Shown piece after piece: positions 1 to 24,457 of a DNA stretch of 24,457 bases; within the stretch, counting starts at the first letter, position 1, and each line of letters opens with the position of its first letter. Source of the DNA: a virus (taxonomy: Duplodnaviria > Heunggongvirae > Uroviricota > Caudoviricetes); IMG/VR virus record IMGVR_UViG_2534681674_000009; one strand, 5' to 3'. The notes beneath the pieces are model-generated. The model searched no databases. It had not been told where the DNA came from and saw only the letters and a list, made by a program, of their open reading frames with translations. The translations under genes and the position numbers were made by a program.

Positions 1-1943
<1,943 letters not shown>

Positions 1944-1963
<20 letters not shown>

Positions 1964-3263
1964 TCTCCCGCATATTGCCAGCATGGCTTTTAATGAGCCG
2001 CTGATGCTTGAACCCGCCTATGCGCGGGTTTTCTTTTGTGCGCTTGCAGGCCAGCTTGGGATCAGCCGCCTGACGGATGCAGTATCCGGCGACAGCCTGA
2101 CTGCCGGAGAGGCACCCGCGGCGCTGGCGTTATCCGGTGATGATGACGGACCACGACAGGCCCGGAGTTATCAGGTCATGAACGGCATCGCCGTGCTGCC
2201 GGTGTCCGGTACGCTGGTCAGCCGGACGCGGGCGCTGCAGCCGTATTCGGGGATGACCGGTTACAACGGCATTATCGCCCGTCTGCAACAGGCTGCCAGC
2301 GACCCGATGGTGGACGGCATTCTGCTCGATATGGACACACCGGGCGGAATGGTGGCGGGAGCATTTGACTGTGCTGACATCATCGCCCGTGTGCGTGACA
2401 TAAAACCGGTATGGGCGCTGGCCAACGACATGAACTGCAGTGCAGGTCAGCTGCTTGCCAGCGCCGCCTCCCGGCGTCTGGTCACGCAGACCGCCCGGAC
2501 AGGCTCCATCGGCGTCATGATGGCTCACAGTAATTACGGTGCTGCCCTGGAGAAACAGGGCGTGGAAATCACGCTGATTTACAGCGGCAGCCATAAGGTG
2601 GATGGCAACCCCTACAGCCATCTACCGGGTGATGTCCGGGAAACACTGCAGTCCCGGATGGATGCAACCCGCCGGATGTTTGCGCAGAAGGTGTCGGCAT
2701 ATACCGGCCTGTCCGTGCAGGCTGTGCTGGATACCGAGGCTGCAGTGTACAGCGGTCAGGAGGCCATTGATGCCGGACTGGCTGATGAACTTGTCAACAG
2801 CACCGATGCGATCACCGTTATGCGTGATGCACTGGATGCACGTAAATCCCGTCTCTCAGGAGGGCGAATGACCAAAGAGACTCAATCAACAACTGTTTCA
2901 GCCACTGCTTCGCAGGCTGACGTTACTGGCGTGGTGCCAGCGATGGAGGGCGAAAACGCCAGCGCGGCGCAGCCGGACGTGAACGCGCAGATCACCGCTG
3001 CGGTTGCGGCAGAAAACAGCCGCATTATGGGGATCCTCAACTGTGAGGAGGCTCACGGACGCGAAGAACAGGCCCGCGTGCTGGCAGAAACCCCCGGTAT
3101 GACCGTGGAAACGGCCCGCCGCATTCTGGCCGCAGCACCACAGAGTGCACAGGCGCGCAGTGATACTGCGCTGGATCGTCTGATGCAGGGGGCACCGGCA
3201 CCGCTGGCTGCAGGTAACCCGGCATCTGATGCCGTTAACGATTTGCTGAACACACCAGTGTAA
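1944..3263 (+). CDS. C: Prohead protease / minor capsid protein gpC
   Basis: GTG start at 1944 after RBS GAGGAGGA (1931-1938); 439 aa beginning (V)TAELRNLPHIASMAFNEPLMLEPAYAR, as in lambda C; overlaps the end of B in another frame. Confidence 0.93.
2658..3263 (+). CDS. Nu3: Scaffolding protein Nu3 (in-frame internal start within C, shared stop)
   Basis: In-frame ATG at 2658 (MDATRRMFAQKVSAYTGLSVQ...) sharing the C stop, giving the 201-aa nested product known from lambda; start inferred by homology, not by a strong RBS. Confidence 0.65.
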   Translation: MDATRRMFAQKVSAYTGLSVQAVLDTEAAVYSGQEAIDAGLADELVNSTDAITVMRDALDARKSRLSGGRMTKETQSTTVSATASQADVTGVVPAMEGENASAAQPDVNAQITAAVAAENSRIMGILNCEEAHGREEQARVLAETPGMTVETARRILAAAPQSAQARSDTALDRLMQGAPAPLAAGNPASDAVNDLLNTPV

Positions 3264-3272
3264 GGGATGTTT

Positions 3273-3605
3273 ATGACGAGCAAAGAAACCTTTACCCATT
3301 ACCAGCCGCTGGGCAACAGTGACCCGGCTCATACCGCAACCGCGCCCGGCGGATTGAGTGCGAAAGCGTCTGCAATGACCCCGCTGATGCTGGACACCGC
3401 CACCCGTAAGCTGGTTGCGTGGGATGGCACCACCGACGGTGCTGCCGTTGGCATTCTTGCGGTTGCTGCTGACCAGACCAGCACCACGCTGACGTTCTAC
3501 AAGTCCGGCACGTTCCGTTATGAGGATGTGCTCTGGCCGGAGGCTGCCAGCGACGAGACGAAAAAACGGACCGCGTTTGCCGGAACGGCAATCAGCATCG
3601 TTTAA
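3273..3605 (+). CDS. D: Head decoration protein gpD
   Basis: [27 protein letters not shown]...[10 protein letters not shown], near-identical to recalled lambda D (110 aa); ATG at 3273 chosen over 3267 by RBS spacing and lambda N-terminus. Confidence 0.95.
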
Positions 3606-3623
3606 CCTGACCCTTCATCACTA

Positions 3624-3648
3624 GAGGCCGCCTGTGCGGTCTTTTTTT
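3624..3648 (+). terminator. Putative rho-independent terminator between D and E
   Basis: Stem GGCCGC / GCGGTC (one G.U pair) with CTGT loop, followed by a T7 run (3642-3648). Confidence 0.45.
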
Positions 3649-3661
3649 ACGGGATTTTTTT

Positions 3662-3937
3662 ATGTCGATGTACACAACCGCCCAGCTGCTGGCGGCAAAT
3701 GAGCAGAAATTTAAGTTTGATCCGCTGTTTCTGCGTCTCTTTTTCCGTGAGAGCTATCCCTTCACCACGGAGAAAGTCTATCTCTCACAAATTCCGGGAC
3801 TGGTAAACATGGCGCTGTACGTTTCGCCGATTGTTTCCGGTGAGGTTATCCGTTCCCGTGGCGGCTCCACCTCTGAATTTACGCCGGGATATGTCAAGCC
3901 GAAGCACTTAGCATGGCTTTCTGAGGCTTTCGTGTAG
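3662..3937 (+). pseudogene. E: Major capsid protein gpE, N-terminal fragment (interrupted after codon ~82 by the integrated element)
   Basis: MSMYTTAQLLAANEQKFKFDPLFLRLFFRESYPFTTEKVYLSQIPGLVNMALYVSPIVSGEVIRSRGGSTSEFTPGYVKPKH matches lambda E residues 1-82; after 3906 the frame reads 9 unrelated codons (LAWLSEAFV) and stops. Confidence 0.9.
3897..3906 (+). repeat. Left junction direct repeat (putative attL core) AGCCGAAGCA
   Basis: Identical 10-mer recurs at 16507-16516; phage-derived sequence ends here on the left and resumes there on the right. Confidence 0.65.
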
Positions 3938-4035
3938 TTGCTGGTTTTTACACTTAATCTTTTGATAATAAAGAATAAGTTTATCTGGTGCTTTCACTGA
4001 ATTTTCCTCGTTATCTGTGTGTTGCAATCATCTCT

Positions 4036-4055
4036 GTATTGCAGCTTGTATTGCT
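4036..4055 (+). repeat. Tandem GTATTGCAG / GTATTGC motifs (putative integrase arm-type sites, left arm)
   Basis: TGTATTGCAGCTTGTATTGC upstream of int; the same motif recurs in tandem at 16409-16432 near the right junction. Confidence 0.4.
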
Positions 4056-4231
4056 TTTTGGGGCTAAAAATGGCTGGCGAGAACAAACTGAGCGACAAAG
4101 CGCTTAAAGGATATCTGGGGAAACCCAGAGAAAAGCAGATCACCATTGCTGATGGAAAGGGGCTTTCTATTCGTGTGAGTACTAAAGGGTGAACCGCCCC
4201 GGGTTTCCTGGAGAGTATTTTATCTGTGAAC

Positions 4232-5122
4232 TCAGGCTGCCAGATCATTATTTCCGATGGAAGCATAATAAGCTTTTTCTGCTTCTGCCGGAGGAATATG
4301 GCCCAGCCTTTCCAGCAATCGTCGATTGTTATACCAGTCCACCCACGTTAGTGTGGCCAGTTCCACTTCTGTCCGGTTTTTCCAGCTATTACGGTGTATT
4401 ACCTCCGCTTTGTAAAGACCATTGATGCTCTCAGCCATCGCGTTGTCATACGAGTCGCCAGTACTCCCTGTTGATGCCAGTAATCCGGCTTCCTTAAGCC
4501 GCTGCGTGTAGGCCAGCGATACATACTGAGAACCTTTATCACTGTGATGGATTGTGCCGGACGGCCGACGGGCCCACAACGCCTGCTCCAGTGCATCCAG
4601 CACGAATGTTGTTTCCATGGATGATGAGACCTGCCATCCCACGATGTATCCGGCGAACACATCAATGATGAACGCCACATAAACGAAGCCCTGCCATGTG
4701 CTTACCCAGGTAAAATCAGCCACCCACAACTGGTCTGGACGTTCTGCCACGAACTGACGGTTTACGCGGTCGCATGCGGCAACGGCTTTCCGGCTGACGG
4801 TAGTGCGGACCTTTTTACCCCGGAGAACACCGGCAAGTCCCATAACTGCCATGAGACGTGCCACAGTGCATCTGGCCACTCTGATACCTTCCCGTAACAA
4901 CTGACGCCAGACTTTACGCACACCGTATACCTGGTGATTTTCATCGTATACGCGCTGTATCTCTTTCTTCAGCCAGTCATCGTGCTGCGCACGGGCACTG
5001 CGTTTATCCGGATGATGTCGCTGTTGCTGACAATGGTAATACGTTGACGGGGCAATATGCAGTTCGCTGCATACCGGTCCGACCCCGTACTGCTCACGCA
5101 GCTTATCCAGCAGTGGCATCAT
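4232..5122 (-). CDS. IS629-like transposase OrfB (DDE catalytic domain; normally made as OrfAB by frameshifting)
   Basis: [53 protein letters not shown]...[22 protein letters not shown]... matches recalled IS629/IS1203 OrfB. Confidence 0.9.
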
Positions 5123-5446
5123 TTTTCCAGAGGCGGTCGAACTCCGCCTTCGCAAAATAAGCGGAAGCCTGGCGAAGGATATCGTTACTGCGGCGCAGTT
5201 CACGATTTTCACGTTCCAGCTCTTTCAGACGCTGACGTTCAGCGCTGGTGAGCCCACCATCACCGCCCCCGGTATCCCGCTCATGCTGGCGAACCCAGAC
5301 ACGCAGAGTCTCCGGCGTACAGCCAATCTTTGGGGCAATGGAACTACGATTGCCGCCCACTGTGAGTCATATTCATCCTGACTTTCCAGAACCATACGAA
5401 TCGCCCGCTGACGGACTTCGGGGGAAAAACGAGTATTTTTAGTCAT
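5103..5446 (-). pseudogene. IS629-like OrfA, apparently frameshifted
   Basis: N-terminal [33 protein letters not shown] is in one frame (5225-5446) and the remainder [30 protein letters not shown]...[10 protein letters not shown] in another (5103-5360); junction near 5345-5350. Confidence 0.55.
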
Positions 5447-6620
5447 CCTGTTTACCTCTTTCTCAGGGAGTTTAGTCTCCAGGATTTCCGGGGCGGTTCA
5501 GGGGCTGTGAGCTTTGTTTTCTTCTACAGGTTAGCAGGTGGCCGGGCTGCTCCGGTCTGGCTAACGTTGGGTAAATATCCTGATATGTCACTCAAACAGG
5601 CAAGGGAAAAGCGCGACGAGTGCCGTGGTTGGTTGGCTGACAAACGTGATCCGCGTATCCAGATTAAGATTCAGGCTGAAGAACGCTTAAAGCCGGTTAC
5701 AGTGGAGGATGCACTAAATTACTGGTATGAAAATTACTGTAAGGTGCGTCGTAAAACTCATGCTGTAACGCTTGGCAGATTTCGAAAGCATATCTTTCCC
5801 TATATCGGTCATTTGCCCGTAAATGACACTCACCTATATGAATGGCTGGACTGTTTTGACCGAATTAAACGTAATGCACCAGTTATGGCGGCGTATGTTT
5901 TTTCTGACACTAAATTAGCTCTTCGTTTTTGTCGGGTACGCCAGTACGCGACGTGTGATGCTTTAAAGGATTTGCGCATGAGTGATGTGGGGCAGATTGC
6001 AGGTAAGCGGGATCGGGTTCTGGATGAAGCCGAACTCGGCCAGCTCTGGAAGGCAATTTTTGTCGAGCCTGATTTAAAACTAATGTCTGAATACACGCGA
6101 AAAATGTTTGTGCTTTGTACAGTATTTGGATGTCGAATGAGTGAAGCCCGATTATCAGAATGGAGCGAATGGAATCTCGAAAGTTGGGTTTGGACTGTAC
6201 CAAAAGATCACTCAAAAACTGGTGTTGAAATCGTCAGACCAGTACCTGAAATTCTACGACAGTGGGTAACGGATGTTCACGAAGAGACAAAACATACTGG
6301 TTATGTGCTGGGAAGTCTGCGAATTAGAGAAAGCGTAAGCAAGATTGGGGGGAAAATCGGTAAACGTTTGGGCCATGAAAAACAATGGTCACTACACGAC
6401 CTTAGAAGAACGCTATCTACTCATCTAAGTGATCTCGGTGTTGAATTTTATGTAGTAGAACAACTGTTAGGCCATGCGCTACCTGGCGTGGCAGGTGTTT
6501 ACAACCGGAGTAAGTTTATGGCTAAAAAACTGGATGCTCTGGAACTCTGGACTACATATCTCAATAGCATCGCAGGTGCTGATTCAAAAGTGACAATCCT
6601 CAAACAAAAGGTTGGTTAAC

Positions 6621-6848
6621 ATGAAAAAAATGGCAATTGTTGATAAAAAGGGTCTGGAGTACATTCCTAACATTGACCGAATGATCCGTGAGAAAGAATG
6701 TCGGGAGCTAACCACTCTTGCGAACAGCACACGCTGGAAGCTGGAGAAGGAAGGAAAATTTCCTAAGCGGATCAAGATTGGTTCCACTGCTGTTGCATAT
6801 CGTCTTTCAGAAGTGCAGGCATGGATTCGAGGTGAGTGGGTAGTTTAA
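6621..6848 (+). CDS. alpA: AlpA-like DNA-binding protein (putative excision/regulatory factor)
   Basis: Small basic ORF directly downstream of int with an HTH-like segment ECRELTTLANSTRWKLEKEGKFPKRIKIGSTAVAYRLSEVQAWI, typical of AlpA/Xis-like proteins next to P4-type integrases; ATG 6621 preferred over TTG 6612. Confidence 0.75.
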   Translation: MKKMAIVDKKGLEYIPNIDRMIREKECRELTTLANSTRWKLEKEGKFPKRIKIGSTAVAYRLSEVQAWIRGEWVV

Positions 6849-6874
6849 ATTATCTCAGAATAAAATATTATGAA

Positions 6875-6908
6875 TTACTGATTTGAGAATTTGTACTCAA
6901 ATCAGTAA
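6875..6908. terminator. Bidirectional hairpin between convergent genes
   Basis: Perfect 13-bp inverted repeat TTACTGATTTGAG ... CTCAAATCAGTAA with 8-nt loop, in an AT-rich spacer between the alpA-like (+) and membrane protein (-) genes. Confidence 0.55.
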
Positions 6909-6917
6909 TAACATTCT

Positions 6918-7454
6918 TTATAAGAGATTAAATCCAAATAAAGAGTAATCATATACCGGGGTGCATTGCATCCCACTGAATATGCTGATGTTTTTTTCTG
7001 TTTCTATCCTTTTTTCAATAAGTTGTTGTATATTTTTACAGTACAATTTGTGTGTGATGTTATTATCGTAAGCCTGATATAGCAACGTCAATGTTGATGC
7101 TATGAAACATGCAGAAAGAAAATGAACTAGTACATGTGAGCGTTTTTTGGTTGTCCATGATGCATTCGCTTGTGAAATATAAATCATTCTGAGAATGATA
7201 ATGATGATAGACAGTAACAGACCACTCAATAAAATAAGTATTGGGTTTGCGTATTTAATTAATGGTTGAGAGCAAAAAACTATTATAGCTCCTGTGACTG
7301 CGTATGAGAAAAAGGAGTAATTAAACTTCTTACTCCTTCTCTCAAGTATTTTAATTTCATCTTGTGTGGGGGTTTTAGATGCCTCTAATATAAGTTTATT
7401 AAATGTTTCTGTTATCTTGTTTTTTGTGTTTGTGGCTATTTTTTTTAGATTCAT
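6918..7454 (-). CDS. Hypothetical membrane protein (AT-rich accessory gene)
   Basis: 178-aa ORF with hydrophobic segments (YSFFSYAVTGAIIVFCSQPL, ILILLSGLLLSIIIIILRMIYI, VLVHFLSACFIASTLTLLY); base composition much more AT-rich than neighbours; no recognisable family. Confidence 0.55.
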   Translation of the reverse strand: MNLKKIATNTKNKITETFNKLILEASKTPTQDEIKILERRSKKFNYSFFSYAVTGAIIVFCSQPLIKYANPILILLSGLLLSIIIIILRMIYISQANASWTTKKRSHVLVHFLSACFIASTLTLLYQAYDNNITHKLYCKNIQQLIEKRIETEKNISIFSGMQCTPVYDYSLFGFNLL

Positions 7455-7804
7455 AGCATTCTAACTCCCTTAACTTATTTATTACTTTCTCTTTATGATA
7501 AGAGAGGGGAATGACTTGGTAAAGTGATTTGTCATTAATAATGATAATCCTTGCGATAAATATTTCTGCAAGTTATTTACCTGTTTGTTGCTATCTTGTT
7601 AAGCGTTGGGTGTGGTTTATGTTTGGAGCGACTTTATTTAATCGTGATTTTATGGATTTATATTTATATCCTGTAAGATAAGCGCATGTTAGTTCAGGAG
7701 TAGTGTCAGATAAAATTATTCGGAGTAGAACTACCTTTTCTGTTTATTGCCAGTATTTACATAGCAATGCGCCGTAGTTACTCACATCACGGCGCTGATA
7801 CTAA

Positions 7805-8110
7805 TTATTCAGATTCTTTGGCTTTACGCCGCTGGAGTTCTTCACGAGCGACGGCTACGAGTTGCCCGATTTCCTCCGCTGCCTTGATGCCGATTTGTTC
7901 GACCTTAGCTAAGGCATCCAGTGAAGACACGAGGGGATTTTCTCCGCTTCCTTCTGCCTGGCGGCGGGCGATTTCACCGCGCATGGCGGTTACGATAAAT
8001 CCGGCATTGCTTTCACCGTCCAGCTTAACGGATTCCATCCCTTGCATAACATCTAGTGGGACTCTGACAGTTGTCAGTTGTGATTTTGCGTTTTTGTTAG
8101 CCGTTGCCAT
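7805..8110 (-). CDS. Hypothetical protein, possible regulator (divergent from downstream operon)
   Basis: 101-aa ORF; sits head-to-head with the 8301+ operon across an intergenic region containing repeated operator-like half-sites. Confidence 0.5.
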   Translation of the reverse strand: MATANKNAKSQLTTVRVPLDVMQGMESVKLDGESNAGFIVTAMRGEIARRQAEGSGENPLVSSLDALAKVEQIGIKAAEEIGQLVAVAREELQRRKAKESE

Positions 8111-8300
8111 TTCTGAAACTCCTAATCATCGGTGTGTTTCAGTATACACAAAAAAAGAAATACAAAAAGCCTTGACGTGTGTTTCATGCGCTCATAACAT
8201 GAAACACACCGAAAGGATTGTTGAAATACAAAGAGCAACGCCCCGCAGTGCTGGGAACACATACGGGGCGTCTAACCAACAACGTAAACTAGGAGCCGTT
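8111..8300. promoter_or_regulatory. Divergent promoter/operator region
   Basis: TTGACG (8172-8177) then 17 bp then TAACAT (8195-8200); three copies of GTGTTTCA half-site (8133-8140 and 8179-8186 direct, 8200-8207 inverted), the latter two forming a palindrome over the -10; also inverted repeat GACGCCCCG...CGGGGCGTC at 8239-8273. Confidence 0.45.
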
Positions 8301-8498
8301 ATGGTTGCTGTAAATCATATACCACACCTTGTACACACACAAACGGCCTTTGTGTGGCGTTTTCTGGCACTGAGTGCCGGAGAATCTCAAATCATCCACG
8401 TAACCGCCTGGACGGAACGCGAAGCGCGTAGCCGTTGCCCGTCCGGTTGTGTTGCTGTATTCGCTGCAAAAATCCGCCAGGGAGTGAGTCATGCTTAA
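8301..8498 (+). CDS. Small hypothetical protein (possibly Icd-like)
   Basis: ATG at 8301 preceded by AGGAG (8291-8295); 65 aa MVAVNHIPHLVHTQTAFVWRFLALSAGESQIIHVTAWTEREARSRCPSGCVAVFAAKIRQGVSHA; family assignment is a weak recollection only. Confidence 0.45.
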   Translation: MVAVNHIPHLVHTQTAFVWRFLALSAGESQIIHVTAWTEREARSRCPSGCVAVFAAKIRQGVSHA

Positions 8499-8676
8499 AA
8501 CCTTCCGTGTATTTGCCCGAGCTGTTAACCCAATAGGCCACACAATTGGTATCGCTCAGAATGTGAAGGCTGTTAATGTTCAGACGGCTATTGCTGCGGT
8601 GAGAAGCGAATCATCAGAATATGGCTTATCACAAGTCATTATTTCAGCAGTGTATGAATTAAAAGAGGTGCATTAA
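8491..8676 (+). CDS. Small hypothetical protein
   Basis: 61-aa ORF whose start overlaps the preceding stop (translational coupling). Confidence 0.4.
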   Translation: MLKTFRVFARAVNPIGHTIGIAQNVKAVNVQTAIAAVRSESSEYGLSQVIISAVYELKEVH

Positions 8677-8834
8677 TGCAGGAAATCACATTACACGAAG
8701 CCGCTGAACGTGCGCACCAGACAGAAATTATTGCCGCCTTCTTGAGGTATACCCGAACAAAATTACAGATGCTGATATATCCGCACTGGCGAGCCTACTG
8801 GCGCGTCTTTCGGGAAGTGTCGCTAGTTTTTTGA
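8676..8834 (+). CDS. Small hypothetical protein (52 aa)
   Basis: ATG at 8676 overlapping the previous stop (TAATG), preceded by a strong RBS AGAGGTG (8664-8670); below the ORF-track length cutoff. Confidence 0.4.
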   Translation: MQEITLHEAAERAHQTEIIAAFLRYTRTKLQMLIYPHWRAYWRVFREVSLVF

Positions 8835-8866
8835 TTGAGGAAGAAAGTAAGCTGGTGGGGGATTAA

Positions 8867-9088
8867 ATGAATACAGAACGGGAAGTCTTTTTTAAATTGT
8901 TAGCATGTGCAGAAAGTTCATTAACTTTAAATAATTCAGCAAAAGCAATATTAAATATGTGGCTTGATTGCATAAATGACAATGAAGATGCAAATATTGC
9001 TTATGGCCTGTTGTCACTTATTGATGAAGCAGCAGAAAAACTCAATGACGCAATAAATAGTGCCCTGCTATCAAATAAGTCGAGTTAA
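8867..9088 (+). CDS. Small hypothetical protein (AT-rich)
   Basis: 73-aa ORF with GGGGGA RBS upstream; no recognisable family. Confidence 0.4.
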   Translation: MNTEREVFFKLLACAESSLTLNNSAKAILNMWLDCINDNEDANIAYGLLSLIDEAAEKLNDAINSALLSNKSS

Positions 9089-9105
9089 GTCGAGGAATAA
9101 ATAAT

Positions 9106-9405
9106 ATGGAAATGAAAAATTCTGGCTTTATTGCCAGCGGCCCCGCTCGGCCTGAATTTATGAACGGCGATATTTACCGCGATAAATACGGCGGCACGGT
9201 AACGATTAAAGGCGTGGCAGAACGGCGCATCACTTACCGTCGTGAGGGGTATAGCTATGACTGCGTGATGCCTGTTTATCAGTTCCGGCGTGATTTTTCC
9301 CTGGTATATGCCGCACCCCGCAGTAAGCCCATCAGCAGGGAAAAAGCGCGGGGAAACATCCAGAAAATGAAAAGCATGATTAACGCATTCAGGGGCAAAA
9401 AATGA
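9106..9405 (+). CDS. Hypothetical protein upstream of primase
   Basis: 99-aa ORF with GAGGA RBS; stop overlaps the primase start (ATGA). Confidence 0.5.
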   Translation: MEMKNSGFIASGPARPEFMNGDIYRDKYGGTVTIKGVAERRITYRREGYSYDCVMPVYQFRRDFSLVYAAPRSKPISREKARGNIQKMKSMINAFRGKK

Positions 9406-11153
9406 AACTGGCACCGAACTTAAAAAAACAGCCACGCGACAGACTGACAGAGATAATCATCTTTGCAGGTAGTGATGCGTGGAGCCATGCGAAAGAGTGG
9501 CAGGAATGGGCGGGTAAACATATTGCCGCCGACGATGTGCCGCCTGTCGTGTTGGCTGATGAGCAACTGAAAAACATCACCGATTACCGGATCATTGATG
9601 AAGATCGTCAGTGTGTGCGTGTTTACCGCGCAGGACATATCACAGAGCACAGCATGACGCAGATTGTTACGTTACTGGCTGTGGCTGGAGTGAAGACCGT
9701 ACACGAATACGCGGGGATTACTGACACCAGCCCAGTGGATTTATCCGACCAGTTGCCGCGACTCAAAGAGGAATGCGAGCGTGGGGAAAGCCTGGTGCTT
9801 AATCTTCCGACGAAGCAAAAGGCGCAACTTTCACAGATGGCAGACAGTGAGCGCGCGCAGCTGCTTGCCGAGCGCTTTGATGGCGTTTGTGTGCATCCGG
9901 AAAGTGAAATCGTTCACGTATGGCGCGGCGGGGTATGGTGTCCGATCAGCACAATGGAGCTGAGCCGCGAAATGGTGGCGATCTATTCAGAGCACAGGGC
10001 CACTTTCAGCAAACGCGTGATCAATAACGCCGTTGAAGCGTTAAAAGTTATTGCCGAACCAATGGGCGAGCCGTCCGGCGATTTGCTGCCGTTCGCCAAT
10101 GGTGCGCTTGACCTGAAAACGGGGGAATTTTCCCCGCACACGCCGGAGAACTGGATCACCACGCACAACGGCATTGAGTACACGCCACCAGCACCAGGGG
10201 AGAACATCCGCGATAACGCGCCAAACTTTCATAAATGGCTTGAGCACGCAGCCGGAAAAGACCCGCGCAAGATGATGCGTATATGTGCCGCGCTGTACAT
10301 GATTATGGCGAACCGGTACGACTGGCAGATGTTCATTGAGGCCACCGGAGACGGGGGAAGCGGTAAGAGTACATTTACCCATATTGCCACCCTGCTTGCT
10401 GGCAAACAGAACACCGTAAGCGCAGAGATGACATCACTCGATGATGCAGGAGGGCGTGCGCAGGTTGTCGGGAGTCGTCTTATCGTCCTTGCCGATCAGC
10501 CGAAATATACGGGGGAAGGCACGGGCATCAAGAAAATCACGGGAGGCGATCCCGTTGAAATTAACCCGAAATATGAGAAGCGATTCACGACGATAATAAG
10601 GGCGGTGGTACTGGCAACCAATAACGACCCGATGATCTTTACCGAACGGGCCGGAGGTGTGTCACGCCGTCGGGTGATTTTCCGGTTCGACAACATTGTA
10701 AGGGAGGACGAAAAAGACAAGGAATTACCGGAAAAGATAGCGGCAGAAATCCCCGTAATTATCCGCCGCTTGCTGGCTAATTTTGCTGACCCTGAAAAGG
10801 CACGGGCTTTATTACTGGAACAGCGTGACGGTGATGAAGCTCTGGCAATAAAGCAGCAAACGGATCCGGTTGTTGAGCTTTGCGCGGCGCTGGAGTTTCT
10901 GGAGGAAGCTCGTGGGCTAATGATGGGCGGTGGTGGTGACACCGTGAAGTACACGACCAGAAACAGCCTTTACCGTGTCTATATGGCCTTCATGGCATAT
11001 ACAGGAAAGGGGAAATGTTTGAGCGTGAATGAGTTCGGAAAGGCTATGAGGTCAGCGGCGAAAGTTTACGGATATGAATATATTACGCGAAAAGTTAAGG
11101 GAGTCACGCAGACCAACGCAACGACTACTGATGATTGCGATGCGTTTTTATAA
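9402..11153 (+). CDS. Primase-helicase, D5 / P4-alpha C-terminal-like (SF3 NTPase)
   Basis: 583-aa ORF with Walker A GDGGSGKST and Walker B-like hydrophobic run ending in D (RLIVLADQ); architecture resembles satellite/P4 replication initiators; immediately followed by iterons. Confidence 0.8.
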   Translation: MKLAPNLKKQPRDRLTEIIIFAGSDAWSHAKEWQEWAGKHIAADDVPPVVLADEQLKNITDYRIIDEDRQCVRVYRAGHITEHSMTQIVTLLAVAGVKTVHEYAGITDTSPVDLSDQLPRLKEECERGESLVLNLPTKQKAQLSQMADSERAQLLAERFDGVCVHPESEIVHVWRGGVWCPISTMELSREMVAIYSEHRATFSKRVINNAVEALKVIAEPMGEPSGDLLPFANGALDLKTGEFSPHTPENWITTHNGIEYTPPAPGENIRDNAPNFHKWLEHAAGKDPRKMMRICAALYMIMANRYDWQMFIEATGDGGSGKSTFTHIATLLAGKQNTVSAEMTSLDDAGGRAQVVGSRLIVLADQPKYTGEGTGIKKITGGDPVEINPKYEKRFTTIIRAVVLATNNDPMIFTERAGGVSRRRVIFRFDNIVREDEKDKELPEKIAAEIPVIIRRLLANFADPEKARALLLEQRDGDEALAIKQQTDPVVELCAALEFLEEARGLMMGGGGDTVKYTTRNSLYRVYMAFMAYTGKGKCLSVNEFGKAMRSAAKVYGYEYITRKVKGVTQTNATTTDDCDAFL

Positions 11154-11164
11154 AAAATGGCAAT

Positions 11165-11400
11165 GGTTATCTACCTTGTCTACCTGACTGAAATAAAATA
11201 CTTTTATTTCAATGTATTAATGCAGGTAGATAACTATTTTTCACTGTCTACCTGTTATCTACCTTATCTACCCATTTTTGTAGACAGGTAAGGAGACGGG
11301 TAGAGATGAGGTAGACAGCTATTTGGGGCTGTCTACCTCCCTGAAACCCGCGCCATTACTGGCCTGATAACTAATCAGGTAGACAAGGTAGACAAGGTGG
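11165..11400. repeat. Iteron cluster (putative origin of replication)
   Basis: At least ten copies of (T/G)TCTACC / GGTAGAC in both orientations (e.g. 11168-11185, 11247-11273, 11280-11318, 11331-11337, 11377-11397) around an AT-rich block (11190-11222), directly downstream of the primase gene. Confidence 0.7.
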
Positions 11401-11442
11401 TGGTGCACAAAAAACTTTTTAAACGAGGGGGTAAAAATAAAA

Positions 11443-11685
11443 ATGCACACATCAGGAAAACTGAACAAACATATAAAGCCACATTACCGCGCCCTTGATA
11501 TGGCTGAACACTGGCTAAGGGTGGCGATTAAGGCAATAGACCGCAACGCCGGGGAAGGATACGCGAAAGCACATCCCGAACTGATAAGCGCATTCATGAC
11601 AACGGCGGCTGCAAACTTTGCCACGCTGACCGAACGGGAGATTGCCGAAGCGGAGGAAGTGACAACCATCAATATTAAGTCCTGA
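11443..11685 (+). CDS. Hypothetical protein
   Basis: 80-aa ORF with GAGGGGG RBS upstream. Confidence 0.45.
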   Translation: MHTSGKLNKHIKPHYRALDMAEHWLRVAIKAIDRNAGEGYAKAHPELISAFMTTAAANFATLTEREIAEAEEVTTINIKS

Positions 11686-11696
11686 GAGCAGGCAGC

Positions 11697-12146
11697 ATGA
11701 CGGCGCAAATAGCAGCTTACGGGCGGCTGGTGGACGACCCACAGGTAAAACATACCAGCAAGGGAACACCCATGACACTGGCACGGATGGCGGTATCTTT
11801 GCCATGCAGCCAGGCAGATGACGGAACGGCGACGATGTGGTTATCTGTGCTGGCGTTTGGCAGACAAGCCGACACGCTGGCAAAGCATCACAAAGGCGAA
11901 CTCCTGAGCGTGGCGGGTAATATGCAGGTGAGCCAGTGGACTGGACAGAACGGTGAAACGCGGCAGGGCTGGCAGGTTATCGCAGACAGCGTAATCAGTG
12001 CGCGAACGGTGCGACCGGGCGGCAAAAAAGATCAACAGGGTCAGGCTACTGACGCACTGAACAGAGCAAAACAACAGGCAGATCAGCAAGGAAGCCATCC
12101 ACCAGTGGGAGATAATGAGCAATGGGGAGATGATATTCCGTTTTAA
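11697..12146 (+). CDS. ssb: Single-stranded DNA-binding protein
   Basis: 149 aa with OB-fold-like N-terminal part, Gly/Gln-rich linker and acidic C-terminal tip ending DDIPF, the hallmark SSB tail. Confidence 0.8.
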   Translation: MTAQIAAYGRLVDDPQVKHTSKGTPMTLARMAVSLPCSQADDGTATMWLSVLAFGRQADTLAKHHKGELLSVAGNMQVSQWTGQNGETRQGWQVIADSVISARTVRPGGKKDQQGQATDALNRAKQQADQQGSHPPVGDNEQWGDDIPF

Positions 12147-12163
12147 ATATTGCCAATAAAAAA

Positions 12164-12190
12164 GGCCGGAAAAAAAAATAAATTTTCCGG
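12164..12190. terminator. Hairpin after ssb (possible terminator)
   Basis: CCGGAAAA ... TTTTCCGG stem with A-rich loop; A/T-rich on both sides. Confidence 0.35.
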
Positions 12191-12365
12191 CATGCTACAT
12201 AAATCCAGACCAAAGGGAGTGAAGATATTAACACTAATTATCCGTGCTGAAGTTGTCATCCCAAAACTTTATACAACATTGCACTCGGTTGCATGTATTC
12301 GCATGACAAATATCGGTGATAGCATATATCCACAATTATTTTTAATGAATGCAAAGAGGATGCGT

Positions 12366-13406
12366 ATGGTTGATTTATATTCGCCTACCCAGCTTGTACA
12401 GGTGGTTAATGCTGTAGATGTACAAAAACAACTAAATGCGTTGTTTACCAGTTTGTTTTTTACTCGCTCGGTAATGTTTGAATCGCGCGATATTATTCTT
12501 GATACAATCGACGATCCAAATATCCCAATTGCAGCGTTTTGTTCTCCTATGGTGGGTAGTAAAGTTTCACGTGACGAAGGGTACGAATCAAAAACAATTC
12601 GTCCAGGCTATATGAAGCCGAAAAGCAGCATTGATCCAAATAAGTTAGCTGTGCGCCCTGCTGGTGTATCACCTGAGCAATACAATGCTTTTGGAGCGCG
12701 TAATATTAAAGTTAAACAGGCGATTGTAAATCAGGCTAAAGCTATTCGTGCACGTATTGAATGGCTTGCCGTTCAGGCAATCACAACGGGGAAAAATATC
12801 ATTGAGGGCGATGGTATTGAACGTTATGAGCTGGACTGGAATATTAAACCACAAAATATCATCACTCAGTCTGGCGGTGCTGAGTGGTCAGGTAAGGATA
12901 AAGAAACTTTTGATCCAAATGATGATATTGAGAGCTACGCAGAATTTAGTGAGGGCGTCACTAATATCATCATTATGGGCGGTAATGTATGGAAGAAATA
13001 CCGTTCATTCAGAGCGATAAAAGAGGCTCTGGATACCCGTCGTGGTTCTAATTCCGAACTGGAAACGGCCCTTAAAGACCTTGGTGATTCGGTGAGTTTT
13101 AAAGGGTATATGGGCGATGTTGCGATTGTTGTATACAGCGGGCGTTATACCGACGAGGACGGAACTGAAAAACATTTCCTTGATCCTGATTTGATGGTGC
13201 TTGGCAATACGGCTCTTCAGGGGATTGTCGCCTATGGCGGTATTCAGGATCCGGAGCTAATCCGAATGGGGCTGACTAAAGCCGAACTTGCACCGAAAAA
13301 CTATATTGTGCCTGGTGATCCGGCTATTGAATATGTGCAGACACATTCAGCACCACAGCCAATACCGGCCCGCATCAATCGTTTTGTTACCGTTCGCATT
13401 GGCTAA
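12366..13406 (+). CDS. Major capsid protein, lambda gpE homologue encoded by the element
   Basis: Start at ATG 12366 (RBS AAGAGG 12354-12359). Product aligns along its length with lambda E, e.g. ITQSGGAEWSGKDKETFDPNDDIESYA...RRGSNSELETALKDLGDSVSFKGYMGDVAIVVYSG vs lambda ITQSGGTEWSKRDKSTYDPTDDIEAYA...RRGSNSELETAVKDLGKAVSYKGMYGDVAIVVYSG; clearly a diverged paralogue, not a duplicate. Confidence 0.85.
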   Translation: MVDLYSPTQLVQVVNAVDVQKQLNALFTSLFFTRSVMFESRDIILDTIDDPNIPIAAFCSPMVGSKVSRDEGYESKTIRPGYMKPKSSIDPNKLAVRPAGVSPEQYNAFGARNIKVKQAIVNQAKAIRARIEWLAVQAITTGKNIIEGDGIERYELDWNIKPQNIITQSGGAEWSGKDKETFDPNDDIESYAEFSEGVTNIIIMGGNVWKKYRSFRAIKEALDTRRGSNSELETALKDLGDSVSFKGYMGDVAIVVYSGRYTDEDGTEKHFLDPDLMVLGNTALQGIVAYGGIQDPELIRMGLTKAELAPKNYIVPGDPAIEYVQTHSAPQPIPARINRFVTVRIG

Positions 13407-13415
13407 GGGGGAGCA

Positions 13416-13757
13416 ATGGCTACTCATTACACTGAACTCATGTCTGGCACTGAAGCACTGGTTACTACGCTGGGGATATTTTCAGCCAATAAAGGGGTAA
13501 TACCTGCGTTTACGCCACTGATGCAGGAAGATGCAACTGGTGCGCTAGTGGTATGGGATGGAACGAGCGCAGGCAAAGCGGTTTATGTTTCCGCTGTACA
13601 AATCGACACAGCGAAAAAAACACAGGCACAGGTTTATAAGACAGGTGTTTTAAATGTTGATGCTCTGAACTGGCCTGAGTCTGTAAGAGAACTGTCGGCA
13701 AAGGTTGCCGCGTTTGTTGGCTCAGGTATTTCTGTTCAGCCGCTGGCTCGTGTGTAA
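13416..13757 (+). CDS. Head decoration protein, lambda gpD homologue encoded by the element
   Basis: 113 aa; ...LVVWDGTSAGKAVYVSAVQ...YKTGVLNVDALNWPE...AAFVGSGISV parallels lambda D ...[19 protein letters not shown]...[15 protein letters not shown]...[11 protein letters not shown]; RBS AAGGGGGA. Confidence 0.8.
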   Translation: MATHYTELMSGTEALVTTLGIFSANKGVIPAFTPLMQEDATGALVVWDGTSAGKAVYVSAVQIDTAKKTQAQVYKTGVLNVDALNWPESVRELSAKVAAFVGSGISVQPLARV

Positions 13758-13768
13758 AGGGGGATACA

Positions 13769-14152
13769 ATGCAGAATGATTACAATGACCTTAAGCCAAT
13801 TGCCGAAATGATGTACCCGAATCCAGCTGTAGAGGAATTAAAAGCTATCGCTGACAAAATGTGTTTAAGCGAGCGCCTTGTTGATATGAATCAGGTGATG
13901 GAAATTACAACCCTGAGTCGGCGTACACTGCTAAACCTTGAGGCTAGTGGAGAGTTCCCGGAGCGTGTGCAGGTTACGGAAGGGCGTAAGGCCTGGTATT
14001 TAAGTGAAGTGATCGACTGGATAAATAATATTCCTCGCGCTTCTGAATATTGCCGCGTACCTGTCCCAAAAAAGCCAGATGCGGCGCTATGCCTCAAGAT
14101 TGAGCGTGTACGCCGCAATGCACGGGATGGTCGCTATAAGCTGATTGGTTGA
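13769..14152 (+). CDS. Second AlpA-like HTH protein
   Basis: 127 aa; segment MNQVMEITTLSRRTLLNLEASGEFPERVQVTEGRKAWYLSEVIDWINN resembles AlpA/MerR-type HTH; RBS AAGGGGGA. Confidence 0.6.
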   Translation: MQNDYNDLKPIAEMMYPNPAVEELKAIADKMCLSERLVDMNQVMEITTLSRRTLLNLEASGEFPERVQVTEGRKAWYLSEVIDWINNIPRASEYCRVPVPKKPDAALCLKIERVRRNARDGRYKLIG

Positions 14153-14194
14153 TGAAATTAGGGCCCGCTCTGGCTGGCGGGTCCTTTCCGGCGA

Positions 14195-14340
14195 TCTGAC
14201 AGGCTACGGGGCGTCAGGCGCGCGGGTTTTCTCTATTTATGAGCATTTTAAGGGGACTGGTGGTGGTTTTGTTGTTCGCTATATCTGTATGAATAATAAG
14301 AGAAAAATACAATCAATACACCAACCTGAAACAGTAATTA
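14195..14340 (+). other. cos site (cosN plus cosB-like region) of the element
   Basis: GACAGGCTACGGGGCGTCAGGCGCGCGGGTTTTCTCTATTTATGAGCATTTT closely parallels recalled lambda cos GACAGGTTACGGGGCGGCGACCTCGCGGGTTTTCGCTATTTATGAAAATTTT; lies directly upstream of a Nu1-like gene as in lambda. Confidence 0.65.
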
Positions 14341-14353
14341 AGTTGTGGTATCA

Positions 14354-14896
14354 ATGAAATTACACCTGATGAACAAAAAAAACATGGCAAAAAGTTGCCG
14401 TGTAAGCGCCACTGCGTTCGATAAGTGGGGAGTGATTCCCGTCGAGCGTAAGGGCCGTGAGGCGTTCTATGATGTTGCCAGTGTAATAGATAATCGGGTT
14501 AACAATGCAATCAGCCAGATTACAAACGAAACGGGCGATATTGATGACGATGAACTTTTACGCGTCAGGATCAGATTACTGACAGCACAGGCAGAGGCGC
14601 AGGAGCTTAAAAACGAGCGCGAACGCGGCGACGTTATTGATACAGAGTTTTGTATGTATGTTCTTTCCAAACTGGCGAGTCAGATTTCATCTATCATGGA
14701 CAGCCTGCCGCTTACCATGCAAAGGCGCTTCCCACAGATGACTCCGGCTATGCTGGATGGACTTAAAAAGGAAGTGGCTAAAGCCTGTAATGCCAGTGCC
14801 GGCGTTGCTGACAACCTCCCACAGATACTGGCTGATTATCTGATGGAAAGTACAGGAAACGTACCGGATAAGTTGCAGCTGAATAAGGATAAGTAA
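14354..14896 (+). CDS. Terminase small subunit, lambda Nu1-like
   Basis: ...RLLTAQAEAQELKNERERGDVIDTEFCMYVLSKLASQISSIMDSLPLTMQRRFP matches lambda Nu1 ...RLTRAQADAQELKNARDSAEVVETAFCTFVLSRIAGEIASILDGLPLSVQRRFP; start codon uncertain (ATG 14354, 14369 or 14384). Confidence 0.8.
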   Translation: MKLHLMNKKNMAKSCRVSATAFDKWGVIPVERKGREAFYDVASVIDNRVNNAISQITNETGDIDDDELLRVRIRLLTAQAEAQELKNERERGDVIDTEFCMYVLSKLASQISSIMDSLPLTMQRRFPQMTPAMLDGLKKEVAKACNASAGVADNLPQILADYLMESTGNVPDKLQLNKDK

Positions 14897-14907
14897 CGTA
14901 GTACGCT

Positions 14908-15183
14908 ATGACTGAATCCGAACTACTGAAAGTAATCTGCTATGCTGGTGGAGTCAGCCACCAGCATGACGAACAGGCCACGCAGCCGGGCAGTGTCACC
15001 GCTGAAAATTACGCTCGTGTGGTTGCTGAGGTTATGTGGCGTGACGGTATAGAACTGAACGGACAGGATTGCTTAGTCATCCGCACCAAAGTGCTGGCTA
15101 TACTGGCAGCTAGGCGGAGGCAGGGACAACGCCAGAACGTTGCATCGTACCAGTGGAAGAAGCCTGACAGACTGCGGCGATAA
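14908..15183 (+). CDS. Hypothetical protein downstream of terS
   Basis: 91-aa ORF; no recognisable family; weak RBS. Confidence 0.35.
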   Translation: MTESELLKVICYAGGVSHQHDEQATQPGSVTAENYARVVAEVMWRDGIELNGQDCLVIRTKVLAILAARRRQGQRQNVASYQWKKPDRLRR

Positions 15184-15337
15184 CTCTTTGATTTTCTCGA
15201 CGGCCCCAAAATGGGCCTTACCATAGCCAGCTAATAAATGAGCAAGCCTCAAAAGTGAGGTTTGTGGCCGTTTGGCCTATTCATATGCTAACTCGTTGAT
15301 ATTCCTGACGACGCAAATTTACGCCTTGTGGCTGGTA

Positions 15338-15363
15338 GTCGAATTGCAAATTTGCAACTCGAC
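15338..15363. promoter_or_regulatory. 26-bp near-perfect palindrome (putative operator)
   Basis: GTCGAATTGCAAATTTGCAACTCGAC, self-complementary except one position pair; intergenic between the terS module and the Abi-like gene. Confidence 0.35.
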
Positions 15364-15585
15364 TATGAAACTACAGGTAGTTTGGGTAGTAAAAGCAACA
15401 CACTGATTTTGGGGCTTCTTCGCGATACCTAATATTATGGTATCGGTGGAAGAGATATCGTTTCTCATAGGTTAGCACCGAGGGCGGAGTTCCGCCCTCA
15501 TCGAAAAATTGCTTACGAGTCGTCAAAATAAATTAATCGACTGAGTATAATGATTAACTAATTGCTCGTGTTACTTCATTATACG

Positions 15586-16347
15586 TTATTTCCCATCTTT
15601 AAGGTTTAACCAAGTGTTAATTAAAAAAAGAGCCATTGAGCCTGATAAATTTACTGCAAGTTCGGCATGCCTTGGGGATGGCTTAATTGATGAGCTGTTC
15701 GTTCCATGTGCATCACCGAGTTTATTACGAAGAGTACCTAACCCATTTACAACTGCAGAACAACCGCCGAGAATTTGTTTGAAGATATTTTCAGTATGTT
15801 GGTCGGCAGATAGGTTAAGTTCTTTTGAAAGAGTTTTATAAAGCTCTGACATTTCAATATTTTTATTATTATACTGAATGCCCATATCATCAAGAATGTG
15901 TTTGCAAACTGTTTCAAGAAGTGTTCTTGCGGAGGTTATCGCACCATCCGGATCTGTATGGCGCCGTTCAAGTGCTTTTATCCAAACGGCGTGGACTCCA
16001 TCCTCGTTAAACTTTCTTAATACATCAGATATGTCTTCATCCGCTGGAGCTTTATTTTTCCCTTCTAGATAGTCCAGCATCGGCTGAAATGCCTTATAAA
16101 TCAAATCTCTCCGGGGGGCATACTTTTCAGTCTTTTTTATAAATCCCCAAAATTCTTTTAGTGAGCGATTAGTTCTCACAAACTCTGGTAATAGCTGATG
16201 TAAAGGAGGATTTTGTAAGAAATATGTTCTTAGAAGCAAATAATCATTATTAGCTTCATCCTGGGCTCCTGTAGCTCTTGCAATTAGTATGTTTTGAAGC
16301 GCTACTGCGCGCTCTAGGTCATTTTGAAGGGTATCTATAATATTCAT
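15586..16347 (-). CDS. Abi-like protein with HEPN-type Rx4-6H motif (putative abortive-infection / defence effector)
   Basis: 253-aa ORF on the opposite strand at the element's right end; C-terminal LGTLRNKLGDAHG contains R-x6-H as in HEPN/Abi_C family proteins. Confidence 0.55.
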   Translation of the reverse strand: MNIIDTLQNDLERAVALQNILIARATGAQDEANNDYLLLRTYFLQNPPLHQLLPEFVRTNRSLKEFWGFIKKTEKYAPRRDLIYKAFQPMLDYLEGKNKAPADEDISDVLRKFNEDGVHAVWIKALERRHTDPDGAITSARTLLETVCKHILDDMGIQYNNKNIEMSELYKTLSKELNLSADQHTENIFKQILGGCSAVVNGLGTLRNKLGDAHGTNSSSIKPSPRHAELAVNLSGSMALFLINTWLNLKDGK

Positions 16348-16408
16348 AACAAATCTTTATTCACTTCATTTGTGGGTTGATAATTGAATGGTTTGTACAT
16401 TGATTTCT

Positions 16409-16432
16409 GTGTATTGCAGTGTGTATTGCAGC
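16409..16432 (+). repeat. Tandem GTGTATTGCAG repeats (putative integrase arm-type sites, right arm)
   Basis: GTGTATTGCAGTGTGTATTGCAGC, same motif as at 4036-4055. Confidence 0.4.
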
Positions 16433-16506
16433 ATAGCCATTCAGGTAAAGATTATGCTCTATTTTTCCTCTTATATCATTCACATACTTACACCATTGAC
16501 TCATGT

Positions 16507-16516
16507 AGCCGAAGCA
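16507..16516 (+). repeat. Right junction direct repeat (putative attR core) AGCCGAAGCA
   Basis: Identical to 3897-3906; downstream sequence TGAGGTGAATCCGCAGATGACC continues lambda E. Confidence 0.65.
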
Positions 16517-17297
16517 TGAGGTGAATCCGCAGATGACCCTGCGTCGCCTGCCGGATGAAGATCCGCAGAATCTGGCGGACCCGGCTTACCGCCGCCGTCG
16601 CATCATCATGCAGAACATGCGTGACGAAGAGCTGGCCATTGCCCAGGTCGAAGAGATGCAGGCAGTTTCTGCCGTGCTTAAGGGCAAATACACCATGACC
16701 GGTGAAGCCTTTGATCCGGTTGAGGTGGATATGGGCCGCAGTGCGGCAAACAACATCACACAGTCCGGTGGCACGGAGTGGAGCAAGCGTGACAAGTCCA
16801 CGTATGACCCGACCGACGATATCGAAGCCTACGCGCTGAACGCCAGCGGCGTGGTGAATATCATCGTGTTTGATCCGAAAGGATGGGCGCTGTTCCGTTC
16901 CTTCAAAGCCGTCAGGGATAAGCTGGATACCCGTCGCGGCTCTCATTCCGAGCTGGAGACAGCGGTAAAAGACCTGGGCAAAGCGGTGTCTTATAAGGGA
17001 ATGTATGGCGATGTGGCCATCGTCGTGTATTCCGGACAGTACGTGGAAAACGGCGTCAAAAAGAACTTCCTGCCGGACAACACGATGGTGCTGGGGAACA
17101 CTCAGGCACGCGGTCTGCGTACCTATGGCTGTATTCAGGATGCGGACGCACAGCGCGAAGGCATTAACGCCTCTGCCCGTTACCCGAAAAACTGGGTGAC
17201 TACCGGCGATCCGGCGCGAGAGTTCACCATGATTCAGTCAGCACCGCTGATGCTGCTGGCTGACCCTGATGAGTTCGTGTCCGTACAACTGGCGTAA
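16507..17297 (+). pseudogene. E: Major capsid protein gpE, C-terminal fragment (codons ~80-341)
   Basis: (PKH)EVNPQMTLRRLPDEDPQNLADPAYRRRRIIMQNMRDEELAIAQVEEMQAV...EFTMIQSAPLMLLADPDEFVSVQLA, near-identical to lambda E from residue ~83; no in-frame ATG, upstream in-frame TAG at 16506-16508. Confidence 0.9.
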
Positions 17298-17301
17298 TCA
17301 T

Positions 17302-17325
17302 GGCCCTTCGGGGCCATTGTTTCTC
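17302..17325 (+). terminator. Hairpin after E (possible terminator)
   Basis: GGCCC TTCG GGGCC followed by a T-rich tract ATTGTTTCTCT. Confidence 0.35.
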
Positions 17326-17338
17326 TGTGGATGAGTCC

Positions 17339-17734
17339 ATGACGAAAGATGAACTGATTGCCCGTCTCCGCTCGCTGGGTGAACAACTGAACCGTGATGT
17401 CAGCCTGACGGGGACGAAAGAAGAACTGGCGCTCCGTGTGGCAGAGCTGGAAGAGGAGCTTGATGACACGGATGACGCAGCCGGTCAGGACACGTCTGTC
17501 AGCCCGGAAAATGCGCTGACCGGACATGAAAATGAGGTGGTATCAGCACAGACGGATACCGTGACTGATACGGCTGCTCTGGTCACGGTTGTGGCACTGG
17601 TGACGCTGCATACCGATGCACTTCACGCCACGCGGGATGAACCTGTGGCATTTGTGCTGCCGGGAACGGCGTTTCGTGTCTCTGCCGGTGTGGCAGCCGA
17701 AATGACAGAACGTGGCCTGGCCAGAATGCAATAA
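17339..17734 (+). CDS. FI: DNA packaging protein gpFI
   Basis: MTKDELIARLRSLGEQLNRDVSLTGTKEELALRVAELEEELDD...GVAAEMTERGLARMQ, matching recalled lambda FI (132 aa); start at ATG 17339 rather than upstream ORF start. Confidence 0.9.
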   Translation: MTKDELIARLRSLGEQLNRDVSLTGTKEELALRVAELEEELDDTDDAAGQDTSVSPENALTGHENEVVSAQTDTVTDTAALVTVVALVTLHTDALHATRDEPVAFVLPGTAFRVSAGVAAEMTERGLARMQ

Positions 17735-17745
17735 CGGGAGGCGCT

Positions 17746-18099
17746 GTGGCTGATTTCGATAACCTGTTCGATGCTGCCATTGCCCGCGCCGATGAAACGA
17801 TACGCGGGTACATGGGAACGTCAGCCACCATGACATCCGGTGAGCAGTCCGGCGCAGTAATACGTGGTGTTTTTGATGACCCTGAAAATATCAGCTATGC
17901 CGGACAGGGCGTGCGCGTTGAAGGCTCCAGCCCGTCCCTGTTTGTCCGGACTGATGATGTGCGGCAACTGCGGCGTGGTGACACGCTGACCATTAACGGC
18001 GAGATGTTCTGGGTGGACCGTGTTTCTCCGGATGACGGAGGGAGTTGTTATCTCTGGCTCAACCGTGGGCAACCACCGGCAGTTAACCGGCGACGATAA
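17746..18099 (+). CDS. FII: Head-tail connector gpFII
   Basis: MADFDNLFDAAIARADETIRGYMGTSATMTSGEQSGAVIRGVFDDPENISYAGQGVRVEGSSPSLFVRTDD..., near-identical to lambda FII. Confidence 0.95.
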   Translation: MADFDNLFDAAIARADETIRGYMGTSATMTSGEQSGAVIRGVFDDPENISYAGQGVRVEGSSPSLFVRTDDVRQLRRGDTLTINGEMFWVDRVSPDDGGSCYLWLNRGQPPAVNRRR

Positions 18100-18113
18100 A
18101 CGCAGGGTGAATT

Positions 18114-18647
18114 ATGGCGATAAAAGGGCTTGATCAGGCGATTGAAAATCTGAGCCGGGTTCGTAAAAACGCCATTCCGGCGGCTTCAGCAATGGCCATT
18201 AACCGCGTGGCCACAACGGCGATTAATCAGTCTTCATCACAGGTTGCCCGGGAGACAAAGGTACGCCGGAAACTGGTAAAGGAACGGTCCAGACTGAAAC
18301 GGGCCACGGTCAGAAATCCGAATGCCAGAATTATCGTTAAACGCGGTGATCTCCCTGTGATTAAGCTGGGGATCAGGATGCTGGGCCGTCGTCCGGACAG
18401 CATACTTAAAGCTGGTCAGCATCGGTATCAGCGGGCATTTATCCAGCGATTAAAAAATGGTCGCTGGCATGTCATGCAGCGTGTGGCCGGGAAAAACCGT
18501 TACCCCATTGATGTGGTGAAAATCCCGATGGCGGCCCCACTGAAACAGGCGTTTGATGAGAATATTGACCGTATCCGGCGTGAACGTCTGCCCGGAGAAC
18601 TGGCATACGCGCTGAAACAACAACTTAGGATTGCGATAAAACGATGA
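18114..18647 (+). CDS. Z: Tail completion protein gpZ
   Basis: MAIKGLDQAIENLSRVRKNAIPAASAMAINRVA... and C-terminus ...KNGRWHVMQRVAGKNRYPIDVVKIPMA... match lambda Z. Confidence 0.93.
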   Translation: MAIKGLDQAIENLSRVRKNAIPAASAMAINRVATTAINQSSSQVARETKVRRKLVKERSRLKRATVRNPNARIIVKRGDLPVIKLGIRMLGRRPDSILKAGQHRYQRAFIQRLKNGRWHVMQRVAGKNRYPIDVVKIPMAAPLKQAFDENIDRIRRERLPGELAYALKQQLRIAIKR

Positions 18648-19039
18648 AACATACTGATATCCGTGCGGCAGTGCTGGATGCACTGGAGCTGCATGAACAC
18701 GGGGCGACGCTGTTTGATGGTCGCCCCGTTGTTTTTGACGAAGAGGATTTTCCGGCCGTCGCGGTTTATCTGACGGATGCAGAGTATACCGGTGAAGAGC
18801 TGGATGCAGATACCTGGCAGGCGGAGCTGCATATTGAAGTTTTCCTGCCTGCTCAGGTGCCGGATTCAGAGCTGGATGCGTGGATGGAGTCCCGGATTTA
18901 TCCGGTGATGAGCGATATCCCGGCACTGGCAGGACTGATTACCACGATGGTTACGCAGGGCTATGAGTATCGTCGTGATGACGATATGGCGTTATGGAGT
19001 TCTGCAGATCTGACTTATTCCATTACATACGAGATGTGA
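18644..19039 (+). CDS. U: Tail terminator gpU
   Basis: [95 protein letters not shown]..., near-identical to lambda U. Confidence 0.95.
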
Positions 19040-19046
19040 GGACGAT

Positions 19047-19799
19047 ATGGCAACACCAAATCCCCTTGAGCCGGTAAAAGGTGCCGGTACCACTCTGTGG
19101 GTTTACAACGGCAAGGGTGATGCTTATGCAAACCCGTTGTCAGACGATGACTGGCAGCGACTGGCTAAGGTGAAGGATCTGATGCCGGGCGAGATGACGG
19201 CAGAACCCTACGATGATAACTACCTGGATGATGAAGACGCGGACTGGACCGCGACCGGGCAGGGGCAGAAGTCTGCAGGAGATACCAGTTTTACGCTGGC
19301 CTGGAAACCGGGAGAAGAAGGTCAGAAAGGGCTTATAGGCTGGTTTGAAAGCGGGGATGTGCGGGCCTATAAAATCCGTTTCCCAAATGGCACGGTGGAT
19401 GTGTTCCGTGGCTGGGTCAGCAGTATCGGTAAGGCCGTGACGGCGAAAGAAGTGATCACCCGCACGGTGAAAGTCACTAACGTGGGCAAACCTTCCGTGG
19501 CGGAAGAACGCAGCGAAATTACGCCGGCCACTGCAATTAAGGTGACACCGACATCCGGTACGGTGGCAAAAGGGAAAACAACCACCCTGACGGTTTCTTT
19601 TGAGCCGGAAAGTGCAACCGACAAGACGTTCAGAGCGGTTTCCGCCGATCCGTCGAAAGCCACCATTAGTGTGAAAGATATGACAATTACGGTAAACGGC
19701 GTGGCGACAGGTAAGGTGCAGATCCCTGTGGTGAGCGGAAATGGTCAGTTCGCCGCAGTGGCTGAAGTCACCGTTACTGAAGCGGGCGCTGCAGGGTAA
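19047..19799 (+). CDS. V: Major tail protein gpV
   Basis: 250 aa; ...[10 protein letters not shown]...[18 protein letters not shown]...[36 protein letters not shown]... matches lambda V, including the C-terminal Ig-like region. Confidence 0.95.
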
Positions 19800-19812
19800 A
19801 CGGAGGTAATAC

Positions 19813-20235
19813 ATGTTTCTGAAAACAGAACAATTTGAATATAACGGTGTGTCCGTCACGCTTTCCGAATTGTCTGCGCTGCAGCGGTTTGATTATATAA
19901 AGTTTGTTTCAGACGCAGAACAACAGGAGACAACGAAGCATTATGTCGTGCACATTAACCAGCGATATCTGGAAACGGCATCCCTGCTTGTGGCGATGTC
20001 GCTATGGCATTCCCATTCCCTCAAAGGCACTCTGGCCTCTCCGGAGACAGAGATGCAGCAGATCCGCCGTGAAGTGATGCTGGGATGGCCTGCTGATGCA
20101 CTGAATCAGGCAACGAACCGGGTGCTTTATCTTTCAGGTATGCTGGATAACCGGCACGATGCCGATCCTGAACAAACCGGGAAAGCAGAAGCGACTGAGC
20201 CGGTAACATCAAAAAAGCATTCGAAGGCGAGCTGA
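19813..20235 (+). CDS. G: Tail assembly chaperone gpG
   Basis: MFLKTEQFEYNGVSVTLSELSALQR...LVAMSLWH..., lambda G-like, 140 aa. Confidence 0.93.
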   Translation: MFLKTEQFEYNGVSVTLSELSALQRFDYIKFVSDAEQQETTKHYVVHINQRYLETASLLVAMSLWHSHSLKGTLASPETEMQQIRREVMLGWPADALNQATNRVLYLSGMLDNRHDADPEQTGKAEATEPVTSKKHSKAS

Positions 20236-20675
20236 ACTTTGTCCTGAAACTGGCGCGAGAGATGGGGAGACCCGACTGGCGCGCCATGCTTGCCGGGATG
20301 ACATCCACCGAATATGCCGACTGGCGACGTTTTTACTGCACGCATTATTTTCAGGATACCCAACTGGACGCTCATTTTTCCGGGCTGATGTACGCCGTAC
20401 TCAGCCTGTTTTTTGGCGATCCGGATATGCATCCGGCGGATTTCAGTCTGCTTGCTCCAGCGTGTGAGGAAGAGCAGACGGAGATGCCGGACGAGGAAGA
20501 AATGCTGATGCAGAAAGCGACAGGAGTTGCCGGAGGCGTCCGGTTCGGAGGGGACGGAGGGCGCGATATTTCACCTTCTGCGGATGTGGTGGATGTCAGC
20601 GAGGATGATGTTGCATTAATGATGGCTTCAGCGGGGATTTCCGGAGGTGTGAGATATGTCCCAGCCAGCGGGTGA
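19813..20675 (+). CDS. G-T: Tail assembly chaperone gpG-T fusion (programmed -1 frameshift near 20211-20217)
   Basis: The -1 frame is open from 20199 to 20675 and encodes a T-like sequence (...RPDWRAMLAGMTSTEYADWRRFY...GGVRYVP...); the only G/T-frame overlap (20199-20232) contains heptamer A AAA AAG in the G frame. Confidence 0.75.
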
Positions 20676-23268
20676 TCTGGTTATTGATTTGAGTCTGGAT
20701 GCGGCCCGGTTTGATGAACAGATGGCCCGGGTACGCCGTCATTTTTCCAGTCTGGAGGCGGATGCCAGAAAAACCGCCAGTACTGTTGAACAGGGGCTGA
20801 GCCGACAGGCGCTGGCGGCACAAAAAGCCGGGATATCAGTCGGACAGTATAAGGCTGCCATGCGCACACTGCCCGCACAGTTCACGGATATTGTCACTCA
20901 GCTTGCCGGTGGTCAGAATCCCTTCCTTATCATGCTGCAGCAGGGGGGGCAGATCAGCGATTCATTCGGTGGACCGCTCAGCCTGCTTACCCTGCTGAAG
21001 GAGGAACTTCTCGGGATCAGGGATGCCTCTGAATCATCAGAGGAGTCGCTGTCAGATACGGCAAATGCACTGGCTGAAAATGCCCGGAATGCCGGTGAGC
21101 TGGGACGATTTATGTCGGTGGCCCGTGTGGCGGCAGGTGGCGGGGTTGCCGTACTGGCCGCGCTTGCTGCCGCCGCCTGGCAGGCAGAGCAGGCTGACCG
21201 GGCCTTATTGCGTTCACTGATCCTGACCGGAGGGGCTGCTGCCACCACAACGGCAGAATTGTGGAAAATGGCCGGGGTGATCAGCGATGAAGCCGGTGGT
21301 GGTATCAGACAGGCGGCAGAAAATCTGGCCCGTCTGGCAGAAAGCGGGAAATATACCGCCGGGCAGCTACGGATCATGGGGGAAACCTCTCAGAGATGGC
21401 TGCAGACGGTGGGGGACGATGCCGGGAAGGTGGAAAAAGCCTTTGAAGGGATTGCAGCAGATCCGGTGAAGGCGCTGGCCTCCCTGAATCAGCAGTATAA
21501 CTTCCTGAGCGTTTCCCAGTTACGCCATATTGATGAGCTTGAGCGCACGAAAGGTAAACAGGCTGCGGTGACGGAGGCGATGTCCCTGTTTGCGGATGTC
21601 ATGAATGCACGTCTGGAGCAACTTGATAAAGCGGCCACGCCGGTGGAAAAAATCTGGGACAATGTTAAAACCTGGACTTCTGACGCATGGGCATGGATAG
21701 GTGATCATACACTGGGGGCACTCAGTCTGATCACTGACGTGGTGGCCGGAACCGTTGAACAAGTGAAGCTGCTGCTTGTGCAGGGGGATCTGGCGCTGGC
21801 TGAATTTATTCAGTCAGCCTGGGAAACGACAAAGAATGTGCCCGGCGTTGGTGCGTTGTTTGGTGAACTGGCAGAAGAGAACCGCGTATTTATTGAGAAA
21901 ACAAAACGCGATGAACTGGCGCTGAGAAAATCCATTGCGGAACGGGATGCGCGTATACGCCAGGGGGAAATGGGGTACATCAACCGCTCGCGTGCAACAG
22001 GCGTCAGCAAAGGTCCAGGGCAGCAGGAAGCCGTCAGCCGTCTGGCTGAAGAGCTGACAGGTAAAAAGCATACATCACCGAAAACGCGCTCTGCCGGGGA
22101 GAGGGAAGAGGAGCAGGCAAGAGAGGCTCTGCTTGCCCTTGAAGCTGAGCTCAGGACGCTGGAAAAACACAGCGGTGCGAATGAGAAAATTAGCCGGCAG
22201 CGCCGTGATTTATGGAAGGCGGAAAGTCAGTATGCGGTCCTGAAAGAGGCTGCCACGAAACGACAGTTATCTGAGCAGGAAAAATCCCTGCTGGCGCATA
22301 AAGACGAGACGCTGGAGTACAAACGCCAGCTGGCTGAGCTGGGCGACAAGGTTGAATACCAGAAACGCCTGAATGAGCTGGCACAGCAGGCGGTGCGGTT
22401 TGAAGAGCAGCAGAGCGCGAAGCAGGCCGCCATCAGCGCAAAAGCCCGCGGTCTCACTGACCGTCAGGCGCAGCGGGAGTCTGAAGCGCAGCGTCTTCGG
22501 GACGTGTACGGTGATAATCCGGCTGCGCTGGCGAAGGCCACATCGGCACTGAAGAACACCTGGTCTGCGGAGGAGCAGCTTCGTGGAAGCTGGATGGCCG
22601 GGCTGAAGTCCGGCTGGGGGGAGTGGGCGGAAAGTGCGACGGACAGTTTTTCGCAGGTTAAAAGTGCTGCCACGCAGACCTTTGACGGTATTGCACAGAA
22701 TATGGCGGCGATGCTGACCGGTGCAGAGGCAGACTGGCGGGGATTCACCCGTTCGGTGCTGTCCATGATGACAGAAATCCTGCTTAAACAGGCCATGGTG
22801 GGCATTGTCGGGCGTATCGGCAGCGCCATTGGCGGTGCTTTCGGTGGTGGTGCATCTGCTTCCTCGGGGACGGCCATTGAGGCTGCGGCGGCGAACTTCC
22901 ATTTCGCGACCGGAGGATTTACGGGGACGGGCGGCAAATATGAGCCTGCGGGGATAGTTCACCGCGGGGAGTTTGTTTTCACGAAAGAGGCAACCAGCCG
23001 GATAGGTGTGGGGAATCTTTACCGTCTGATGCGCGGCTATGCGGAAGGTGGTTATGTGGGTGGTGCCGGAAGTCCGGCGCAGATGCGGCGGGCGGAAGGT
23101 ATTAATTTTAATCAGAACAATCACGTGGTGATTCAGAACGACGGCACCAACGGACAGGCGGGGCCGCAGCTGATGAAGGCGGTGTATGACATGGCCCGCA
23201 AGGGGGCGCAGGATGAGCTCCGGCTGCAGTTGCGTGATGGCGGTATGTTATCGGGGAGCGGGCGATGA
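20656..23268 (+). CDS. H: Tail tape measure protein gpH
   Basis: 870 aa; N-terminus MSQPAGDLVIDLSLDAARFDEQMARVRRHF... and C-terminal ...FHFATGGFTGTGGKYEPAGIVHRGEFVFTKEATSRIGVGNLYRLMRGYA... match lambda H. Confidence 0.95.
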   Translation: MSQPAGDLVIDLSLDAARFDEQMARVRRHFSSLEADARKTASTVEQGLSRQALAAQKAGISVGQYKAAMRTLPAQFTDIVTQLAGGQNPFLIMLQQGGQISDSFGGPLSLLTLLKEELLGIRDASESSEESLSDTANALAENARNAGELGRFMSVARVAAGGGVAVLAALAAAAWQAEQADRALLRSLILTGGAAATTTAELWKMAGVISDEAGGGIRQAAENLARLAESGKYTAGQLRIMGETSQRWLQTVGDDAGKVEKAFEGIAADPVKALASLNQQYNFLSVSQLRHIDELERTKGKQAAVTEAMSLFADVMNARLEQLDKAATPVEKIWDNVKTWTSDAWAWIGDHTLGALSLITDVVAGTVEQVKLLLVQGDLALAEFIQSAWETTKNVPGVGALFGELAEENRVFIEKTKRDELALRKSIAERDARIRQGEMGYINRSRATGVSKGPGQQEAVSRLAEELTGKKHTSPKTRSAGEREEEQAREALLALEAELRTLEKHSGANEKISRQRRDLWKAESQYAVLKEAATKRQLSEQEKSLLAHKDETLEYKRQLAELGDKVEYQKRLNELAQQAVRFEEQQSAKQAAISAKARGLTDRQAQRESEAQRLRDVYGDNPAALAKATSALKNTWSAEEQLRGSWMAGLKSGWGEWAESATDSFSQVKSAATQTFDGIAQNMAAMLTGAEADWRGFTRSVLSMMTEILLKQAMVGIVGRIGSAIGGAFGGGASASSGTAIEAAAANFHFATGGFTGTGGKYEPAGIVHRGEFVFTKEATSRIGVGNLYRLMRGYAEGGYVGGAGSPAQMRRAEGINFNQNNHVVIQNDGTNGQAGPQLMKAVYDMARKGAQDELRLQLRDGGMLSGSGR

Positions 23269-23594
23269 AAACATTTCGCTGGAAAGTGAAGCCGGATATG
23301 GAGGTGAACTCGCAGCCATCGGTGCGTGAAGTGCGTTTTGGTGACGGGTATTCGCAGCGTATGGCGGCGGGGCTGAATGCTGACCTGAAAACATACCGGG
23401 TGACGCTTTCCGTGACCCGGGAGGAGGCCCGGCATCTGGAAGCGTTCCTGGCAGAGCACGGAGGCTGGAAGGCATTTTTGTGGAAGCCACCCTATGCATA
23501 CCGGCAGATAAAGGTGACCTGTGCCGGGTGGTCTGCGCGGGTCGGGATGTTGCGCGTTGAGTTCAGCGCGGAGTTTAAGCAGGTGGTGAACTGA
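23265..23594 (+). CDS. M: Tail tip protein gpM
   Basis: MKTFRWKVKPDMEVNSQPSVREVRFGDGYSQRMAAGLNADLKTYRVTLSV..., lambda M-like, 109 aa. Confidence 0.95.
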   Translation: MKTFRWKVKPDMEVNSQPSVREVRFGDGYSQRMAAGLNADLKTYRVTLSVTREEARHLEAFLAEHGGWKAFLWKPPYAYRQIKVTCAGWSARVGMLRVEFSAEFKQVVN

Positions 23595-24292
23595 TGCAGG
23601 ATATTCACGAAGAAAGTCTGAACGAGTCGGTTAAATCAGAGCAGTCACCGCGGGTGGTACTCTGGGAAATCGACCTGACGGCGCAGGGCGGTGAGCGGTA
23701 TTTTTTCTGCAATGAGCTGAATGAAAAAGGGGAGCCGGTGACCTGGCAGGGGCGTGAATATCAGGCGTACCCGATTGAGGGCAGCGGCTTTGAGATGAAC
23801 GGAAAGGGCAGCAGTGCCCGCCCGTCGCTGACGGTGTCCAATCTGTTCGGTCTTGTCACCGGGATGGCGGAGGATTTGCAGAGCCTGGTGGGTGCCACGG
23901 TGGTCCGCCGCCGGGTGTATGCGCGTTTTCTGGATGCGGTGAACTTTGTGGCAGGCAATCCGGAGGCCGACCCGGAGCAGGAGCTGACTGACCGGTGGGT
24001 GGTGGAGCAGATGTCAGAGCTGACGGCCATGACGGCCTCGTTTGTGCTGGCCACACCGACGGAGACGGACGGAGCGCTGTTTCCCGGTCGCATCATGCTG
24101 GCGAACACCTGTATGTGGGATTACCGGGGAGATGAATGCGGGTATAACGGTCCTGCGGTGGCGGATGAGTTCGACAACCCCACCACGGATATCCGTAAGG
24201 ACAGATGCAGCAAGTGCATGCGCGGGTGTGAGATGCGCGGCATGGTGGCTAATTTTGGCGGTTTCCTTTCCATCAATAAACTTTCGCAGTAA
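23594..24292 (+). CDS. L: Tail tip assembly protein gpL
   Basis: MQDIHEESLNE...VVLWEIDLT..GGERYFFCNE.NEKGEPVTWQGR.YQ.YPI.GSGFE.NGKG...C-terminal Cys cluster CSKCMRGCEMR; lambda L-like, 232 aa. Confidence 0.95.
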   Translation: MQDIHEESLNESVKSEQSPRVVLWEIDLTAQGGERYFFCNELNEKGEPVTWQGREYQAYPIEGSGFEMNGKGSSARPSLTVSNLFGLVTGMAEDLQSLVGATVVRRRVYARFLDAVNFVAGNPEADPEQELTDRWVVEQMSELTAMTASFVLATPTETDGALFPGRIMLANTCMWDYRGDECGYNGPAVADEFDNPTTDIRKDRCSKCMRGCEMRGMVANFGGFLSINKLSQ

Positions 24293-24302
24293 ATCCTGTT
24301 TT

Positions 24303-24457
24303 ATGACACAGACTGAATCAGCGATTCTGGTGCATGCCCGGCGGTGTGCGCCTGCGGAGTCGTGCGGCTTCGTGGTGAGAACGCCGGAGGGGGAGCGGTA
24401 TATCCCTTGTGTGAATATCTCTGCAGAGCCGGAGGCGTATTTTCGTATTGCACCGGA
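24303..24457 (+). CDS. K: Tail assembly protein gpK (3' partial)
   Basis: MTQTESAILVHARRCAPAESCGFVVRTPEGERYIPCVNISAEPEAYFRIAP..., matching the lambda K N-terminus; runs off the window end. Confidence 0.85.
   Translation, partial: MTQTESAILVHARRCAPAESCGFVVRTPEGERYIPCVNISAEPEAYFRIAP

Follow-up and report, generated by a model that had tools for sequence, protein, structure and literature searches.

The skin element in sigK and phi10403S in comK are regulated gene integrity or 'active lysogeny' elements: each splits a gene, which a site-specific recombinase restores at a defined time by precise excision. The locus described here resembles them, with the difference that the split gene is a prophage's and the switch serves a satellite, not the cell.

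Helper-embedded PICIs (HE-PICI) were described by Tommasini, Mageeney & Williams (2023, NAR Genom Bioinform 5:lqad036; PMC10111431). Their commonest site is E:Phage_cap_E:80, with 201 instances mapped, and the supplement lists the core AGCCGAAGCA 85 times; at this site doubled tgTGTATTGCantgTGTATTGCa motifs flank the attP centre, upstream at 81±2 bp and downstream at 132±2 bp (PMC10111431). The type element, Eco567.11capE of E. coli NRG857c (11capE below), excises precisely from E after mitomycin C and the gene is restored, as followed by qPCR and deep-sequencing, while the composite prophage excises and replicates as a single unit (PMC10111431). Until the island leaves, the helper is without a coat protein of its own, a state for which the authors use the term 'regulated gene integrity' and whose benefit falls to the satellite. 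They could recover virions of neither the type helper nor its satellite, so that transfer as a step of the HE-PICI 'satellite' cycle is putative (PMC10111431).

The stretch analysed here, called the window, comprises 24,457 nucleotides of the viral sequence IMGVR_UViG_2534681674_000009. It covers helper late genes from portal to L, all open beside the split E; the helper early region, Nu1/A and cos lie outside it. The segment considered below is very probably an 11capE-type HE-PICI, integrated by its own tyrosine integrase at E:Phage_cap_E:80 within the major capsid gene of a lambda-like prophage, in late-operon direction. That an island sits inside this prophage capsid gene is real and already known, being the published HE-PICI configuration at its commonest site; the original prediction had seen in it an unusual interference strategy, which the 2023 report of HE-PICI at the same site anticipates (PMC10111431).

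Like our island, the model Gram-negative cos-type PICI, EcCICFT073 (Fillol-Salom et al. 2018 ISME J; 2019 Mol Cell), is laid out int-alpA-primase, has a lambdoid helper and a cos site resembling that of lambda, and encodes capsid and decoration homologues of the lambda family in its late zone. However, EcCICFT073 is integrated at a site in the chromosome and affects its helper solely in trans, whereas our island is helper-embedded, and it redirects packaging through Rpp, which binds helper TerS as a heterodimer, whereas our island has a TerS′ and no sequence-detectable Rpp. SaPI-type satellites with their own TerS would be alike in that satellite TerS and helper large terminase package satellite DNA, but they are pac-type and Gram-positive, while our island is cos-type with a putative Nu1-family TerS′.

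Island junctions in the helper capsid gene

The interrupted gene and its junctions are as follows.

3662-3906, plus strand: helper E 5′ fragment, codons 1-81 and two bases of codon 82; the ORF runs into the island and stops at 3937
3897-3906, plus strand: attL copy of the 10-bp identity block AGCCGAAGCA, by sequence match
16507-16516, plus strand: attR copy of AGCCGAAGCA, by sequence match
16517-17297, plus strand: helper E 3′ fragment, last base of codon 82, codons 83-341 and stop

Removal of 3907-16516 joins the two fragments into a single uninterrupted 341-codon ORF, whose product aligns with lambda gpE (PDB 7vi9) from 1-341 to 1-341 with 0 gaps and 5 substitutions, and the 300-bp reconstructed attB shows 100% identity to intact major capsid genes of real genomes. 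The island plus one core copy measures 12,610 bp, or 11,296 bp minus IS629 and its target duplication. This bears out the original prediction of a 12.6 kb element between colinear parts of E, broken near codon 82, with a trivial offset: base 16517 completes codon 82, so that codon 83, where E resumes, begins at 16518. Reading of the left fragment (ORF 3662-3937) stops, as predicted, after 9 foreign codons (LAWLSEAFV, then stop). The right one had been thought to lack an in-frame start, but a GTG is present at 16521 (codon 84), from which no more than a 258-aa product lacking the N-terminal part of E would be made.

The 10-mer proposed to be common to both junctions, AGCCGAAGCA, occurs in the window at just the two plus-strand positions listed and nowhere on the minus strand. 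A 10-mer repeat by itself is meaningless, because the window holds 616 direct 10-mer pairs; this one is the longest word common to ~100 bp either side of both junctions and falls exactly at both breakpoints of E colinearity (chance ~1e-6). No attL/attR identity extends beyond these 10 bp at either junction. The core covers codons 79-82 of the 341-aa gpE. Residues 5-339 of E correspond to positions 1-328 of the Phage_cap_E profile, and the island lies inside this late gene at about profile position 80, in the same direction, with a 10-bp identity block and without replacement sequence for the target gene.

Arm-type repeats, also foreseen near both ends, were found in doubled form.

4033-4056, plus strand: doubled arm-type motif tcTGTATTGCagctTGTATTGCtt, starting 131.5 bp downstream of the core centre
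16408-16431, plus strand: doubled arm-type motif TGTGTATTGCAGTGTGTATTGCAG, ending 81.5 bp upstream of the core centre

Against a chance expectation of ~0.75 copies on both strands, TGTATTGC occurs 5 times in the window, and four of these copies make up two tandem doublets (4035-4054 and 16410-16429). The spacing of the doubled motifs in the reconstructed attP, 81.5 and 131.5 bp, fits the published 81±2 and 132±2 bp.

The attL of the window is nearly identical to supplement attL entries for E:Phage_cap_E:80 (PMC10111431). Among 5426 complete E. coli genomes, 173 have the attL junction and 3102 the uninterrupted (empty) site, and in four complete genomes examined in detail, NRG857c included, islands of this family are flanked on both sides by split 'major capsid protein' pseudogenes, in agreement with the proposal of a satellite of a lambdoid prophage. 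Precise restoration of E, recurrence of attL in the 173 genomes and excision of the type element (PMC10111431) all argue for site-specific integration and not rearrangement, as had been suggested. The exact window version (IS629 in int together with AbiJ cargo) and the int::IS629 junction are both absent from the 5426 genomes.

Gene content and comparison with 11capE

Outside the integrase and packaging regions, listed further below, the island carries the following genes.

6621-6848, plus strand: AlpA (excisionase/regulator), 100% identical to 11capE AlpA
6918-7454, minus strand: low-GC (~30%) ORF with no assigned function in the dynamic zone, shared with 11capE
7805-8110, minus strand: small protein of the YlcI/YnfO family, by RefSeq annotation of related islands
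8301-8498, plus strand: Icd-like ORF, named from the annotation of the 99.9%-identical L002 island
9106-11153, plus strand: replication module, with a DUF4222 protein (9106-9405) and a D5_N/DUF5906 primase (9402-11153)
11697-12146, plus strand: single-strand DNA-binding protein
12366-13406, plus strand: island major capsid protein E′ (Phage_cap_E), 41% identical to helper E and 100% to 11capE E′
13416-13757, plus strand: island head-decoration protein D′ (HDPD), 39% identical to helper D
13769-14152, plus strand: second AlpA-family helix-turn-helix (HTH) protein, 100% identical to the 11capE late HTH protein
15586-16347, minus strand: AbiJ-like abortive-infection protein (Abi_C), cargo adjoining attR

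The gene order gives four zones, Integration, dynamic, Replication and Late, with int, alpA, the primase gene and E′ all on the plus strand, as is E. Gram-negative PICIs are ~10-15 kb long and have no tail or lysis genes; on comparing the Pfam content of all ORFs, we found their layout here, in 11,296 bp without the IS, with int and AlpA at one end followed by dynamic, primase/SSB and late zones.

Our island shares with 11capE the lambda-type E target codon, the type of 10-bp block, and the doubled TGTATTGC motifs with their spacing, orientation and zone order. Identities reach 99.3% for Int, 100% for AlpA and E′, and 94.7% for D′; the assignment of the integrase, whose gene is disrupted here, to the HE-PICI clade follows from this identity to the type-element Int. 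The two differ in the IS629 that interrupts int in our island and in the replication module, which has been swapped, the primase sharing only 47% identity with its 11capE counterpart. At the right end our island has a Nu1-like terS and the AbiJ-like gene, whereas 11capE is without terS and has HEPN+DUF262 there. The core allele is AGCCGAAGCA in the window and AACCCAAGCA in NRG857c, both listed in the supplement (PMC10111431).

A P4-like satellite was also considered, given the D5_N/DUF5906 primase and AlpA, and was rejected: such satellites pair an alpha primase with Psu, Sid and Delta, which serve capsid-size and transactivation functions, and no ORF has a Pfam match to any of these three. 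An Rfam search for P4-type immunity RNA returned no C4 or isrK.

Disruption of the integrase by IS629

The left end of the island holds an integrase gene in two pieces.

4070-4189, plus strand: N-terminal 40 codons of the tyrosine integrase, severed by IS629 within the Arm-DNA-bind_3 domain
4190-5500, minus strand: IS629 (IS3 family), 1311 bp, with terminal repeats TGAACCGCCCCGG and orfB at 5212-4232
5504-6619, plus strand: tyrosine integrase codons 41-411; the repaired protein has 411 aa

An integrase had been predicted at this end, and a tyrosine integrase gene does lie there on the plus strand, but split. The 326-aa minus-strand ORF at 4232-5212 was rejected as the island recombinase, its rve 'integrase core' being that of the IS629 OrfB transposase. 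IS629 is bounded by a 3-bp GGG target duplication (4187-4189 and 5501-5503), its orfA carries an apparent frameshift, and its ALIL frameshift pseudoknot maps to 5163-5048. The break at codon 40 falls inside Arm-DNA-bind_3, which spans Int residues 7-93. Once repaired, Int (411 aa) shares 99.3% identity with its 11capE counterpart (WP_000896726.1) and 99.8% (410/411) with the Int of another capE island. Downstream of IS629, a GTG at 5507 opens a persisting int fragment of 370 aa, which may retain residual catalytic activity.

With int split by IS629, the island has most likely lost its mobility, save through a related integrase working in trans; judging from the sequence, it is probably locked in and helper E not restorable. 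A related Int in trans could still mobilise the island, its two att sites and its arm motifs being intact. All island genes other than int are intact, and identity to an island with a whole integrase is 99.9% from IS629 up to the cargo at the right end, so the IS629 insertion looks recent.

The prophage had been predicted to have lost its own major capsid protein. Helper E is indeed disrupted, a loss reversible by design in the HE-PICI family and probably permanent in the window copy, but the composite still has one intact capsid gene because the island carries its own E homologue. If helper E stays split, E′ is probably the sole intact major capsid gene of the composite.

Capsid homologues and packaging functions

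Two further features lie downstream of E′ and D′.

14177-14249, plus strand: cos-like site, 86% identical to a lambda-type helper cos
14354-14896, plus strand: TerS′, a Nu1-like small terminase with 35% identity to helper Nu1

The island homologues of E (41%), D (39%) and Nu1 (35%) had gone unnoticed in the original prediction. Within the cosN 12-nt block, the island has GGGCGTCAGGCG against the canonical helper GGGCGGCGACCT, so that 5/12 positions differ. TerS′ is a full-length Nu1-like protein, with a conserved C-terminal part and a divergent N-terminal DNA-binding part. When compared with solved Rpp sequences, neither the late HTH protein nor TerS′ gave a match; by this sequence comparison, the HTH protein (13769-14152) is not an Rpp homologue.

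We can speculate, while holding it rather improbable, that a HE-PICI subtype with its own E′ and D′, a divergent TerS′ and an altered cos has a largely private head-and-packaging system and relies on its helper for nothing beyond large terminase, portal, protease/scaffold and tail. Were this so, the int-dead copy would be a frozen chimera, a lambdoid prophage with the satellite's capsid gene as its only usable one. The 2023 description, whose type element is without terS, does not address this reading (PMC10111431). In EcCICFT073, deletion of the related capsid or decoration gene left interference unrelieved and packaged DNA was all phage-sized, so a shell role for E′/D′ is only putative.

Alternative explanations

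The split gene might be a chimeric join, made in assembly, of a lambdoid prophage and an island located elsewhere, and the absence of the exact window version from all 5426 genomes (0/5426) would be in keeping with this. But both junctions are clean and have the 10-bp core in common, an identical attL junction stands in 173 independently assembled complete genomes, the split-E architecture recurs at the four examined loci and the type element excises precisely at the same site in experiments (PMC10111431), which leaves such an artefact a negligible chance. No more credible is an insertion by homologous or illegitimate recombination between helper E and E′ during late-gene capture, with the integrase uninvolved: E′ carries GYMKPKS where helper E has GYVKPKH, and the authors of the 2023 study raise the possibility of integrase involvement in late-gene capture beside the E site (PMC10111431), yet E′ lies ~8.5 kb inside the island, away from the junction, the conserved core and arm motifs keep the fixed published spacing, and E is restored without loss or gain of a base. 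We also judge it very improbable that the element is a capsid-forming PICI (cf-PICI), which makes a complete head on its own and steals nothing but tails. Major capsid, decoration and small terminase genes on the island speak for it; however, among ORFs ≥50 aa there is no portal, prohead protease/scaffold, large terminase, HNH or head-tail connector, so that from the cf-PICI set of capsid, protease, portal, connectors, TerS and TerL the island has capsid and TerS homologues only, with decoration beside them, and E′ belongs to the lambda E family, as in classical Gram-negative PICIs such as EcCICFT073.

A weightier alternative, unlikely though by no means negligible, is that the island has decayed into a domesticated remnant, now a fixed cassette for defence or cargo in a cryptic prophage and no longer playing a part in any helper-satellite cycle. 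IS629 splits int, the cargo is AbiJ-like, many HE-PICI helpers look truncated (PMC10111431) and the prophage early region is outside the window. Nevertheless, the remaining island genes are intact, the 99.9% identity to a whole-integrase island makes the IS look recent, the helper late genes from portal to L are open within the window, and with att sites and arm motifs intact mobilisation in trans by a related Int is possible. Compared with integration of an 11capE-type HE-PICI, a remnant would differ in present state and have the same origin.

Proposed life cycle

For the type element, Int/AlpA recombination at the 10-bp core late in induction frees a circular satellite and restores E (PMC10111431). 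In an 11capE-type HE-PICI, antiterminated late transcription would read from D/E into int and the island late zone, the island would replicate from its own primase and origin, and its DNA would be packaged from its own cos by the helper large terminase, in the TerS′-bearing subtype presumably recruited by the Nu1-like TerS′ with no Rpp protein. E′ and D′ may then provide an alternative or back-up shell. In the window copy, excision is expected to fail through the split int, and helper E would remain permanently split.

As to minor features, the nearest solved structure to E′ is PDB 3bqw, a 'putative capsid protein of prophage'. The Icd-like ORF (8301-8498) has no Pfam match. The ORF at 6918-7454, its sequence judged by eye, resembles a membrane protein.

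Insertion of the island into the major capsid gene

The island (3907-16516, one core copy included) lies inside gene E of its helper prophage. With the intervening segment removed, 3662-3906 joined to 16517-17297 gives one open frame of 341 codons whose product aligns with lambda gpE (PDB 7vi9) from residues 1-341 to 1-341 with zero gaps and five substitutions, and the reconstructed empty site (300 bp) matches uninterrupted major capsid genes of E. coli genomes at 100% identity. As originally predicted, both junctions carry the same 10-mer, the core AGCCGAAGCA, present in the window in exactly two copies (3897-3906 and 16507-16516). Such a repeat is unremarkable by itself, because the window has 616 direct 10-mer pairs; AGCCGAAGCA is the longest word common to the ~100 bp either side of both junctions and is positioned at the exact points where colinearity with lambda-type E stops and restarts. 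The left E fragment continues for nine foreign codons, as had been noted, and stops at 3937. Arm-type repeats, also expected near both ends, are found as two tandem doublets of TGTATTGC (4035-4054 and 16410-16429), located 131.5 bp downstream and 81.5 bp upstream of the attP centre, respectively. The segment has a GC content of 30-55%, below the ~58% of its flanks.

A search of 5426 complete E. coli genomes for both the empty site and the same element returned the uninterrupted site in 3102 genomes and the attL junction (150 bp from E and 150 bp from the island) in 173 (~3.2%), an independent count of occupied E sites. The island was found in many strains at 96-99.9% identity. In all four loci examined closely (GN06489, fS58a, KMi006 and the type strain NRG857c) it lies between 5′ and 3′ 'major capsid protein' pseudogenes within a lambda-type head-tail operon, with an intact 411-aa integrase. 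Compared as a whole with 50,697 phage records, the island matched only through its IS629 copy, and it is in no deposited phage genome.

A member of the helper-embedded PICI family

The configuration was described in 2023 by Tommasini, Mageeney & Williams (NAR Genomics and Bioinformatics, PMC10111431), who named it helper-embedded PICI (HE-PICI) and characterized the 11-kb island Eco567.11capE (11capE) of E. coli NRG857c. Their survey lists 491 HE-PICIs at 14 sites in lambda late-gene cognates, 201 of them at E:Phage_cap_E:80 (PMC10111431). The supplement contains the identity block 'agccgaagca' in 85 records and an attL alignment for this site to which the attL of the window is nearly identical. 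Relative to the attP centre, the published doubled motif, tgTGTATTGCantgTGTATTGCa, lies 81±2 bp on the upstream side and 132±2 bp on the downstream side (PMC10111431), against 81.5 and 131.5 bp here, and our ~3.2% of occupied E sites is in line with the ~5.4% estimated for all HE-PICI sites (PMC10111431).

Protein identity of the window island to 11capE
Repaired Int, 99.3%
AlpA, 100%
E′, 100%
Late HTH protein, 100%
D′, 94.7%
Primase, 47% (module swap)

All sequence-testable defining features of an HE-PICI are present in the window. The core at both junctions, the arm motifs at the published spacing and the same insertion in other genomes bear out site-specific integration into E. The original prediction, read notably from raw sequence alone, was accurate in its observation and essentially right in taking the satellite to knock out the helper's E. 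Its further point, that this would be unusual, is overtaken by the 2023 paper: phenomenon, family, exact site, core and arm motif are all published, and since the family has been named and surveyed the window adds one instance rather than a new phenomenon. The residual interest, low but non-zero, lies in the 'locked' int::IS629 state, a satellite-borne Nu1-like terS and an altered cohesive-end block.

Gene content and alternative assignments

ORFs were assigned by Pfam scans, except where another source is named.

4070-4189 and 5504-6619, plus strand, tyrosine integrase with Arm-DNA-bind_3 domain, in two pieces
6621-6848, plus strand, AlpA
6918-9088, dynamic zone of small ORFs, some named YlcI/YnfO-like and Icd-like from relatives' annotation
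9106-9405, plus strand, DUF4222 protein
9402-11153, plus strand, D5_N/DUF5906 primase
11697-12146, plus strand, SSB
12366-13406, plus strand, E′, a second Phage_cap_E capsid gene
13416-13757, plus strand, D′, a lambda-D-type decoration gene
13769-14152, plus strand, second AlpA-like HTH protein
14354-14896, plus strand, TerS′, a Nu1-family small terminase
14908-15183, plus strand, ORF without assignment
15586-16347, minus strand, Abi_C protein, AbiJ-like by PADLOC

Identity to the helper counterparts is 41% for E′ (against E), 39% for D′ (against D) and 35% for TerS′ (against a helper Nu1). Within the dynamic zone, a 178-aa ORF (6918-7454, minus strand) occupies the ~30% GC trough, reversed relative to the rest of the island; it may be a membrane protein judging by eye, gave no significant match in Pfam or PADLOC, and is shared with 11capE and every other island examined. 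C4/isrK immunity RNAs are reported in some PICIs; a permissive Rfam scan for them in 6800-9450 returned nothing at E <= 1, and at gathering thresholds the whole window gave only the IS3-family ALIL frameshift pseudoknot, within IS629.

This inventory bears on the other families to which the island could be assigned. A capsid-forming PICI (cf-PICI) is rejected because the Pfam scans found no portal, protease or large terminase (TerL) in the island, and a P4-like satellite because they found no Psu, Sid or Delta and the Rfam scans no C4/isrK RNA. The split E gene itself could have come from misassembly, which the attL junction in 173 independent genomes and the excision published for the type element effectively exclude, or from recombination through the related E′ gene, which is excluded: E′ lies ~8.5 kb into the island, away from both junctions, whose architecture is of the integrase type.

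IS629 in the integrase gene

An integrase gene had been predicted at the left end, and a split tyrosine integrase is indeed located there. The 326-aa minus-strand ORF at 4232-5212, with an 'integrase core' (rve) domain in Pfam, is OrfB of an IS3-family element and not the island recombinase. Against islands lacking the IS, the insertion maps to 4190-5500, with TGAACCGCCCCGG repeats as termini and a 3-bp GGG target duplication; the copy is 99.6% identical to that annotated as IS629 in phage BP-4795 (1311 bp versus 1310 bp). Its ALIL pseudoknot (5163-5048) is intact. In orfA a frameshift follows ...QWAAI, and the copy may therefore have lost the ability to move autonomously, unless the extra base reflects a sequencing error.

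A 411-aa integrase is restored when the IS is taken out together with one copy of the target duplication. The insertion point is codon 40, within the arm-binding domain (residues 7-93), and the interruption should abolish excision of this copy. Helper E would then stay split, with E′ as the sole intact major capsid gene of the composite. Since neither the att sites nor any of the four arm motifs is damaged, mobilisation of the island by a related integrase supplied in trans could still occur. A fair alternative is that the copy may now be a domesticated remnant within a cryptic prophage; this concerns only the present state and leaves the identity of the element as an HE-PICI unchanged. The window does not include the helper early region.

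The int::IS629 junction was absent from all 5426 genomes. IS hits in capE islands are not unique to the window, since the capE-site island of strain FDAARGOS_1296 (NZ_CP070066.1, 3571635-3585244) has an IS66-family insertion.

The island cos site and a proposed mode of action

A cos-like site at 14177-14249 is 86% identical to a lambda-type helper cos and is directly followed by the full-length Nu1 homologue TerS′, which is absent from 11capE; some capE-site islands thus have their own Nu1-type small terminase. Aligned with a helper Nu1, TerS′ is conserved over its C-terminal two-thirds and divergent in the N-terminal DNA-binding part; against PDB sequences, including lambda Nu1 and Rpp, it gave zero hits. 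The cosN flanks are kept, and the 12-nt cohesive-end block is GGGCGTCAGGCG as opposed to the canonical GGGCGGCGACCT, differing at 5 of 12 positions, which bears on the packaging specificity of cos-type satellites. We compared this site with those of fS58a (1601-1673 and 16960-17039), GN06489 (15141-15231) and KMi006 (14676-14766, reverse complement; locus positions): the variant block is common to the fS58a and KMi006 islands, and the canonical block is found in the fS58a helper cos and the GN06489 island. A 60-nt query around the variant matched in 80 of the 5426 genomes, and a full-text literature search for the block returned only an unrelated Streptomyces paper.

These sequence features point to TerS′ binding the island's own cosB and recruiting the helper large terminase, by which this subtype would be packaged. 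EcCICFT073 differs in using an Rpp mechanism, and the late HTH protein here is by sequence AlpA-like, not Rpp-like.

For the type element of the family, qPCR and deep sequencing after mitomycin C showed that the composite excises and replicates first and that the satellite then excises precisely across the core, restoring E (PMC10111431). The island has the orientation of the late operon, so late transcripts, once antiterminated, would be expected to extend from D and the E stump through int and alpA into the island late genes, as Tommasini et al. inferred and as the anatomy in the window supports; a promoter/terminator scan of 3550-6900 was uninformative on this because its counts equalled shuffle level. 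By the same authors' reasoning the helper would be unable to make gpE until the island leaves (PMC10111431), so that a parasite within the coat-protein gene of a virus would control when and whether heads are built. A 'backup' role was suggested for E′ and D′ (PMC10111431). In EcCICFT073, interference persisted when either the capsid or the decoration homologue was deleted, and the packaged DNA was all of phage size. The window copy, with E presumably fixed as split, is a natural variant usable to test E′/D′ substitution for helper E/D.

Mosaicism among islands at the capE site

The islands are mosaics. From the IS to the right-end cargo (5500-14241), that of the window is 99.9% identical to the fS58a island. 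The stretch between the late genes and attR (14242-16506 in the window, 17040-19300 in the fS58a locus, 10830-13100 in the NRG857c locus) is a variable cargo slot holding anti-phage genes: terS′, the unassigned ORF and the AbiJ-like gene are common to the window and KMi006 and occur in 41 genomes (KMi006 and 40 others), HEPN and DUF262 genes are found instead in fS58a and NRG857c, and GN06489 has terS′ and the unassigned ORF without the AbiJ-like gene. The primase module (9402-11153, compared with 5930-7750 of the NRG857c locus and with the KMi006 locus) has only 47% identity to that of 11capE, against 99-100% for Int, AlpA and E′, so whole modules are exchanged among islands sharing one att site.

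In the phage collection, the helper E-to-L region (16517-24457) is closest to lambda-like Stx1a-converting phages (96.8% over 99% of its length), and every late ORF of the helper, portal to L, is open in the window.

Follow-up and report, generated by a model that had tools for sequence, protein, structure and literature searches.

[quoted passage not shown] It consists of an 11.3-kb satellite, inserted at a 10-bp core by its own tyrosine integrase, and of a 1.3-kb IS that was acquired later. The identity and boundaries of the element, its orientation and the recurrence of this orientation are established by the data below, and read-through of the island by helper late transcription is plausible. 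We favour, as a moderately probable reading, that such a co-oriented satellite is primed by Q-dependent read-through and that AlpA then switches on the island promoters. The co-oriented arrangement noted initially is real, but it is not new, as both the arrangement and the read-through idea were published in 2023: the 11capE genes named by Tommasini, Mageeney and Williams run in the helper late-gene direction, and these authors proposed that helper late transcription continues into the integrated island (PMC10111431). The present contig was not found in the accessible part of the supplement of that article.

The window, i.e. the whole 24,457-bp contig that constitutes the record, represents the late operon of a lambdoid phage, whose genes (W, B, C, D, E, FI to L) are all on the + strand (Table 1). 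Gene E is broken at about codon 80 by an island of 12,610 bp (3907-16516), which is bracketed by 10-bp direct repeats, AGCCGAAGCA, present just twice in the window, once per junction. Joining of 3662-3906 with 16517-17297 restored a 341-aa E protein without interruption, the fragments being in frame, and according to the junction sequence the 5' fragment ends with 10 island-encoded codons followed by a stop. The empty site is provided by an uninterrupted Stx1a phage, which aligns to 1-3906 (99.8%) and 16507-18372 of the window, the two alignments overlapping by exactly the 10-bp core; the left flank (1-3906) is 99.8% identical to the Stx1a-converting phage Stx1_9793. The island limits given in the initial annotation (3907-16506) proved to be exact at single-base level, given that either of the two core copies may be assigned to the island.

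Table 1. Features of the window (positions count from its first nucleotide)
Feature	Position	Strand	Basis or remark
gpW	159-365	+	Pfam gpW
Portal B	362-1963	+	Pfam Phage_portal_2
S49 protease/scaffold C-Nu3	1944-3263	+	Pfam Peptidase_S49
Decoration D	3267-3605	+	Pfam HDPD
Intrinsic-terminator-like hairpin (9 bp) then U7, between D and E	3623-3651	+	fold -12.3 kcal/mol
Helper major capsid gene E, 5' fragment	3662-3937	+	Pfam Phage_cap_E, profile positions 1-78
attL core copy AGCCGAAGCA	3897-3906	+	spans E codons 79-82
Doubled TGTATTGC, attL side, putative arm-type site	4035-4054	+	
Integrase, first 40 codons	4070-4189	+	cut off by IS; called as 40-aa gene
IS3-family element (IS1203/IS629-like), 1,311 bp	4190-5500	-	Pfam rve, HTH_21
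Tyrosine integrase remainder (codons 41-411)	5504-6619	+	Pfam Phage_integrase
alpA (excisionase/activator family)	6621-6848	+	Pfam Phage_AlpA, E = 3e-15
Hairpin, 14-bp stem, between convergent alpA and minus-strand gene	6874-6909	both	
178-aa protein, function unassigned	6918-7454	-	gene call
YlcI/YnfO-like 101-aa protein	7805-8110	-	annotation of identical genes in strain 200177
Divergent control region of island	8129-8212	unstranded	promoter scan and motif copies
Icd-like gene	8301-8498	+	PHROG matches/annotation across 8301-9405 block
Small ORFs	8491-8676, 8676-8834, 8867-9088	+	PHROG matches/annotation across 8301-9405 block
DUF4222 gene	9106-9405	+	Pfam DUF4222
Primase/helicase (D5_N, DUF5906, Pox_D5)	9402-11153	+	Pfam
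Iteron field	11162-11398	unstranded	many GGTAGACA/TGTCTACC copies, both orientations, by repeat search
80-aa ORF	11443-11685	+	phrog_1231 match within 11443-12146
ssb	11697-12146	+	Pfam SSB
Island E-like major capsid gene	12366-13406	+	Pfam Phage_cap_E
Island D-like decoration gene	13416-13757	+	Pfam HDPD
Second AlpA-family HTH gene	13769-14152	+	Pfam Phage_AlpA; phrog_2790
Island cos-like site	14177-14250	+	86% identity to helper cos region
Nu1-like small terminase (terS)	14345-14896	+	Pfam Phage_Nu1, E = 1e-24
91-aa ORF	14908-15183	+	phrog_1561 match within 14345-15183
Abi_C/AbiJ-like cargo gene	15586-16347	-	Pfam Abi_C; PADLOC AbiJ, E = 2e-21
Doubled TGTATTGC, attR side	16410-16429	+	
attR core copy AGCCGAAGCA	16507-16516	+	
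Helper gene E, 3' fragment	16517-17297	+	Pfam Phage_cap_E, profile positions 94-328 (match region 16521-17297)
FI	17300-17734	+	first gene of the block in the next row
FI, FII, Z, U, V, G, T, H, M, L (helper late genes 3' of island)	17300-24292	+	

Both island ends carry the doubled motif TGTATTGC; the two doublets take up four of its five copies in the window, where 1.09 copies are expected by chance. The attL-side doublet starts 131.5 bp past the core centre and the attR-side doublet ends 81.5 bp ahead of it, the published distances being 132 +/- 2 and 81 +/- 2, respectively (PMC10111431). The gap of 163 bp from the core to the start of int lies mostly around the arm motif. Furthermore, the attL sequence agrees with the accessible E_Phage_cap_E_80 HE-PICI alignments of the same article, where an identical identity block is given.

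That the island genes are co-oriented with the flanking late genes, as had been proposed from the sequence, was borne out: of the 19 genes native to the island, 16 lie on the + strand, among them, by gene coordinates and Pfam matches, the primase, ssb, capsid, decoration, both alpA-like and terS genes. The native coding bases of the island amount to 7,785 on the + strand versus 1,605 on the minus strand, and the GC skew is positive over both flanks and the island, the IS excepted. The minus-strand exceptions, absent from the initial annotation, are the genes at 6918-7454, 7805-8110 and 15586-16347 and the IS (4190-5500).

For a single insertion the chance of co-orientation is 50%; it is only when independent sites are taken together that the pattern goes beyond chance. 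The E'-int junction is colinear in 173 of the 176 complete E. coli genomes with this int-alpA. In other genera the late-gene fragments upstream of a motif-bearing int were all co-oriented (4/4 sites, sampled as one genome per species: Phage_cap_E, CLP_protease, Phage_portal_2 and Phage_TTP_13), and co-orientation is found at 14 of 14 sites in the literature (PMC10111431).

Co-orientation might also be a neutral by-product of the origin of new att sites: as the captured late genes of the islands share the direction of int, an insertion guided by homology, or an att site evolved from captured helper sequence, would always be co-oriented, without read-through conferring any advantage. Indeed, the E, D and Nu1 homologues and the cos site of the island all lie in the int direction, and captured late-gene clusters have been reported, including one case of captured segments abutting the E:80 site (PMC10111431). 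However, the island and helper capsid proteins are just 41% identical, the att-homologous stretch in the island capsid gene (AAGCCGAAAAGCAGC) differs from the core, the insertion is a clean site-specific event at the 10-bp core, and the sites in portal, protease and tail-tube genes are co-oriented too, so that we regard a neutral origin as very improbable. As to the other island homologues, the decoration protein is 39% identical to helper D, TerS is 36% identical to helper-type Nu1, and the island cosN (GGGCGTCAGGCG, 14209-14220) differs from that of the helper in 5 of 12 bases.

Concerning late read-through, Q and pR' lie outside the contig. Phage_antitermQ is located upstream of the late genes and co-oriented with them in the uninterrupted Stx1a phage, and so is quuD (Q-family) in a complete composite prophage. 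Lambda Q renders RNA polymerase terminator-resistant over the entire late operon, and it is this Q read-through that drives expression of stx and of further inserts located 3' of pR'. Because of the hairpin-U7 terminator between D and E, the stem of which abuts UUUUUUU, only antiterminated polymerase should arrive at the island from the left; this hairpin was not among the matches of the consensus terminator scan. Upon helper induction, Q-modified RNA polymerase from pR' would pass the D-E terminator and enter the island, where int and alpA would be the first genes met. AlpA, auto-activating in related PICIs, would then turn on the own promoters of the island, read-through being a primer and not the sole driver. 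The same transcript would extend across capsid, decoration and terS of the island and leave it towards the helper genes from FI to the tail, and E would be restored by late excision. In the published induction experiment the satellite excised only about 2 h after induction, later than helper excision and after composite replication (PMC10111431), and this lag fits late-phase expression of int and alpA.

Several observations speak against read-through. Many HE-PICI helpers are truncated (PMC10111431), a relative, MDR_56, is without the O-P-Q region, which was lost to an IS, and the polymerase would have to traverse the antisense IS (1.3 kb) as well as three genes in antisense orientation. The island also possesses its own promoter-operator region and alpA, so trans-activation could suffice. 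Internal transcription units are neither favoured nor contradicted by the sequence scans, in which the numbers of matches between 3000 and 18000 correspond to chance (24 promoter-like versus 21.5 +/- 5.6 expected, and 19 terminator-like versus 16.5 +/- 4.2).

The initial annotation had supposed that island expression would be coupled to helper induction without a dedicated sensor, and this was too strong, as the island carries its own alpA and a sigma-70-like promoter (TTGACG-17-TAACAT, 8172-8200, + strand), around which an operator-like motif, GTGTGTTTCA, occurs three times (10-13 bp; 8129-8141, 8177-8186 and, inverted, 8200-8212). In the related PICI EcCICFT073, AlpA acts as an auto-activating switch, and its over-expression alone induces that element. 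The satellite might be switched on in trans as in ordinary Gram-negative PICIs: a helper product would induce alpA, AlpA would auto-activate and the island promoters would drive the + operon, co-orientation having been selected for another reason, namely that transcription can pass the insert and reach the FI-to-tail genes and that neither head-on collisions nor antisense RNA arise. The promoter and operator-like repeats upstream of the + operon are in accordance with this, as is the location of every tail gene 3' of the insert; alpA expression of EcCICFT073, moreover, rises only with the helper phage present, and AlpA activates its own expression. On the other hand, int and alpA stand directly behind attL, so polymerase leaving E' must transcribe both, and switch-on in trans and read-through are not mutually exclusive. 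We consider switch-on in trans unlikely to be the explanation and retain priming by read-through as the preferred one.

The hairpin between alpA and the convergent gene folds with -17.7 kcal/mol on the + and -19.2 kcal/mol on the minus strand (z-scores -5.2 and -5.9), with no clear U tract on either strand. The minus-strand unit 6918-8110 contains a phrog_6522 match and gave no matches in PADLOC. The annotation of the 8301-9405 block draws in part on a 99.9% identical island in L001. The iteron field is likely the replication origin, judged from its repeats, and sits 3' of the primase gene as PICI origins do. In all 8 related islands compared, the Abi_C/AbiJ-like gene occupies this position and is likewise antisense.

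The present copy is affected by the IS, which is 95.8% identical to an annotated IS1203 copy and has its transposase on the minus strand, inverted repeats, a GGG target duplication and an ALIL frameshift pseudoknot (5048-5163, minus strand). The 5' int ORF stops at a TGA within the IS inverted repeat, and the Arm-DNA-bind_3 match of the remainder begins at profile position 33; the rejoined 411-aa integrase shows 100% identity to the cluster P0001, which has 1,098 members. As int is split, the satellite is probably locked in E, and its excision probably fails unless integrase is supplied in trans, which would leave E permanently broken. Read-through in this copy could still express genes, but probably would not yield free satellite. 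The composite might even be a decaying remnant: if the rest of the prophage is defective, there would be no late transcription, and co-orientation would be a relic. Besides the IS within int, the island of strain 200177, which is without the IS and otherwise 99.9% identical from int to 14249, the intact 411-aa int in all eight related islands compared, a maximal window coverage of 81% among 5,426 complete E. coli genomes and the commonness of truncated helpers (PMC10111431) point in this direction. Against it stand the ORFs of the island and of the flanking late genes in the window, which are intact apart from the split int and E, and the close identity of the left flank to a sequenced Stx1a-converting phage; we hold decay to be doubtful, with some weight left to it.

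Compared with known systems, the element most directly resembles Eco567.11capE and the other E:Phage_cap_E:80 HE-PICIs (PMC10111431), with which it shares the E codon, the core AGCCGAAGCA, the attL sequence, the doubled TGTATTGC at equal distances, the int-alpA start, the primase/ssb block, an own E-like capsid gene and co-orientation. It differs from 11capE in the IS1203-like insertion in int, in the Nu1-like terS with a variant cosN (11capE was described without terS) and in the Abi_C/AbiJ-like cargo at the right end. Like EcCICFT073, the model Gram-negative PICI, it has a lambdoid helper, an AlpA family activator, the int-alpA-primase layout, capsid and decoration homologues and an origin 3' of the primase; EcCICFT073, however, is integrated in the chromosome away from its helper and can be induced in trans only, whereas the element described here lies within the late operon of its helper and therefore a cis route exists. 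As with stx and the lambda lom and bor-type morons, foreign DNA downstream of pR' is co-oriented and reached only by terminator-resistant polymerase (in the uninterrupted Stx1a relative, Q is followed by stx1AB on the same strand), but those are passive phage cargo, while the present element is a self-mobilising satellite that encodes an integrase as well as functions for its own replication and packaging, and it disrupts a gene essential to the helper. P4, with its helper P2, shares a related integrase group, an AlpA/Vis-type regulator, a D5-type primase and the coupling of satellite late genes to the helper late programme; unlike the present island, it is not embedded in P2, its late promoters are trans-activated by P2 Ogr or P4 Delta, and its immunity relies on CI RNA; a search for C4 or isrK-type RNAs in the present sequence found none. 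Finally, as in regulated gene integrity elements such as skin in Bacillus sigK (discussed in PMC10111431), a gene is interrupted and timed excision restores it; in the present case, however, the gene concerned is part of another mobile element, and it is the satellite, not the host cell, that would profit from the timing.

With its 24,457 bp the window spans all of contig AEZJ02000026.1 (assembly GCA_000194215.2), as a look-up of the portal protein showed, and it begins just upstream of gpW. Gene calls and Pfam place the helper genes on a single strand (+) in the lambda order W-B-C-D-E-FI-FII-Z-U-V-G-T-H-M-L, in which the major capsid gene E is split by an island into a 5' and a 3' fragment. 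GC content is roughly 30-56% in the island and 50-64% in the flanks. The 10-mer AGCCGAAGCA has only two copies within the window, one at each junction, and covers E codons 79-82. The uninterrupted Stx1a-converting phage Stx1_9793 aligned to window 1-3906 (99.8%) and to 16507-18372, and because these empty-site alignments overlap by exactly the 10-bp core, the insertion of 12,610 bp is a clean site-specific event. Joining of the E fragments yields a 341-aa protein with an uninterrupted reading frame. The limits assigned to the island by the initial annotation were correct, as the core copies and the empty site in Stx1_9793 demonstrate. Additionally, stop codons (TAG, TGA, TAG) stand in all three + frames within about 35 nt or less beyond the attL core (3907-3937), so that the truncated product of the interrupted gene ends promptly before int, whatever its frame.

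Coordinates of the helper and island features in the window
Feature	Position	Strand	Remark
gpW	159-365	+	ORF listing, Pfam, gene calls
Portal	362-1963	+	ORF listing, Pfam, gene calls
S49 protease/scaffold	1944-3263	+	ORF listing, Pfam, gene calls
Decoration protein D	3267-3605	+	ORF listing, Pfam, gene calls
D-E gap	3623-3651		9-bp hairpin, then U7 (folding)
E 5' fragment	3662-3937	+	Phage_cap_E profile positions 1-78
10-bp core (attL/attR)	3897-3906; 16507-16516		AGCCGAAGCA
Island	3907-16516		12,610 bp
Doubled motif	4035-4054; 16410-16429	+	tgTGTATTGCantgTGTATTGCa / TGTATTGC
Tyrosine integrase (int)	4070-6619	+	interrupted
IS1203/IS629-like element	4190-5500	-	1,311 bp; GGG target duplication
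IS ALIL frameshift pseudoknot	5048-5163		Rfam
alpA	6621-6848	+	
Protein of unknown function	6918-7454	-	
YlcI/YnfO-like gene	7805-8110	-	
Putative operator motif	8129-8141; 8177-8186; 8200-8212 (inverted)		GTGTGTTTCA / TCGGTGTGTTTCA, 10-13 bp
Sigma-70-like promoter	8172-8200		upstream of + strand operon
Icd-like gene, then small ORFs	8301-9088	+	
DUF4222 gene	between small ORFs and primase	+	
D5-type primase	9402-11153	+	
Iteron field	11162-11398		GGTAGACA/TGTCTACC, both orientations, dense
80-aa ORF, then ssb	3' of iteron field	+	
E-like capsid gene	12366-13406	+	41% identity to helper E
D-like decoration gene	13416-13757	+	
Second AlpA-family HTH gene	between decoration gene and cos-like site	+	
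cos-like site	14177-14250	+	
Nu1-like small terminase (terS)	14345-14896	+	
91-aa ORF	3' of terS	+	
Abi_C/AbiJ-like gene	15586-16347	-	
E 3' fragment	16521-17297	+	Phage_cap_E profile positions 94-328
FI, FII, Z, U, V, G, T, H, M, L	from right E fragment to 24292	+	late genes downstream of island

Sequence identity shows a mosaic make-up of the helper flanks. On the left (1-3906) the flank is 99.8% identical to the Stx1a-converting phage and 98.4% to the composite prophage of E. coli strain 200177, which carries a near-identical island, while the right one (16507-24457) shows 95-97% identity to the former and only 76-85% to the latter; thus this satellite type occupies helpers with different tail modules.

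Helper-embedded PICIs (HE-PICIs), satellites residing inside a helper late gene, were described by Tommasini, Mageeney and Williams in 2023 (PMC10111431) with the prototype Eco567.11capE (11capE; site E:Phage_cap_E:80), for which, of the helper-dependent steps excision, replication and transfer, the first two were shown by an induction experiment (PMC10111431). The element in the window is a HE-PICI of the same site group, since it agrees with the published hallmarks of the class that are open to testing. It lies within a prophage late gene with E fragments on both sides, and its 10-bp attL/attR block as well as the attL sequence equal those listed for E:Phage_cap_E:80 in the supplement of PMC10111431. 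According to PMC10111431, the class-specific doubled motif stands upstream of the attP centre at a distance of 81 +/- 2 bp and downstream of it at 132 +/- 2 bp; here the co-oriented doublets end 81.5 bp before and start 131.5 bp after the core centre. The int gene adjoins attL, points inward and is followed by alpA, the HE-PICI domain content and order (Pfam), and int, alpA, primase, ssb, capsid, decoration and terS share the strand of the interrupted E. The published layout comprises four ordered zones, Integration, Bro, Replication and Late (PMC10111431). Integration (int, alpA), Replication (DUF4222, primase, iterons, ssb) and Late (capsid, decoration, cos, terS) follow one another in this order; the second zone contains the Icd-like gene, the YlcI/YnfO-like gene and ORFs of unknown function, and no Bro-N domain was detected by Pfam or PHROG. 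The iteron field directly 3' of the primase gene is the likely replication origin of the satellite.

The + strand holds 16 of the 19 native island genes (7,785 coding bases, against 1,605 on the - strand). It had been stated in the initial annotation that primase, ssb, capsid, decoration, alpA-like and terS genes all run with the flanking late genes, and this was confirmed for each of them; omitted there were the exceptions, namely the three native - strand genes and the IS element. A + strand ORF at 7767-8498 (243 aa) was rejected as a gene: it had no family matches, and its span is already occupied by the annotated YlcI/YnfO-like (-) and Icd-like (+) genes. Another ORF, 8676-8834, encodes 52 aa in the window and 63 aa in the island of strain 200177, which suggests a premature stop in the window copy.

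The co-orientation of a single insertion is no more than chance, because orientation is one binary outcome, fixed for each integrase/att pair. The int-alpA pair is present in 176 of 5,426 complete E. coli genomes, and the E 5' fragment is colinear with int in 173 of these 176. For a comparison across sites, 80 relatives of the integrase were taken, one genome per species, the 13 loci with the doubled motif upstream of int were kept, and the reading frame abutting the predicted core was classified with Pfam; two loci with an upstream fragment unclassified by Pfam (L015, L020) and three that were not submitted (L017, L018, L021) stand outside the orientation count. All recognisable late-gene fragments at the motif-bearing loci were on the int strand: Phage_cap_E in Kosakonia and Cedecea, CLP_protease in Rahnella, Phage_portal_2 in Erwinia and Phage_TTP_13 in Arsenophonus. 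Two further motif-bearing loci (L023 and L026, both Xenorhabdus) were inserted in chromosomal genes, apparently off-target, one in a co-oriented EamA gene (+) and one in an AraC/GyrI-like gene of opposite orientation (-). Some database integrases of the clade (P0004, P0051 and P0073 were noted) are joined to a terminase fragment or carry the name of one, e.g. Phage_Nu1 plus integrase or 'terminase large subunit (fragment)', because of insertions in packaging genes. Since the late-gene sites found here as well as all published sites (14/14; PMC10111431) are co-oriented, co-orientation is a real, recurrent property of the element class. It could also be of neutral origin, having arisen through the capture of late genes, but the clean 10-bp site-specific junction and the identity of only 41% between the island and helper capsids make this less likely.

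That the island could be read through from the helper late promoter, as the initial annotation proposed, is plausible and partly supported. The D-E gap carries a terminator-like hairpin plus U7, therefore a polymerase coming from the left must be terminator-resistant. In lambda, polymerase modified by Q passes intrinsic as well as Rho-dependent terminators throughout the late operon; stx is expressed in this way. The Stx1a phage carries Phage_antitermQ, then stx1AB, the lysis genes, Nu1 and A upstream on the late-gene strand, and quuD is at the equivalent upstream position in the composite prophage of strain 200177, which is complete. Q and pR' lie outside contig AEZJ02000026.1; the relatives carry Q upstream and co-oriented, one of them (MDR_56) has an IS in place of O, P and Q, and many truncated helpers were noted in PMC10111431. 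P4-type C4 and isrK immunity RNAs, which a terminator-resistant polymerase would override, were sought, and none was present at Rfam gathering thresholds in the whole window or at E <= 1 over 6800-9200. Over 3000-18000, promoter-like and terminator-like matches did not outnumber those in shuffled sequence. Transcription units cannot be defined by such a scan, which overlooked the D-E terminator revealed by folding. [quoted passage not shown]

The further statement that this coupling would work without a dedicated sensor was too strong, as the island keeps alpA directly behind int and has its own sigma-70-like promoter. Together with three copies of a short motif, which look like an operator set for a repressor, this promoter sits at 8129-8212, with the divergently read YlcI/YnfO-like gene on one side and the Icd-like operon on the other. 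In the related PICI EcCICFT073, AlpA is an auto-activating switch that is induced only when the helper is present, and its over-expression alone leads to excision and replication. A serious rival is a purely trans-activated island, in which co-orientation would keep the helper tail genes transcribable through the insert. The most economical model is that read-through would prime int and alpA, and AlpA would then drive the island's own promoters.

The copy in the window differs from its relatives in the integrase. The IS element splits int after codon 40, these first codons being part of the arm-binding domain, and its IS3 frameshift pseudoknot is the sole Rfam match in the window. The otherwise 99.9% identical island of strain 200177 is without the IS, an intact 411-aa int was found in 8/8 related islands examined, and the integrase rejoined in silico shows 100% identity to an E. 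coli cluster with 1,098 members. Because the IS separates the first 40 codons from the remainder, the satellite is probably locked in place and unable to excise by itself; if excision fails, the helper E would be left permanently split in this copy. A polymerase transcribing the + strand would meet in the IS 1.3 kb of antisense sequence that is not translated; ordinary polymerase should be prone to Rho termination there and Q-modified polymerase should not. We consider it highly improbable that this locked satellite forms a permanently fused late operon, in which Q-dependent read-through would express the satellite capsid, decoration protein and terS (with the variant cos) in replacement of helper E. 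If true, such an operon would mark the beginning of a chimeric phage, or of a domesticated producer of particles with satellite heads and helper tails. In EcCICFT073 the homologous capsid and decoration genes are dispensable for interference and transfer.

The island also has a cos/terS module of its own. Its cos-like site was located via alignment to the helper cos region; the flanks match helper cos, and the 12-base cosN is GGGCGTCAGGCG versus the lambda-type GGGCGGCGACCT. A search for the latter with at most two mismatches returned only a chance match, in gene H. The island-type cosN is present in 9/10 related E. coli islands, and both types occur together in two composite loci (L001, L002). 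The island terS has 36% identity to helper-type Nu1; 11capE was described without terS (PMC10111431). Compared with the strain 200177 island, the 99.9% identity ends about 30 bp past cosN (14249-14250), and to the right an intact terS and Abi_C stand in the window versus a terS pseudogene and DUF2971 in strain 200177, which suggests module exchange at or near cos. In 8/8 related loci (L003-L010), an Abi_C/AbiJ-like gene occupies the right island end in antisense orientation. The slot after alpA holds variable, mostly antisense cargo (a 178-aa protein of unknown function; putAbiC plus a HicB-like gene; CAP12-PCTIR_TIR), the CAP12-PCTIR_TIR gene of locus L006 being co-oriented. It seems that defence-type genes tend not to be placed in the main direction of transcription.

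It should be emphasized that the read-through idea was already published in 2023, as a hypothesis on this very type of element: the named 11capE genes were noted to share the direction of the helper late genes, and it was proposed that transcription of the latter continues into the island integrase, capsid and other genes (PMC10111431). RNA data on read-through are found neither there nor in other literature mentioning helper-embedded satellites, and the LF82 prophage paper does not mention an embedded satellite. The window contributes no new idea but a further example, in which the integrase is broken and the island brings a cos/terS module of its own. Helper-embedded satellites are the one case in which satellite and helper can be wired in cis; one transcript could set the time of satellite excision, hold back the helper capsid and still supply the helper tails. 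The island was rejected as a capsid-forming PICI (cf-PICI), having no portal, protease or large terminase: cf-PICIs possess a complete head module (capsid, protease, portal, connectors, terminase) and take only tails from the helper, whereas this island contributes capsid, decoration protein and small terminase only.

Follow-up and report, generated by a model that had tools for sequence, protein, structure and literature searches.

The closest described systems are the helper-embedded PICIs, whose attachment regions carry the doubled motif tgTGTATTGCantgTGTATTGCa (Tommasini, Mageeney and Williams, 2023, NAR Genom Bioinform 5:lqad036; PMC10111431). In 491 of these elements the motif is present twice in the same orientation, at 81 ± 2 bp on the upstream side of the attP centre and at 132 ± 2 bp on its downstream side (PMC10111431). 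Which protein binds it was left open, the proposals in print being integrase (Int) via its arm domains, AlpA or an unknown protein, and the TGTATTGC motif was stated to be absent outside helper-embedded PICIs (PMC10111431). The Int clade of these elements is nested in a larger one that comprises PICI integrases and P4 (PMC10111431).

Short direct repeats that flank the core and lie off the crossover are also found in the P and P′ arms used by lambda Int and in the P′ sites of KplE1 IntS. There an N-terminal arm-binding domain recognizes them, and a domain of the same class is predicted here. The lambda arm sites are laid out as two plus three, whereas here each arm has one pair with a 12-bp period, making four half-sites in total. 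In KplE1, the arm sites in attL are immediately upstream of int and overlap the intS promoter, with negative autoregulation, and the P′ sites have the conserved motif TAAA (PMC2951348); the sequence of TGTATTGC is unrelated to it. The integrases of satellite P4 and of CP4-type elements share the domain architecture (Arm-DNA-bind_3, the same as DUF4102) and an int that is transcribed away from the adjacent att site. Their targets, however, are tRNA genes and those discussed here are prophage late genes, and the arm word here is clade-specific.

The motif and the idea that integrase binds it have been in print since 2023. What we add are other doubled words in sister clades, including one fis PICI, and a comparison of protein domains that favours Int over AlpA. 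The present locus matches the published elements in class, in motif sequence, in having two co-oriented copies at the 81 and 132 bp distances, in an Int of the same clade accompanied by AlpA, and in its target, a lambda-E-type capsid gene, which is the most frequent one. It differs in that int is split by an IS3-family element and in carrying an AbiJ-like cargo gene.

The element and its crossover

The window, by which we mean the whole stretch of 24,457 nucleotides analysed, contains at 3897-16516 a helper-embedded PICI satellite that interrupts the major capsid gene (lambda E type) of a lambdoid prophage (Table 1). Portal, protease and decoration genes precede the capsid gene and tail genes follow it, and int is on the same strand. 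The satellite itself has the disrupted int, alpA, DUF4222, a D5-type primase, SSB, an E-like capsid protein, a D-like decoration protein and a Nu1-like small terminase. The order fits the layout of helper-embedded PICIs: an integration zone with a clade-specific tyrosine integrase and alpA, then replication and late zones.

The 5′ part of the capsid gene is annotated as a truncated major capsid protein at the identical junction in a related locus, L001, and the 5′ and 3′ parts are contiguous in genomes that do not have the element. The uninterrupted attB is present in E. coli strain 2 HS-C. A three-way alignment of attL, attR and this empty attB places the crossover switch at the 10-bp block AGCCGAAGCA. 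The earlier note on this DNA had used the end motifs in support of the element boundaries, and the splitting of the capsid gene at the identity block, together with the empty attB, bears this out. A tRNA gene was considered as the target, but none was found, and the target is a protein-coding late gene.

Table 1. Coordinates of the features discussed, in positions of the window
Feature	Position	Strand	Basis or remark
5′ part of helper prophage major capsid gene (lambda E type)	3662..3906	+	cut by insertion
attL copy of crossover identity block AGCCGAAGCA	3897..3906	+	longest word common to both junctions
IHF-consensus match TATCAAAAGATTA, tentative	3955..3967	-	between core and left doubled motif
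Degenerate third half-site TGTGTTGCA	4018..4026	+	TGTRTTGCA search
Left (attL, int-proximal) doubled motif	4033..4055	+	half-sites TGTATTGC at 4035-4042 and 4047-4054
int, first 40 codons (start of Arm-DNA-bind_3 domain)	4070..4189	+	equals start of intact 411-aa Int of L001
IS3-family IS (IS629/IS1203-like, 1311 bp)	4190..5500	.	terminal inverted repeats; interrupts int after codon 40
int remainder (core-binding and catalytic)	5504..6619	+	Pfam Phage_integrase, Phage_int_SAM_3, rest of Arm-DNA-bind_3
alpA (Phage_AlpA family regulator or excisionase)	6621..6848	+	Pfam PF05930, E=2.8e-15
AbiJ-like accessory gene, variable cargo	15586..16347	-	Pfam Abi_C; PADLOC AbiJ E=2.2e-21
Right (attR) doubled motif tgTGTATTGCagtgTGTATTGCa	16408..16430	+	half-sites at 16410-16417 and 16422-16429
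attR copy of identity block AGCCGAAGCA	16507..16516	+	same shared-word and three-way alignment basis
3′ part of helper major capsid gene	16518..17297	+	continuity with empty attB

Copies of int that agree with the present one to at least 98% at the DNA level occur in 175 E. coli genomes. In the intact homologue (WP_000896725.1, strain FDAARGOS_1296), Pfam recognizes Arm-DNA-bind_3 with E=3.7e-19; the N-domain extends from residue 1 to about residue 95, and solved N-domains of CP4-like integrases in the PDB (3ju0, 3jtz) match residues 17-98. The interrupting IS is flanked by a 3-bp target duplication, GGG (4187-4189 and 5501-5503), and E. coli records that match it are annotated as IS3-family, IS1203 or IS629. 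The int of L001 is uninterrupted at this position, and the exact int::IS junction was found in none of 5426 complete E. coli genomes. Since int is split after codon 40, the recombination sites are intact yet unusable without Int supplied in trans. At the other end, the AbiJ-like gene adjoins the right doubled motif. It is absent from L001, and the two sequences differ up to about 12 bp before that motif.

A search with the IHF consensus WATCAANNNNTTR gave three matches in the window against 0.87 expected, among them the one between core and left motif. This match recurs in L001 but is absent from relatives at the ClpP site, and the right arm has none; we therefore do not regard it as a conserved feature of the arms.

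Form and conservation of the doubled motif

The doubled motif consists of two TGTATTGC half-sites with a 12-bp period, and the window has two copies, both on the plus strand. The earlier note had placed the left string TGTATTGCAGCTTGTATTGC at 4036-4055, about 20 bp before int. The motif is indeed there and upstream of int, but it runs one base to the left (4035-4054), and 15 bp separate its end from the int ATG at 4070. The right string GTGTATTGCAGTGTGTATTGCAGC was found exactly where it had been reported (16409-16432), in the same orientation as the left one and with the attR identity block 75 bp further on. The right pair proper (16410-16429) is 77 bp from that block. From the centre of the crossover block, the left pair starts at 132.5 bp and the right pair ends at 81.5 bp. 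Compared with the published tgTGTATTGCantgTGTATTGCa, the right copy agrees everywhere, lower-case positions included, and the left copy agrees with both cores.

The pattern GTATTGC-N5-GTATTGC has exactly two matches in the window, the left and right sites and no others, where 0.01 is expected, and none of the shuffles reached two. For the single 9-mer GTATTGCAG with one mismatch allowed, six matches in the window compare with 6.06 expected, that is, there is no enrichment. How rare the motif is elsewhere in the window depends on its form: the doubled form is confined to the two ends and the single word is at shuffle frequency, so that the doubled form alone is informative. A relaxed word, TGTRTTGCA, has four matches in the window against 0.65 expected and uncovers a third, degenerate copy, whose counterpart reads GCGTTGCA or GCGTTGCG in loci L003 to L006. 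Over 849 kb (the window and related loci), all 23 doubled matches are co-oriented with int and 21 are at one of the two expected positions.

The earlier note had proposed comparing the ends of related elements. The motif is kept at both ends across genera and targets. In L001 it has the same orientation and the same 12-bp period at both ends despite different cargo, and in other genera (L004, L005) it persists although the stretch that separates motif and core has diverged. It is likewise kept where the target is a TerL gene (L002) or that of a ClpP-type protease (L003, L006, L037), the Ints of relatives with other targets being 50-53% identical. Altogether, 13 integrase subclades that use different target genes have the motif unchanged. 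A further GTATTGC copy abuts the core in the ClpP-site attR of L003, but relatives keep only TTGC and we rejected it as a fifth arm site. Searching in reverse, by the motif alone, gave 80 loci in viral contigs: in 31 an Int of the clade starts at most 130 bp downstream, 22 resemble known attR junctions, and about 31 are matches in unrelated contexts, such as tandem repeats in coding sequence.

Sister clades have other words in the same form. Elements of Xenorhabdus and a fis PICI of Rahnella have a doubled TGTATAAA and the Shewanella sister clade a doubled GGGGTACAT, in each case with a 12-bp period and just upstream of int. In Xenorhabdus, TGTATAAA is repeated at the far end of L024, L032 and L040; for the Shewanella clade and the Rahnella fis PICI, no far-end copy was found within the sequence available for each. 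In L032 the two copies are about 134 and 77 bp from the crossover, the same spacing as in the published elements. L024 and L040 were excluded from distance measurements; AATATCAA, considered as their att core, is, on comparison with L032, probably not the crossover but an element of the arm that is conserved. The tRNA-Ile PICI around L003 has GGTATCCT doubled at both ends, with a period of about 11 bp. We do not use this PICI as a case of a doubled motif without alpA, and hence as evidence against a directionality factor, because it has an HTH_17 excisionase-like gene.

We lean, by a modest degree, to the view that the arm-site word has been re-coded several times in the P4-related Int clade (TGTATTGC, TGTATAAA and GGGGTACAT, with GGTATCCT in the more distant PICI) while the architecture stayed fixed. 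This would comprise one pair with a 12-bp period just upstream of int (in the case of GGTATCCT, about 11 bp) and, for each far end that was mapped, another pair close to it, with the N-domain of Int as the reader. Where they could be measured (the TGTATTGC and TGTATAAA types), the distances from the crossover are about 77-81 and 132-136 bp.

Candidate readers of the motif

The two TGTATTGC pairs are probably the arm-type sites of a helper-embedded PICI attP, separated into attL and attR upon insertion in the helper's major capsid gene. Of the explanations considered, this reading, already offered in the earlier note, is the best supported by the sequence comparisons: the repeats are on both arms, are distinct from the core sequence, and are conserved with, and change with, the integrase lineage.

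The domains of Int point the same way. For 13 Int representatives less than 85% identical to one another, all sharing the motif, the N-domain has an identity of 0.67-0.68, compared with 0.54 for the core-binding and 0.48 for the catalytic domain. The N-domain is the least conserved part of Int when the Shewanella clade is compared with either the TGTATAAA or the GTATTGC clade (0.33-0.40 vs. 0.44-0.57). This does not hold between the GTATTGC and TGTATAAA clades, which have TGTAT in common in their words (about 0.50-0.53 vs. 0.43-0.49). Arm-DNA-bind_3 is present in all Ints compared. The N-terminal arm domain thus appears to track the motif better than AlpA does and is favoured as the binder, with the proviso that int and alpA are neighbours and are inherited jointly, so that covariation cannot fully separate the two, and that the wing and parts of the helix-turn-helix of AlpA are moderately conserved (0.54).

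That the doubled motifs are AlpA sites, which bend both arms or control int and late genes while Int acts at the core only, is the next explanation to weigh, and we consider it unlikely. In all GTATTGC-type elements for which an ORF downstream was identified, alpA follows int. Tandem direct repeats are typical of excisionase sites (lambda Xis, TorI), and the repeats here fit that pattern. AlpA has been listed as a possible binder and described as tightly conserved (PMC10111431). Yet the motif is invariant over subclades where AlpA is less conserved than the Int N-domain (mean identity 0.49 vs. 0.67). The start of the second helix of AlpA is nearly unconserved at 0.26 (ANSTRWKL, GRRHRSLL, DSQYIRKL and SQAGLYRA among elements with one and the same motif). 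We take this helix to be the recognition helix, by analogy with Xis/TorI-like winged-helix proteins. Moreover, directionality factors usually bind on one arm, whereas here identical pairs are on both, at fixed distances from the crossover, and four half-sites fit a tetramer of a heterobivalent Int with an arm-binding domain.

Less probable still is that the motifs are operators of some other regulator, such as a repressor of the satellite, a protein of the helper phage or a host factor, which would control int at the left end and the outward-facing accessory gene at the right one, their position near the ends being incidental. The left pair is directly before int, and the right pair sits between a weak promoter-like site on the minus strand (16479-16451) and the start of the AbiJ-like gene at 16347. 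The right pair, however, is retained in L001 and in many elements that do not have the AbiJ-like gene, and it is not until about 12 bp ahead of it that the window and L001 become homologous again. A transcriptional operator would have no need of distances to the crossover that are fixed to about 2-5 bp on either side. A host factor is also made unlikely by single Xenorhabdus strains that carry elements of both motif types, each paired with an Int clade of its own. Chance similarity, or a functionless remnant of duplicated sequence, might be suspected from the shuffle-level frequency of the single 9-mer and from the unrelated contexts of some of the viral-contig matches, but it is refuted for practical purposes by the expectation of 0.01 for the doubled form in the window and by conservation at both ends over genera and target sites despite diverging flanks.

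Recombination, int expression and wider meaning

With Int as the reader, each protomer of an Int tetramer would bind one of the four half-sites through its N-terminal Arm-DNA-bind_3 domain, while the core-binding and catalytic domains would work at the AGCCGAAGCA crossover region. The spacing of about 81 and 132 bp would let the arms fold onto the core to form the recombination complex that integrates the element and, together with AlpA, excises it. As the left pair comes to within 15 bp of the start codon of int, bound Int may also lower its own expression, by analogy with KplE1 IntS. No good match to a sigma-70 promoter was found overlapping the left motif (4033-4055), and the motif itself is therefore unsupported as a promoter. 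The sole sigma-70-like consensus match near int (3947-3976, 9/12) is weak and lies upstream of the motif. Without an overlapping promoter, autoregulation would need a roadblock or action on late read-through from the helper, and int may be transcribed from such read-through instead.

Because the central observation is already in the literature, current understanding is unchanged. In practice, the doubled motif is a quick and specific delimiter of helper-embedded satellites: two co-oriented copies about 10-15 kb apart bracket the element, and the crossover can be placed to within a few bases. In the present copy, where the recombination sites are intact but int is broken by the IS, the satellite can probably no longer leave its site, so that the capsid gene of the helper remains split. 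If the words have been re-coded as proposed, the clades would offer a natural swap series for arm specificity, and the doubled motif would be general to these satellites and not, as published, unique to helper-embedded PICIs. If the arm domain of integrase reads the motif, the fixed arm geometry would help explain how one intasome scaffold is kept within the clade, with the core-binding and catalytic domains drifting to new prophage late-gene targets under that constant scaffold.

The satellite and its doubled motif

A lambdoid prophage head-to-tail late region fills the window, and its lambda-E-type major capsid gene is broken up by a 12.6-kb insert, the satellite. The unbroken gene (attB) is found in E. 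coli strain 2 HS-C. In a three-way alignment attL tracks attB as far as a 10-bp identity block, and attR tracks attB from the block on. The insert carries a tyrosine integrase gene (int) and then alpA, a DUF4222 gene, a D5-type primase, SSB, its own E-like capsid, D-like decoration protein and Nu1-like small terminase, and at the right end an AbiJ-like gene. The satellite encodes its own E-like capsid and sits in the helper E gene, so the helper gene that it breaks is a homologue of one of its own. The same is seen again in two relatives, L002 (within TerL) and L003 (within a protease-capsid fusion). The AbiJ-like abortive-infection gene (Pfam Abi_C; PADLOC AbiJ, E=2e-21) is variable cargo, with unrelated sequence in its place in the related locus L001.

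Features of the satellite and its junctions
Feature	Position	Strand	Remark
Helper capsid gene, 5' part	ends 3906
Helper capsid gene, 3' part	starts again 16518
Junction identity block AGCCGAAGCA	3897-3906 and 16507-16516		10 bp, common to both junctions
Weak promoter-like site	3947-3976
IHF-consensus match TATCAAAAGATTA	3955-3967	-	midway from core to left doubled motif
Degenerate third copy TGTGTTGCA	4018-4026
Left pair of TGTATTGC half-sites	4035-4054	+	12-bp period
IS3-family element (IS629/IS1203-like)	4190-5500		1311 bp; GGG target duplication
Satellite capsid, decoration and small terminase genes	12150-14896
AbiJ-like gene	15586-16347	-	between satellite late genes and right motif
Right pair of TGTATTGC half-sites	16409-16432	+	12-bp period

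The earlier note had proposed that a motif is repeated in the same orientation near both ends, and this is confirmed: the doubled motif, GTATTGC-N5-GTATTGC, has two matches in the window, one at each end, against 0.01 expected by chance. The right site was correctly placed in that note; the left one is present, one base from the 4036-4055 assigned to it. Rarity elsewhere holds for the doubled form and not for the single 9-mer GTATTGCAG, which at one mismatch or fewer occurs six times in the window against 6.06 expected; TGTRTTGCA occurs four times against 0.65.

The motif itself is not novel. Tommasini, Mageeney and Williams (2023; PMC10111431) described these integrases as one clade using 14 sites, of which capsid gene E is the commonest target, and reported that each attP carries the doubled motif tgTGTATTGCantgTGTATTGCa twice in one orientation, with one copy 81 ± 2 bp upstream of the attP centre and the other 132 ± 2 bp downstream. 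As the distances in the window are 81.5 and 132.5 bp, and the right copy (16408-16430) agrees with the published string at all positions, the finding is a rediscovery. The four half-sites were suggested to bind the arm domains of an Int tetramer, with AlpA or an unknown protein as alternatives; the arm-site interpretation in the earlier note is thus the leading hypothesis already published. Our additions are modest: the differing doubled words of sister clades, with a fis PICI among their members, and a domain-level argument for Int over AlpA. On fis PICIs the published work states only the absence of the TGTATTGC motif.

Conservation among related elements

Of 5426 complete E. coli genomes, 175 have this int at a DNA identity of 98% or more. 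In L001 the element occupies the same site, its int is intact and its right-end cargo differs; the match to the window picks up again only about 12 bp ahead of the right motif, and both motifs are kept. At the same capsid site in Kosakonia (L004) and Cedecea (L005), both pairs are kept despite diverged DNA between motif and core. The same pairs lie at both ends of L002, a capsid-forming satellite within a prophage TerL gene, and of L003, L006 and L037, satellites nested in another PICI, inside its ClpP-type protease gene, the Ints of these four being only 50-53% identical. Across 849 kb (the window and L001-L049), all 23 doubled matches point the same way as int; 21 of them occupy the two expected positions, and the remaining two adjoin int remnants.

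In the reverse test viral contigs were scanned with the motif alone, giving at least 80 loci, of which 80 were read. Among these 80 matches listed, a clade Int starts within 130 bp downstream in at least 31, recognisable attR junctions are present in at least 22 (capsid 9, TerL 6, ClpP 4, another site 3), and the remaining 31 fall in unrelated settings, for example coding tandem repeats. The tandem-array contigs are false positives of a motif-only search. In unrelated viral contigs, L097, L128 and L122 among them, TGTATTGC is part of longer arrays of 12-bp period; giant-virus MAG labels are attached to the array contigs L067, L077 and L097, and L128 is a fourth such match.

(GTA)TTGC comes before the attR core ATGATGATCCA of ClpP-site elements (L003 26181-26201; also L006, L037, L066, L104, L106). 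Because only TTGC is conserved there, it may belong to the core-type site rather than to an arm site.

Sister integrase clades, taken from the genome scan, have a doubled word just upstream of int, with the same 12-bp period and a different sequence. Most Xenorhabdus elements (L014-L048) and a Rahnella fis PICI (L009) have TGTATAAA(C/T) doubled some 20-50 bp before int. Three Xenorhabdus elements (L024, L032, L040) have the word near the far end as well, and in L032 the two distances are about 134 and 77 bp. In Shewanella (L035, L036, L038), whose N-domain shares only some 35% identity with the other clades, GGGGTACAT is doubled at -48 and -36 from int; no far-end copy was found within 11 kb. 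The L003 satellite is nested in a tRNA-Ile PICI, which has a distantly related Int of 473 aa and GGTATCCT doubled at both ends (GGTATCCTATAGGTATCCT, L003 8916-8940 and 29294-29315).

Int or AlpA as reader of the motif

All compared integrases have an Arm-DNA-bind_3 domain, and solved N-domain structures of CP4-like integrases match residues 17-98. Among 13 Int representatives below 85% identity, all with TGTATTGC, mean pairwise identity is 0.67-0.68 in the N-domain, 0.54 in the core-binding and 0.48 in the catalytic domain. Between the TGTATAAA and Shewanella clades the pattern within Int is reversed, with 0.33-0.37 in the N-domain, 0.57 in the core-binding and 0.53 in the catalytic domain; between the GTATTGC and Shewanella clades the N-domain is at 0.36-0.40, against 0.50 and 0.44 for the rest. 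The GTATTGC and TGTATAAA words have TGTAT in common, and between their clades the N-domain (about 0.50-0.53) and the rest (0.43-0.49) are conserved to a similar degree. Within Int, the N-domain is thus the best conserved region among proteins that share the motif, and the worst conserved between clades whose motifs differ most. AlpA in the same elements is at 0.49 overall and at 0.26 where helix 2 begins; that helix is presumed to be the recognition helix on the model of Xis- and TorI-like proteins. These values make the Int N-domain a likelier reader than AlpA, although, int and alpA being linked, the preference is one that we infer. A host factor is argued against by the presence of both motif types within single Xenorhabdus strains, each paired with its own Int clade. 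The sequence comparisons thus support the arm-type sites proposed in the earlier note.

Integration, int expression and fate of the satellite

With Int as the reader, the four N-domains of a tetramer would hold both arm pairs, and the core-binding and catalytic domains would exchange strands within the identity block. The span between the pairs, fixed at about 212-214 bp, fits an intasome scaffold kept constant as specificity at the core shifts towards new late-gene targets.

Since 15 bp separate the left pair from the int ATG, Int bound there would probably lower int expression, a prediction made by likeness to KplE1 IntS, for which such an effect was shown (PMC2951348). The only promoter-like site found upstream is weak, and int mRNA could alternatively come from read-through of helper late transcription. 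The IHF-consensus match overlaps this site and is not conserved in ClpP-site relatives.

In the window int is split after codon 40, within the arm-binding domain, by the IS3-family element; L001 has uninterrupted sequence, and the int::IS junction was not found among the 5426 complete E. coli genomes. As the recombination sites are intact and int is broken, the satellite is probably locked in, immobile unless Int is supplied in trans, and the helper capsid gene would then remain split.

Follow-up and report, generated by a model that had tools for sequence, protein, structure and literature searches.

An IS629-group insertion sequence splits the integrase gene of a helper-embedded satellite in a lambda-like prophage of Escherichia coli 97.0246

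In E. coli 97.0246, mobile elements are nested in three levels: an insertion sequence (IS) lies inside a satellite, which itself lies inside a prophage. The window analyzed here (24,457 nucleotides) is the whole of draft contig AEZJ02000026.1, from an assembly of the 2011 era; the contig stops within the prophage, and the helper's chromosomal site is outside the window. In our reading, which as a whole we consider very likely to be correct, an IS629-group element of the IS3 family transposed into int at codons 40/41 of a PICI embedded in its helper (HE-PICI), of the E:Phage_cap_E:80 group, related to Eco567.11capE. That satellite lies in a lambda-like prophage, within gene E at codon 80; GGG was duplicated upon transposition, and full-length Int, the satellite's own excision, and the repair of gene E would all have been lost. 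What the sequence shows directly is where the IS begins and ends, which bases were duplicated, how the reading frame continues, what kind of IS this is, and which satellite it lies in, with the att sites of the latter. The IS and the satellite family are both already known, and the event is an ordinary IS insertion in an already described system. The window is thus a clean natural case of three-level nesting that reveals no new kind of element and no new mechanism.

The IS, an IS629/IS1203-type member of the IS3 family, occupies positions 4190–5500 (minus strand; 1311 bp), with its transposase genes antisense to int. It begins with TGAACC and ends with GGTTCA, and its inverted-repeat arms (4190–4230 and 5460–5500; 41 nt each) are 76 per cent complementary. 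In all 11 IS-free comparison loci, the alignment to the window runs to position 4189 and picks up at 5500/5501. The arms and the alignments fit the inverted repeats that an earlier note on this DNA had placed at 4190 and 5500. Each end of the IS is adjoined by a copy of GGG (left, 4187–4189; right, 5501–5503). The empty site in IS-free relatives, ACTAAAGGGGCTGTG, has four G residues versus three plus four in the window, and the target duplication is therefore exactly 3 bp, the clean GGG duplication that the earlier note had described.

The insertion leaves two int fragments, both on the plus strand. The 5' fragment (4070–4189; codons 1–40) is called as a 40-aa gene, and its stop codon, TGA at 4190–4192, consists of the first three bases of the IS. 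The 3' fragment (5504–6619) holds codons 41–411 and the stop codon (6617–6619), carries all catalytic residues, and is annotated in GenBank as a 370-aa protein that starts at GTG 5507. Conceptual excision of 4190–5500 together with one GGG joins the 40 codons of 4070–4189 to the 371 codons of 5504–6616 in frame, giving a protein of 411 aa in which the catalytic residues are kept. The in-frame join of the two halves had been anticipated correctly; the sizes given for it, 373 codons and about 413 aa, had not, and are replaced here by 371 and 411.

The restored DNA (1487 nt, flanks included) was used as a query against 5426 complete E. coli genomes; in 175 of them it aligned in one piece, with 100 per cent coverage and 99.7–99.9 per cent identity, which supplies the comparison with IS-free copies that had been suggested from the sequence. 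In every match listed, a truncated ‘major capsid protein’ gene adjoins the restored-int locus. Exactly the restored 411-aa protein also occurs naturally, on 29 contigs, and the shortened 370-aa product is found on contig AEZJ02000026.1 only. Among related loci from other genomes, which we retrieved via the satellite's 127-aa AlpA-like protein, int is intact and encodes 411 or 413 aa in ten out of ten. The int of the nearest relative (locus L011) differs from the restored int of the window by one base and is 99.6 per cent identical to that of the type strain, NRG 857C. Because the restored integrase is 100 per cent identical to natural intact proteins, with no decay since, the insertion is recent. 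With a one-piece match in 175 genomes and an IS that matches thousands of copies, chance is not an issue.

An IS in the middle of a contig could also be an assembly artefact of a repeat-rich draft, with int intact in the real genome. The draft is of 2011-era quality and contains homopolymer indels, and the insertion is known from one contig only: the int/IS junction was absent when searched for in the 5426 complete E. coli genomes, and the protein look-up returned no second case. An artefact is nonetheless very improbable. A misjoin would not create an exact 3-bp duplication along with flanks that, in 175 other genomes, run on without a break, and the IS has a private variant at 5345–5348, which means that it is not a collapsed consensus. 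The insertion is real and precise.

Thousands of copies in E. coli match the IS, with 95–99.7 per cent nucleotide identity. Against copies of 1310 bp, from O26:H11 str. 11368 among other strains, its identity is 99.7 per cent; over its full length, it is 95.9 per cent identical to a copy in O157:H7 that is annotated as ‘IS3-like element IS1203 family’ and is likewise flanked by a 3-bp duplication (CTT). The orfB gene (4232–5119, minus strand) encodes a protein of 295 aa in which HTH_21, rve, and rve_3 are recognized; exactly this protein occurs on 70 contigs, in a cluster that includes an ‘IS629 transposase OrfB’ with 98.6 per cent identity. Domains detected in the IS are rve (DDE), HTH_21, and HTH_Tnp_1, and an ALIL frameshift-stimulating pseudoknot lies at 5048–5163 on the minus strand (Rfam RF01497; 115.7 bits). 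Nucleotide identity, OrfB, pseudoknot, and 3-bp duplication all bear out the initial description of the element as IS629-like. Like IS629 and IS1203 of EHEC and Shigella, it is about 1310 bp long, has TG...CA ends, inverted repeats, and a 3-bp duplication, and combines orfA and orfB, an rve (DDE) domain, and the signals of a programmed −1 frameshift, a slippery A-run and ALIL; it differs from them in its length of 1311 bp, in the +2 change that orfA carries, and in a slippery run shorter by one A.

The orfA gene (5103–5446, minus strand) is broken into two ORF pieces (5225–5446 and 5103–5360). Relative to the nearest full-length copy, it is interrupted after approximately 33 codons by the +2 change at 5345–5348, a variant for which the 5426 complete genomes hold no full-length place (best match listed, 97.3 per cent). 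The slippery A-run near 5121 is one A shorter than in the nearest full-length copy, a variant also seen in some other genomes. The internal defects of the IS, this loss above all, may be sequencing errors in the draft, since the draft's other indels, judged against 99.92 per cent-identical relatives, sit in short or long single-base runs. If the draft is accurate, the IS copy as sequenced would be non-autonomous: it would make neither OrfA nor OrfAB, and its transposase would have to be supplied in trans.

The restored reading frame has the domain layout of a P4-type tyrosine recombinase. Pfam places Arm-DNA-bind_3 (PF13356, DUF4102) at residues 7–93 (69.1 bits) and Phage_integrase at residues 213–377, along with SAM-like and central domains, and residues 17–98 align with two solved arm domains of the CP4-like kind, 3JU0 and 3JTZ. 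With the arm domain spanning 17–98 or 7–93, an IS at residue 40/41 splits the arm-DNA-binding domain. Identity to P4 Int is 28 per cent; the P4 alignment is usable for the N-terminal domain and poor over the catalytic region, and catalytic residues were placed with lambda Int instead. They are R251, K278 (in SKTG), H338 and R341 (in HDLRR), H364, and Y373, which align with R212, K235, H308, R311, H333, and Y342 of lambda Int. On this domain evidence (Arm-DNA-bind_3 plus Phage_integrase) and with a complete catalytic set, the restored ORF is assigned to the P4-type tyrosine recombinases, in line with the earlier note. It shares with P4 and CP4-like integrases the Arm-DNA-bind_3 (DUF4102) N-terminus followed by a tyrosine recombinase catalytic domain, but its target is a late gene of a phage, not a tRNA gene, and its arm motif is specific to HE-PICIs.

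The satellite is approximately 11.3 kb long, or 12.6 kb counting the IS, and its limits are set by features that all lie on the plus strand. The 5' part of the helper's major capsid gene E (3662–3906; codons 1–81; Pfam Phage_cap_E) ends in the attL core, a 10-bp identity block, AGCCGAAGCA, at 3897–3906 that is centred on gene E codon 80. An identical attR core lies at 16507–16516 and is followed by the 3' part of gene E (16517–17297). When 3662–3906 is joined to 16517–17297, the product is 341 aa long, and of its first 255 residues 250 agree with lambda gpE. A doubled TGTATTGC motif, presumed to be an arm-type site, is found at 4031–4054 (direct repeat, with a pattern match at 4035–4054), upstream of the int ATG, at a distance of about 132 bp from the centre of the core. 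A second one is found at 16410–16429, about 81 bp upstream of the attR core centre. The att cores, the gene table, and the restoration of gene E agree on the nesting first proposed for this DNA, of IS within satellite within prophage.

In the satellite, int is followed by an intact alpA (excisionase/regulator; 6621–6848, plus strand; Pfam Phage_AlpA), small genes, DUF4222, a primase (D5_N/DUF5906), SSB, a capsid E homologue (Phage_cap_E), a decoration protein (HDPD), an AlpA-like HTH protein, and variable cargo that includes a Nu1-like protein (Nu1) and an AbiJ/Abi_C protein. The satellite's own capsid homologue is 41 per cent identical to that of the helper, and the two decoration proteins are 39 per cent identical. 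A Bro-N domain was looked for among the satellite's genes and none was detected. The lambda cosN sequence, GGGCGGCGACCT, is absent from the window with up to one mismatch allowed, and the satellite's cos could therefore not be placed.

By gene content and attachment sites, the satellite is classed as an HE-PICI of the E:Phage_cap_E:80 group, which was described by Tommasini, Mageeney, and Williams (2023; PMC10111431). In HE-PICIs of this group, zones are ordered as integration (int, alpA), Bro, replication (primase, SSB), and late (capsid), and doubled TGTATTGC motifs flank the attP centre, 81 ± 2 bp away on its upstream side and 132 ± 2 bp away on its downstream side (PMC10111431). For E_Phage_cap_E_80 HE-PICIs, the part of the supplement available to us gives the block agccgaagca (PMC10111431), and the attL flank sequence of the window agrees with the E:Phage_cap_E:80 entries there; E. 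coli 97.0246 (AEZJ) does not appear among the entries of that part. The window shares with Eco567.11capE and the E:Phage_cap_E:80 group the site (codon 80 of the lambda gene E cognate), the 10-bp block (agccgaagca, corresponding to AGCCGAAGCA in the window), the doubled motifs at about −81 and +132, a gene order that runs from int and alpA through primase and SSB to the capsid and decoration genes, in the direction of the helper's late genes, and an int approximately 99.6 per cent identical to that of NRG 857C, as measured on the nearest relative. It differs from them in that int is broken by the IS and in that the attR-proximal cargo consists of Nu1-like and AbiJ-like proteins.

Excision on helper induction and helper-dependent packaging have been shown for Eco567.11capE only (PMC10111431), and both are predicted to be lost in E. 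coli 97.0246. The IS629-type transposition sets residues 1–40, which form the N-terminal part of the arm-DNA-binding domain, along with the ATG and the promoter region of int, apart from residues 41–411, and no full-length Int would be made. The satellite would then be unable to excise by its own means, and without its excision gene E would remain split. HE-PICIs carry no replacement copy of the gene that they interrupt, and the insertion should therefore also make the break in helper gene E permanent. The helper would then have no intact capsid gene in the region other than the satellite's 41 per cent-identical homologue; that the satellite capsid copy may serve as a backup has been suggested (PMC10111431). 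The satellite, and the helper's capsid gene with it, is thus probably locked in place. Both att cores, both doubled motifs, and alpA are untouched by the insertion, which makes int the only visible defect.

The same intact parts bear on a contrary reading, in which the satellite is not locked because Int activity comes from the 370-aa product or from a related integrase elsewhere, or because precise removal of the IS, by IEE and the IS629 transposase of other copies, regenerates int. Besides the att cores and the doubled motifs, alpA and the whole catalytic domain persist, the latter within the 370-aa ORF from GTG 5507. Read-through of the satellite by late transcription from the helper has been proposed (PMC10111431), and the int 3' fragment, with this ORF, may therefore be transcribed. 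Its product, however, would be without the N-terminal part of the arm-binding domain, which the IS splits mid-way. A promoter scan for sigma-70-like sites facing the 3' fragment returned none (a weak negative) and placed a single weak site upstream of int, at 3947–3976; on sequence inspection, the only element upstream of GTG 5507 is a poorly spaced AGGGG. Some complete E. coli genomes have this int in two places, so that a related integrase might act in trans. As to removal of the IS, IEE promotes transposase-dependent IS629 excision in EHEC (PMC9943667), and the 3-bp duplication permits exact restoration: were the IS to be lost precisely, along with one GGG, int would again be wild-type, with a product identical to functional-looking natural copies. 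Against this, the IS copy, as sequenced, makes no transposase of its own. On balance, we consider release of the satellite by any of these routes possible but unlikely, and retain the reading in which satellite and capsid gene are locked.

If they are, one ordinary transposition should have disabled two mobile elements, leaving the satellite without an integrase and the helper, for which restoration of the capsid gene depends on satellite excision, with that gene kept split. E. coli 97.0246 could then serve as a natural int-null HE-PICI control for the ‘regulated gene integrity’ model, and it could show whether the satellite capsid homologue replaces that of the helper. Inactivation of mobile-element genes by IS629 is routine in this group of strains. 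IS629 has been described as the cause of many gene inactivations (PMC9943667). The window resembles the IS629-inactivated prophage genes of E. coli O157 in that an IS629 insertion probably knocks out a gene of a mobile element and leaves the element immobile; it differs in that the target is a satellite within a prophage gene, with the capsid disruption probably fixed as well.

The position of the insertion raises the question of target bias or selection. When the 40-aa int fragment was used as a probe, it recovered three more contigs, on which the sequence ends in ...AAAGGGGC or ...AAAGGG. These were rejected as further insertions: they carry no IS sequence and merely end at int nt 120–122. 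Only contigs that end there give the exact 40-aa product, and such matches are therefore no evidence of insertions. A second IS-split int does exist, in strain E04, beside the IS629 target. This independent insertion, together with the AbiJ/Abi_C protein among the satellite's cargo, speaks for a reading in which the event was selected or target-biased, either because int codons 37–40 are an IS hotspot or because the host gains when the satellite, with its AbiJ-like cargo, is fixed in place and the helper is crippled. We find this reading improbable: there are two events only, the pattern was noticed post hoc, the three contigs reflect a look-up effect, and E04 is the only 1 of 179 complete genomes with this int in which the gene is IS-split, among the matches listed. 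Equally doubtful is a wider scenario in which IS insertion into int is a recurrent route by which a helper-embedded satellite is joined to its helper for good. What results would be either a domesticated island, dead but with its defence cargo preserved, or a chimeric phage obliged to build its heads from the satellite's own capsid and decoration genes, and int codons 37–40 would be a preferred IS target, since in two strains members of two IS families have struck less than 10 bp apart. The element in E04 is ISCro1, of the IS66 family, and its 8-bp duplication, TACTAAAG, at int nt 111–118 directly abuts the IS629 target at nt 118–120.

The same integrase gene (int) is also interrupted in Escherichia coli strain E04 (NZ_CM143912.1, locus 684–3510), in this case by ISCro1, a member of the IS66 family. 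The 8-bp duplication that accompanies ISCro1, TACTAAAG, occupies int nucleotides 111–118 and abuts the GGG target of the IS629-type copy in the window (int nucleotides 118–120). The two adjoining insertion sites may mark a local hotspot for insertion sequences within int, or else they may be a coincidence.

In the window, orfA of the IS629-type copy (5103–5446, minus strand) is frameshifted by a private +2 change at 5345–5348, and the slippery A-run at about 5121 (minus strand) is one base short. Judging from these two lesions, the copy itself looks dead. Its ALIL pseudoknot, the frameshift-stimulating element of the IS3 family, and both inverted repeats are intact, and the copy could therefore still be mobilized in trans.

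A related satellite, with an integrase of 413 aa (GCA_047844485.1, contig ABXVPD010000035.1, locus 1514–2755), has the same late-zone genes as the window satellite. It lies directly after gpW, at the expected place of the portal gene and not in gene E, and it is probably an HE-PICI of a portal-site group.

The window satellite encodes head proteins of its own, a lambda-E-type capsid protein of 346 aa and a decoration protein (12366–13757), which are 41 and 39 per cent identical, respectively, to those of the helper. At the site homologous to attB, the satellite capsid gene reads GAAGCCGAAAAGCAG; because this differs from the 10-bp att core in helper gene E, self-integration is unlikely.

Immediately 3′ of the primase gene, short direct repeats are clustered at 11166–11338. 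The cluster includes two copies, 88 bp apart, of a repeat that begins GTTATCTACCTT, as well as palindromic units of the form AGGTAGA...TCTACCT that are 85 bp apart; it looks like the replication origin of the satellite.

Compared with 99.92 per cent identical relatives (loci L011 and L014), the window has single-base indels at 3640, 8730, and 12170, all within single-base runs, short or long. The indel at 8730 cuts a small ORF to 52 aa (63 aa in the relatives). Homopolymer errors in the draft assembly probably account for all three.

Next to attR, the satellite ends in a variable cargo slot (14242–16494), which in the window holds a Nu1-like protein (14354–14896), an ORF of 91 aa, and, on the minus strand, an abortive-infection protein (AbiJ/Abi_C; 15586–16347). 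Despite the Nu1-like gene, lambda cosN (GGGCGGCGACCT) was not found at up to one mismatch in window positions 1–24457, a contig that begins past the cos region of the helper; for the related satellite Eco567.11capE (PMC10111431), a shared cos segment has been reported. In relatives, the slot contains HEPN together with GmrSD/DUF262, AF_1680, or DUF2971. Strain E04 additionally has a TIR-domain gene, which adjoins alpA and lies outside the attR-proximal slot.

What the first reader, a model, noticed from the sequence alone, without database searches (positions are those of the whole stretch)
6918..7454. Strongly AT-rich membrane protein gene between the alpA-like gene and the regulatory region
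The ORF and its upstream 350 bp (7455-7800) are far more AT-rich than the rest of the element, suggesting separate acquisition. The product has hydrophobic, likely transmembrane, segments and no recognisable family. Its location matches where satellites commonly carry variable defence or exclusion genes.
Basis: inference. Interest (0 to 1): 0.4.

Follow-up and report, generated by a model that had tools for sequence, protein, structure and literature searches.

The report
Satellite hotspot cargo: small membrane protein
A separately acquired, AT-rich gene for a small three-pass inner-membrane protein of an uncharacterised family sits in a swap-in/swap-out cargo slot of an E. coli phage satellite, where sister satellites carry anti-phage genes, so it is a reasonable but untested candidate for a new phage-exclusion protein.

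Summary
ORF 6918-7454(-) encodes 178 aa at 31% GC, the lowest GC in the window, with three hydrophobic segments. It has no significant Pfam, PHROG, PADLOC, NCBIfam or PDB match.

The element is a known kind: a helper-embedded PICI satellite inserted in the major capsid gene of a lambda-like prophage. The ORF, its own promoter-like site and about 305 bp of upstream DNA form a 915-bp cassette (about 6846-7760). Only 68 of 676 related E. coli genomes carry it. Sister elements hold TIR (PDC-S35), putAbiC, DUF2971 or other unrelated genes in the same slot.

The gene is real. All 24 copies examined are intact, with 0 nonsynonymous versus 7 synonymous changes outside one dimorphic patch (codons 82-118).

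It belongs to a tiny family (about 10 clusters among 1.84 billion representatives). Members share a predicted N-in/C-out topology and conserved motifs, including two invariant cysteines, on the predicted periplasmic side. Other members lie in two more such satellites, as an opposite-strand gene in a phage head operon, beside a retron-XI RT and beside a type IV restriction enzyme.

Best reading (about 0.4): a constitutively expressed exclusion protein acting at the inner membrane, analogous but not homologous to P22 SieA. Function is untested.

The parts
6846..7760 (.). Cargo cassette: the segment that is swapped between related satellites (GC 0.31)
   Evidence: Homology to alpA-only relatives ends at query positions 240-246. 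Homology to ylcI-only relatives begins at query positions 1161-1164 of the query 6600-8200. The upstream 311 bp and the ORF each occur in 68 genomes. GC.
6918..7454 (-). CDS for the 178-aa protein, predicted N-in, three transmembrane helices, C-out
   Evidence: All 24 copies examined are intact. Outside the variable patch there are 0 nonsynonymous and 7 synonymous changes between alleles. dN/dS is 0.2 against the L019 allele.
7101..7211 (-). Dimorphic patch, codons 82-118: end of TM2, predicted cytoplasmic loop, start of TM3
   Evidence: 29 nonsynonymous and 8 synonymous differences between two allele types (dN/dS 1.2, dS 0.38). The flanks are almost identical: 1/350, 0/69 and 0/228 differences. 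Alleles are listed.
6921..7073 (-). C-terminal domain, codons 128-178, predicted periplasmic. It holds invariant C139, Q143, F159 and C164 and the motif HDxYCxxxQ...EKNSxIFxxMxC
   Evidence: Alignments A2, A3 and A4. Charge distribution and cysteine counts across the family. AlphaFold helices 100-147 and 152-161.
7495..7523 (-). Sigma-70-like promoter candidate (TTTACC, 17 nt, TATCAT), about 40 nt upstream of the ATG
   Evidence: Consensus scan, 9 of 12 matches. This is a pattern match only; expression was not shown.
7465..7471 (-). Shine-Dalgarno-like AAGGGAG, 10 nt before the ATG
   Evidence: Read directly from the sequence.
6874..6909 (.). Perfect 14-bp hairpin between the convergent alpA and ORF178 genes, a likely bidirectional terminator
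   Evidence: I3, 100% complementary. T-rich tails on both strands were read.
7524..7760 (-). Conserved AT-rich upstream DNA of the cassette; role unknown
   Evidence: Always linked to the ORF; 59 of the 68 genomes are at least 99% identical, and the lowest identity among the 40 records listed is 98.4%. It has fewer differences than the ORF (6/350 against 18/537). No Rfam match.
7769..7795 (-). GC-rich hairpin just after the ylcI-like stop codon. It belongs to the conserved flank, has no U-run, and could be a weak terminator
   Evidence: RNA fold of 7455-7804 on the minus strand (z = -3.2). It lies to the right of the cassette boundary.
7805..8110 (-). Flank: YlcI/YnfO-family small regulator-like gene, upstream of ORF178 on the same strand
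   Evidence: NCBIfam NF041551, 2.7e-17. phrog_6522. RefSeq annotation.
6621..6848 (+). Flank: alpA, convergent with ORF178
   Evidence: Pfam Phage_AlpA, 3e-15. RefSeq start taken from L001.

Best explanation
Positions 6846-7760 are a self-contained cargo cassette. It lies in the alpA-proximal accessory hotspot of a helper-embedded PICI satellite, which is itself integrated in the major capsid gene of a lambda-like prophage.

The cassette carries its own sigma-70-like promoter and ribosome-binding site. It shares a hairpin terminator with the convergent alpA gene, so it is probably expressed while the satellite is quiescent.

The product is a 178-aa inner-membrane protein. Its basic N-terminal helix is predicted to lie in the cytoplasm, followed by three membrane helices. 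A roughly 50-residue C-terminal helical hairpin is predicted to lie in the periplasm and is probably stapled by a C139-C164 disulfide.

Every motif conserved across the family lies on the predicted periplasmic side. These are QPLxK[Y/F]xNP between TM1 and TM2 and HDxYCxxxQ...EKNSxIFxxMxC in the tail.

Most likely role: a superinfection-exclusion factor that blocks a step at the inner membrane or periplasm, such as phage genome entry. It would act on a conserved host or phage component and so protect the prophage-satellite composite from competing phages.

Shown: the anatomy, the cassette boundaries, the slot variability, purifying selection, and family membership and contexts. Inferred: topology, disulfide, expression and the exclusion function.
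For: 1. Slot. Sister satellites with about 90-100% identical int/alpA carry TIR/PDC-S35, putAbiC, DUF2971 or other unrelated genes here. At least 15 unrelated families were found. The literature places PICI accessory and defence genes in this position (PMC10085698; PMC10111431).

2. The gene is real and constrained. 24 of 24 copies are intact. There are 0 nonsynonymous against 7 synonymous changes outside the patch.

3. Recurrent association with this slot. Three cap_E-site satellites (E. coli, Kosakonia L006, metagenomic L043) carry members only 34-36% identical, although their int/alpA are 88-95% identical. In all three the gene is on the strand opposite to int/alpA, in the same slot; in E. 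coli and Kosakonia it follows the small RHH/YlcI-like gene, which in L043 was not detected by the anchor search.

4. Signature of an independently expressed inserted gene (a 'moron') in most other contexts:
- an opposite-strand gene inside a siphophage head operon
- 49 bp downstream of a retron type XI RT-protease and next to a DUF4238 gene
- next to a type IV restriction enzyme in an islet at ssrA
- members are AT-rich relative to their flanks in nearly every locus checked (the 2-kb contig L131 shows no contrast)

5. Topology and conserved periplasm-side motifs with exactly two invariant cysteines. The AlphaFold model has pLDDT 85.

6. The architecture and gene layout parallel P22 sieA: 164 aa, three transmembrane helices, inner membrane, own promoter behind the RHH gene mnt, convergent with gene 16.
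Against: - There is no experimental evidence and no homology to any characterised exclusion or defence protein. hhalign probability is below 1% against P22 SieA and SieB and 0.1% against putAbiC. PADLOC gives no hit.
- Guilt by association rests on few loci. Some members lie in uninformative or housekeeping contexts (L008, L125).
- Within E. coli the variable patch lies on the predicted cytoplasmic side. A cytoplasmic sensor, as in abortive infection, would fit that at least as well.
- Promoter and terminator are consensus matches only.
- Topology and the disulfide are predictions.
Confidence: 0.4

Rival explanations
1. Abortive-infection membrane effector. The protein sits inert in the inner membrane. 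When a phage product is sensed through the cytoplasmic N-terminal helix or the variable TM2-TM3 loop, it oligomerises and depolarises or permeabilises the membrane, killing the cell before progeny are made.
For: The same slot holds a putAbiC membrane protein and a TIR effector in sister elements. The only strongly diversified segment is the predicted cytoplasmic loop and its adjacent half-helices. One homolog lies 49 bp downstream of a retron-XI RT-protease, and retrons and similar systems often use small membrane effectors (established knowledge). There are weak sub-threshold hits to DUF4231 (2 of 16 members, E 0.021) and to Saf_2TM (1 of 16 members, E 0.038).
Against: The Pfam hits are below threshold and are typical of compositional matches between membrane proteins. 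Retron type XI is classified as a single-gene system (PMC7736814), and the other two Pseudomonas-type loci examined (L010, L011) have no RT nearby. The family-wide conserved motifs face the periplasm, not the cytoplasm. No partner or sensor gene is present in the cassette.
Confidence: 0.2
2. Orphan immunity or protection protein against a membrane-targeting bacteriocin or type VI secretion effector, carried as cargo because it protects the host in bacterial competition rather than against phages.
For: It is a small multi-pass inner-membrane protein with its own promoter, like the immunity proteins of pore-forming colicins (established knowledge). The Pantoea homolog lies just beyond a T6SS gene cluster. 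A Pseudomonas homolog lies about 3.5 kb from a pyocin S-type gene.
Against: No toxin gene lies next to any member. There are no hits to colicin-immunity families in Pfam. In Pantoea the immediate neighbour is a type IV restriction enzyme in an ssrA islet, not a T6SS effector. The satellite slot otherwise carries anti-phage-type genes.
Confidence: 0.1
3. Host-fitness or satellite life-cycle gene unrelated to defence. Examples would be an envelope or stress modulator useful in particular hosts, or a modulator of helper lysis timing (antiholin-like) or of particle release.
For: Many carrier strains in the listed hits are avian or poultry isolates, although this was not counted and may only reflect clonal structure. 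It is a three-pass membrane protein inside a prophage-satellite composite that must lyse to spread. One family member gave a weak holin/anti-holin PHROG hit (E 0.029).
Against: It is present in only about 10% of related elements and is replaced by unrelated genes, so it is not a core life-cycle function. It faces away from the satellite's inducible operon. The holin hit involves 1 of 16 members and is not significant.
Confidence: 0.12
4. Silent or decaying horizontally acquired DNA: an ORF that is not expressed or has no function.
For: The DNA is very AT-rich, of the kind H-NS typically silences (established knowledge). The promoter is only a 9-of-12 consensus match.
Against: 24 of 24 copies are intact, with 11 protein variants all 178 aa long. 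There are 0 nonsynonymous against 7 synonymous substitutions outside the patch. Relatives at 22-36% identity conserve length, topology and motifs across genera.
Confidence: 0.03

Closest known systems
Helper-embedded PICI (HE-PICI) at the lambda cap_E site (Tommasini, Mageeney and Williams 2023, PMC10111431)
   Same: The surrounding element matches. It has int plus AlpA, a dynamic zone, DUF4222 plus a D5-type primase plus SSB, and a late zone with its own capsid and decoration genes. It is inserted in the prophage major capsid gene between the decoration gene and FI.
   Different: The section of that paper read here (Gene content) describes the dynamic zone in terms of Bro-network proteins and immunity RNAs and does not mention this membrane-protein gene; the rest of the paper and its supplement were not searched. 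No C4/isrK-type RNA was found here. In this window the integrase is also broken by an IS3-family insertion.
P22 SieA superinfection-exclusion protein (Leavitt et al. 2024, PMC10883804)
   Same: Similar size (164 against 178 aa), three predicted transmembrane helices, an inner-membrane location predicted here, and expression as a resident-state inserted gene. The layout is also shared: own promoter, downstream of a small RHH-type regulator gene (mnt there, ylcI-like here) and convergent with the neighbouring operon.
   Different: No detectable sequence relationship (hhalign probability 0.7%). SieA's conserved motif FxRYPxEAxxFNK is predicted to be cytoplasmic and is absent here. This family's conserved motifs and cysteine pair are predicted to be periplasmic. 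Blocking of DNA injection has not been tested for ORF178.
Single-gene defence cargo in the same satellite slot: TIR/PDC-S35 and putAbiC (PF16872)
   Same: They occupy the same position between alpA and the ylcI-like gene. They are single genes exchanged as cassettes on a near-identical backbone.
   Different: They are unrelated in sequence and architecture (hmmsearch). ORF178 has no enzymatic or known effector domain.
Small membrane effectors of defence systems (SLATT/DUF4231, SAVED-fused 2TM, the retron Ec48 2TM effector)
   Same: Short helical membrane proteins with a cytoplasmic N-terminal helix. One homolog lies next to a retron RT.
   Different: Only sub-threshold, minority Pfam hits. This family has three transmembrane helices rather than two, plus a conserved periplasmic cysteine-pair domain. 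There is no signalling or sensor partner in the cassette.
Immunity proteins of pore-forming colicins
   Same: Small multi-pass inner-membrane proteins encoded by AT-rich, independently transcribed genes (established knowledge).
   Different: No Pfam match and no cognate toxin gene next to any member.

Membership tests
HE-PICI (helper-embedded PICI) - applies to the element, not the ORF | Tyrosine integrase plus AlpA at the left end, both oriented inward | tested here: met
   Pfam Phage_integrase and Arm-DNA-bind_3 for 5507-6619; Phage_AlpA, 3e-15, for 6612-6848.
HE-PICI (helper-embedded PICI) - applies to the element, not the ORF | Integration inside a late gene of a lambda-like prophage (cap_E site) | tested here: met
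   The element is flanked by the 5' and 3' fragments of the major capsid gene, between portal/S49/decoration and FI/tail genes.
HE-PICI (helper-embedded PICI) - applies to the element, not the ORF | Replication zone (primase/DUF5906, SSB) and a late zone with captured late genes | tested here: met
   D5_N plus DUF5906 primase at 9402-11153. SSB, major capsid, decoration and terS homologs are annotated or matched.
P22 SieA family | Sequence homology to SieA types A-C, including the motif FxRYPxEAxxFNK | tested here: not met
   hhalign of A3 against P22 SieA gives probability 0.7%. The motif is absent from the ORF178 sequence. There are no PHROG hits.
P22 SieA family | Inner-membrane protein of about 160 aa with three transmembrane helices | tested here: met
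   Prediction only: hydropathy, AlphaFold helices, and K/R distribution.
P22 SieA family | Blocks phage DNA injection; escape mutations map to ejection proteins | not testable with these tools
   Needs infection assays.
putAbiC (PF16872) and lactococcal AbiC/AbiP | Match to the family profile | tested here: not met
   No Pfam or PADLOC hit. hhalign against the putAbiC protein of the sister element gives probability 0.1%.
Known defence systems (PADLOC-DB v2) | Match to any of the 5027 defence-protein models | tested here: not met
   No hit at E <= 0.1 for ORF178, and none at E <= 0.01 for P0009, P0013, P0016 or P0018.
SLATT / DUF4231 / Saf_2TM membrane effectors | Match to the family profile above the gathering score | tested here: inconclusive
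   DUF4231 in 2 of 16 members (best E 0.021) and Saf_2TM in 1 of 16 (E 0.038), all below threshold.
Retron type XI accessory component | Consistent linkage to an RT-protease gene | tested here: not met
   Seen in only one locus, P. mandelii L009. Absent from the E. coli, Kosakonia, Pantoea and other Pseudomonas loci. Type XI is defined as a single gene.
Phage holins | Match to holin families; a short protein with a charged cytoplasmic C-terminus, next to an endolysin gene | tested here: not met
   No Pfam or PHROG holin hit for ORF178. One of 16 members has a weak hit (E 0.029). No lysis genes are nearby, and the predicted topology is N-in/C-out.
Pore-forming colicin immunity proteins | Match to the family profile and adjacency to a colicin gene | tested here: not met
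   No Pfam hit. No toxin gene is next to any member.

The most novel reading that the evidence does not exclude
ORF178 would be the first member of a new family of stand-alone phage-exclusion proteins carried by mobile elements. These would be three-pass inner-membrane proteins whose conserved, disulfide-stapled periplasmic hairpin blocks phage genome translocation, or alternatively triggers membrane collapse. The dimorphic TM2-loop-TM3 patch would set specificity or evade phage counter-measures. Helper-embedded satellites would use it to guard the prophage-satellite composite against competing phages.
Probability: 0.3. Interest if true: 0.6.

Novelty: new member of a known kind. Interest (0 to 1): 0.45.

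Why it matters
Satellite and prophage hotspots have been a productive place to find new anti-phage genes. This work delimits one such hotspot, between alpA and the ylcI-like gene of capsid-gene-embedded PICIs. It shows at least 15 alternative cargo families there, several of them unannotated.

ORF178 is a compact, single-gene, easily cloned candidate with features that can be tested directly: a periplasmic cysteine pair, a two-allele specificity patch and its own promoter. If it excludes phages it would add a membrane-level mechanism, and such mechanisms are still poorly represented among characterised defences. If it does not, the result is an ordinary cargo gene of unknown function in a known kind of element.

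Tried and rejected
- Structure from close homologs only. AlphaFold with six sequences gave pLDDT 44 and was unusable. Adding the distant relatives raised it to 85.
- Sequence searches. The PDB profile search found nothing. tblastn against 50,697 phage records found no match. Plasmids gave one weak, unannotated Pantoea hit in an uninformative context.
- RNA element in the AT-rich upstream DNA. There is no Rfam hit at E <= 1 over 6500-9200. The sense-strand fold has z = -3.2, but most of that comes from the hairpin after the ylcI-like gene. The antisense strand has z = -1.1. I did not pursue this further.
- Retron link. The homolog next to a retron-XI RT is a single case, and the classification paper lists no membrane partner. 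I rejected it as a defining association.
- DUF443. The hit is sub-threshold, and 4 of 16 members gave it; which members was not recorded. I treated it as a compositional match between membrane proteins.
- Relationship to the putAbiC gene that occupies the same slot, and to P22 SieA and SieB: none.

Full report
OBSERVATION

- GC is 0.313 for the ORF and 0.308 for 6849-7760. The rest of the element is 0.465 and the window 0.513.
- The 300-bp windows between 6751 and 7650 (0.297-0.337) are the lowest in the window.
- GC is equally low at all three codon positions.
- Hydropathy gives three membrane-length segments at about 46-66, 70-93 and 107-127.
- Nothing reaches threshold in Pfam (only DUF443, 19 bits against a cut-off of 26), PHROGs, PADLOC or NCBIfam.

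WHAT THE ELEMENT IS

Megablast against 5426 complete E. coli genomes shows that the window is E. coli DNA. The RefSeq annotation of an identical copy, strain 104 (L001), gives this gene order:
- portal, S49 protease, decoration protein, then the 5' fragment of the major capsid gene
- int, alpA, ORF178, a YlcI/YnfO-like gene, an icd-like gene, small ORFs, DUF4222, a D5-type primase, SSB, and the element's own major capsid and decoration genes, an HTH gene and cargo
- the 3' fragment of the major capsid gene, then FI and the tail genes

This is a helper-embedded PICI at the cap_E site, as described by Tommasini, Mageeney and Williams 2023 (PMC10111431). In this window an IS3-family element (4190-5499) interrupts int at about codon 39.

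THE ORF IS PART OF A SWAPPABLE CASSETTE

- 676 genomes match some part of 6600-8200, but only 68 match most of it.
- Matches through alpA stop at query positions 240-246, which is window 6839-6845, the end of alpA. Matches through the ylcI-like gene start at query positions 1161-1164, which is window 7760-7763.
- The 311 bp upstream of the ORF occur in 68 genomes, once each; 59 are at least 99% identical and the lowest identity listed is 98.4%. The ORF itself also occurs in 68 genomes.
- The mobile unit is therefore about 6846-7760, that is, ORF plus promoter region plus terminator.

Inside the cassette, on the minus strand, I find:
- a sigma-70-like site at 7523-7495 (TTTACC, 17 nt, TATCAT)
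- an AAGGGAG Shine-Dalgarno sequence 10 nt before the ATG
- a perfect 14-bp hairpin at 6874-6909 between the convergent alpA and ORF178 genes

A GC-rich hairpin without a U-run follows the ylcI-like stop at 7769-7795, in the conserved flank. Read-through from that gene is therefore possible as well. These are pattern matches; expression is not shown.

WHAT OTHER ELEMENTS CARRY IN THE SLOT

Among E. coli elements at the same capsid-gene site with near-identical int/alpA I found:
- a 291-aa protein with a CAP12/Pycsar-type TIR domain (PADLOC PDC-S35, 7e-67; L015)
- a putAbiC protein (PF16872, 3e-16; L016, L017)
- a DUF2971 protein (L005)
- an unannotated 305-aa protein (L014)

More distant PICIs, in tqsA and next to tRNA-Pro, have a 109-aa ORF or nothing there.

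I then surveyed 78 IMG/VR loci with close AlpA relatives. In most of them a small YlcI/RHH-like gene on the opposite strand bounds the slot (64 of 78; in the rest the first conserved gene found was SWIM- or icd-like), and the slot is 652-2253 bp long. It holds at least 15 mutually unrelated protein families of 120 aa or more:
- ORF178 family, 23 loci
- DUF2971, 12 loci
- TIR, 7 loci
- putAbiC, 7 loci
- a 449-472-aa family, 6 loci
- a 395-aa family, 5 loci
- a 241-aa family, 4 loci
- a 180-195-aa family with a PD-(D/E)xK-like motif (judged by eye), 4 loci
- several smaller families

The ORF178 count is inflated because the loci were ranked by similarity to this window's AlpA. De Sousa et al. 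[quoted passage not shown] The second position corresponds here to the AbiJ-like gene at 15586-16347, which is replaced by DUF262 plus HEPN genes in strain 104.

THE GENE IS REAL

- 24 copies (the window, two RefSeq loci and 21 viral contigs) give 11 protein variants. All are 178 aa and uninterrupted.
- Against the L019 allele, dN/dS is 0.2, from 8 nonsynonymous and 10 synonymous changes.
- Against the second major allele (L020) the differences are strikingly localised. Codons 1-81 and 119-178 have 0 nonsynonymous and 7 synonymous changes. The flanks differ at 1/350, 0/69 and 0/228 positions. Codons 82-118 have 29 nonsynonymous and 8 synonymous changes (dN/dS 1.2, dS 0.38).
- The raised dS suggests that the patch was imported by recombination from a diverged allele. 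The ratio near 1 suggests relaxed or diversifying selection there.
- The 68 genomes fall into identity bands of 34 (at least 99%), 11 (95-99%) and 23 (90-95%).

THE FAMILY

The word-indexed search found only E. coli proteins, in 8 clusters. A full HMMER scan of 1.84 billion representatives found 10 proteins at E <= 1e-3. Nine are new and most are 148-175 aa, full-length matches at roughly 22-33% identity (two are shorter, 113 and 42 aa).

- Alignments show invariant P71, C139, Q143, F159 and C164.
- The shared motifs are QPLxK[Y/F]xNP between TM1 and TM2 and HDxYCxxxQ...EKNSxIFxxMxC in the tail.
- In the enterobacterial-type members the N-terminus is basic (6-11 K/R); the Pseudomonas-type members have shorter, less basic N-termini. 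The TM2-TM3 loop has up to 5 K/R and almost no acidic residues. The tail is about neutral and has two cysteines in all but one member, which has three.
- By the positive-inside rule this gives N-in/C-out. All conserved motifs then lie on the periplasmic side, and the cysteine pair is a likely disulfide. This is inference.
- AlphaFold with the 14-sequence alignment gives pLDDT 85.2 and pTM 0.55, with helices 3-26, 31-68, 71-94, 100-147 and 152-161.
- No fold or sequence relative has a solved structure.

WHERE THE RELATIVES LIVE

- Kosakonia sp. S29 (L006) and a metagenomic viral contig (L043) are two more cap_E-site satellites. Their int is 88-91% and alpA 92-95% identical to this one, yet their family members are only 34-36% identical to ORF178. 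The gene is again on the strand opposite to alpA, in the same slot. In Kosakonia it directly follows a 59-aa RHH/YlcI-like gene.
- P0015 is an opposite-strand gene inside a siphophage head operon, between the Mu-F-like gene and a 394-aa head gene.
- In Pseudomonas mandelii the gene lies 49 bp downstream of a retron type XI RT-protease (PADLOC 1e-174) and beside a DUF4238 gene.
- In Pantoea it lies beside a type IV methyl-directed restriction enzyme (3e-153), in an islet between a T6SS cluster and ssrA.
- The other contexts are uninformative or housekeeping.
- Members are AT-rich relative to their flanks in nearly every locus, for example 0.27 against 0.48, 0.29 against 0.52 and 0.33 against 0.49.

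MECHANISM

I favour exclusion acting at the membrane, with about 0.4 confidence. The reasons are:
- the hotspot context
- the signature of an independently expressed inserted gene: own promoter, opposite strand, AT-rich
- probable expression in the resident state
- conserved motifs that face the periplasm

The closest analogue is P22 SieA: 164 aa, three transmembrane helices, inner membrane, and a block to DNA injection (PMC10883804). Its gene also sits behind a small RHH regulator gene (mnt), has its own promoter and is convergent with the neighbouring operon. There is no homology, however: hhalign gives 0.7% against SieA and 0.3% against SieB.

The main rival is an abortive-infection membrane effector, at about 0.2. 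It is favoured by the fact that the only hypervariable segment is the predicted cytoplasmic loop, and by the membrane Abi-like and TIR genes that occupy the same slot elsewhere. Toxin immunity, an unrelated fitness or life-cycle role, and a silent ORF are less likely. The reasons are given under the rival explanations.

VERDICT

The element type and the idea of satellite defence hotspots are already known. The protein family is uncharacterised and rare. It is a concrete, testable candidate and no more than that. I classify it as a new member of a known kind, with interest 0.45.

Noticed in passing
window 3661-3906 and 16509-17297, enclosing about 3950-16500: The whole satellite is inserted inside the major capsid gene of a lambda-like prophage. 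The 5' and 3' capsid fragments flank it, between the portal/S49/decoration genes and the FI/tail genes. This is the helper-embedded PICI configuration published in 2023.
   Followed up: yes
window 4190-5499: An IS3-family insertion sequence (orfA/orfB on the minus strand, 99.5% identical to copies on many plasmids) interrupts the satellite integrase at about codon 39, with a 4-bp overlap at the junction. The satellite probably cannot excise, which would also leave the helper's capsid gene permanently split.
   Followed up: partly
window 14241-16495, including 15586-16347 (-): There is a second variable cargo slot at the right end. Here it holds a terS-like gene, a 91-aa ORF and an AbiJ-like protein (PADLOC AbiJ, 2e-21). 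Strain 104 has DUF262 plus HEPN genes instead.
   Followed up: partly
window 7101-7211 (codons 82-118 of ORF178): Two sharply different alleles of a 37-codon patch (29 nonsynonymous and 8 synonymous differences) sit inside an otherwise almost identical cassette. This could be a recombination import or local diversifying selection. The patch lies on the predicted cytoplasmic side.
   Followed up: partly
window 7524-7760: The roughly 240 bp of AT-rich DNA upstream of the candidate promoter is better conserved than the ORF (6/350 against 18/537 differences to L019). It is always linked to the ORF. Its role is unexplained and it has no Rfam match.
   Followed up: partly
window 8129-8223: In the divergent regulatory region there is a perfect 13-nt inverted repeat (TCGGTGTGTTTCA / TGAAACACACCGA), a direct repeat GTGTGTTTCA at 8132 and 8177, and a 26-nt imperfect palindrome. 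These could be operator sites for the YlcI-like protein.
   Followed up: no
L009 6303-8447 (Pseudomonas mandelii): A retron type XI RT-protease gene is followed after 49 bp, on the same strand, by a member of the ORF178 family. Type XI is listed as a single-gene system with no known effector partner.
   Followed up: partly
L129/L130 8001-8486: A family member (P0015) sits alone on the opposite strand inside a siphophage head-morphogenesis operon, between the Mu-F-like gene and a 394-aa head gene. Its GC is 0.33 against 0.49 for the locus.
   Followed up: partly
They include families of 449-472 aa, 395 aa, 241 aa, 363-370 aa and 467 aa, a 275-aa plus 180-aa pair, and a 180-195-aa family with a PD-(D/E)xK-like motif. 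They form a pool of candidate defence genes.
   Followed up: no
window 12150-13757: The satellite encodes its own major capsid and decoration homologs. A related satellite's capsid protein is about 43% identical to the C-terminal part of the helper capsid protein whose gene the satellite interrupts.
   Followed up: no

Follow-up and report, generated by a model that had tools for sequence, protein, structure and literature searches.

Whether Gram-negative phage-inducible chromosomal islands (PICIs), a kind of phage satellite, possess a master repressor is a gap in the description of these islands, a global repressor being called 'unclear' in published work, and the locus described here bears on this 'missing' repressor. 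The window, by which we mean the whole stretch of 24,457 bp that was analysed, contains an interval of 190 bp (8111-8300) that separates a leftward gene for a 101-aa protein from a rightward operon that includes a primase-helicase gene. A preliminary description had proposed a repressor-controlled divergent switch for the replication operon in this interval, and the switch, as predicted, agrees with every comparative test that we ran. We consider it probable, on comparative grounds, that 8111-8300 is the control hub of the island, at which a YlcI-like repressor would act on a row of boxes, O1-O5, and an antisense RNA would lie over icd.

Island context and predicted promoters

The island interrupts the major capsid gene of a lambdoid (lambda-like) prophage: the window aligns to both flanks of the island in the strain-104 locus, which is 99.9% identical and whose annotation shows one pseudogene half of the prophage major capsid gene on either side of the island. 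Not counting the IS, the island is ~12 kb long and encodes, in this order, a tyrosine integrase (~4069-6619), AlpA (6621-6848; PF05930, 2.8e-15) and a primase-type replication module, with a second AlpA-like protein at 13769-14152. This gene order, in an island of ~10-20 kb, characterises Gram-negative PICIs. The element belongs to their helper-embedded subtype (HE-PICI), which has already been published. Induction and transfer by a helper phage have been reported for 11capE and EcCICFT073 (PMC10111431, PMC6092414). The copy in the window may be immobile, because its integrase gene is split by an IS3-family element.

The rightward operon (plus strand) begins with an Icd-like gene (8301-8498), recognized by NCBIfam NF033153 (1.2e-17) and by Pfam and PHROG searches, and continues with small ORFs (8491-8676, 8676-8834 and 8867-9088), a DUF4222 gene (9106-9405) and, directly downstream of the latter, a D5-type primase-helicase gene (D5_N/DUF5906; 9402-11153). 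From icd to the primase, the reading frames abut or overlap. The region was matched in 1,262 of 5,426 complete E. coli genomes, about a quarter. In the phage collection, 8111-8498 had no match at the DNA level and tblastn with the 101-aa protein found nothing; the Icd-like protein had a single match there, in a 16.5-kb 'induced prophage' with a different, unidirectional layout.

The rightward promoter that had been described as TTGACG, a 17-bp spacer and TAACAT is found at 8172-8177 and 8195-8200 (plus strand; 9/12 in the promoter scan), with an inferred start at ~8207, and is referred to below as P_R. The hexamers alone are no evidence, since a similar number of such sites occurs by chance (5 in the region versus 3.7 in shuffles). 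What speaks for P_R is their conserved position in 17 related loci, from Escherichia, Photorhabdus, Yersinia, Scandinavium, Pantoea, Lelliottia, Xenorhabdus and one Pseudomonas-labelled contig: a -35 and a TAnnnT hexamer at 17-18 bp lie at the same position in all loci examined. With hexamers 17 bp apart, inside the 16-18 bp expected of a sigma-70 promoter, and conserved in position, P_R is a predicted promoter of this type. On the opposite strand, TATACT (8141-8146) is the probable -10 of a leftward promoter, P_L, starting at ~8134. Its -35 is weak or absent, which is a point against the switch proposed here, and the scan did not call the -10. The block CAGTATACA(C/T) is kept beside box 1 in loci with differing boxes, and Pantoea and Lelliottia retain a TAnnnT hexamer. 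The leftward gene is preceded by a Shine-Dalgarno sequence, GGAG, read at 8119-8122 (minus strand), 8 nt before the ATG.

Box grid and the adjacent YlcI/YnfO-family protein

Three half-sites had been noted in the interval, and GTGTGTTTCA is indeed present in three exact copies, at 8132-8141 (plus strand), 8177-8186 (plus) and 8200-8209 (minus); these are the only ones in the entire window, all inside 78 bp. Three copies of any 10-mer in 190 bp were reached in 1 of 20,000 dinucleotide-preserving shuffles, whereas the 8-mer originally named is weaker alone, three copies being reached in 10 of 100 whole-window shuffles. The last two copies form the reported palindrome, with arms GTGTGTTTCATG (8177-8188) and CATGAAACACAC (8198-8209) and 9 bp between them, but the dyad is not centred over the -10: its centre, ~8193, lies just upstream, and it is the right arm that overlaps the -10 and the start site of P_R. 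The distance from the upstream half-site (8132-8141) to the second, given as 40 bp, is in fact 45 bp. In addition, 8129-8141 and 8200-8212 pair as a 13-nt perfect inverted match (TCGGTGTGTTTCA / TGAAACACACCGA).

Computed across the 17 loci, the boxes fall on a fixed grid at -40, -17, +5, +28 and +50 relative to the -35. In the window, O1 (GTGTGTTTCA, exact; 8132-8141, plus strand; -40) lies over the end of the P_L -10 and its start site, at a position where a box is kept in most of the loci scanned. O3 (GTGTGTTTCA, exact; 8177-8186, plus; +5), the left arm of the palindrome, abuts the -35 and fills the P_R spacer, and O4 (TGAAACACAC, exact and inverted; 8200-8209, minus; +28), the right arm, extends from the final base of the -10 over the start site. 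Two further boxes are degenerate: O2 (AGAAATACAA; 8156-8165, minus; -17), which matches TGAAACACAC at 7 of 10 positions, and O5 (TGAAATACAA; 8222-8231, minus; +50), which matches at 8 of 10 and overlaps the U-rich tail of the predicted antisense RNA. Both lie on the ~22-23-bp grid and are not significant in the window alone, but their positions are conserved in other loci: at -17 the long-form loci L003, L004, L008, L009, L010, L011 and L012 each carry their own box in good form, and L004, L011 and L015 have better copies at +50/+51. The preliminary description contained neither O2 and O5 nor the probable leftward promoter and the hairpin at 8238-8271.

Regular direct and inverted repeats upstream of a primase-helicase operon might be iterons, or another replication or packaging signal of the island, rather than transcriptional operators. 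We regard this as extremely improbable, given that the boxes stay in constant register relative to the -35 and -10, that mapping has placed the PICI origin downstream of pri-rep (PMC6092414, PMC10111431), and that box changes track the N-terminus of the YlcI-like protein. The replication module was compared through DUF4222, directly upstream of the primase, and two loci whose boxes differ are 100% identical in it.

The box sequence varies by locus (GTGTGTTTCA, GTGTGATTCA, GTGTATTTCA, TGTATATCAC, GTGTAAGACA, GTGCGATTCA, GTGTGCATT, TGTGCGCACA, GTGGGCCACA and others) and changes with the N-terminal 24 residues of the YlcI-like protein, defining at least 13 specificity classes; this covariation was counted among related sequences and is partly inherited, so that independent events are fewer than the counts suggest. 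The N-terminal strand QLTTVR accompanies GTGTGTTTCA in E. coli and Photorhabdus, KQISIR accompanies GTGTGATTCA in E. coli and Yersinia, and QMTTVR accompanies GTGTATTTCA in E. coli and Xenorhabdus, while QMTTIR goes with TGTATATCAC in five distinct loci and QQLNAR with GTGCGATTCA in six of seven. The seventh, L010, combines QQLNAR with GGTATTCAC; the relation between strand and box is thus not one-to-one, which counts against our main reading. Because the boxes of QMTTVR and QMTTIR differ more than a single residue would suggest, the N-terminal arm must contribute as well. Between loci from different genera that share a strand, boxes are 75-85% identical versus 55-68% for the spacers, which resembles the conservation expected of a footprint. 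The orientation of the boxes varies, from inverted in the window to all direct in EcCICFT073, another point against the main reading. The short forms of the protein (59-61 aa; L014, L018 and L019) go with loci that have no -17 box and a third box at +40/+41, suggesting that the layout of the sites follows the architecture of the protein.

Comparisons of loci that have exchanged modules implicate the N-terminus. Relative to the window, L009 is 94.8% identical over residues 25-101 of the YlcI-like protein and 37.5% identical over residues 1-24, and its boxes differ. L011 is 100% identical to the window in YlcI-like residues 25-101, AlpA and DUF4222, yet it has a different N-terminal strand and different boxes (TGTATATCAC). 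L009 and L020 share a small downstream leftward protein (WP_157918692.1) and differ in their boxes. The preliminary description had named two candidate regulators, the product of 7805-8110 and the AlpA-like proteins; these comparisons favour the former, whose N-terminus covaries with the boxes, and speak against AlpA. The Icd-like product is likewise disfavoured as the box-binder, because in L023, which is without a YlcI gene, the leader and icd DNA are 93.7% identical to the window and the promoter-operator module is different. Since the boxes track its N-terminal strand and differ between loci with identical AlpA or the same icd, the 101-aa protein is the best candidate for a repressor acting on the icd-primase operon, and probably on its own gene as well.

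It could be argued that the boxes are operators of AlpA, of the second AlpA-like protein, of a helper-phage protein or of a host factor, and that the YlcI-like gene is merely adjacent. In EcCICFT073, AlpA, an activator of island genes, is the sole regulator with experimental support (PMC6092414), and helper proteins are at hand because the island sits inside its helper. We nevertheless find this very unlikely: boxes change with the first 24 YlcI-like residues while the rest of the protein and the neighbouring genes stay unchanged, L011 has different boxes with a 100% identical AlpA (of the two AlpA-like proteins, the one at 6621-6848 was compared across loci), and at least 13 box sequences within one species are unexplained by a host or helper factor. 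A somewhat less remote, though still unlikely, alternative is that the adjacent protein does bind the boxes, as an activator of P_L/P_R or as a Cro-like late shut-off factor rather than a maintenance repressor, in which case quiescence would have another source, perhaps no more than a lack of AlpA. P_L, lacking a -35, might need activation, and O2 sits where class I or II activators bind. On the other hand, every locus has O3 and O4 over the P_R spacer, -10 and start site, a position for repression and not for activation, and P_R, with its near-consensus -35, needs on paper no activator. From the computed repeats, grid and covariation, we infer DNA binding by the YlcI-like protein, activity of the promoters that it would cover, and regulation in the direction of repression.

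The candidate operator-binding repressor (7805-8110, minus strand) belongs to the YlcI/YnfO family, as seen from its matches to NCBIfam NF041551 (E=2.7e-17, 62.6 bits versus a cut-off of 30, residues 9-50) and phrog_6522 (5e-64). Proteins of this type in our set have 59-110 aa. An alignment-based AF2 monomer model (pLDDT 82.5) has an extended segment at 6-17 and helices at 19-28, 35-53 and 59-100, the strand needing a dimer; it suggests that residues ~10-53 form an Arc-like strand-helix-helix at the N-terminus, with a helical segment behind it at the C-terminus. The hhalign comparison with Arc gave P=0.0037 and a probability of only 9%; it matched R16 to Arc R13 and P18 to Arc P15, which is the register to be expected. 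UniRef gives two homologues the name 'Arc-like DNA binding domain-containing protein', and 34 of 42 members have sub-threshold matches to PF07704 (PSK_trans_fac, 'Rv0623-like transcription factor'), a family of the ribbon-helix-helix clan. No Pfam family exceeded the threshold, the PDB profile search listed no ribbon-helix-helix protein, and fold searches with the 101-aa protein were uninformative. The N-terminal arm and two variable strand positions, 12 and 14, which precede the invariant R16-x-P18, change together with the box across the classes, an indirect indication, through covariation, that strand changes shift the DNA target as in ribbon-helix-helix proteins, where alternate residues of the strand contact the bases. 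The fold that we propose as most likely for the YlcI-like protein is an Arc/Mnt-like ribbon-helix-helix dimer. Literature searches on YlcI/YnfO function, on ribbon-helix-helix proteins in PICIs and on Icd-like genes in satellites returned nothing on this module, and a 2026 survey lists YlcI/YnfO as a 'prophage-associated protein' without function (PMC13612085).

Conserved hairpin and predicted antisense RNA

The description of 8111-8300 as a divergent intergenic control region stands, with the qualification that 8222-8300 is no simple spacer: it holds a conserved hairpin at 8238-8271 (minus strand), with outer stem ACGCCCCG/CGGGGCGT and an inner stem of 3-4 bp. Among 35 distinct sequences, read on the minus strand, the hairpin has 13 pairs, nine of them with compensatory changes, and 96.7% of cells are paired; its covariation value was reached by none of 500 shuffles, although among related sequences such changes are in part inherited and the independent events fewer than counted. 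The structure is strongly biased towards this strand. Consensus folding of the same alignment gives -21.0 kcal/mol for the minus strand versus -3.36 for the plus strand, and in 76 hairpins the 546 Watson-Crick cells are accompanied by 62 that are A·C on the plus strand, and hence G·U on the minus strand, with plus-strand G·U cells numbering zero. The 12 nt after the stem contain on average 5.9 U on the minus strand versus 1.2 on the plus strand, with a U frequency of 0.78-0.88 at positions 6-8 (minus strand). In the window, this U-rich tract is UGCUCUUUGUAUUU (8224-8237, minus), the likely 3' end of an antisense RNA. Directly 5' of the hairpin on that RNA is the near-invariant UGGUUAGA, corresponding to TCTAACCA on the plus strand (8271-8278).

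A probable promoter for such an RNA, P_as, lies within the first icd codons (8314-8342, minus strand; inferred start ~8307), with a -35 TTGTGT (reverse complement of 8337-8342), a 17-bp spacer and a -10 TATGAT (reverse complement of 8314-8319). The promoter score peaks sharply at one distance from the hairpin. Of 83 distinct sequences, 82 have a -10 of the TATGAT/TATGCT type (A2, T6), which in 73 lies 43-44 nt from the hairpin, and this distance is maintained while that of the icd ATG is 30, 31 or 37 nt. Two features count against the antisense reading: the P_as -35 is poor in most loci, and the U-run begins 4-5 nt after the stem, which is not canonical for a terminator. A terminator scan made no call at 8224-8271, since the loop exceeds the limit of the scan. 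Taking the computed RNA covariation and strand bias together, we infer that the hairpin is the probable 3' stem or terminator of a cis-antisense RNA of ~80 nt (8226-8307, minus strand), to which P_as, hairpin and U-tail all point; with these predicted ends, the RNA would cover the icd Shine-Dalgarno sequence (8291-8295) and ATG (8301-8303).

The hairpin might instead act in the sense leader, as a reduced C4/CI/IsrK relative or as a stability or processing element, with no antisense RNA being made. It lies between P_R and icd, exactly in the place of C4 in L024 and in P1 immI; the sense hairpin is itself stable (-18.4 kcal/mol, z=-2.5) and is followed by an ACCA-containing tail. The strand-asymmetry counts nevertheless assign it to the antisense strand: all 62 non-Watson-Crick cells are A·C in the sense orientation and G·U in the antisense one, with none in reverse, the sense consensus is far less stable (-3.4 versus -21.0 kcal/mol), and U-rich sequence follows the stem on the antisense side only. 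Moreover, C4 and isrK models found no match at gathering score in the window and none even at E<=10 over 8000-8600 on both strands, although the same models detect the true copy in L024, so that we rejected a C4/CI/IsrK identity for the leader hairpin and consider a sense-strand function improbable. Rfam searches of the window and of 8000-8600, both strands, found no matching family for the hairpin or the antisense RNA.

Two other elements were examined and dismissed. A terminator-like stem inside icd (8336-8356), considered as an attenuator, is confined to the HTQTAFVWRF icd subtype and follows from its codons. Complementarity between the hairpin loop and the boxes was also discarded, since the loop retains its motif, GAACAC, in loci whose boxes are different.

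Proposed switch and related systems

In the switch that we propose, two back-to-back promoters would fire from the interval: P_R, driving the icd-like gene, four small ORFs, DUF4222 and the primase-helicase, and the weaker P_L, driving the 101-aa YlcI/YnfO-family gene. The 101-aa protein would bind the row of 10-bp boxes O1-O5, ~22-23 bp apart, and its extra C-terminal helical module could link dimers. As O3 and O4 fill the P_R spacer and cover the -10 and start site, their occupation would exclude RNA polymerase from P_R and leave the replication operon silent, while O1 and O2, over the P_L start and upstream region, would provide negative autoregulation. Specificity would reside in the N-terminal arm and the beta-strand (positions 12 and 14 before R16-x-P18), and exchange of this segment between islands along with the boxes would create separate specificity ('immunity') groups. 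A second layer would be added by the convergent promoter in the first icd codons, whose ~80-nt antisense RNA would pair with icd across its ribosome-binding site and start codon. Repression might be lifted by an anti-repressor that the helper encodes, or by transcription reading through from upstream, be it AlpA-activated or late transcription of the helper.

It is a real, if tentative, possibility that Gram-negative PICIs at large, including EcCICFT073, have such a master repressor, a YlcI/YnfO protein with swappable N-terminal 24 residues and boxes, plus a widespread icd cis-antisense RNA. New here are a specific candidate repressor, its putative operators and a readable recognition code, as well as a candidate antisense RNA family absent from Rfam. 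If the proposal is correct, helper induction, through AlpA, late read-through or an anti-repressor, overrides a two-layer lock, and the YlcI/YnfO family, which includes E. coli K-12 y-genes, would acquire its first function; it also suggests a way to keep engineered PICI 'drones' silent or to make them orthogonal. Should the protein not bind, an ordinary conserved promoter region remains.

One of the closest known parallels is the immI region of phage P22, which comprises the ribbon-helix-helix repressors Mnt and Arc, the divergent promoters P_mnt and P_ant, and the sar antisense RNA. As predicted for the island, a small strand-helix-helix repressor there is divergent from the operon that it controls, and operators overlap back-to-back promoters. 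Like Mnt, the 101-aa protein is predicted to have an extra C-terminal helical module, and like sar, the predicted short antisense RNA would arise from a promoter inside the first downstream gene and cover its ribosome-binding site. Unlike in P22, however, the operon under control is the replication module of a satellite, with an Icd-like gene and not an antirepressor at its head, there are five boxes 22-23 bp apart instead of one 17-21-bp operator, and sequence homology is undetected beyond the marginal alignment with Arc. The 22-23-bp spacing is wider than that of characterised ribbon-helix-helix operators, which is a further point against the main reading.

Predicted control at the RNA level of an icd-like first gene is also reminiscent of P1/P7 immI (c4-icd-ant), the P4 CI RNA and IsrK (Rfam models RF01695 for C4 and RF01394 for isrK), and L024 carries C4 and isrK copies just upstream of its icd-like gene. 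Those RNAs, however, are encoded upstream of icd in the sense direction and work by means of short loops that are complementary to their targets. The element described here has its structure on the antisense strand and overlaps the start of icd, and neither Rfam model matches it.

Among satellites, the arrangement is that of the stl-str region of SaPIs and Gram-positive PICIs, in which a leftward regulator next to int, Stl (Rpr), is divergent from a rightward replication operon. Stl is a larger helix-turn-helix repressor, unlike the 59-110-aa strand-helix-helix type considered here, but the proposed role is the same, namely to keep the satellite silent until the helper acts (PMC6092414). One PICI paper describes all non-hypothetical genes as unidirectional, and the literature examined on HE-PICI 11capE/EcCICFT073 makes no mention of the leftward gene, the boxes or the antisense element. 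The island resembles 11capE in its int, AlpA, primase, SSB and capsid E and D homologues and in its insertion in the prophage capsid gene E, and EcCICFT073 (NC_004431.1, 1380473-1380652), the model PICI, carries the same YlcI/Icd divergent module as the window.

Boxes on a constant grid around putative divergent promoters

The intergenic region separates a leftward gene for a 101-aa YlcI/YnfO-family protein (7805-8110; NCBIfam NF041551, E=2.7e-17; hereafter YlcI-like protein) from a rightward Icd-like gene (icd, 8301-8498; NF033153, E=1.2e-17), which is followed by three small ORFs, DUF4222 and a D5-type primase-helicase gene, in this order. The sequence GTGTGTTTCA is present here in three exact copies, at 8132-8141 (proposed operator O1) and 8177-8186 (O3) on the plus strand and 8200-8209 (O4) on the minus strand, with no fourth exact copy elsewhere in the 24,457-bp window; only 1 of 20,000 dinucleotide-preserving shuffles contained any 10-mer three times in 190 bp. 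The two right-hand copies form a 12-bp palindrome (arms 8177-8188 and 8198-8209), and the outer copies have 13 bp in common (TCGGTGTGTTTCA). The three half-sites and the palindrome noticed in the preliminary description are thus borne out, as is its TTGACG-17-TAACAT promoter, the putative rightward promoter P_R, called by promoter scanning at 8172-8200 with a score of 9/12, a grade of match in which the region is no richer than shuffled sequence. The third half-site does lie upstream (O1), at 45 bp from the second copy rather than the 40 bp described.

Homologous regions were compared from seven loci outside E. coli (six other Enterobacterales genera plus one contig labelled Pseudomonas lundensis), 15 divergent E. 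coli loci, EcCICFT073 (the model Gram-negative phage-inducible chromosomal island, PICI) and ~120 IMG/VR contigs. They follow a constant layout. From left to right, the leftward gene's ATG precedes a first box and a conserved CAGTATACA (a TATACT -10 when read on the minus strand); an A-rich spacer holding an inverted box then leads to TTGACx. Another box fills the promoter spacer up to a TAnnnT -10, beyond which lie one or two more. Relative to the first -35 base, boxes recur across loci at -40, -17, +5, +28 and +50, and at least 13 different box sequences occupy this constant grid; in the window, positions -17 and +50 are taken by O2 (8156-8165, 7/10 matches) and O5 (8222-8231, 8/10 matches). 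EcCICFT073 itself has a 59-aa YlcI/YnfO gene, TTGACG-17-TATAGT, GTGGGCCACA boxes at +5 and +28, and GTGGGGGACA at -40. The P. lundensis-labelled contig carries an enterobacterial-type island with a typical module, which could reflect contamination or horizontal transfer; its leader (L008) and those of L003, L005 and L006 additionally share a conserved block, CCTTATCCACAGGT.AA.CACAGG, located past the last box and ahead of a leader hairpin.

The protein that would read the boxes

The box sequence tracks the N-terminus of the YlcI-like protein encoded next to it. The strand QLTTVR is paired with GTGTGTTTCA in E. coli and Photorhabdus, KQISIR with GTGTGATTCA in E. coli and Yersinia, QMTTVR with GTGTATTTCA in E. 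coli and Xenorhabdus, QMTTIR with TGTATATCAC in five distinct loci, and QQLNAR with GTGCGATTCA in 6/7 loci; QSLTAR, QKIQAR and AKKNIR go with GTGTAAGACA, TGGAATCCAG and TGTGCGCACA, respectively, and QALKAR of EcCICFT073 with GTGGGCCACA. In the family alignment, residues 2-24 are the most variable and later residues are nearly invariant. Across genera, same-strand pairs show 75-85% identity in the boxes versus 55-68% in the spacers, and three of the loci that encode a short form (59-61 aa; L014, L018, L019) lack the -17 box and have the third box at +40/+41; both observations agree with the N-terminus as the specificity determinant.

Natural module swaps exclude the neighbouring candidates from this role. 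In L011, the YlcI-like protein is 100% identical to that of the window from residue 25, AlpA and DUF4222 are 100% identical, and the boxes differ, which rules out AlpA. L009, with 94.8% identity from residue 25 versus 37.5% before it, also has different boxes, and shares its small downstream leftward protein with L020, where the boxes differ again, ruling out the neighbouring leftward ORF. Icd is ruled out by L023, in which the leader and icd DNA is 93.7% identical to the window, the YlcI gene is absent and a different promoter module contains two GGTAATTACC palindromes. Of the regulators suggested initially, the 7805-8110 product or the AlpA-like proteins, these sequence comparisons implicate the former, through its N-terminus, and exclude AlpA as the determinant of specificity.

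The O157-type islands (L023 and L024, 1720-1800 in each) retain the same hairpin and icd, but in place of the YlcI/box module they have a Bro/eta-like gene, co-oriented, and a promoter with a ATGGTAATTACC repeat on either side. The sequence GGTAATTACC is perfectly palindromic, and these repeats are presumably operators of a different regulator. YlcI/YnfO paralogues (…TTTRNIRFPNQMIEQ…) were also found in lambdoid prophages of two island-bearing E. coli genomes, adjoining cos and the small terminase gene, at 2750-2944 of L001 (the prophage hosting the island in strain 104) and 8101-8334 of L027 (another prophage, in CFT073), and may form mixed dimers with the island protein or otherwise contact it or its boxes.

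A ribbon-helix-helix fold is the likeliest for the YlcI-like protein, but is unproven. The pattern SQ-x4-R-x-P-x-(D/E)-V ... G-E-S ... F-I-V-T-A aligns with Arc, pairing R16 with Arc R13 and P18 with Arc P15, although hhalign against Arc gave a P-value of 0.0037 with a probability of only 9%. Two homologues are named 'Arc-like DNA binding domain-containing protein' in UniRef, and 34/42 members have sub-threshold matches to PF07704 (PSK_trans_fac), a member of the ribbon-helix-helix clan; no curated family matched above threshold. In the AF2 model built on the alignment (pLDDT 82.5), the N-terminus is extended and is followed by helices spanning residues 19-28, 35-53 and 59-100; the last of these, a long one, dominated the fold searches. 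In the Arc register, the strand would face the DNA with positions 12, 14 and 16, and variability is confined to the first two. Residues 46-86, present in long forms only (…SSLDALAKVEQIGIKAAEEIGQLV…) and including invariant I73 and G74, weakly match the helix-hairpin-helix domain of Hef (E=0.009); the AF2 model shows one continuous helix there instead.

The leader hairpin and a predicted antisense RNA

The leader contains a hairpin (8238-8271), followed by a nearly invariant TCTAACCA. The hairpin is kept in every locus, including those without a YlcI gene, and its borders coincide with breakpoints in the E. coli homology (424 and 488 in query numbering, 8228 and 8292 in the window). Strand matters for its covariation, since plus-strand A·C cells are G·U on the minus strand: in 19 sequences, all 16 of 16 non-Watson-Crick cells were A·C on the plus strand, one register artefact aside, and 76 distinct hairpins, sampled with the outer stem unconstrained, yielded 546 Watson-Crick, 62 A·C and 0 G·U plus-strand cells. 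For 35 distinct minus-strand sequences, RNAalifold predicted 13 pairs at -21.0 kcal/mol, 9 with compensatory changes, versus 6 pairs at -3.4 kcal/mol for the reverse complement of the same alignment. On this structure 96.7% of cells pair, compared to 40-57% for slid partners, and none of 500 shuffles reached the observed value on any of five measures. Single-sequence energies favoured the minus strand in 34/35 cases, and only on that strand is the stem followed by a U-rich stretch (5.9 versus 1.2 U in 12 nt), the U-run of the putative terminator beginning 4-5 nt after the stem.

A -10-like TATGAT/TATGCT (A2, T6) occurs in 82/83 distinct sequences, in 73 of which its distance upstream of the hairpin, read on the minus strand, is 43-44 nt. 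This spacing is kept although the icd start codon lies at 30, 31 or 37 nt, which ties the motif to the RNA element and not to the reading frame. In the window, the putative antisense -10 is at 8314-8319 and a -35, TTGTGT, at 8337-8342, 17 bp away (both reverse complement); -35 elements are mostly poor, and in the commonest type TGn precedes the -10. Together, the hairpin, U-tail and -10-like motif predict an antisense RNA of ~80 nt, from about 8307 to about 8228. It would span both the Shine-Dalgarno sequence and the start codon of icd, run convergently to P_R and have a tail overlapping O5.

The element has no Rfam family match on either strand, and membership in the C4/CI/IsrK RNA families was rejected accordingly. 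L024 has a true C4 and isrK pair, recognised by these models, ahead of its second icd-like gene (2003-2188: truncated first icd copy, isrK at 66 bits, C4 at 77.6 bits, second icd-like gene), a tandem arrangement indicating that antisense-type and C4-type controls can share one island. A terminator-like stem and T-run inside icd (8336-8366; CACACAAACGGCCTTTGTGTG GCGTTTTCTG) is confined to one icd subtype and is explained by HTQTAFVWRF codons.

Island context, proposed control and known systems

At least 20 E. coli chromosomes match the 7700-8700 segment at 100% identity, and 1,262 of 5,426 complete genomes match some part of it. The strain 104 island, with the gene order int, AlpA, hyp, YlcI | Icd ... 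primase, SSB, capsid, decoration, AlpA-like, cargo, is flanked by two halves of a lambdoid prophage major capsid gene. In the window, the lambda-E-like major capsid gene of the host prophage is likewise split (3662-~3940 and 16521-17297) by the island, which encodes its own capsid E-like (12150-13406) and decoration D-like (13416-13757) proteins. The window island is of the published helper-embedded PICI type, 11capE; the paper describing it (PMC10111431) is silent on the leftward gene, on the boxes and on operators in general. An IS3-family element (4190-5499; rve transposase and a programmed-frameshift pseudoknot, ALIL, at 5048-5163), absent from the 99.9% identical strain 104 island, splits the integrase gene ~120 nt in, and the window copy is probably unable to excise. 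Late in the island lie a second AlpA-family protein (13769-14152) and a Nu1-like, small-terminase-related protein (14345-14896), possibly an Rpp-type packaging redirector. The minus-strand cargo gene (15586-16347) has an Abi_C domain (PADLOC AbiJ match, 2.2e-21) and HEPN and DUF262 genes occupy the same spot in strain 104, a difference that marks a variable defence hotspot.

We propose O1-O5 as operators of the YlcI-like protein. Bound at O3 and O4, it would block P_R and silence icd, DUF4222 and primase; bound at O1 and O2, it would reduce its own production from the putative leftward promoter P_L. The antisense RNA would add a post-transcriptional lock on the icd-like first gene, which is probably toxic, and possibly transcriptional interference. 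Sequence comparison establishes the repeats, their grid, the strand bias and both covariation patterns, whereas DNA binding, control direction, promoter use and the RNA are inferred from these. Release might come from rightward transcription, starting at an AlpA-activated promoter or in helper late genes (the latter proposed in PMC10111431), that would run antisense through the repressor gene straight into the operon, or from an anti-repressor supplied by the helper, as in the case of SaPI Stl.

The founding paper on Gram-negative PICIs reported only the activator AlpA and called a global repressor 'unclear' (PMC6092414); the later PICI literature searched does not address the module, which EcCICFT073 also carries. 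The main interest of the proposed switch is that it narrows this open question of satellite control to a few tests. In island position and proposed role, its closest counterpart is the Stl/Rpr repressor of Gram-positive PICIs; in logic it is closest to P22 immI, with its Mnt/Arc repressors and sar RNA.

Follow-up and report, generated by a model that had tools for sequence, protein, structure and literature searches.

The array of short repeats at 11168..11394 of the window (the whole 24,457-bp stretch of viral DNA analysed here) is very probably a replication origin of the Gram-negative PICI type, and the gene directly upstream would encode its SF3 initiator, a protein of the D5/P4-alpha type with a C-terminal winged helix. 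Evidence at the sequence level was found in the repeat sites and their clustering, the conservation of the hexamers, the collinearity of the array with a plasmid-tested origin (that of EcCICFT073, whose initiator is 81% identical to the one encoded here), the homology of the initiator to PDB 1KA8, and the co-variation of the repeat with the C-terminal domain of the initiator. The first-pass annotation had already described the region as an origin bound by its own initiator, and the last four of these observations support that description.

The iteron array

The hexamer TCTACC/GGTAGA was found 12 times in the 24,457 bp of the window (both strands), and 11 of the 12 copies were located inside 223 bp (11170-11392). 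Exact TCTACC copies started at 11170, 11179, 11247, 11258, 11267 and 11332 on the plus strand, and at 11225, 11299, 11310, 11378 and 11387 on the minus strand; a degenerate twelfth site, GTAGAC, was present at 11280 (minus strand). The more than ten copies in both orientations that had been reported earlier were thus recovered, as was their location immediately downstream of the gene: the first repeat was 16 bp past the initiator stop codon at 11153, in the intergenic space (11154-11442) between the 583-aa ORF of the initiator and an 80-aa ORF. The repeat unit previously proposed, (T/G)TCTACC, was right in its TCTACC core, but the base 5' of the core was G or A, once C, and never T. The extended consensus of these iterons, which were about 9 bp long and occurred in both orientations, was T(G/A)TCTACCT, and 10 of its 15 matches in the window (one mismatch at most) were inside the array.

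Eleven exact sites and one degenerate site made up the whole array (11168..11394): a left outer pair of direct iterons 9 bp apart (TATCTACCT and TGTCTACCT, 11168..11185, plus strand), a 39-bp spacer with 80% A+T, a single inverted iteron (11224..11232, minus strand), three direct iterons with spacings of 11 and 9 bp (11245..11273, plus strand), three inverted iterons (11279..11317, minus strand; the degenerate one at 11280, followed by those at 11299 and 11310), a single direct iteron (11330..11338, plus strand) with CTGAAA directly after it, a G+C-richer 39-bp spacer, and a right outer pair of inverted iterons, again 9 bp apart (11377..11394, minus strand). The order and orientation of the sites can therefore be written as ++, spacer, -, +++, ---, +, spacer, --. 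CTGAAA was also found after the left outer pair and after the iterons of P4 crr. The left outer pair formed a 21-nt inverted repeat (95%) with 11375-11395, and five mirror pairs of opposite orientation all had one exact midpoint, 11281.0. The positions of the sites, though not the sequences of the spacers, thus made a large dyad with its centre at 11281.

Clustering of the array was far above chance. The densest cluster of any hexamer per 230 bp contained 11 copies in the array, 5 in the rest of the window, and 4-6 in 100 simulated first-order Markov sequences. The DnaA boxes found beside the iterons of classical iteron plasmid origins (pSC101, R6K, RK2) were not above chance here: the pattern TTWTNCACA gave a single match in the region, with one mismatch (11237). 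These plasmids also differ in using a Rep_3 initiator (WH1-WH2) and direct iterons of 17-22 bp, whereas the window combines an SF3 helicase with repeats of about 9 bp running both ways.

The AT-rich spacer (11186..11224, about 39 bp) is a candidate unwinding element. For the 40-mer at 11193 the nearest-neighbour dG was -41.9, whereas the mean over the window was -56 +/- 5, and the spacer was within the least stable 0.3% of the 40-mers of the window. The AT-rich block noted earlier is therefore real, but it is not symmetrically flanked by the repeats: it lay off-centre, in the left arm, with site 2 on one side and site 3 on the other. In 29 related arrays, the first spacer was 34-50 bp long (median 39) and its median A+T content was 77%, but Aeromonas and a few further loci had a G+C-rich one; as AT-richness is not universal among the relatives, this spacer may not be the melting site. 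An IHF site was considered in the AT-rich spacer (TCAATGTATTA in the window), and was dropped because the motif was not kept across relatives. The sole Rfam match at a permissive threshold, RUF4 (a Plasmodium RNA; 21 bits vs. a gathering score of 55 bits), was judged to be AT-rich noise.

Two non-iteron blocks were strongly conserved across relatives. The first, the G+C-rich block CTGAAACCCGCGCCATTACTGGCCTGA in the spacer of the right arm (11340..11366), had a small GCCA/TGGC hairpin and invariant alignment columns, and related versions were present in Raoultella, Symbiopectobacterium, Xenorhabdus and Rosenbergiella arrays. The second, AAAAAACTTTTTAAACGAGGGGGTAAAA (11409..11436, plus strand), was directly upstream of the next ORF, and its A-tract/C/T-tract (A6CT5, 11409-11420) was also seen after the terminal pair of each P4 crr repeat. 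In six relatives (L027, L077, L085, L020, L024 and L028) the first spacer was G+C-rich and carried a hairpin-like AAAGCC...GGG motif. This motif resembled the right-arm spacer block of the window, a resemblance which suggests that the two arms of the array are diverged copies of one unit.

The initiator and its plasmid-tested homologue

The initiator gene, a Pri-Rep homologue (9402..11153, plus strand), encoded 583 aa with three recognizable parts: an N-terminal Toprim-like domain (about aa 1-125), a Pfam D5_N plus SF3 helicase core (DUF5906, aa 152-470), and, at the C-terminus, a winged-helix domain for origin binding (aa 487-578, nt 10860-11135). The last of these matched PDB 1KA8 (E = 2.3e-7), which is the corresponding winged-helix, origin-binding domain in P4 alpha (PMC2777425, citing Yeo et al. 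2002). Residues 137-579 were 41% identical to phage P4 alpha, and residues 194-441 matched the primase-helicase chain of PDB 7OLA. Going by these matches, the initiator has both the helicase part and the origin-binding part that are known from P4 alpha.

The N-terminal part was different. Its 135 aa gave no Zn_Ribbon_Prim or Toprim Pfam match up to an E value of 10, whereas P4 alpha, with its zinc ribbon and its canonical Toprim primase, matched both, and the P4 alpha primase motifs EGYATA and DxD were not conserved. The Toprim-like fold was kept; the position of the Toprim catalytic Glu, as read from the alignment, corresponded to Ala22, and three acidic residues of the domain were invariant (E17, D25 and D44), so that a catalytic activity may still be possible. 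The earlier name “primase-helicase” is consequently not established for this protein. The same N-terminal domain was joined to AAA_25 (PF13481) ATPases in three E. coli proteins (P0019, P0025 and P0049) and to a third kind of C-terminus in two others (P0003 and P0050). Given these several C-termini, it looks like a module common to several PICI initiator alleles. The “DNA primase” annotation of these proteins should be taken with caution, there being no catalytic motifs behind the name.

The closest experimental parallel was the iteron origin of PICI EcCICFT073, which was mapped and tested on plasmids by Fillol-Salom et al. 2018 (ISME J, PMC6092414). These authors compared pri-ori, pri-delta-ori and delta-pri-ori plasmids at the restrictive temperature: the rep-ori segment of EcCICFT073 kept a thermosensitive plasmid at 44 C, maintenance was lost in the delta-rep construct and strongly lowered in the delta-ori construct (PMC6092414). 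Deletion of pri-rep decreased the transfer of the island about 100-fold, and overexpression of AlpA led to pri-dependent replication without a helper (PMC6092414). The location of the origin 3' of the initiator gene, with short repeats around an AT-rich segment, was noted in the same work as a common organisation (PMC6092414). The other origin of this organisation that was compared, likewise served by an SF3-type initiator, had repeats with no sequence similarity to those of the window, and its lineage and DNA-binding domain are different. Initiator-dependent plasmid replication has been published for EcCICFT073 only (PMC6092414), and these plasmid tests mean that the replication experiment proposed in the first-pass annotation has already been done on a close homologue.

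The array of the window was collinear with the intergenic region of EcCICFT073 (from CFT073), including all eleven hexamers and both conserved blocks. In both elements the array was 16 bp past the pri-rep stop codon and had a TCTACC core, and the neighbours were the same: DUF4222 upstream, a small ORF and SSB downstream. The two differed in their spacer sequences and in their integration sites (chromosomal for EcCICFT073, a prophage capsid gene for the element of the window). Intergenic identity was about 75% to EcCICFT073, and 73.6-77.0% to the full-length diverged relatives listed. The features of a Gram-negative PICI origin were thus found together: a location directly 3' of pri-rep, iterons plus an AT-rich segment, and homology to a working origin.

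Of 5,426 complete E. coli genomes, 567 had the intergenic region of the array, in most cases with an identity of 60-80%. The replication module occurred in a CFT073/Nissle-like PICI, in an element with a protease-capsid fusion gene, and in a capsid-forming PICI with portal and terminase genes. It included a conserved 80-aa ORF (11443..11685, plus strand), which had the same position in all relatives, and was followed by a gene for a satellite-encoded single-stranded DNA-binding protein (SSB; 11697..12146, plus strand; Pfam SSB, TIGR00621). Among four diverged E. coli satellites, 55 of the 66 hexamer columns were invariant vs. 50 of the 168 others (Fisher p = 7e-14), a pattern indicative of purifying selection on the iteron sites while the spacers drift.

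The host satellite and the co-variation of repeat and initiator

The array belonged to an E. coli satellite of the helper-embedded PICI (HE-PICI) type at site E_Phage_cap_E_80 (3897..16516, plus strand, about 11-12.6 kb). A 10-bp att identity block, AGCCGAAGCA, was found at 3897-3906 and 16507-16516, and the major capsid gene of a lambdoid prophage was split at this sequence (fragments at 3662-3907 and about 16521-17297). For E_Phage_cap_E_80, the supplement of Tommasini et al. 2023 gives this same att sequence (PMC10111431). The founder of the HE-PICI type is Eco567.11capE of E. coli NRG857c (Tommasini, Mageeney and Williams 2023, PMC10111431); according to these authors 11capE carries a primase and an ori of its own, and the replication seen on its induction was that of the whole prophage-satellite composite (PMC10111431).

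The genes of the element were, in order, an integrase, an AlpA-like HTH protein, small ORFs (one Icd-like), DUF4222, a “DNA primase family protein” and the array, followed by a small ORF, SSB, a lambda-E-like major capsid gene of the satellite's own (12366-13406), a D-like decoration gene (13416-13757), an HTH protein and accessory genes. The features of a PICI were present (int, an alpA-like HTH gene, unidirectional genes, a size of about 10-20 kb and no tail or lysis genes in the element), and the occurrence of its own capsid and decoration genes inside a split helper capsid gene is the published HE-PICI configuration (PMC10111431). Region 9300-11700 was 100% identical in E. coli strain MDR_56 and many others, and a near-identical copy of the element was found at locus L001 (99.8% over 8.7 kb). 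The element resembled 11capE in att-site type (Phage_cap_E position 80) and gene order, and the capsid protein of 11capE, WP_000228111.1, was identical to that of L001; it differed from 11capE in the replication-module allele, in its accessory genes, and in an IS located in int.

This IS, an IS3-family insertion (rve and HTH_21 domains; 4190-5499, 1,310 bp, with a 4-bp duplication by comparison with MDR_56), entered the satellite integrase gene about 117-120 nt from its beginning. The leftover integrase ORF had a GTG start at 5507 and was without part of the arm-binding domain. Because the IS splits the integrase gene, excision of this copy is doubtful unless an integrase acts in trans, and the IS probably fixes the satellite where it is, and with it the interruption of the helper capsid gene. 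The expectation of an autonomous replicon once excised is accordingly sound for the family, but doubtful for this copy with its interrupted integrase. PICI replication also needs AlpA-dependent induction, and PICIs are without a plasmid state, according to the authors of the EcCICFT073 work (PMC6092414).

The accessory region (14241-16475) was different from those of MDR_56 and NRG857c. It contained a Nu1-like (terminase small subunit) ORF beginning at profile position 34 (14345-14896) and, on the minus strand, an ORF whose product has an Abi_C (abortive-infection) domain (15586-16347). Close to each of its ends, the element had a doubled motif, GTATTGCAG..GTATTGC (4031-4054 and 16406-16429), which is probably the “doubled DNA motif” around attP described in PMC10111431.

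Relatives of the initiator were collected from a scan of one genome per GTDB species (80 loci), and the 450 bp after the stop codon were inspected. The layout ++, gap, -, +++, --(-), +, gap, -- (11-13 sites) recurred in many of these 80 related loci, with different cores on it: TCTACC, TTCACC, GTCACTG, ACTGTCC, CCCTACC and GTGTTCAT. TCTACC was the core in Escherichia, Shigella, Rosenbergiella, Xenorhabdus, Symbiopectobacterium and Raoultella; TTCACC, the core of the P4 repeat, in Klebsiella, Raoultella, Kluyvera, Pluralibacter, Citrobacter and Pectobacterium, and also in vB_KppS-Ant, an induced 16.5-kb element; GTCACTG, GGCACTG and CCCTACC in Aeromonas; ACTGTCC in Serratia; and GTGTTCAT and GGTATAC in Escherichia sp. 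ESNIH1, Buttiauxella, Edwardsiella and Pseudocitrobacter.

The repeat sequence appeared to change with the C-terminal domain of the initiator, and not with its helicase core. Winged helices at least 49% identical to that of the window went with TCTACC-type repeats, with four exceptions (L027, L077, L085 and L074): in the first three, all from Aeromonas, the winged helix was 45-49% identical to that of the window and 52-65% identical to other members of the TCTACC class, and in L074 it was 45% identical to that of the window. Other repeats were found in loci in which the helicase was 64-67%, but the winged helix only 28-33%, identical to the window. In 28 dereplicated loci, and without correction for phylogeny, a shared core was predicted by winged-helix identity with an AUC of 0.80 vs. 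0.63 for helicase identity; label permutation, likewise uncorrected for phylogeny, reached the observed AUC value in 0 of 2000 cases.

Two pairs of loci, which are natural swaps, say more than these statistics. Compared in windows of 30 residues, L068 and L022 had 93-100% identity as far as about residue 497, with 100% from about residue 288 onward; identity was then 73-80% in the two windows that follow, from residue 498, and 37% over the final 25 residues. Their repeats were GTCTAC in L068 and TTCACC in L022. The initiator of 11capE was 47% identical to that of the window, and its repeats were TTCACC in the layout ++, AT, -, +++, ---, +, AT, --. That the initiator C-terminus and the array move and change together is as expected for a cognate binding pair. 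The pri-rep plus ori unit behaves as a cassette exchanged between HE-PICIs, judging from 11capE (NRG857c, locus L089, 6551-6837) and the window (11154-11442), which share the att-site type and have different replication modules.

By the same comparisons, the co-variation is not perfect: L023 and L068 had TCTACC-like repeats with a P4-like winged helix 31-34% identical to that of the window. L008 and L009 had nearly identical domains and mixed arrays (GTATAC plus TGTTCA repeats); this pair was considered for the exact specificity residues, and the mixed arrays gave no clean inference. In the group L029-L063 (Xenorhabdus, Photorhabdus and Proteus; winged helix 23-28% identical) no clear array was present in the 450 bp downstream, and the origin of this group may be elsewhere, as is the P4 ori.

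Alternative roles and proposed mechanism

In phage P4, crr is directly downstream of alpha and consists of ten type-1 repeats in two 120-bp units (direct repeats). Synthesis does not start at crr: a second element, ori, with six further type-1 repeats, is located 4.7 kb away, and ori and crr are both needed in cis. The array of the window might likewise be a crr-like cis enhancer that binds the initiator while synthesis starts elsewhere. It occupies the position of crr, directly 3' of the gene for an alpha homologue with the same SF3 helicase and C-terminal winged-helix origin-binding domain (the 1KA8 match), and several sub-motifs are shared: repeat pairs 9-11 bp apart in both orientations, the sub-pattern (-)(+++) ... 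CTGAAA ... (--) with its terminal pair, and the A-tract/C/T-tract, about 15 bp past that pair. The type-1 repeat of P4 (TGTTCACC) differed, however, from that of the window (TGTCTACC) in 2 of 8 positions, and P4 has two separated cis elements vs. one dyad-symmetric array in the window. An enhancer with a distant start site is unlikely here, because the repeat formed a single cluster (no second one was present anywhere in the window, the 12.6-kb element included) and because the rep gene of EcCICFT073 with its intergenic region was alone enough for plasmid maintenance (PMC6092414).

A role mainly in transcription, as an operator or roadblock for the downstream SSB and capsid genes bound by the initiator, AlpA or HTH proteins, is highly improbable. 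The array does lie within an operon read in one direction, after pri-rep and ahead of the downstream genes, with no terminator found in a scan of 10900-11800, and a strongly conserved block adjoins the next start codon. Autoregulation is, moreover, common among iteron-bound initiators, as in iteron plasmids. Against this, the same scan gave no sigma-70-like promoter in 10900-11700 except one within the SSB gene, the repeat co-varied with the C-terminal domain of the upstream helicase, and deletion of the homologous region impaired the replication of the test plasmid (PMC6092414). A regulatory role of the array, if any, is possibly a secondary one. That this repeat-rich intergenic region of a mobile element is a packaging (cos/pac) or recombination site, or a functionless product of chance or slippage, is scarcely credible, since the doubled motif of the att sites, which lie at 3897 and 16507, is a different one, the cos-like segment of 11capE was placed elsewhere than the array (PMC10111431), and chance and drift are excluded by the simulation and by the site-specific conservation, respectively.

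For the origin reading, P4 alpha and EcCICFT073 Pri-Rep serve as the homologues from which we infer binding, the melting site, the loading of a double hexamer and the priming agent. The winged helix of the initiator would recognise the T(G/A)TCTACCT repeats, and the roughly 12 sites in a dyad around 11281 would concentrate the initiator on the DNA. Its helicase domains would then gather on both sides of the dyad, form hexamers and open the duplex, the likeliest opening point being the AT-rich spacer at 11186-11224. The single strands would be coated by the satellite SSB, and priming would probably be carried out by host DnaG or by the helper, the Toprim-like domain being without canonical catalytic residues or a zinc ribbon; this is the least certain step. 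SV40 large T antigen and papillomavirus E1 assemble as two hexameric SF3 helicases on inverted, dyad-symmetric initiator sites. These origins are comparable in the way they work only, their DNA-binding domains and sites being without homology to those of the window.

A more extended reading is put forward tentatively, as possible though somewhat short of probable: a fixed dyad scaffold, with about 12 sites and homology to P4 crr, may have had its repeat changed again and again in step with the final 25-90 or so residues of the winged-helix domain of the initiator (the wing region), with the TTCACC/TCTACC switch occurring independently in two domain lineages, and the Toprim domain may be catalytically dead, which would imply dependence on a host or helper primase. 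This reading is not stated in the cited PICI and P4 literature, and elaborates on a system already known; it does not describe a new one.

The first-pass annotation was essentially right in its reading of the region, and in this it restated a published, experimentally supported feature of Gram-negative PICIs. The type, location and function of this origin were already known, having been published in 2018 for the initiator of EcCICFT073, and the type of the host element was published in 2023. The incremental points are the dyad scaffold, the rewriting of the repeat with the winged-helix C-terminus, the homology to crr, the motif-less Toprim-like domain, and the IS in int. As a discovery the origin therefore carries little weight, and the comparative results are better regarded as practical leads: the related loci offer a natural series of cognate initiator/repeat pairs, which may be used for mapping the specificity code of P4-alpha-type winged helices or for building compatible satellite replicons.

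Follow-up and report, generated by a model that had tools for sequence, protein, structure and literature searches.

A probable member of the 11capE family of HE-PICIs with its own capsid, decoration and small terminase genes

The region at positions 12366-14896 of the window (the whole stretch of DNA analysed, 24,457 nucleotides of the viral record IMGVR_UViG_2534681674_000009) is very probably the late zone of a helper-embedded phage-inducible chromosomal island (HE-PICI) of the published E:Phage_cap_E:80, or 11capE, family, which lies co-oriented within gene E of a lambda-like prophage. Its capsid, decoration and small terminase genes and its cos site are real, yet they represent the standard late module of a published E. 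coli satellite family, and no new concept is needed to account for them. The initial annotation could not tell whether this exact architecture (insertion into E together with an own capsid gene) had been described; it was published as the HE-PICI '11capE' family by Tommasini, Mageeney and Williams (NAR Genom Bioinform 2023, PMC10111431). The local variation with respect to 11capE is modest, consisting of the cosB and terS cassette to the right of cosN and an IS-split integrase.

Position of the island in the helper capsid gene

The island extends from 3897 to 16506 (12.6 kb, or ~11.3 kb without the IS). Upon its excision in silico a 341-aa gpE was regained, which places it in helper E, as had been supposed from the start. 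The gpE reading frame is interrupted after codon 82 (...GYVKPKH / EVNPQ...), and int, alpA and primase lie on the same strand as E. The features at the two ends are as follows.

3662..3906, plus strand: helper prophage major capsid gene E, 5' fragment, codons 1 to ~82; translation matches lambda-type gpE
3897..3906, plus strand: attL identity block AGCCGAAGCA; PMC10111431 lists it in its supplement for E_Phage_cap_E_80 HE-PICIs
4033..4055, plus strand: doubled TGTATTGC motif, attP arm site, ~132 bp from the core; TGTATTGC copies at 4035 and 4047
16408..16430, plus strand: doubled TGTATTGC motif, ~81 bp from the core; TGTATTGC copies at 16410 and 16422; position as published
16507..16516, plus strand: attR identity block AGCCGAAGCA, 10 bp
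16507..17297, plus strand: helper gene E, 3' part; joined to the 5' fragment it gives the intact E

When searched across the window, AGCCGAAGCA was present at 3897 and 16507 only, and the attL text is identical to published E_Phage_cap_E_80 entries. Members of E:Phage_cap_E:80 interrupt the lambda E cognate of a prophage near codon 80 and are co-oriented with it; they have a 10-bp attL/attR identity block (agccgaagca in many members) and, on either side of the attP centre, a doubled tgTGTATTGCantgTGTATTGCa, at 81 +/- 2 bp upstream and at 132 +/- 2 bp downstream (PMC10111431). The published E-site HE-PICIs number 201. The island has the E site, the co-orientation, the att block, the doubled-motif spacing and the integrase likeness of this group, the last judged by DNA identity (97-98%) and not by a tree.

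Gene content and the split integrase

Outside the late zone, the following island features were identified, the last two of them lying between the late zone and the right end.

4070..4189, plus strand: island tyrosine integrase, first 40 codons; same translation as the N-terminal end of the unbroken STEC711 integrase
4190..5499, minus strand: IS3-family insertion sequence within the integrase gene; rve/HTH_21 domains; missing from STEC711 at this place
5500..6619, plus strand: rest of the integrase, with its arm-binding, SAM-like and catalytic domains; Pfam Phage_integrase 1.5e-16, Arm-DNA-bind_3
6612..6848, plus strand: AlpA regulator/excisionase; Pfam Phage_AlpA 3.1e-15
9402..11153, plus strand: primase-replicase (D5_N / DUF5906); Pfam D5_N 2e-15, phrog_864 6e-162
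11697..12146, plus strand: single-strand DNA-binding protein; Pfam SSB 3.4e-15
14908..15183, plus strand: conserved 91-aa PICI protein; phrog_1561 1e-45; 55% identity to the 93-aa protein ending EcCICFT073
15586..16347, minus strand: cargo, AbiJ-like abortive-infection protein; Pfam Abi_C 1.3e-23, PADLOC AbiJ 2.2e-21

The resulting order (int, alpA, variable zone, primase, SSB, late zone) is canonical for a Gram-negative PICI: an inward integrase at one end, an adjacent AlpA-type regulator and a primase-replicase, with a capsid-like gene and a small terminase homologue downstream of replication. These last two are among the five PICI core components of SatelliteFinder (PMC10085698). The island also falls within the size of a PICI (about 10-15 kb), and neither tblastn nor the Pfam/PHROG scans detected lysis, tail, portal or TerL genes in it. 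The embedded layout was found in STEC711 as well, there with an intact integrase, and the relative in NRG857c also has its integrase unbroken. Among 5426 complete E. coli genomes, 234 contained at least 80% of the late module and 1317 contained part of it.

A P4-like satellite was ruled out because the P4-specific capsid-size and regulatory families were unmatched: Sid, Psu and Delta had no match among the island ORFs in Pfam and PHROGs, and the C4/isrK P4-like immunity RNA was absent at the Rfam gathering score, the IS pseudoknot being the sole Rfam match.

The IS, which the initial annotation had missed, carries this ALIL pseudoknot (115.7 bits) and shares 95.7% identity with an IS3-family copy of CFT073; there are indels in orfA. 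Its junction with attL was found in no complete E. coli genome of the collection. Positions 5500-8097 of the window share 97-98% DNA identity with the STEC711 and 11capE islands. Since the integrase is split after codon 40, the island is probably unable to excise unless integrase is supplied in trans, and helper E stays broken.

Capsid and decoration genes

The late zone contains, in this order, genes for a gpE-like capsid protein, a gpD-like decoration protein and an AlpA-like HTH protein, the cos site, a Nu1-like terS, the 91-aa gene and then the defence cargo.

12366..13406, plus strand: satellite gpE-family major capsid protein, 346 aa; Pfam Phage_cap_E 1.4e-41, phrog_29 3e-89
13416..13757, plus strand: satellite gpD-family head decoration protein, 113 aa; Pfam HDPD 4.6e-15, phrog_49 2e-26
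13769..14152, plus strand: second AlpA-like HTH protein, 127 aa; Pfam Phage_AlpA 7.6e-9, phrog_2790 1e-49, PDB 8C3T 2e-9
14177..14249, plus strand: helper-type cosQ-side flank and cosN; 63 of 73 bases match the lambda-type helper cos, E 4e-20
14250..14344, plus strand: PICI-type cosB, predicted TerS-binding region; unlike lambda cosB, conserved in the TerS-type PICIs L004 and L005
14345..14896, plus strand: full-length Nu1-family small terminase, 183 aa; Pfam Phage_Nu1 1.1e-24, phrog_57 3e-53

An ORF at 14145-14357 matches phrog_11159; it overlaps cos and is thus probably no gene. Predicted promoters and terminators were no more numerous in the late zone than in shuffled sequence.

The island capsid protein is 41% identical to the reconstructed helper gpE over its full length (2e-83), and the decoration protein is 39% identical to helper gpD. 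The initial annotation had identified both and had proposed comparing them with known capsid folds; in the PDB, the capsid protein matched 3BQW (2.6e-121) and lambda gpE (7VI9, 2.3e-76), and the decoration protein matched 1TD0 (3e-16) and lambda gpD (7VII, 1.6e-12), in agreement with the family assignments. No phage capsid protein among 50,697 phage records exceeded 42% identity to the island capsid, which is identical or near-identical in independent genomes. With dN/dS of 0.06-0.09 for the capsid gene and 0.06-0.12 for the decoration gene (0.06-0.21 for terS), strong purifying selection acts on the pair. Capsid and decoration protein are thus presumably functional, selected proteins of a satellite lineage. 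The accessions of the island capsid and decoration proteins are WP_000228111.1 and WP_000190772.1.

The cos site and the small terminase

The cos site, whose presence in the island had been correctly recognized, lies directly upstream of terS in a lambda-like arrangement and contains the cohesive-end 12-mer GGGCGTCAGGCG at 14209-14220. Helper cos, Nu1 and A are located outside the window, and the comparison cos sites were taken from STEC711 and IMG/VR relatives. An exact 22-mer of the cosN variant recurs at phage cos sites beside lambda-type Nu1 and A in three of the compared loci (L006, L015 and L017), where the adjoining Nu1 and A are 99-100% identical to lambda-type proteins. Given this recurrence at real phage cos sites, GGGCGTCAGGCG is probably neither a defect nor a mismatch with the helper.

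Over residues 9-169, the island TerS shares 34% identity with lambda-type Nu1; the alignment is full length, reaching residue 180, and is strongest in the C-terminal half. RefSeq relatives of the protein begin at the ATG at 14354. Its best match among the 50,697 phage records was N15 gp1, with 47% identity, and none was above this value. Against the PDB, which presumably contains the published RppC structure, it had no match. Rpp proteins are 144-153 aa long and consist of a wHTH and a C-terminal coiled-coil dimeriser without the TerL-binding part of TerS. An Rpp was ruled out here by the length of the protein, the full-length alignment with Nu1 and the lack of blastp similarity to RppA.

By their sequence, cosN and its cosQ-side flank are of the helper-phage type, and cosB and terS are of a satellite type common to classical PICIs. 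The content of the terS slot varies among the satellites compared: the window has TerS there, CFT073 has RppA, and 11capE has a Nu1 that is truncated.

Structural genes absent from the island

We searched the island by tblastn with helper A, W, B, C, FI, FII, Z, U, V, G, T, H, M and L, leaving out gene E because the island's own E-like gene was under study, and recovered the D-like and Nu1-like genes only. Pfam and PHROG scans of the main ORFs detected no other structural protein, and no scaffold or size-determining gene was identified by these scans or by tblastn. The island lacks homologues of TerL, W, portal, protease, FI/FII and tail genes. In this respect the initial annotation was right: portal, protease/scaffold, TerL and tails must come from the lambdoid helper. 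A cf-PICI was likewise rejected, as an own portal, protease, head-tail connectors and TerL were not found (tblastn with helper A, W, B, C, FI and FII; Pfam/PHROG).

Relation to known satellites

The likeness to 11capE (NRG857c prototype) includes the site in the lambda E cognate, the co-orientation, the 10-bp att block, the TGTATTGC spacing, an int-alpA region with 97% DNA identity and the same cosN variant. At the protein level, identity reaches 346/346 residues for the capsid, 127/127 for the HTH protein and 107/113 for the decoration protein. The alignment ends at 14249, just to the right of cosN. Beyond this point, 11capE has a cosB of the lambda type and a Nu1 remnant truncated to 64 aa, being described as without terS (PMC10111431), whereas the window continues with a cosB of the PICI type, a full-length TerS and the 91-aa gene, with cosB and terS in common with L004 and L005. 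The primase/variable zone also differs, the cargo is HEPN/DUF262 in 11capE and AbiJ-like in the window, and the integrase of the window, unlike that of 11capE, is IS-split.

Among Gram-negative cos PICIs, EcCICFT073 is the prototype (Fillol-Salom et al. 2018 ISME J, PMC6092414; 2019 Mol Cell, PMC6739421). Its gene order is the same: int, alpA, primase and SSB are followed by the genes for capsid (c1499; PDB 3BQW) and decoration protein (c1500), a further gene, cos, a gene for packaging specificity and one for a 93-aa protein. Its helpers are likewise lambdoid, and it too has a cosN of the helper type and a cosB of its own. Identity to the window is 55% for the capsid, 54% for the decoration protein and 55% for the 93-aa protein. 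The claim that the island holds more than cos-type PICIs therefore fails, as c1499 and c1500 already provide the prototype with a capsid and a decoration gene (PMC6092414). In contrast to the window, EcCICFT073 is chromosomal, lying between roxA and phoQ and not in a prophage gene, and has two cos sites; its terS slot holds RppA (144 aa), which binds helper TerS, where the window has a full Nu1 homologue that keeps the C-terminal half. All packaged DNA of EcCICFT073 was phage-sized, and deletion of c1499 or c1500 altered neither interference nor transfer.

TerS-type classical E. coli PICIs, found for example in O157:H7 3-5-1 and strain N1 and including EcCIIHE3034 and EcCI18098 (Fillol-Salom 2018), share the cosB-terS cassette with the window at 86% DNA identity, as well as the order capsid, decoration, gene, cos, terS, small gene. 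They differ in their chromosomal sites, lambda-type cosN and c1499/c1500-type capsid and decoration genes, and in having a 137-aa protein where the window has the AlpA-like HTH. Their helper or mechanism is not reported in the literature; the TerS-encoding islands IHE3034 and 18098, tested in 2018, showed no transfer, and no helper was found (PMC6092414). The O157:H7 island L004 is not EcCIEDL933, which is the cf-PICI prototype; L004 is a classical PICI at roxA/phoQ.

The cf-PICI EcCIEDL933 resembles the window as a PICI with its own HK97-fold capsid gene and terS, but encodes portal, protease, head-tail connectors, HNH and TerL, forms small capsids and steals tails alone. In pac SaPIs with their own TerS, a satellite TerS homologue together with helper TerL similarly redirects packaging to satellite DNA; these differ from the window in headful pac packaging, Gram-positive hosts, the Ppi inhibitor and CpmA/B head-size redirection, none of which the window has.

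Discussion

Upon helper induction, the island TerS would bind the island cosB via its diverged N-terminal winged-helix domain, and its better-conserved C-terminal half would recruit helper gpA (TerL). gpA would then cut the presumably shared cosN and package island concatemers into helper-built heads, to which helper tails would be added. Binding of TerS to cosB and to gpA is predicted from the sequence, and we consider redirection of packaging via the island TerS and cosB a reasonable inference. The capsid and decoration proteins may assemble on the helper portal and scaffold into full-size heads and, in the embedded state, may compensate for the interrupted E. A positive role of this pair is a conjecture, the only knock-outs having been made in 55%-identical homologues of a non-embedded PICI, where they were dispensable. 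Their most likely function, which we put forward tentatively and with less than even confidence, would be that of alternative or redundant subunits of full-size heads built on the helper portal and scaffold, with no small-capsid determinant.

Tommasini et al. suggested that such genes are a back-up for the interrupted one (PMC10111431); the pair would then serve mainly to let heads form before or without excision and would have no role in interference or specificity. The island capsid gene has AGCCGAAAAG instead of AGCCGAAGCA at the att-equivalent position and is therefore no target for its own island, and with the integrase disrupted by the IS, the island genes are the sole intact E/D-type pair downstream of the break. 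However, the same pair is conserved in non-embedded PICIs that interrupt nothing (EcCICFT073, L004, L005), so back-up cannot be the general reason for its retention, and with the island capsid just 41% identical to helper E, its fit with gpD, Nu3, B and C is putative. As the main role of the pair, this seems unlikely to us. Passive capture of a functionally irrelevant, decaying piece of a lambdoid prophage late operon would agree with PICI late zones being dynamic and taking up helper late genes, and with the exchangeable terS slot. It is hardly credible given intact reading frames, dN/dS far below 1 in capsid, decoration and terS, near-identical capsids in independent genomes and no phage source above 42-47% identity.

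The initial annotation had favoured an own, smaller lattice of the gpE-like and gpD-like proteins on the helper portal, scaffold and protease, sized for one island genome and excluding helper DNA. Both genes are intact, paired, strongly selected and of a satellite-specific lineage, and the insertion into E takes away, until excision, the helper shell protein with which they would compete. By capsid geometry, a T=3 head of the lambda type would hold ~13-14 kb, near the 11.3-12.6 kb of the island. Moreover, the capsid homologue Ccm redirects head size in SaPIbov5, and the same was proposed for the PmCI172 capsid homologue. Nevertheless, we regard this reading as improbable. EcCICFT073, the closest tested relative with the same pair, packages phage-sized DNA and was indifferent to the loss of either gene; the cf-PICI paper places its E. 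coli PICI family in large capsids, probably with about three concatemeric copies. A lambda head would fit about four copies of the IS-free island (~45 kb), and the scans identified no scaffold or size-determining gene. Taken as a whole, the initial interpretation stands as regards a satellite in E with its own genes and dependence on a helper, and not as regards its surpassing other PICIs or forming a small capsid.

If, as we strongly doubt, the pair were a 'half capsid module' building shells specific to the satellite, perhaps with a lower T number, on the helper portal, scaffold and protease, the insertion into E would leave the satellite shell protein alone available until excision, and the island would be an intermediate between classical and capsid-forming PICIs without experimental precedent. 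A point of interest is that a capsid and decoration pair is conserved and strongly selected in E. coli PICIs while the only knock-outs gave no phenotype. In addition, between the window and 11capE a cassette has been cleanly exchanged, with its edge precisely at the cosN/cosB boundary, and this constitutes a natural experiment on the exchange of packaging specificity among satellites.

Position and identity of the island

The window corresponds to the head-tail region of a lambda-like prophage (the helper), broken by a segment of lower GC content. Three helper genes precede gene E:

362-1963, portal B
1809-3263, C
3267-3605, D

Downstream of D follow genes E through FI to L, with E in two pieces, the first 82 codons running up to 3906 and the remainder starting at 16507. 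In agreement with the initial annotation, which had placed a satellite in helper E, deletion of 3897-16506 in silico regained an intact 341-aa gpE (reading ...GYVKPKH-EVNPQMT...), and both island ends carry a 10-bp direct repeat, AGCCGAAGCA, with no further copy within the window.

The island is a helper-embedded phage-inducible chromosomal island (PICI) of a published family. Its prototype, Eco567.11capE (11capE) from E. coli NRG857c, was described by Tommasini, Mageeney and Williams, who mapped 201 elements to the site in E that they named E:Phage_cap_E:80 (PMC10111431). Every diagnostic feature of that group was found in the window. Its att block, agccgaagca, and its attL sequence agree with the supplementary lists, and the doubled motif tgTGTATTGCantgTGTATTGCa is found at 16408-16430 and 4033-4055; measured from the att centre, the distances of ~81 bp and ~132 bp equal the published spacing (PMC10111431). 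In direct comparison with 11capE, the capsid protein (346/346) and a 127-aa HTH protein (127/127) are identical, the decoration protein matches at 107/113 residues, and the int-alpA region shows 97% DNA identity. The E. coli STEC711 relative has an equivalent embedded layout, but with an intact integrase. Using Pfam and PHROG, the other main ORFs of the island were assigned to an integrase, AlpA, DUF4222, a primase, SSB, a second AlpA-like protein and an Abi protein. Among 5426 complete E. coli genomes, 234 contain at least 80% of the module at 12150-15300 and 1317 contain part of it. The architecture was thus published earlier.

By sequence comparison, the island is a mosaic. Its variable zone and primase (8098-11489) are unrelated in DNA to STEC711 and 11capE, both flanks being 97-98% identical, and the primase shares ~43-47% protein identity with theirs. 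A predicted 178-aa membrane protein without family assignment (6918-7454, minus strand), conserved in 11capE and STEC711, lies in a stretch of very low GC (~35%). The helper head genes show 97% DNA identity to the STEC711 helper and the tail genes (18432-24448) ~77-79%; the same satellite type thus inhabits helpers with mosaic tails.

Structural and packaging genes of the island

Three island genes have counterparts among the helper head and packaging genes:

12366-13406, Phage_cap_E capsid protein (Pfam 1.4e-41; phrog_29 3e-89)
13416-13757, gpD-family decoration protein (Pfam HDPD 4.6e-15; PDB 1TD0 and 7VII)
14345-14896, Nu1-family small terminase, TerS (Pfam 1.1e-24; phrog_57 3e-53)

The capsid protein is 41% identical to helper gpE over its full length and matches PDB 3BQW (2.6e-121) and lambda gpE 7VI9 (2.3e-76); the decoration protein is 39% identical to helper D. 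Its best structural match, 3BQW, is listed in the PDB under the name 'Putative capsid protein of prophage'. With 351 residues it equals in length c1499, the capsid protein of the prototype Gram-negative cos PICI EcCICFT073, and it is probably c1499 itself. The small terminase aligns with lambda-type Nu1 over residues 9-169 at 34% identity, higher in the C-terminal half. Between the HTH gene and terS lies cos; in 14177-14249, 63 of 73 positions agree with a lambda-type helper cos (E 4e-20). When helper A, W, B, C, FI, FII, Z, U, V, G, T, H, M and L were searched against the island by tblastn, only the D-like and Nu1-like genes matched. Together with the Pfam and PHROG scans, these results uphold the gpE-like, gpD-like and Nu1-like identities, the cos site, and the absence of portal, protease, large terminase and tail genes, all claimed initially.

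The dN/dS ratios, 0.06-0.09 in the capsid gene and 0.06-0.12 in the decoration gene, show both to be functional. No capsid protein more than 42% identical to that of the island was found in any phage among 50,697 records searched, and the pair belongs to a satellite lineage. The late zone of EcCICFT073 has the same order as the window (c1499 capsid, c1500 decoration, one gene, cos, rppA, a 93-aa gene), c1499, c1500 and the 93-aa protein sharing 55%, 54% and 55% identity with their counterparts. Moreover, the five PICI core components of SatelliteFinder include a capsid-like gene and terS (PMC10085698). The initial annotation regarded these genes as a partial capsid module of an unusual kind. 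The EcCICFT073 pair, the SatelliteFinder core set, the published architecture and the genome frequency refute this view; such a pair is ordinary for PICIs.

Lambda packaging limits are roughly 38-51 kb. A normal head has room for four IS-free island copies (~45 kb) and a T=3 head would hold one, so arithmetic alone leaves the head size undecided. The small capsid proposed in the initial annotation found no support, and data from EcCICFT073, a non-embedded island with 55% identical proteins, weigh against it: all packaged DNA was phage-sized, and deletion of c1499 or c1500 left lambda interference and island transfer unchanged (PMC6092414). According to the Penades group, members of this PICI family enter large capsids, probably as concatemers of about three copies. 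The island capsid gene may be a back-up for the interrupted E, as suggested by Tommasini et al. (PMC10111431). However, the pair is also retained in non-embedded PICIs, so back-up cannot be the general explanation. Our best guess, held with low confidence, is that both proteins are alternative shell subunits incorporated in full-size heads.

The second AlpA-like HTH protein (127 aa, 13769-14152) lies between the decoration gene and cos. Its slot in classical PICIs is occupied by an unrelated 137-aa protein without a Pfam match, called 'head-tail connector' in one RefSeq record. A 70-aa ORF at 14145-14357 matches phrog_11159 (6e-46), yet overlaps cos; possibly, the members of this family are ORFs called spuriously over the cos regions of PICIs.

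cosN variation and packaging

The island cohesive-end 12-mer, GGGCGTCAGGCG (14209-14220), differs from GGGCGGCGACCT of lambda at five positions. It is shared by 11capE and three IMG/VR prophage contigs (L006, L015 and L017), and a third variant, GGGCGGAAGGCG, is present in the induced coliphage PhiR46_1; the differences are concentrated in the right half of cosN. We rejected a defective cosN, since the exact surrounding 22-mer occurs at genuine phage cos sites in these contigs, where it immediately precedes genes for Nu1 and A proteins with 99-100% identity to those of lambda type. The 12-base cohesive end is naturally variable among lambda-like phages. Two such sites are located as follows:

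L006 (IMG/VR contig), 1260-1281, cos 22-mer
L021 (locus), ~3533-3544, cohesive-end variant site

11capE has the same cosN, followed to the right by a lambda-type cosB and merely a 64-aa Nu1 remnant. Its alignment with the window stops at 14249, just past cosN. To the right of this point the window has another cosB together with an entire terS, both also present, at ~86% DNA identity, in classical PICIs of the chromosomes of O157:H7 strain 3-5-1 and strain N1. The terS slot is thus an exchangeable cassette, occupied by TerS in the window, by the packaging-specificity protein RppA in EcCICFT073 and by the Nu1 remnant in 11capE. The recombination breakpoint that separates islands of the 11capE type from those of the TerS type coincides with the boundary of cosN and cosB (window 14249/14250; ~9630 in the 11capE locus, L022). 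This position suggests that cos, or terminase cutting, is a hotspot for swapping packaging cassettes.

The island therefore combines a helper-type cosN and cosQ-side flank with a satellite-type cosB and TerS. We propose that its TerS would bind its own cosB and recruit helper gpA, which would cleave the shared cosN and fill proheads built by the helper, helper tails finishing the particles. Such a mechanism would correspond, in cos phages, to the TerS strategy of SaPIs, with the Rpp strategy as its sibling. An Rpp identity for the 14345-14896 product was rejected, as it has no similarity to RppA and retains the Nu1 C-terminal half, which in lambda binds TerL (Fillol-Salom 2019, PMC6739421). 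In a 2018 study, two TerS-encoding E. coli PICIs were not transferred from their native strains (PMC6092414). As proposed initially, the satellite depends on its helper and probably redirects packaging via its own TerS and cos.

Defence cargo and the interrupted integrase

Adjoining attR is one cargo gene:

15586-16347, minus strand, AbiJ-like abortive-infection protein (Pfam Abi_C 1.3e-23; PADLOC AbiJ 2.2e-21)

As 11capE has HEPN and DUF262 genes at this position, it represents a defence-gene hotspot.

Overlooked in the initial annotation, an IS3-family element (4190-5499, minus strand) breaks the integrase gene of the island behind codon 40. STEC711 and 11capE lack it at the equivalent point. 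It carries rve domains and an ALIL frameshift pseudoknot, with a GGG(G) target duplication on either side. Relative to a CFT073 copy (95.7% identity), 2 bp are inserted in orfA and 1 nt is deleted from the A-run frameshift site; the IS may therefore be defective itself. This island copy is probably unable to excise alone and locked in gene E, and helper E would then remain broken permanently. With two co-oriented cos sites in the composite, packaging begun at the island cos could, speculatively, reach the helper tail genes and beyond.

Follow-up and report, generated by a model that had tools for sequence, protein, structure and literature searches.

A stretch of a satellite capsid gene that resembles the satellite's own integration core likely owes the resemblance to shared ancestry with lambda E

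The window analysed here, a stretch of 24,457 nucleotides from a Caudoviricetes record of IMG/VR (IMGVR_UViG_2534681674_000009), contains a lambda-E gene that is split by a 12.6-kb island. The exact 10-mer AGCCGAAGCA occurs in the window in two copies only, at 3897-3906 and 16507-16516, and these bound the island. The frame that ends at the first copy starts like lambda E (MSMYTTAQLL...PGYVKPKH) and reads through into the island as far as a stop codon at 3935-3937, while the rest of E follows the second copy. When 3662-3906 and 16517-17297 were joined, the DNA encoded a 341-aa protein and was 99.5-100% identical to the E genes of phages lambda, 434, HK629/630 and the Stx1a phages. The break falls at K-P-K, residues 79-81 of the protein, and the neighbouring helper genes (portal, protease, D, FI, FII, Z, U, V, G, T, H, M and L) are lambda-like. 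The features of the helper gene and of the two attachment sites are as follows:

3662..3906, + strand: N-terminal fragment (codons 1-82) of lambda-E, the major capsid gene of the helper prophage
3897..3906, + strand: identity block AGCCGAAGCA of attL, located by exact repeat search
3897-3903, + strand: putative 7-bp overlap in attL, AGCCGAA, on codons (A)AG CCG AA(G), deduced from the att variant census and the symmetry of attR
16500..16520, + strand: attR core CTCATGT / AGCCGAA / GCATGAG, with the 10-bp block at 16507-16516
16517..17297, + strand: C-terminal part of helper E, codons 83-341

The island carries its own E-family capsid gene, whose start codon at 12366 was taken from the PGAP annotation of two related islands (L001 and L002) that occupy the same site with other cargo. 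Its features were assigned as follows:

3907..16506, + strand: body of the HE-PICI (helper-embedded PICI), ~12.6 kb including a 1.3-kb insertion sequence, with its key genes co-oriented with E
4033..4055, + strand: doubled TGTATTGC motif of the P' arm, its near edge ~131.5 bp downstream of the att centre
4070..4189, + strand: first 40 codons of the integrase gene, arm DNA-binding domain, colinear with the intact 411-aa integrase of L001
4190..5500, - strand: IS3-family insertion sequence of ~1.31 kb that interrupts the integrase gene (NCBIfam transpos_IS3, E=1.9e-93)
5501..6619, + strand: other 371 codons of the integrase gene, tyrosine recombinase catalytic domain (Pfam Phage_integrase, Arm-DNA-bind_3 and Phage_int_SAM_3)
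6612..6848, + strand: AlpA-family excisionase/regulator (Pfam Phage_AlpA, E=3e-15)
9402..11153, + strand: primase/helicase of the replication zone (D5_N, DUF5906)
12366..13406, + strand: island E-family major capsid gene, 346 aa, of the 'KPKSS' clade (Pfam Phage_cap_E, E=2.7e-41)
12614..12630, + strand: the stretch under study, GAAGCCGAAAAGCAGCA, inside the island capsid gene
13416..13757, + strand: island-borne homologue of the lambda D head-decoration protein (Pfam HDPD, E=4.6e-15)
16408..16430, + strand: doubled TGTATTGC motif of the P arm, its near edge ~81.5 bp upstream of the att centre

Further island genes were recognised by Pfam as SSB, a second AlpA-like gene, a Nu1-like gene and Abi_C, and the Pfam matches in the sequence give the zone order int-alpA, variable region, primase-SSB and late capsid genes. 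A search of the island for a lambda-type cosN (GGGCGGCGACCT) returned nothing meaningful. The integrase is a P4-type tyrosine integrase, split after codon 40 by the IS3-family element, which has 41-nt imperfect terminal inverted repeats and a GGG target duplication; the two parts of the gene align colinearly with the unbroken 411-aa integrases in L001 and L002. Because the insertion sequence disrupts this gene, the island of the window is probably unable to excise unaided, and this copy is probably locked in place. Integrases 88-100% identical to this capE type all adjoin E fragments.

Elements of this kind were described as HE-PICIs by Tommasini, Mageeney and Williams (2023, NAR Genom Bioinform; PMC10111431). 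Their prototype, Eco567.11capE, interrupts a homologue of lambda E and has an identity block of 10 bp; qPCR and deep sequencing confirmed that it excises precisely, and 201 instances were reported at the site, E:Phage_cap_E:80 (PMC10111431). The same paper places a doubled motif tgTGTATTGCantgTGTATTGCa on both sides of the attP centre, 81 ± 2 bp away on the upstream side and 132 ± 2 bp on the downstream side, and reports that HE-PICIs also integrate off-target and into PICIs at C:CLP_protease:110 (PMC10111431). Its Figure 1A shows the att-site segment of lambda E beside the corresponding one from the satellite's capsid gene; the differences between them are called 'extensive' and self-integration is considered to be probably prevented (PMC10111431). 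The TGTATTGC motifs of the window match the tgTGTATTGCantgTGTATTGCa type and lie at the published distances (~81.5 and ~131.5 bp); moreover, the window has the co-oriented split E, the 10-bp block, the spacing of the doubled motif and the zone order that characterise E:Phage_cap_E:80. Its element is a published HE-PICI of this site, and the comparison with its own capsid gene is already in print. In the later literature that we searched, we found no paper that extends the point about self-targeting.

The insertion is recurrent. The junction between E and the island was present in 173 of 5426 complete E. coli genomes, and the island arm in 175 of the 5426, 173 of these 175 having it joined to helper-type E. 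The same junction was found in dozens of IMG/VR prophages and, with more divergent islands, in the E homologues of Kosakonia (L006) and Cedecea (L005). A one-genome-per-species scan with the island capsid protein gave four loci, which were informative for divergent att sites but not numerous enough for statistics, and IMG/VR was used for the counts; the survey sample came to ~300 related loci.

The stretch at 12614-12630 lies in frame in the island capsid gene and reads ATG AAG CCG AAA AGC AGC, that is, M K P K S S. In a global protein alignment the rejoined helper E (341 aa) and the island capsid protein (346 aa) are 41% identical, and their PGY[V/M]KPK segments align without a gap; the island protein matches PDB 3BQW with E=2.6e-121 and lambda gpE (7VI9) with E=2.3e-76. 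The original prediction held that the integrase targets a conserved capsid motif and that the island's own capsid gene carries a copy of the core at the homologous codons. The first point is supported, as already published for this site: the motif PGYVKPKHE was invariant in 80 of 80 uninterrupted helper E genes, and the junction of E with the island recurs in the 173 E. coli genomes. The second is right, for the own-gene stretch occupies the aligned codons in frame. The accompanying statement that the copy differs from the core by one base does not hold, since AGCCG-AAAA-GCA (12 nt) and the core AGCCG-AA-GCA (10 nt) are separated by an edit distance of 2. Removal of one A from the own-gene site gives AGCCGAAAGCA, which still differs from the core. 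In codon register, seven of the ten positions match (AGCCGAA) and the next three are all mismatched; the flanks are identical to those of attB at 13/30 positions on the left and 10/30 on the right.

As a bare string, the match to the core is at chance level. A Sellers scan at edit distance 2 counted 66 loci in the window, against 70.6 ± 7.6 expected from Markov-shuffled sequence. Exact runs of 8 nt or more number 11 between the helper E and the island capsid genes, the in-register AAGCCGAA (8 nt) at the site among them, and the local identity of 12/17 was reached or passed by 15% of 17-nt windows. BLASTN between the two capsid genes returned a single 135-nt stretch elsewhere, at 75%, and no DNA-level similarity around the motif. 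The AAGCCGAA part of the match exists because the K-P-K codons are conserved by homology, and the GCA that follows the extra As is a coincidence.

We next consider where recombination would take place. Among the 80 uninterrupted helper E genes the core alleles were AGCCGAAGCA in 52, AACCCAAGCA in 26 and AGCCCAAGCA in two, and they differ at the third codon positions of Lys and Pro. In a census of ~100 attL and ~100 attR sequences these same positions, 2 and 5 of the block, varied in both attL and attR with the alleles of uninterrupted E. Position 8 varied between G and A in attR only, along with the helper-side flank, and was G in 20/20 attL variants, along with the island-side flank; positions 8-10 of attL read GCA in 19/20 variants and GTA in that of Cedecea. 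The base preceding position 1 was always helper-type in attL and island-type in attR, and in Cedecea (L005) the identity block is exactly 7 bp, AACCAAA. Moreover, CTCATGT in attR agrees at 6/7 positions with CTCATGC, the reverse complement of the right half-site, in a symmetry centred on the 7-mer. From these patterns we infer the position of the crossover and the identity of the half-sites: strand exchange probably occurs in a 7-bp overlap, A-R-C-C-N-A-A, on the K-P-K codons, which would be flanked by half-sites of consensus CTCATGY, the one on the helper side (RCAYGAR) coinciding with the His-Glu codons. An objection to such an overlap is that the attL and attR of a pair disagree at positions 2 and 5, inside the 7-mer, in 10 of 38 cases, and a true overlap should recombine less readily when mismatched; the integrase may tolerate overlap mismatches, or these pairs may stem from later homologous recombination of composite prophages with each other. 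The core alleles showed no linkage to a nearby GAG/GAA polymorphism of the helper (27:25 and 13:12), which makes that polymorphism uninformative for the crossover. A derivation of attP from a capsid gene fragment was considered and rejected, as the flanks of attP and attB are identical at only 10/30 and 5/30 positions.

Divided into these putative parts, the own-gene site reads TATATGA / AGCCGAA / AAGCAGC. Positions 12616-12622 (AGCCGAA) are identical to the proposed overlap, and positions 12623-12629 (AAGCAGC, the third position of Lys plus the Ser-Ser codons) stand where attB has the half-site GCATGAG. When 12609-12629 was compared with natural attB variants, the overlap agreed at 7/7 positions and the right half-site at 2/7 with RCAYGAR. 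With AAGCAGC in place of its right half-site, the own-capsid site is unlikely to be recognised or to function as an attB, and no interrupted copy of it turned up in 87 loci or in 175 genomes. Under this division the own gene would keep the crossover segment perfectly, the difference being a wholesale change beside it rather than a minimal one.

We then looked at how this state is distributed among satellites. The motif PGYMKPKSS is shared by all 87 relatives of the island capsid gene, and its codons drift synonymously (AAG/AAA, CCG/CCA/CCC, AAA/AAG and AGC/AGT). The 7-nt match is broken in the own genes of 5/56 sampled E-embedded islands: four, including L002, L073 and L075, read AAACCGAAAA, and L006 reads AAACCCAAAA. 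Among 52 unique islands, 19 have the same 7-mer in their own capsid gene as in their att allele. An identical AAGCCGAAAAGCAGC was found in satellites that have a 54%-identical integrase and reside in the portal gene B, with the helper E intact alongside, and also in satellites with roxA-type and tRNA-Pro-type integrases. The satellites with the 54%-identical integrase had been considered as fis PICIs, an assignment that we rejected because no fis gene is adjacent; they are HE-PICIs of portal gene B. Since AAGCCGAAAAGCAGC is common to satellites with other integrases, the Ser-Ser state is a trait of the capsid clade and probably not an adaptation of the E-targeting lineage.

These distributions bear on the remaining part of the original prediction, that the island's gene differs 'just enough' not to be a perfect target. 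The edit distance of 2, the fully kept 7-bp overlap and the change of the whole right half-site do not fit a difference that is just sufficient, and the occurrence of the identical AAGCCGAAAAGCAGC with other integrases, together with the overlap match in 19 of 52 islands, argues against tuned avoidance. As worded, this part of the prediction is not supported.

A sister clade of satellite capsid proteins, 351 aa long and of the PDB 3BQW type, reads PGYMKPKHE and includes L168 and L169. In 80 IMG/VR loci of this KPKHE clade the DNA was AGCCAAAGCA in 47, AGCCAAAACA in 18 and another natural-looking allele in nine; six of the 80 (L257, L258, L262, L264, L270 and L291) have a perfect AGCCGAAGCA followed by CGAA, and these perfect-core sites keep an intact RCAYGAR half-site. 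No invaded capsid gene was found among the 87 KPKSS-type and 80 KPKHE-type genes sampled, all of which are intact, and the junction of a KPKHE capsid gene with the island arm occurred in 0 of 5426 E. coli genomes. One genome contains both an E-embedded island (L040/L194) and an intact 351-aa capsid gene (L250). Evidently, observed integration takes more than the presence of the perfect 10-bp core in a capsid gene of a satellite; either attB recognition requires more than the features identified here, or insertions into KPKHE genes get lost.

E-targeting islands picked by their integrase alone carried the Ser-Ser clade in 60 of 60 cases. The unique integrase/capsid pairs, from samples that were drawn by similarity to capsid or integrase and lack phylogenetic independence, were distributed as follows (Ser-Ser : His-Glu):

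capE integrase, 48:0
portal-B integrase, 9:1
roxA integrase, 3:26
tRNA-Pro integrase, 3:16
other integrases, 2:1

A Fisher test on this pairing gives p ~1e-16, which we rejected as a sign of selection because the sampling is seeded and covers related islands, and because the nearest relatives have the same skew. Integrase and capsid co-diverge across genera (88-93% and 84-87% identity, respectively), and L177 and L195 combine a 100%-identical integrase with an 84-85%-identical capsid gene.

The reading best supported by these results is that 12614-12630 is an ordinary stretch of capsid gene in a satellite of known kind, and that its resemblance to the core reflects shared ancestry and not a tuned escape; we consider this likely. 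The own gene resembles the core because the satellite capsid protein and helper E are distant homologues that keep P-G-Y-x-K-P-K. Mechanistically, strand exchange by the integrase would fall in the K-P-K codons, within the 7 bp A-R-C-C-N-A-A, and Ser-Ser in place of His-Glu would swap the symmetric half-site GCATGAG (RCAYGAR) for AAGCAGC in the own gene. As the Ser-Ser clade travels with several unrelated integrases, this would involve no fine-tuned one-base escape.

A different account of the resemblance is pure coincidence, a near-match unrelated to homology and amounting to one random near-copy of a 10-mer. The 66 loci within edit distance 2 against ~70 expected are what it predicts, and the BLASTN result, with similarity only in the 135 nt elsewhere at 75% and none around the motif, also agrees with it. 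Yet the match sits exactly on the aligned K-P-K codons of two homologues, so that the ungapped alignment largely refutes this account; moreover, the matching part is the in-register 8-nt AAGCCGAA, which leaves only the return of GCA after two As as coincidental, and we regard the idea as very improbable. Still less probable, to the point of being nearly negligible, is that the own-capsid site works as a secondary att site, at which a sibling could integrate (a PICI within a PICI) or an intramolecular rearrangement take place. The whole presumed 7-bp overlap is present in the own gene, and HE-PICIs are known to go off-target, including into PICIs at C:CLP_protease:110 (PMC10111431). On the other side, the right half-site is missing from the own gene, the 87 KPKSS-type and 80 KPKHE-type capsid genes sampled are all intact, in 173 of the 175 E. 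coli genomes with the island arm that arm adjoins helper-type E, and the junction of KPKHE with the arm is absent from all 5426 genomes.

The alternative that comes closest is an adaptive one, in which avoidance of a self-target keeps E-targeting satellites to the Ser-Ser capsid clade, by restriction or by selection, on the logic that recombination of attP with an own K-P-K-H-E site would delete or invert part of the island. It is consistent with the 48:0 pairing of the capE integrase with KPKSS, while the portal-B, roxA and tRNA-Pro types occur with both clades; with the 60 of 60 KPKSS islands in the sample chosen by integrase, given that L177 and L195 show that module exchange happens; and with the perfect AGCCGAAGCA-CGAA core and intact half-site in six of 80 KPKHE loci. 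However, the nearest kin, which target the portal gene, are themselves 9:1 for KPKSS, and the capE set is statistically indistinguishable from them, so that lineage suffices. The sampling by similarity to capsid or integrase also leaves the pairs without phylogenetic independence, the two genes diverge together from genus to genus (88-93% for the integrase and 84-87% for the capsid), identity in the 7-bp overlap goes unavoided in 19 of 52 islands, and KPKSS is also carried by satellites that would gain nothing by avoiding the site. The 48:0 pairing is explained equally well by common descent of the HE-PICI backbone. We therefore think selection of this kind unlikely, and we are similarly doubtful of the corresponding claim that the capE integrase is compatible only with the Ser-Ser clade, in which the strong half-site is erased, and that the KPKHE clade is a latent target, incompatible in cis.

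The system itself matters as a striking example of cis-regulation between parasite and virus, in which a satellite keeps the capsid gene of its helper disrupted up to its own excision, but it has already been described. What is refined here is the picture of the att site, with a probable 7-bp crossover on the K-P-K codons and a putative symmetric half-site on the His-Glu codons. The capE integrases are never found with the capsid clade that carries the complete target; if selection were behind this, integration specificity would constrain the element's own gene content, and the KPKHE clade would permit insertion of a satellite within a satellite.

Among known systems, the element of the window is closest to Eco567.11capE at E:Phage_cap_E:80, with which it shares the lambda-E codon, the co-orientation, the 10-bp AGCCGAAGCA, the spacing of TGTATTGC and the gene order of int-alpA, variable zone, primase-SSB, capsid and decoration genes. 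It differs in the IS3-family element in its integrase gene, in its cargo, which here includes an Abi_C gene, and in its Nu1-like gene, whereas 11capE has no terS according to the paper (PMC10111431). The Gram-negative PICIs, such as the chromosomal, trans-acting EcCICFT073, are alike in size, in the int-alpA-primase arrangement, in their E-like and D-like genes and in their lambdoid helper; unlike the present island they occupy chromosomal sites, for example beside roxA or tRNA-Pro (L167-L169), and many have the 351-aa KPKHE capsid clade (PDB 3BQW) and not KPKSS.

The att sites of lambda-family tyrosine integrases offer a further parallel in the 7-bp overlap (deduced here from allele patterns), the inverted half-sites CTCATGY, the arm-type repeats on both arms and the AlpA/Xis-like directionality factor. 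Here, however, attB is internal to a structural gene of the phage, and as attP brings no replacement sequence the target gene is broken until excision. Ccm of SaPIbov5 is likewise a diverged homologue of the helper's major capsid protein borne by a satellite; it differs in being an HK97-type protein of a Gram-positive cos satellite, with a demonstrated role in the remodelling of capsid size.

Besides the KPKSS clade, to which the capsid gene of the window's island belongs, satellites carry a second clade of E-like capsid genes (351 aa, of the PDB 3BQW type), and these encode the motif KPKHE. The perfect 10-bp core AGCCGAAGCA together with an attB-like right flank was found in six IMG/VR loci of this second clade (L257, L258, L262, L264, L270 and L291). 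Every copy of the KPKHE-clade capsid gene was intact, and none of the copies found was linked to an E-targeting integrase. Two of these genes are located as follows:

Related locus L168, 10809-11864: KPKHE-clade capsid gene
Related locus L169, 9478-10533: KPKHE-clade capsid gene

As for the KPKSS gene of the window, a mechanical ORF of 418 aa with a TTG start at 12150 over-extends it across 12150-12365. The start supported by the annotated relatives and by aligning the protein with lambda E is the ATG at 12366, giving a 346-aa product.

Next to these capsid copies stands the variability of the att core itself. Across the window (3897-3903 and 16507-16513) and loci L007-L234 it reads AGCCG, AACCC, AGCCC, AGCCA, AGCCT or AACCA, the variants differing precisely at the third positions of the helper Lys and Pro codons; therefore, the non-coding attP seems to import synonymous variants of the helper. 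For the two main alleles, every attL/attR combination was found (14, 11, 6 and 4).

In the window, the integrase gene of the island is broken after codon 40 by an insertion sequence whose 41-nt terminal inverted repeats are imperfect and which produced a GGG target duplication:

Window, 4070-6619: integrase gene
Window, 4190-5500: IS3-family element (~1.31 kb), inside the integrase gene

Unless another integrase acts in trans, the satellite is probably locked in place and the helper capsid gene kept broken.

Another locus, L064, combines two insertion sites:

L064, 1916-2752: fragment of the portal gene B
L064, 2946-4181: integrase
L064, 14158-14949: C-terminal fragment of E

On the left it has a junction in B together with the B-type integrase; on the right it ends in an E-type attR, after which FI follows. 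This hybrid element looks to have arisen through recombination or deletion involving two helper-embedded satellites of one prophage, an event in which the C-terminus of B, C, D and the N-terminus of E appear to have been lost.

Islands sharing one insertion site carry unlike cargo, as the window's island and L002, an island at the same E site, illustrate:

Window, 15586-16347, minus strand: Abi_C abortive-infection gene
L002, 5385-6260: differing cargo

Abi_C is common to both islands, whereas the position after alpA is taken in L002 by a TIR-domain gene and in the window by an oppositely oriented membrane-like ORF of 178 aa. This difference suggests that the defence cargo is swappable.

Directly downstream of the primase gene (11162-11395) lies a dense cluster of direct and inverted repeats with GGTAGACA/TCTACCT-like units (families D3, I2, I8 and I21), probably the satellite's iteron-type replication origin. 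A 30-nt near-perfect palindrome, TAGTCGAATTGCAAATTTGCAACTCGACTA, occupies 15336-15365 in the intergenic stretch that separates the late genes from the Abi_C gene; it could be an operator or a piece of a cos-region element.

Finally, an island-encoded protein at 14345-14896 gave a clear match to Phage_Nu1 (E=1.1e-24), and its relatives are annotated by PGAP as terminase small subunit. It may act as a packaging-redirection factor. The published prototype HE-PICI, Eco567.11capE, was described as being without terS (PMC10111431), in contrast to the window's island with its Phage_Nu1-like protein.
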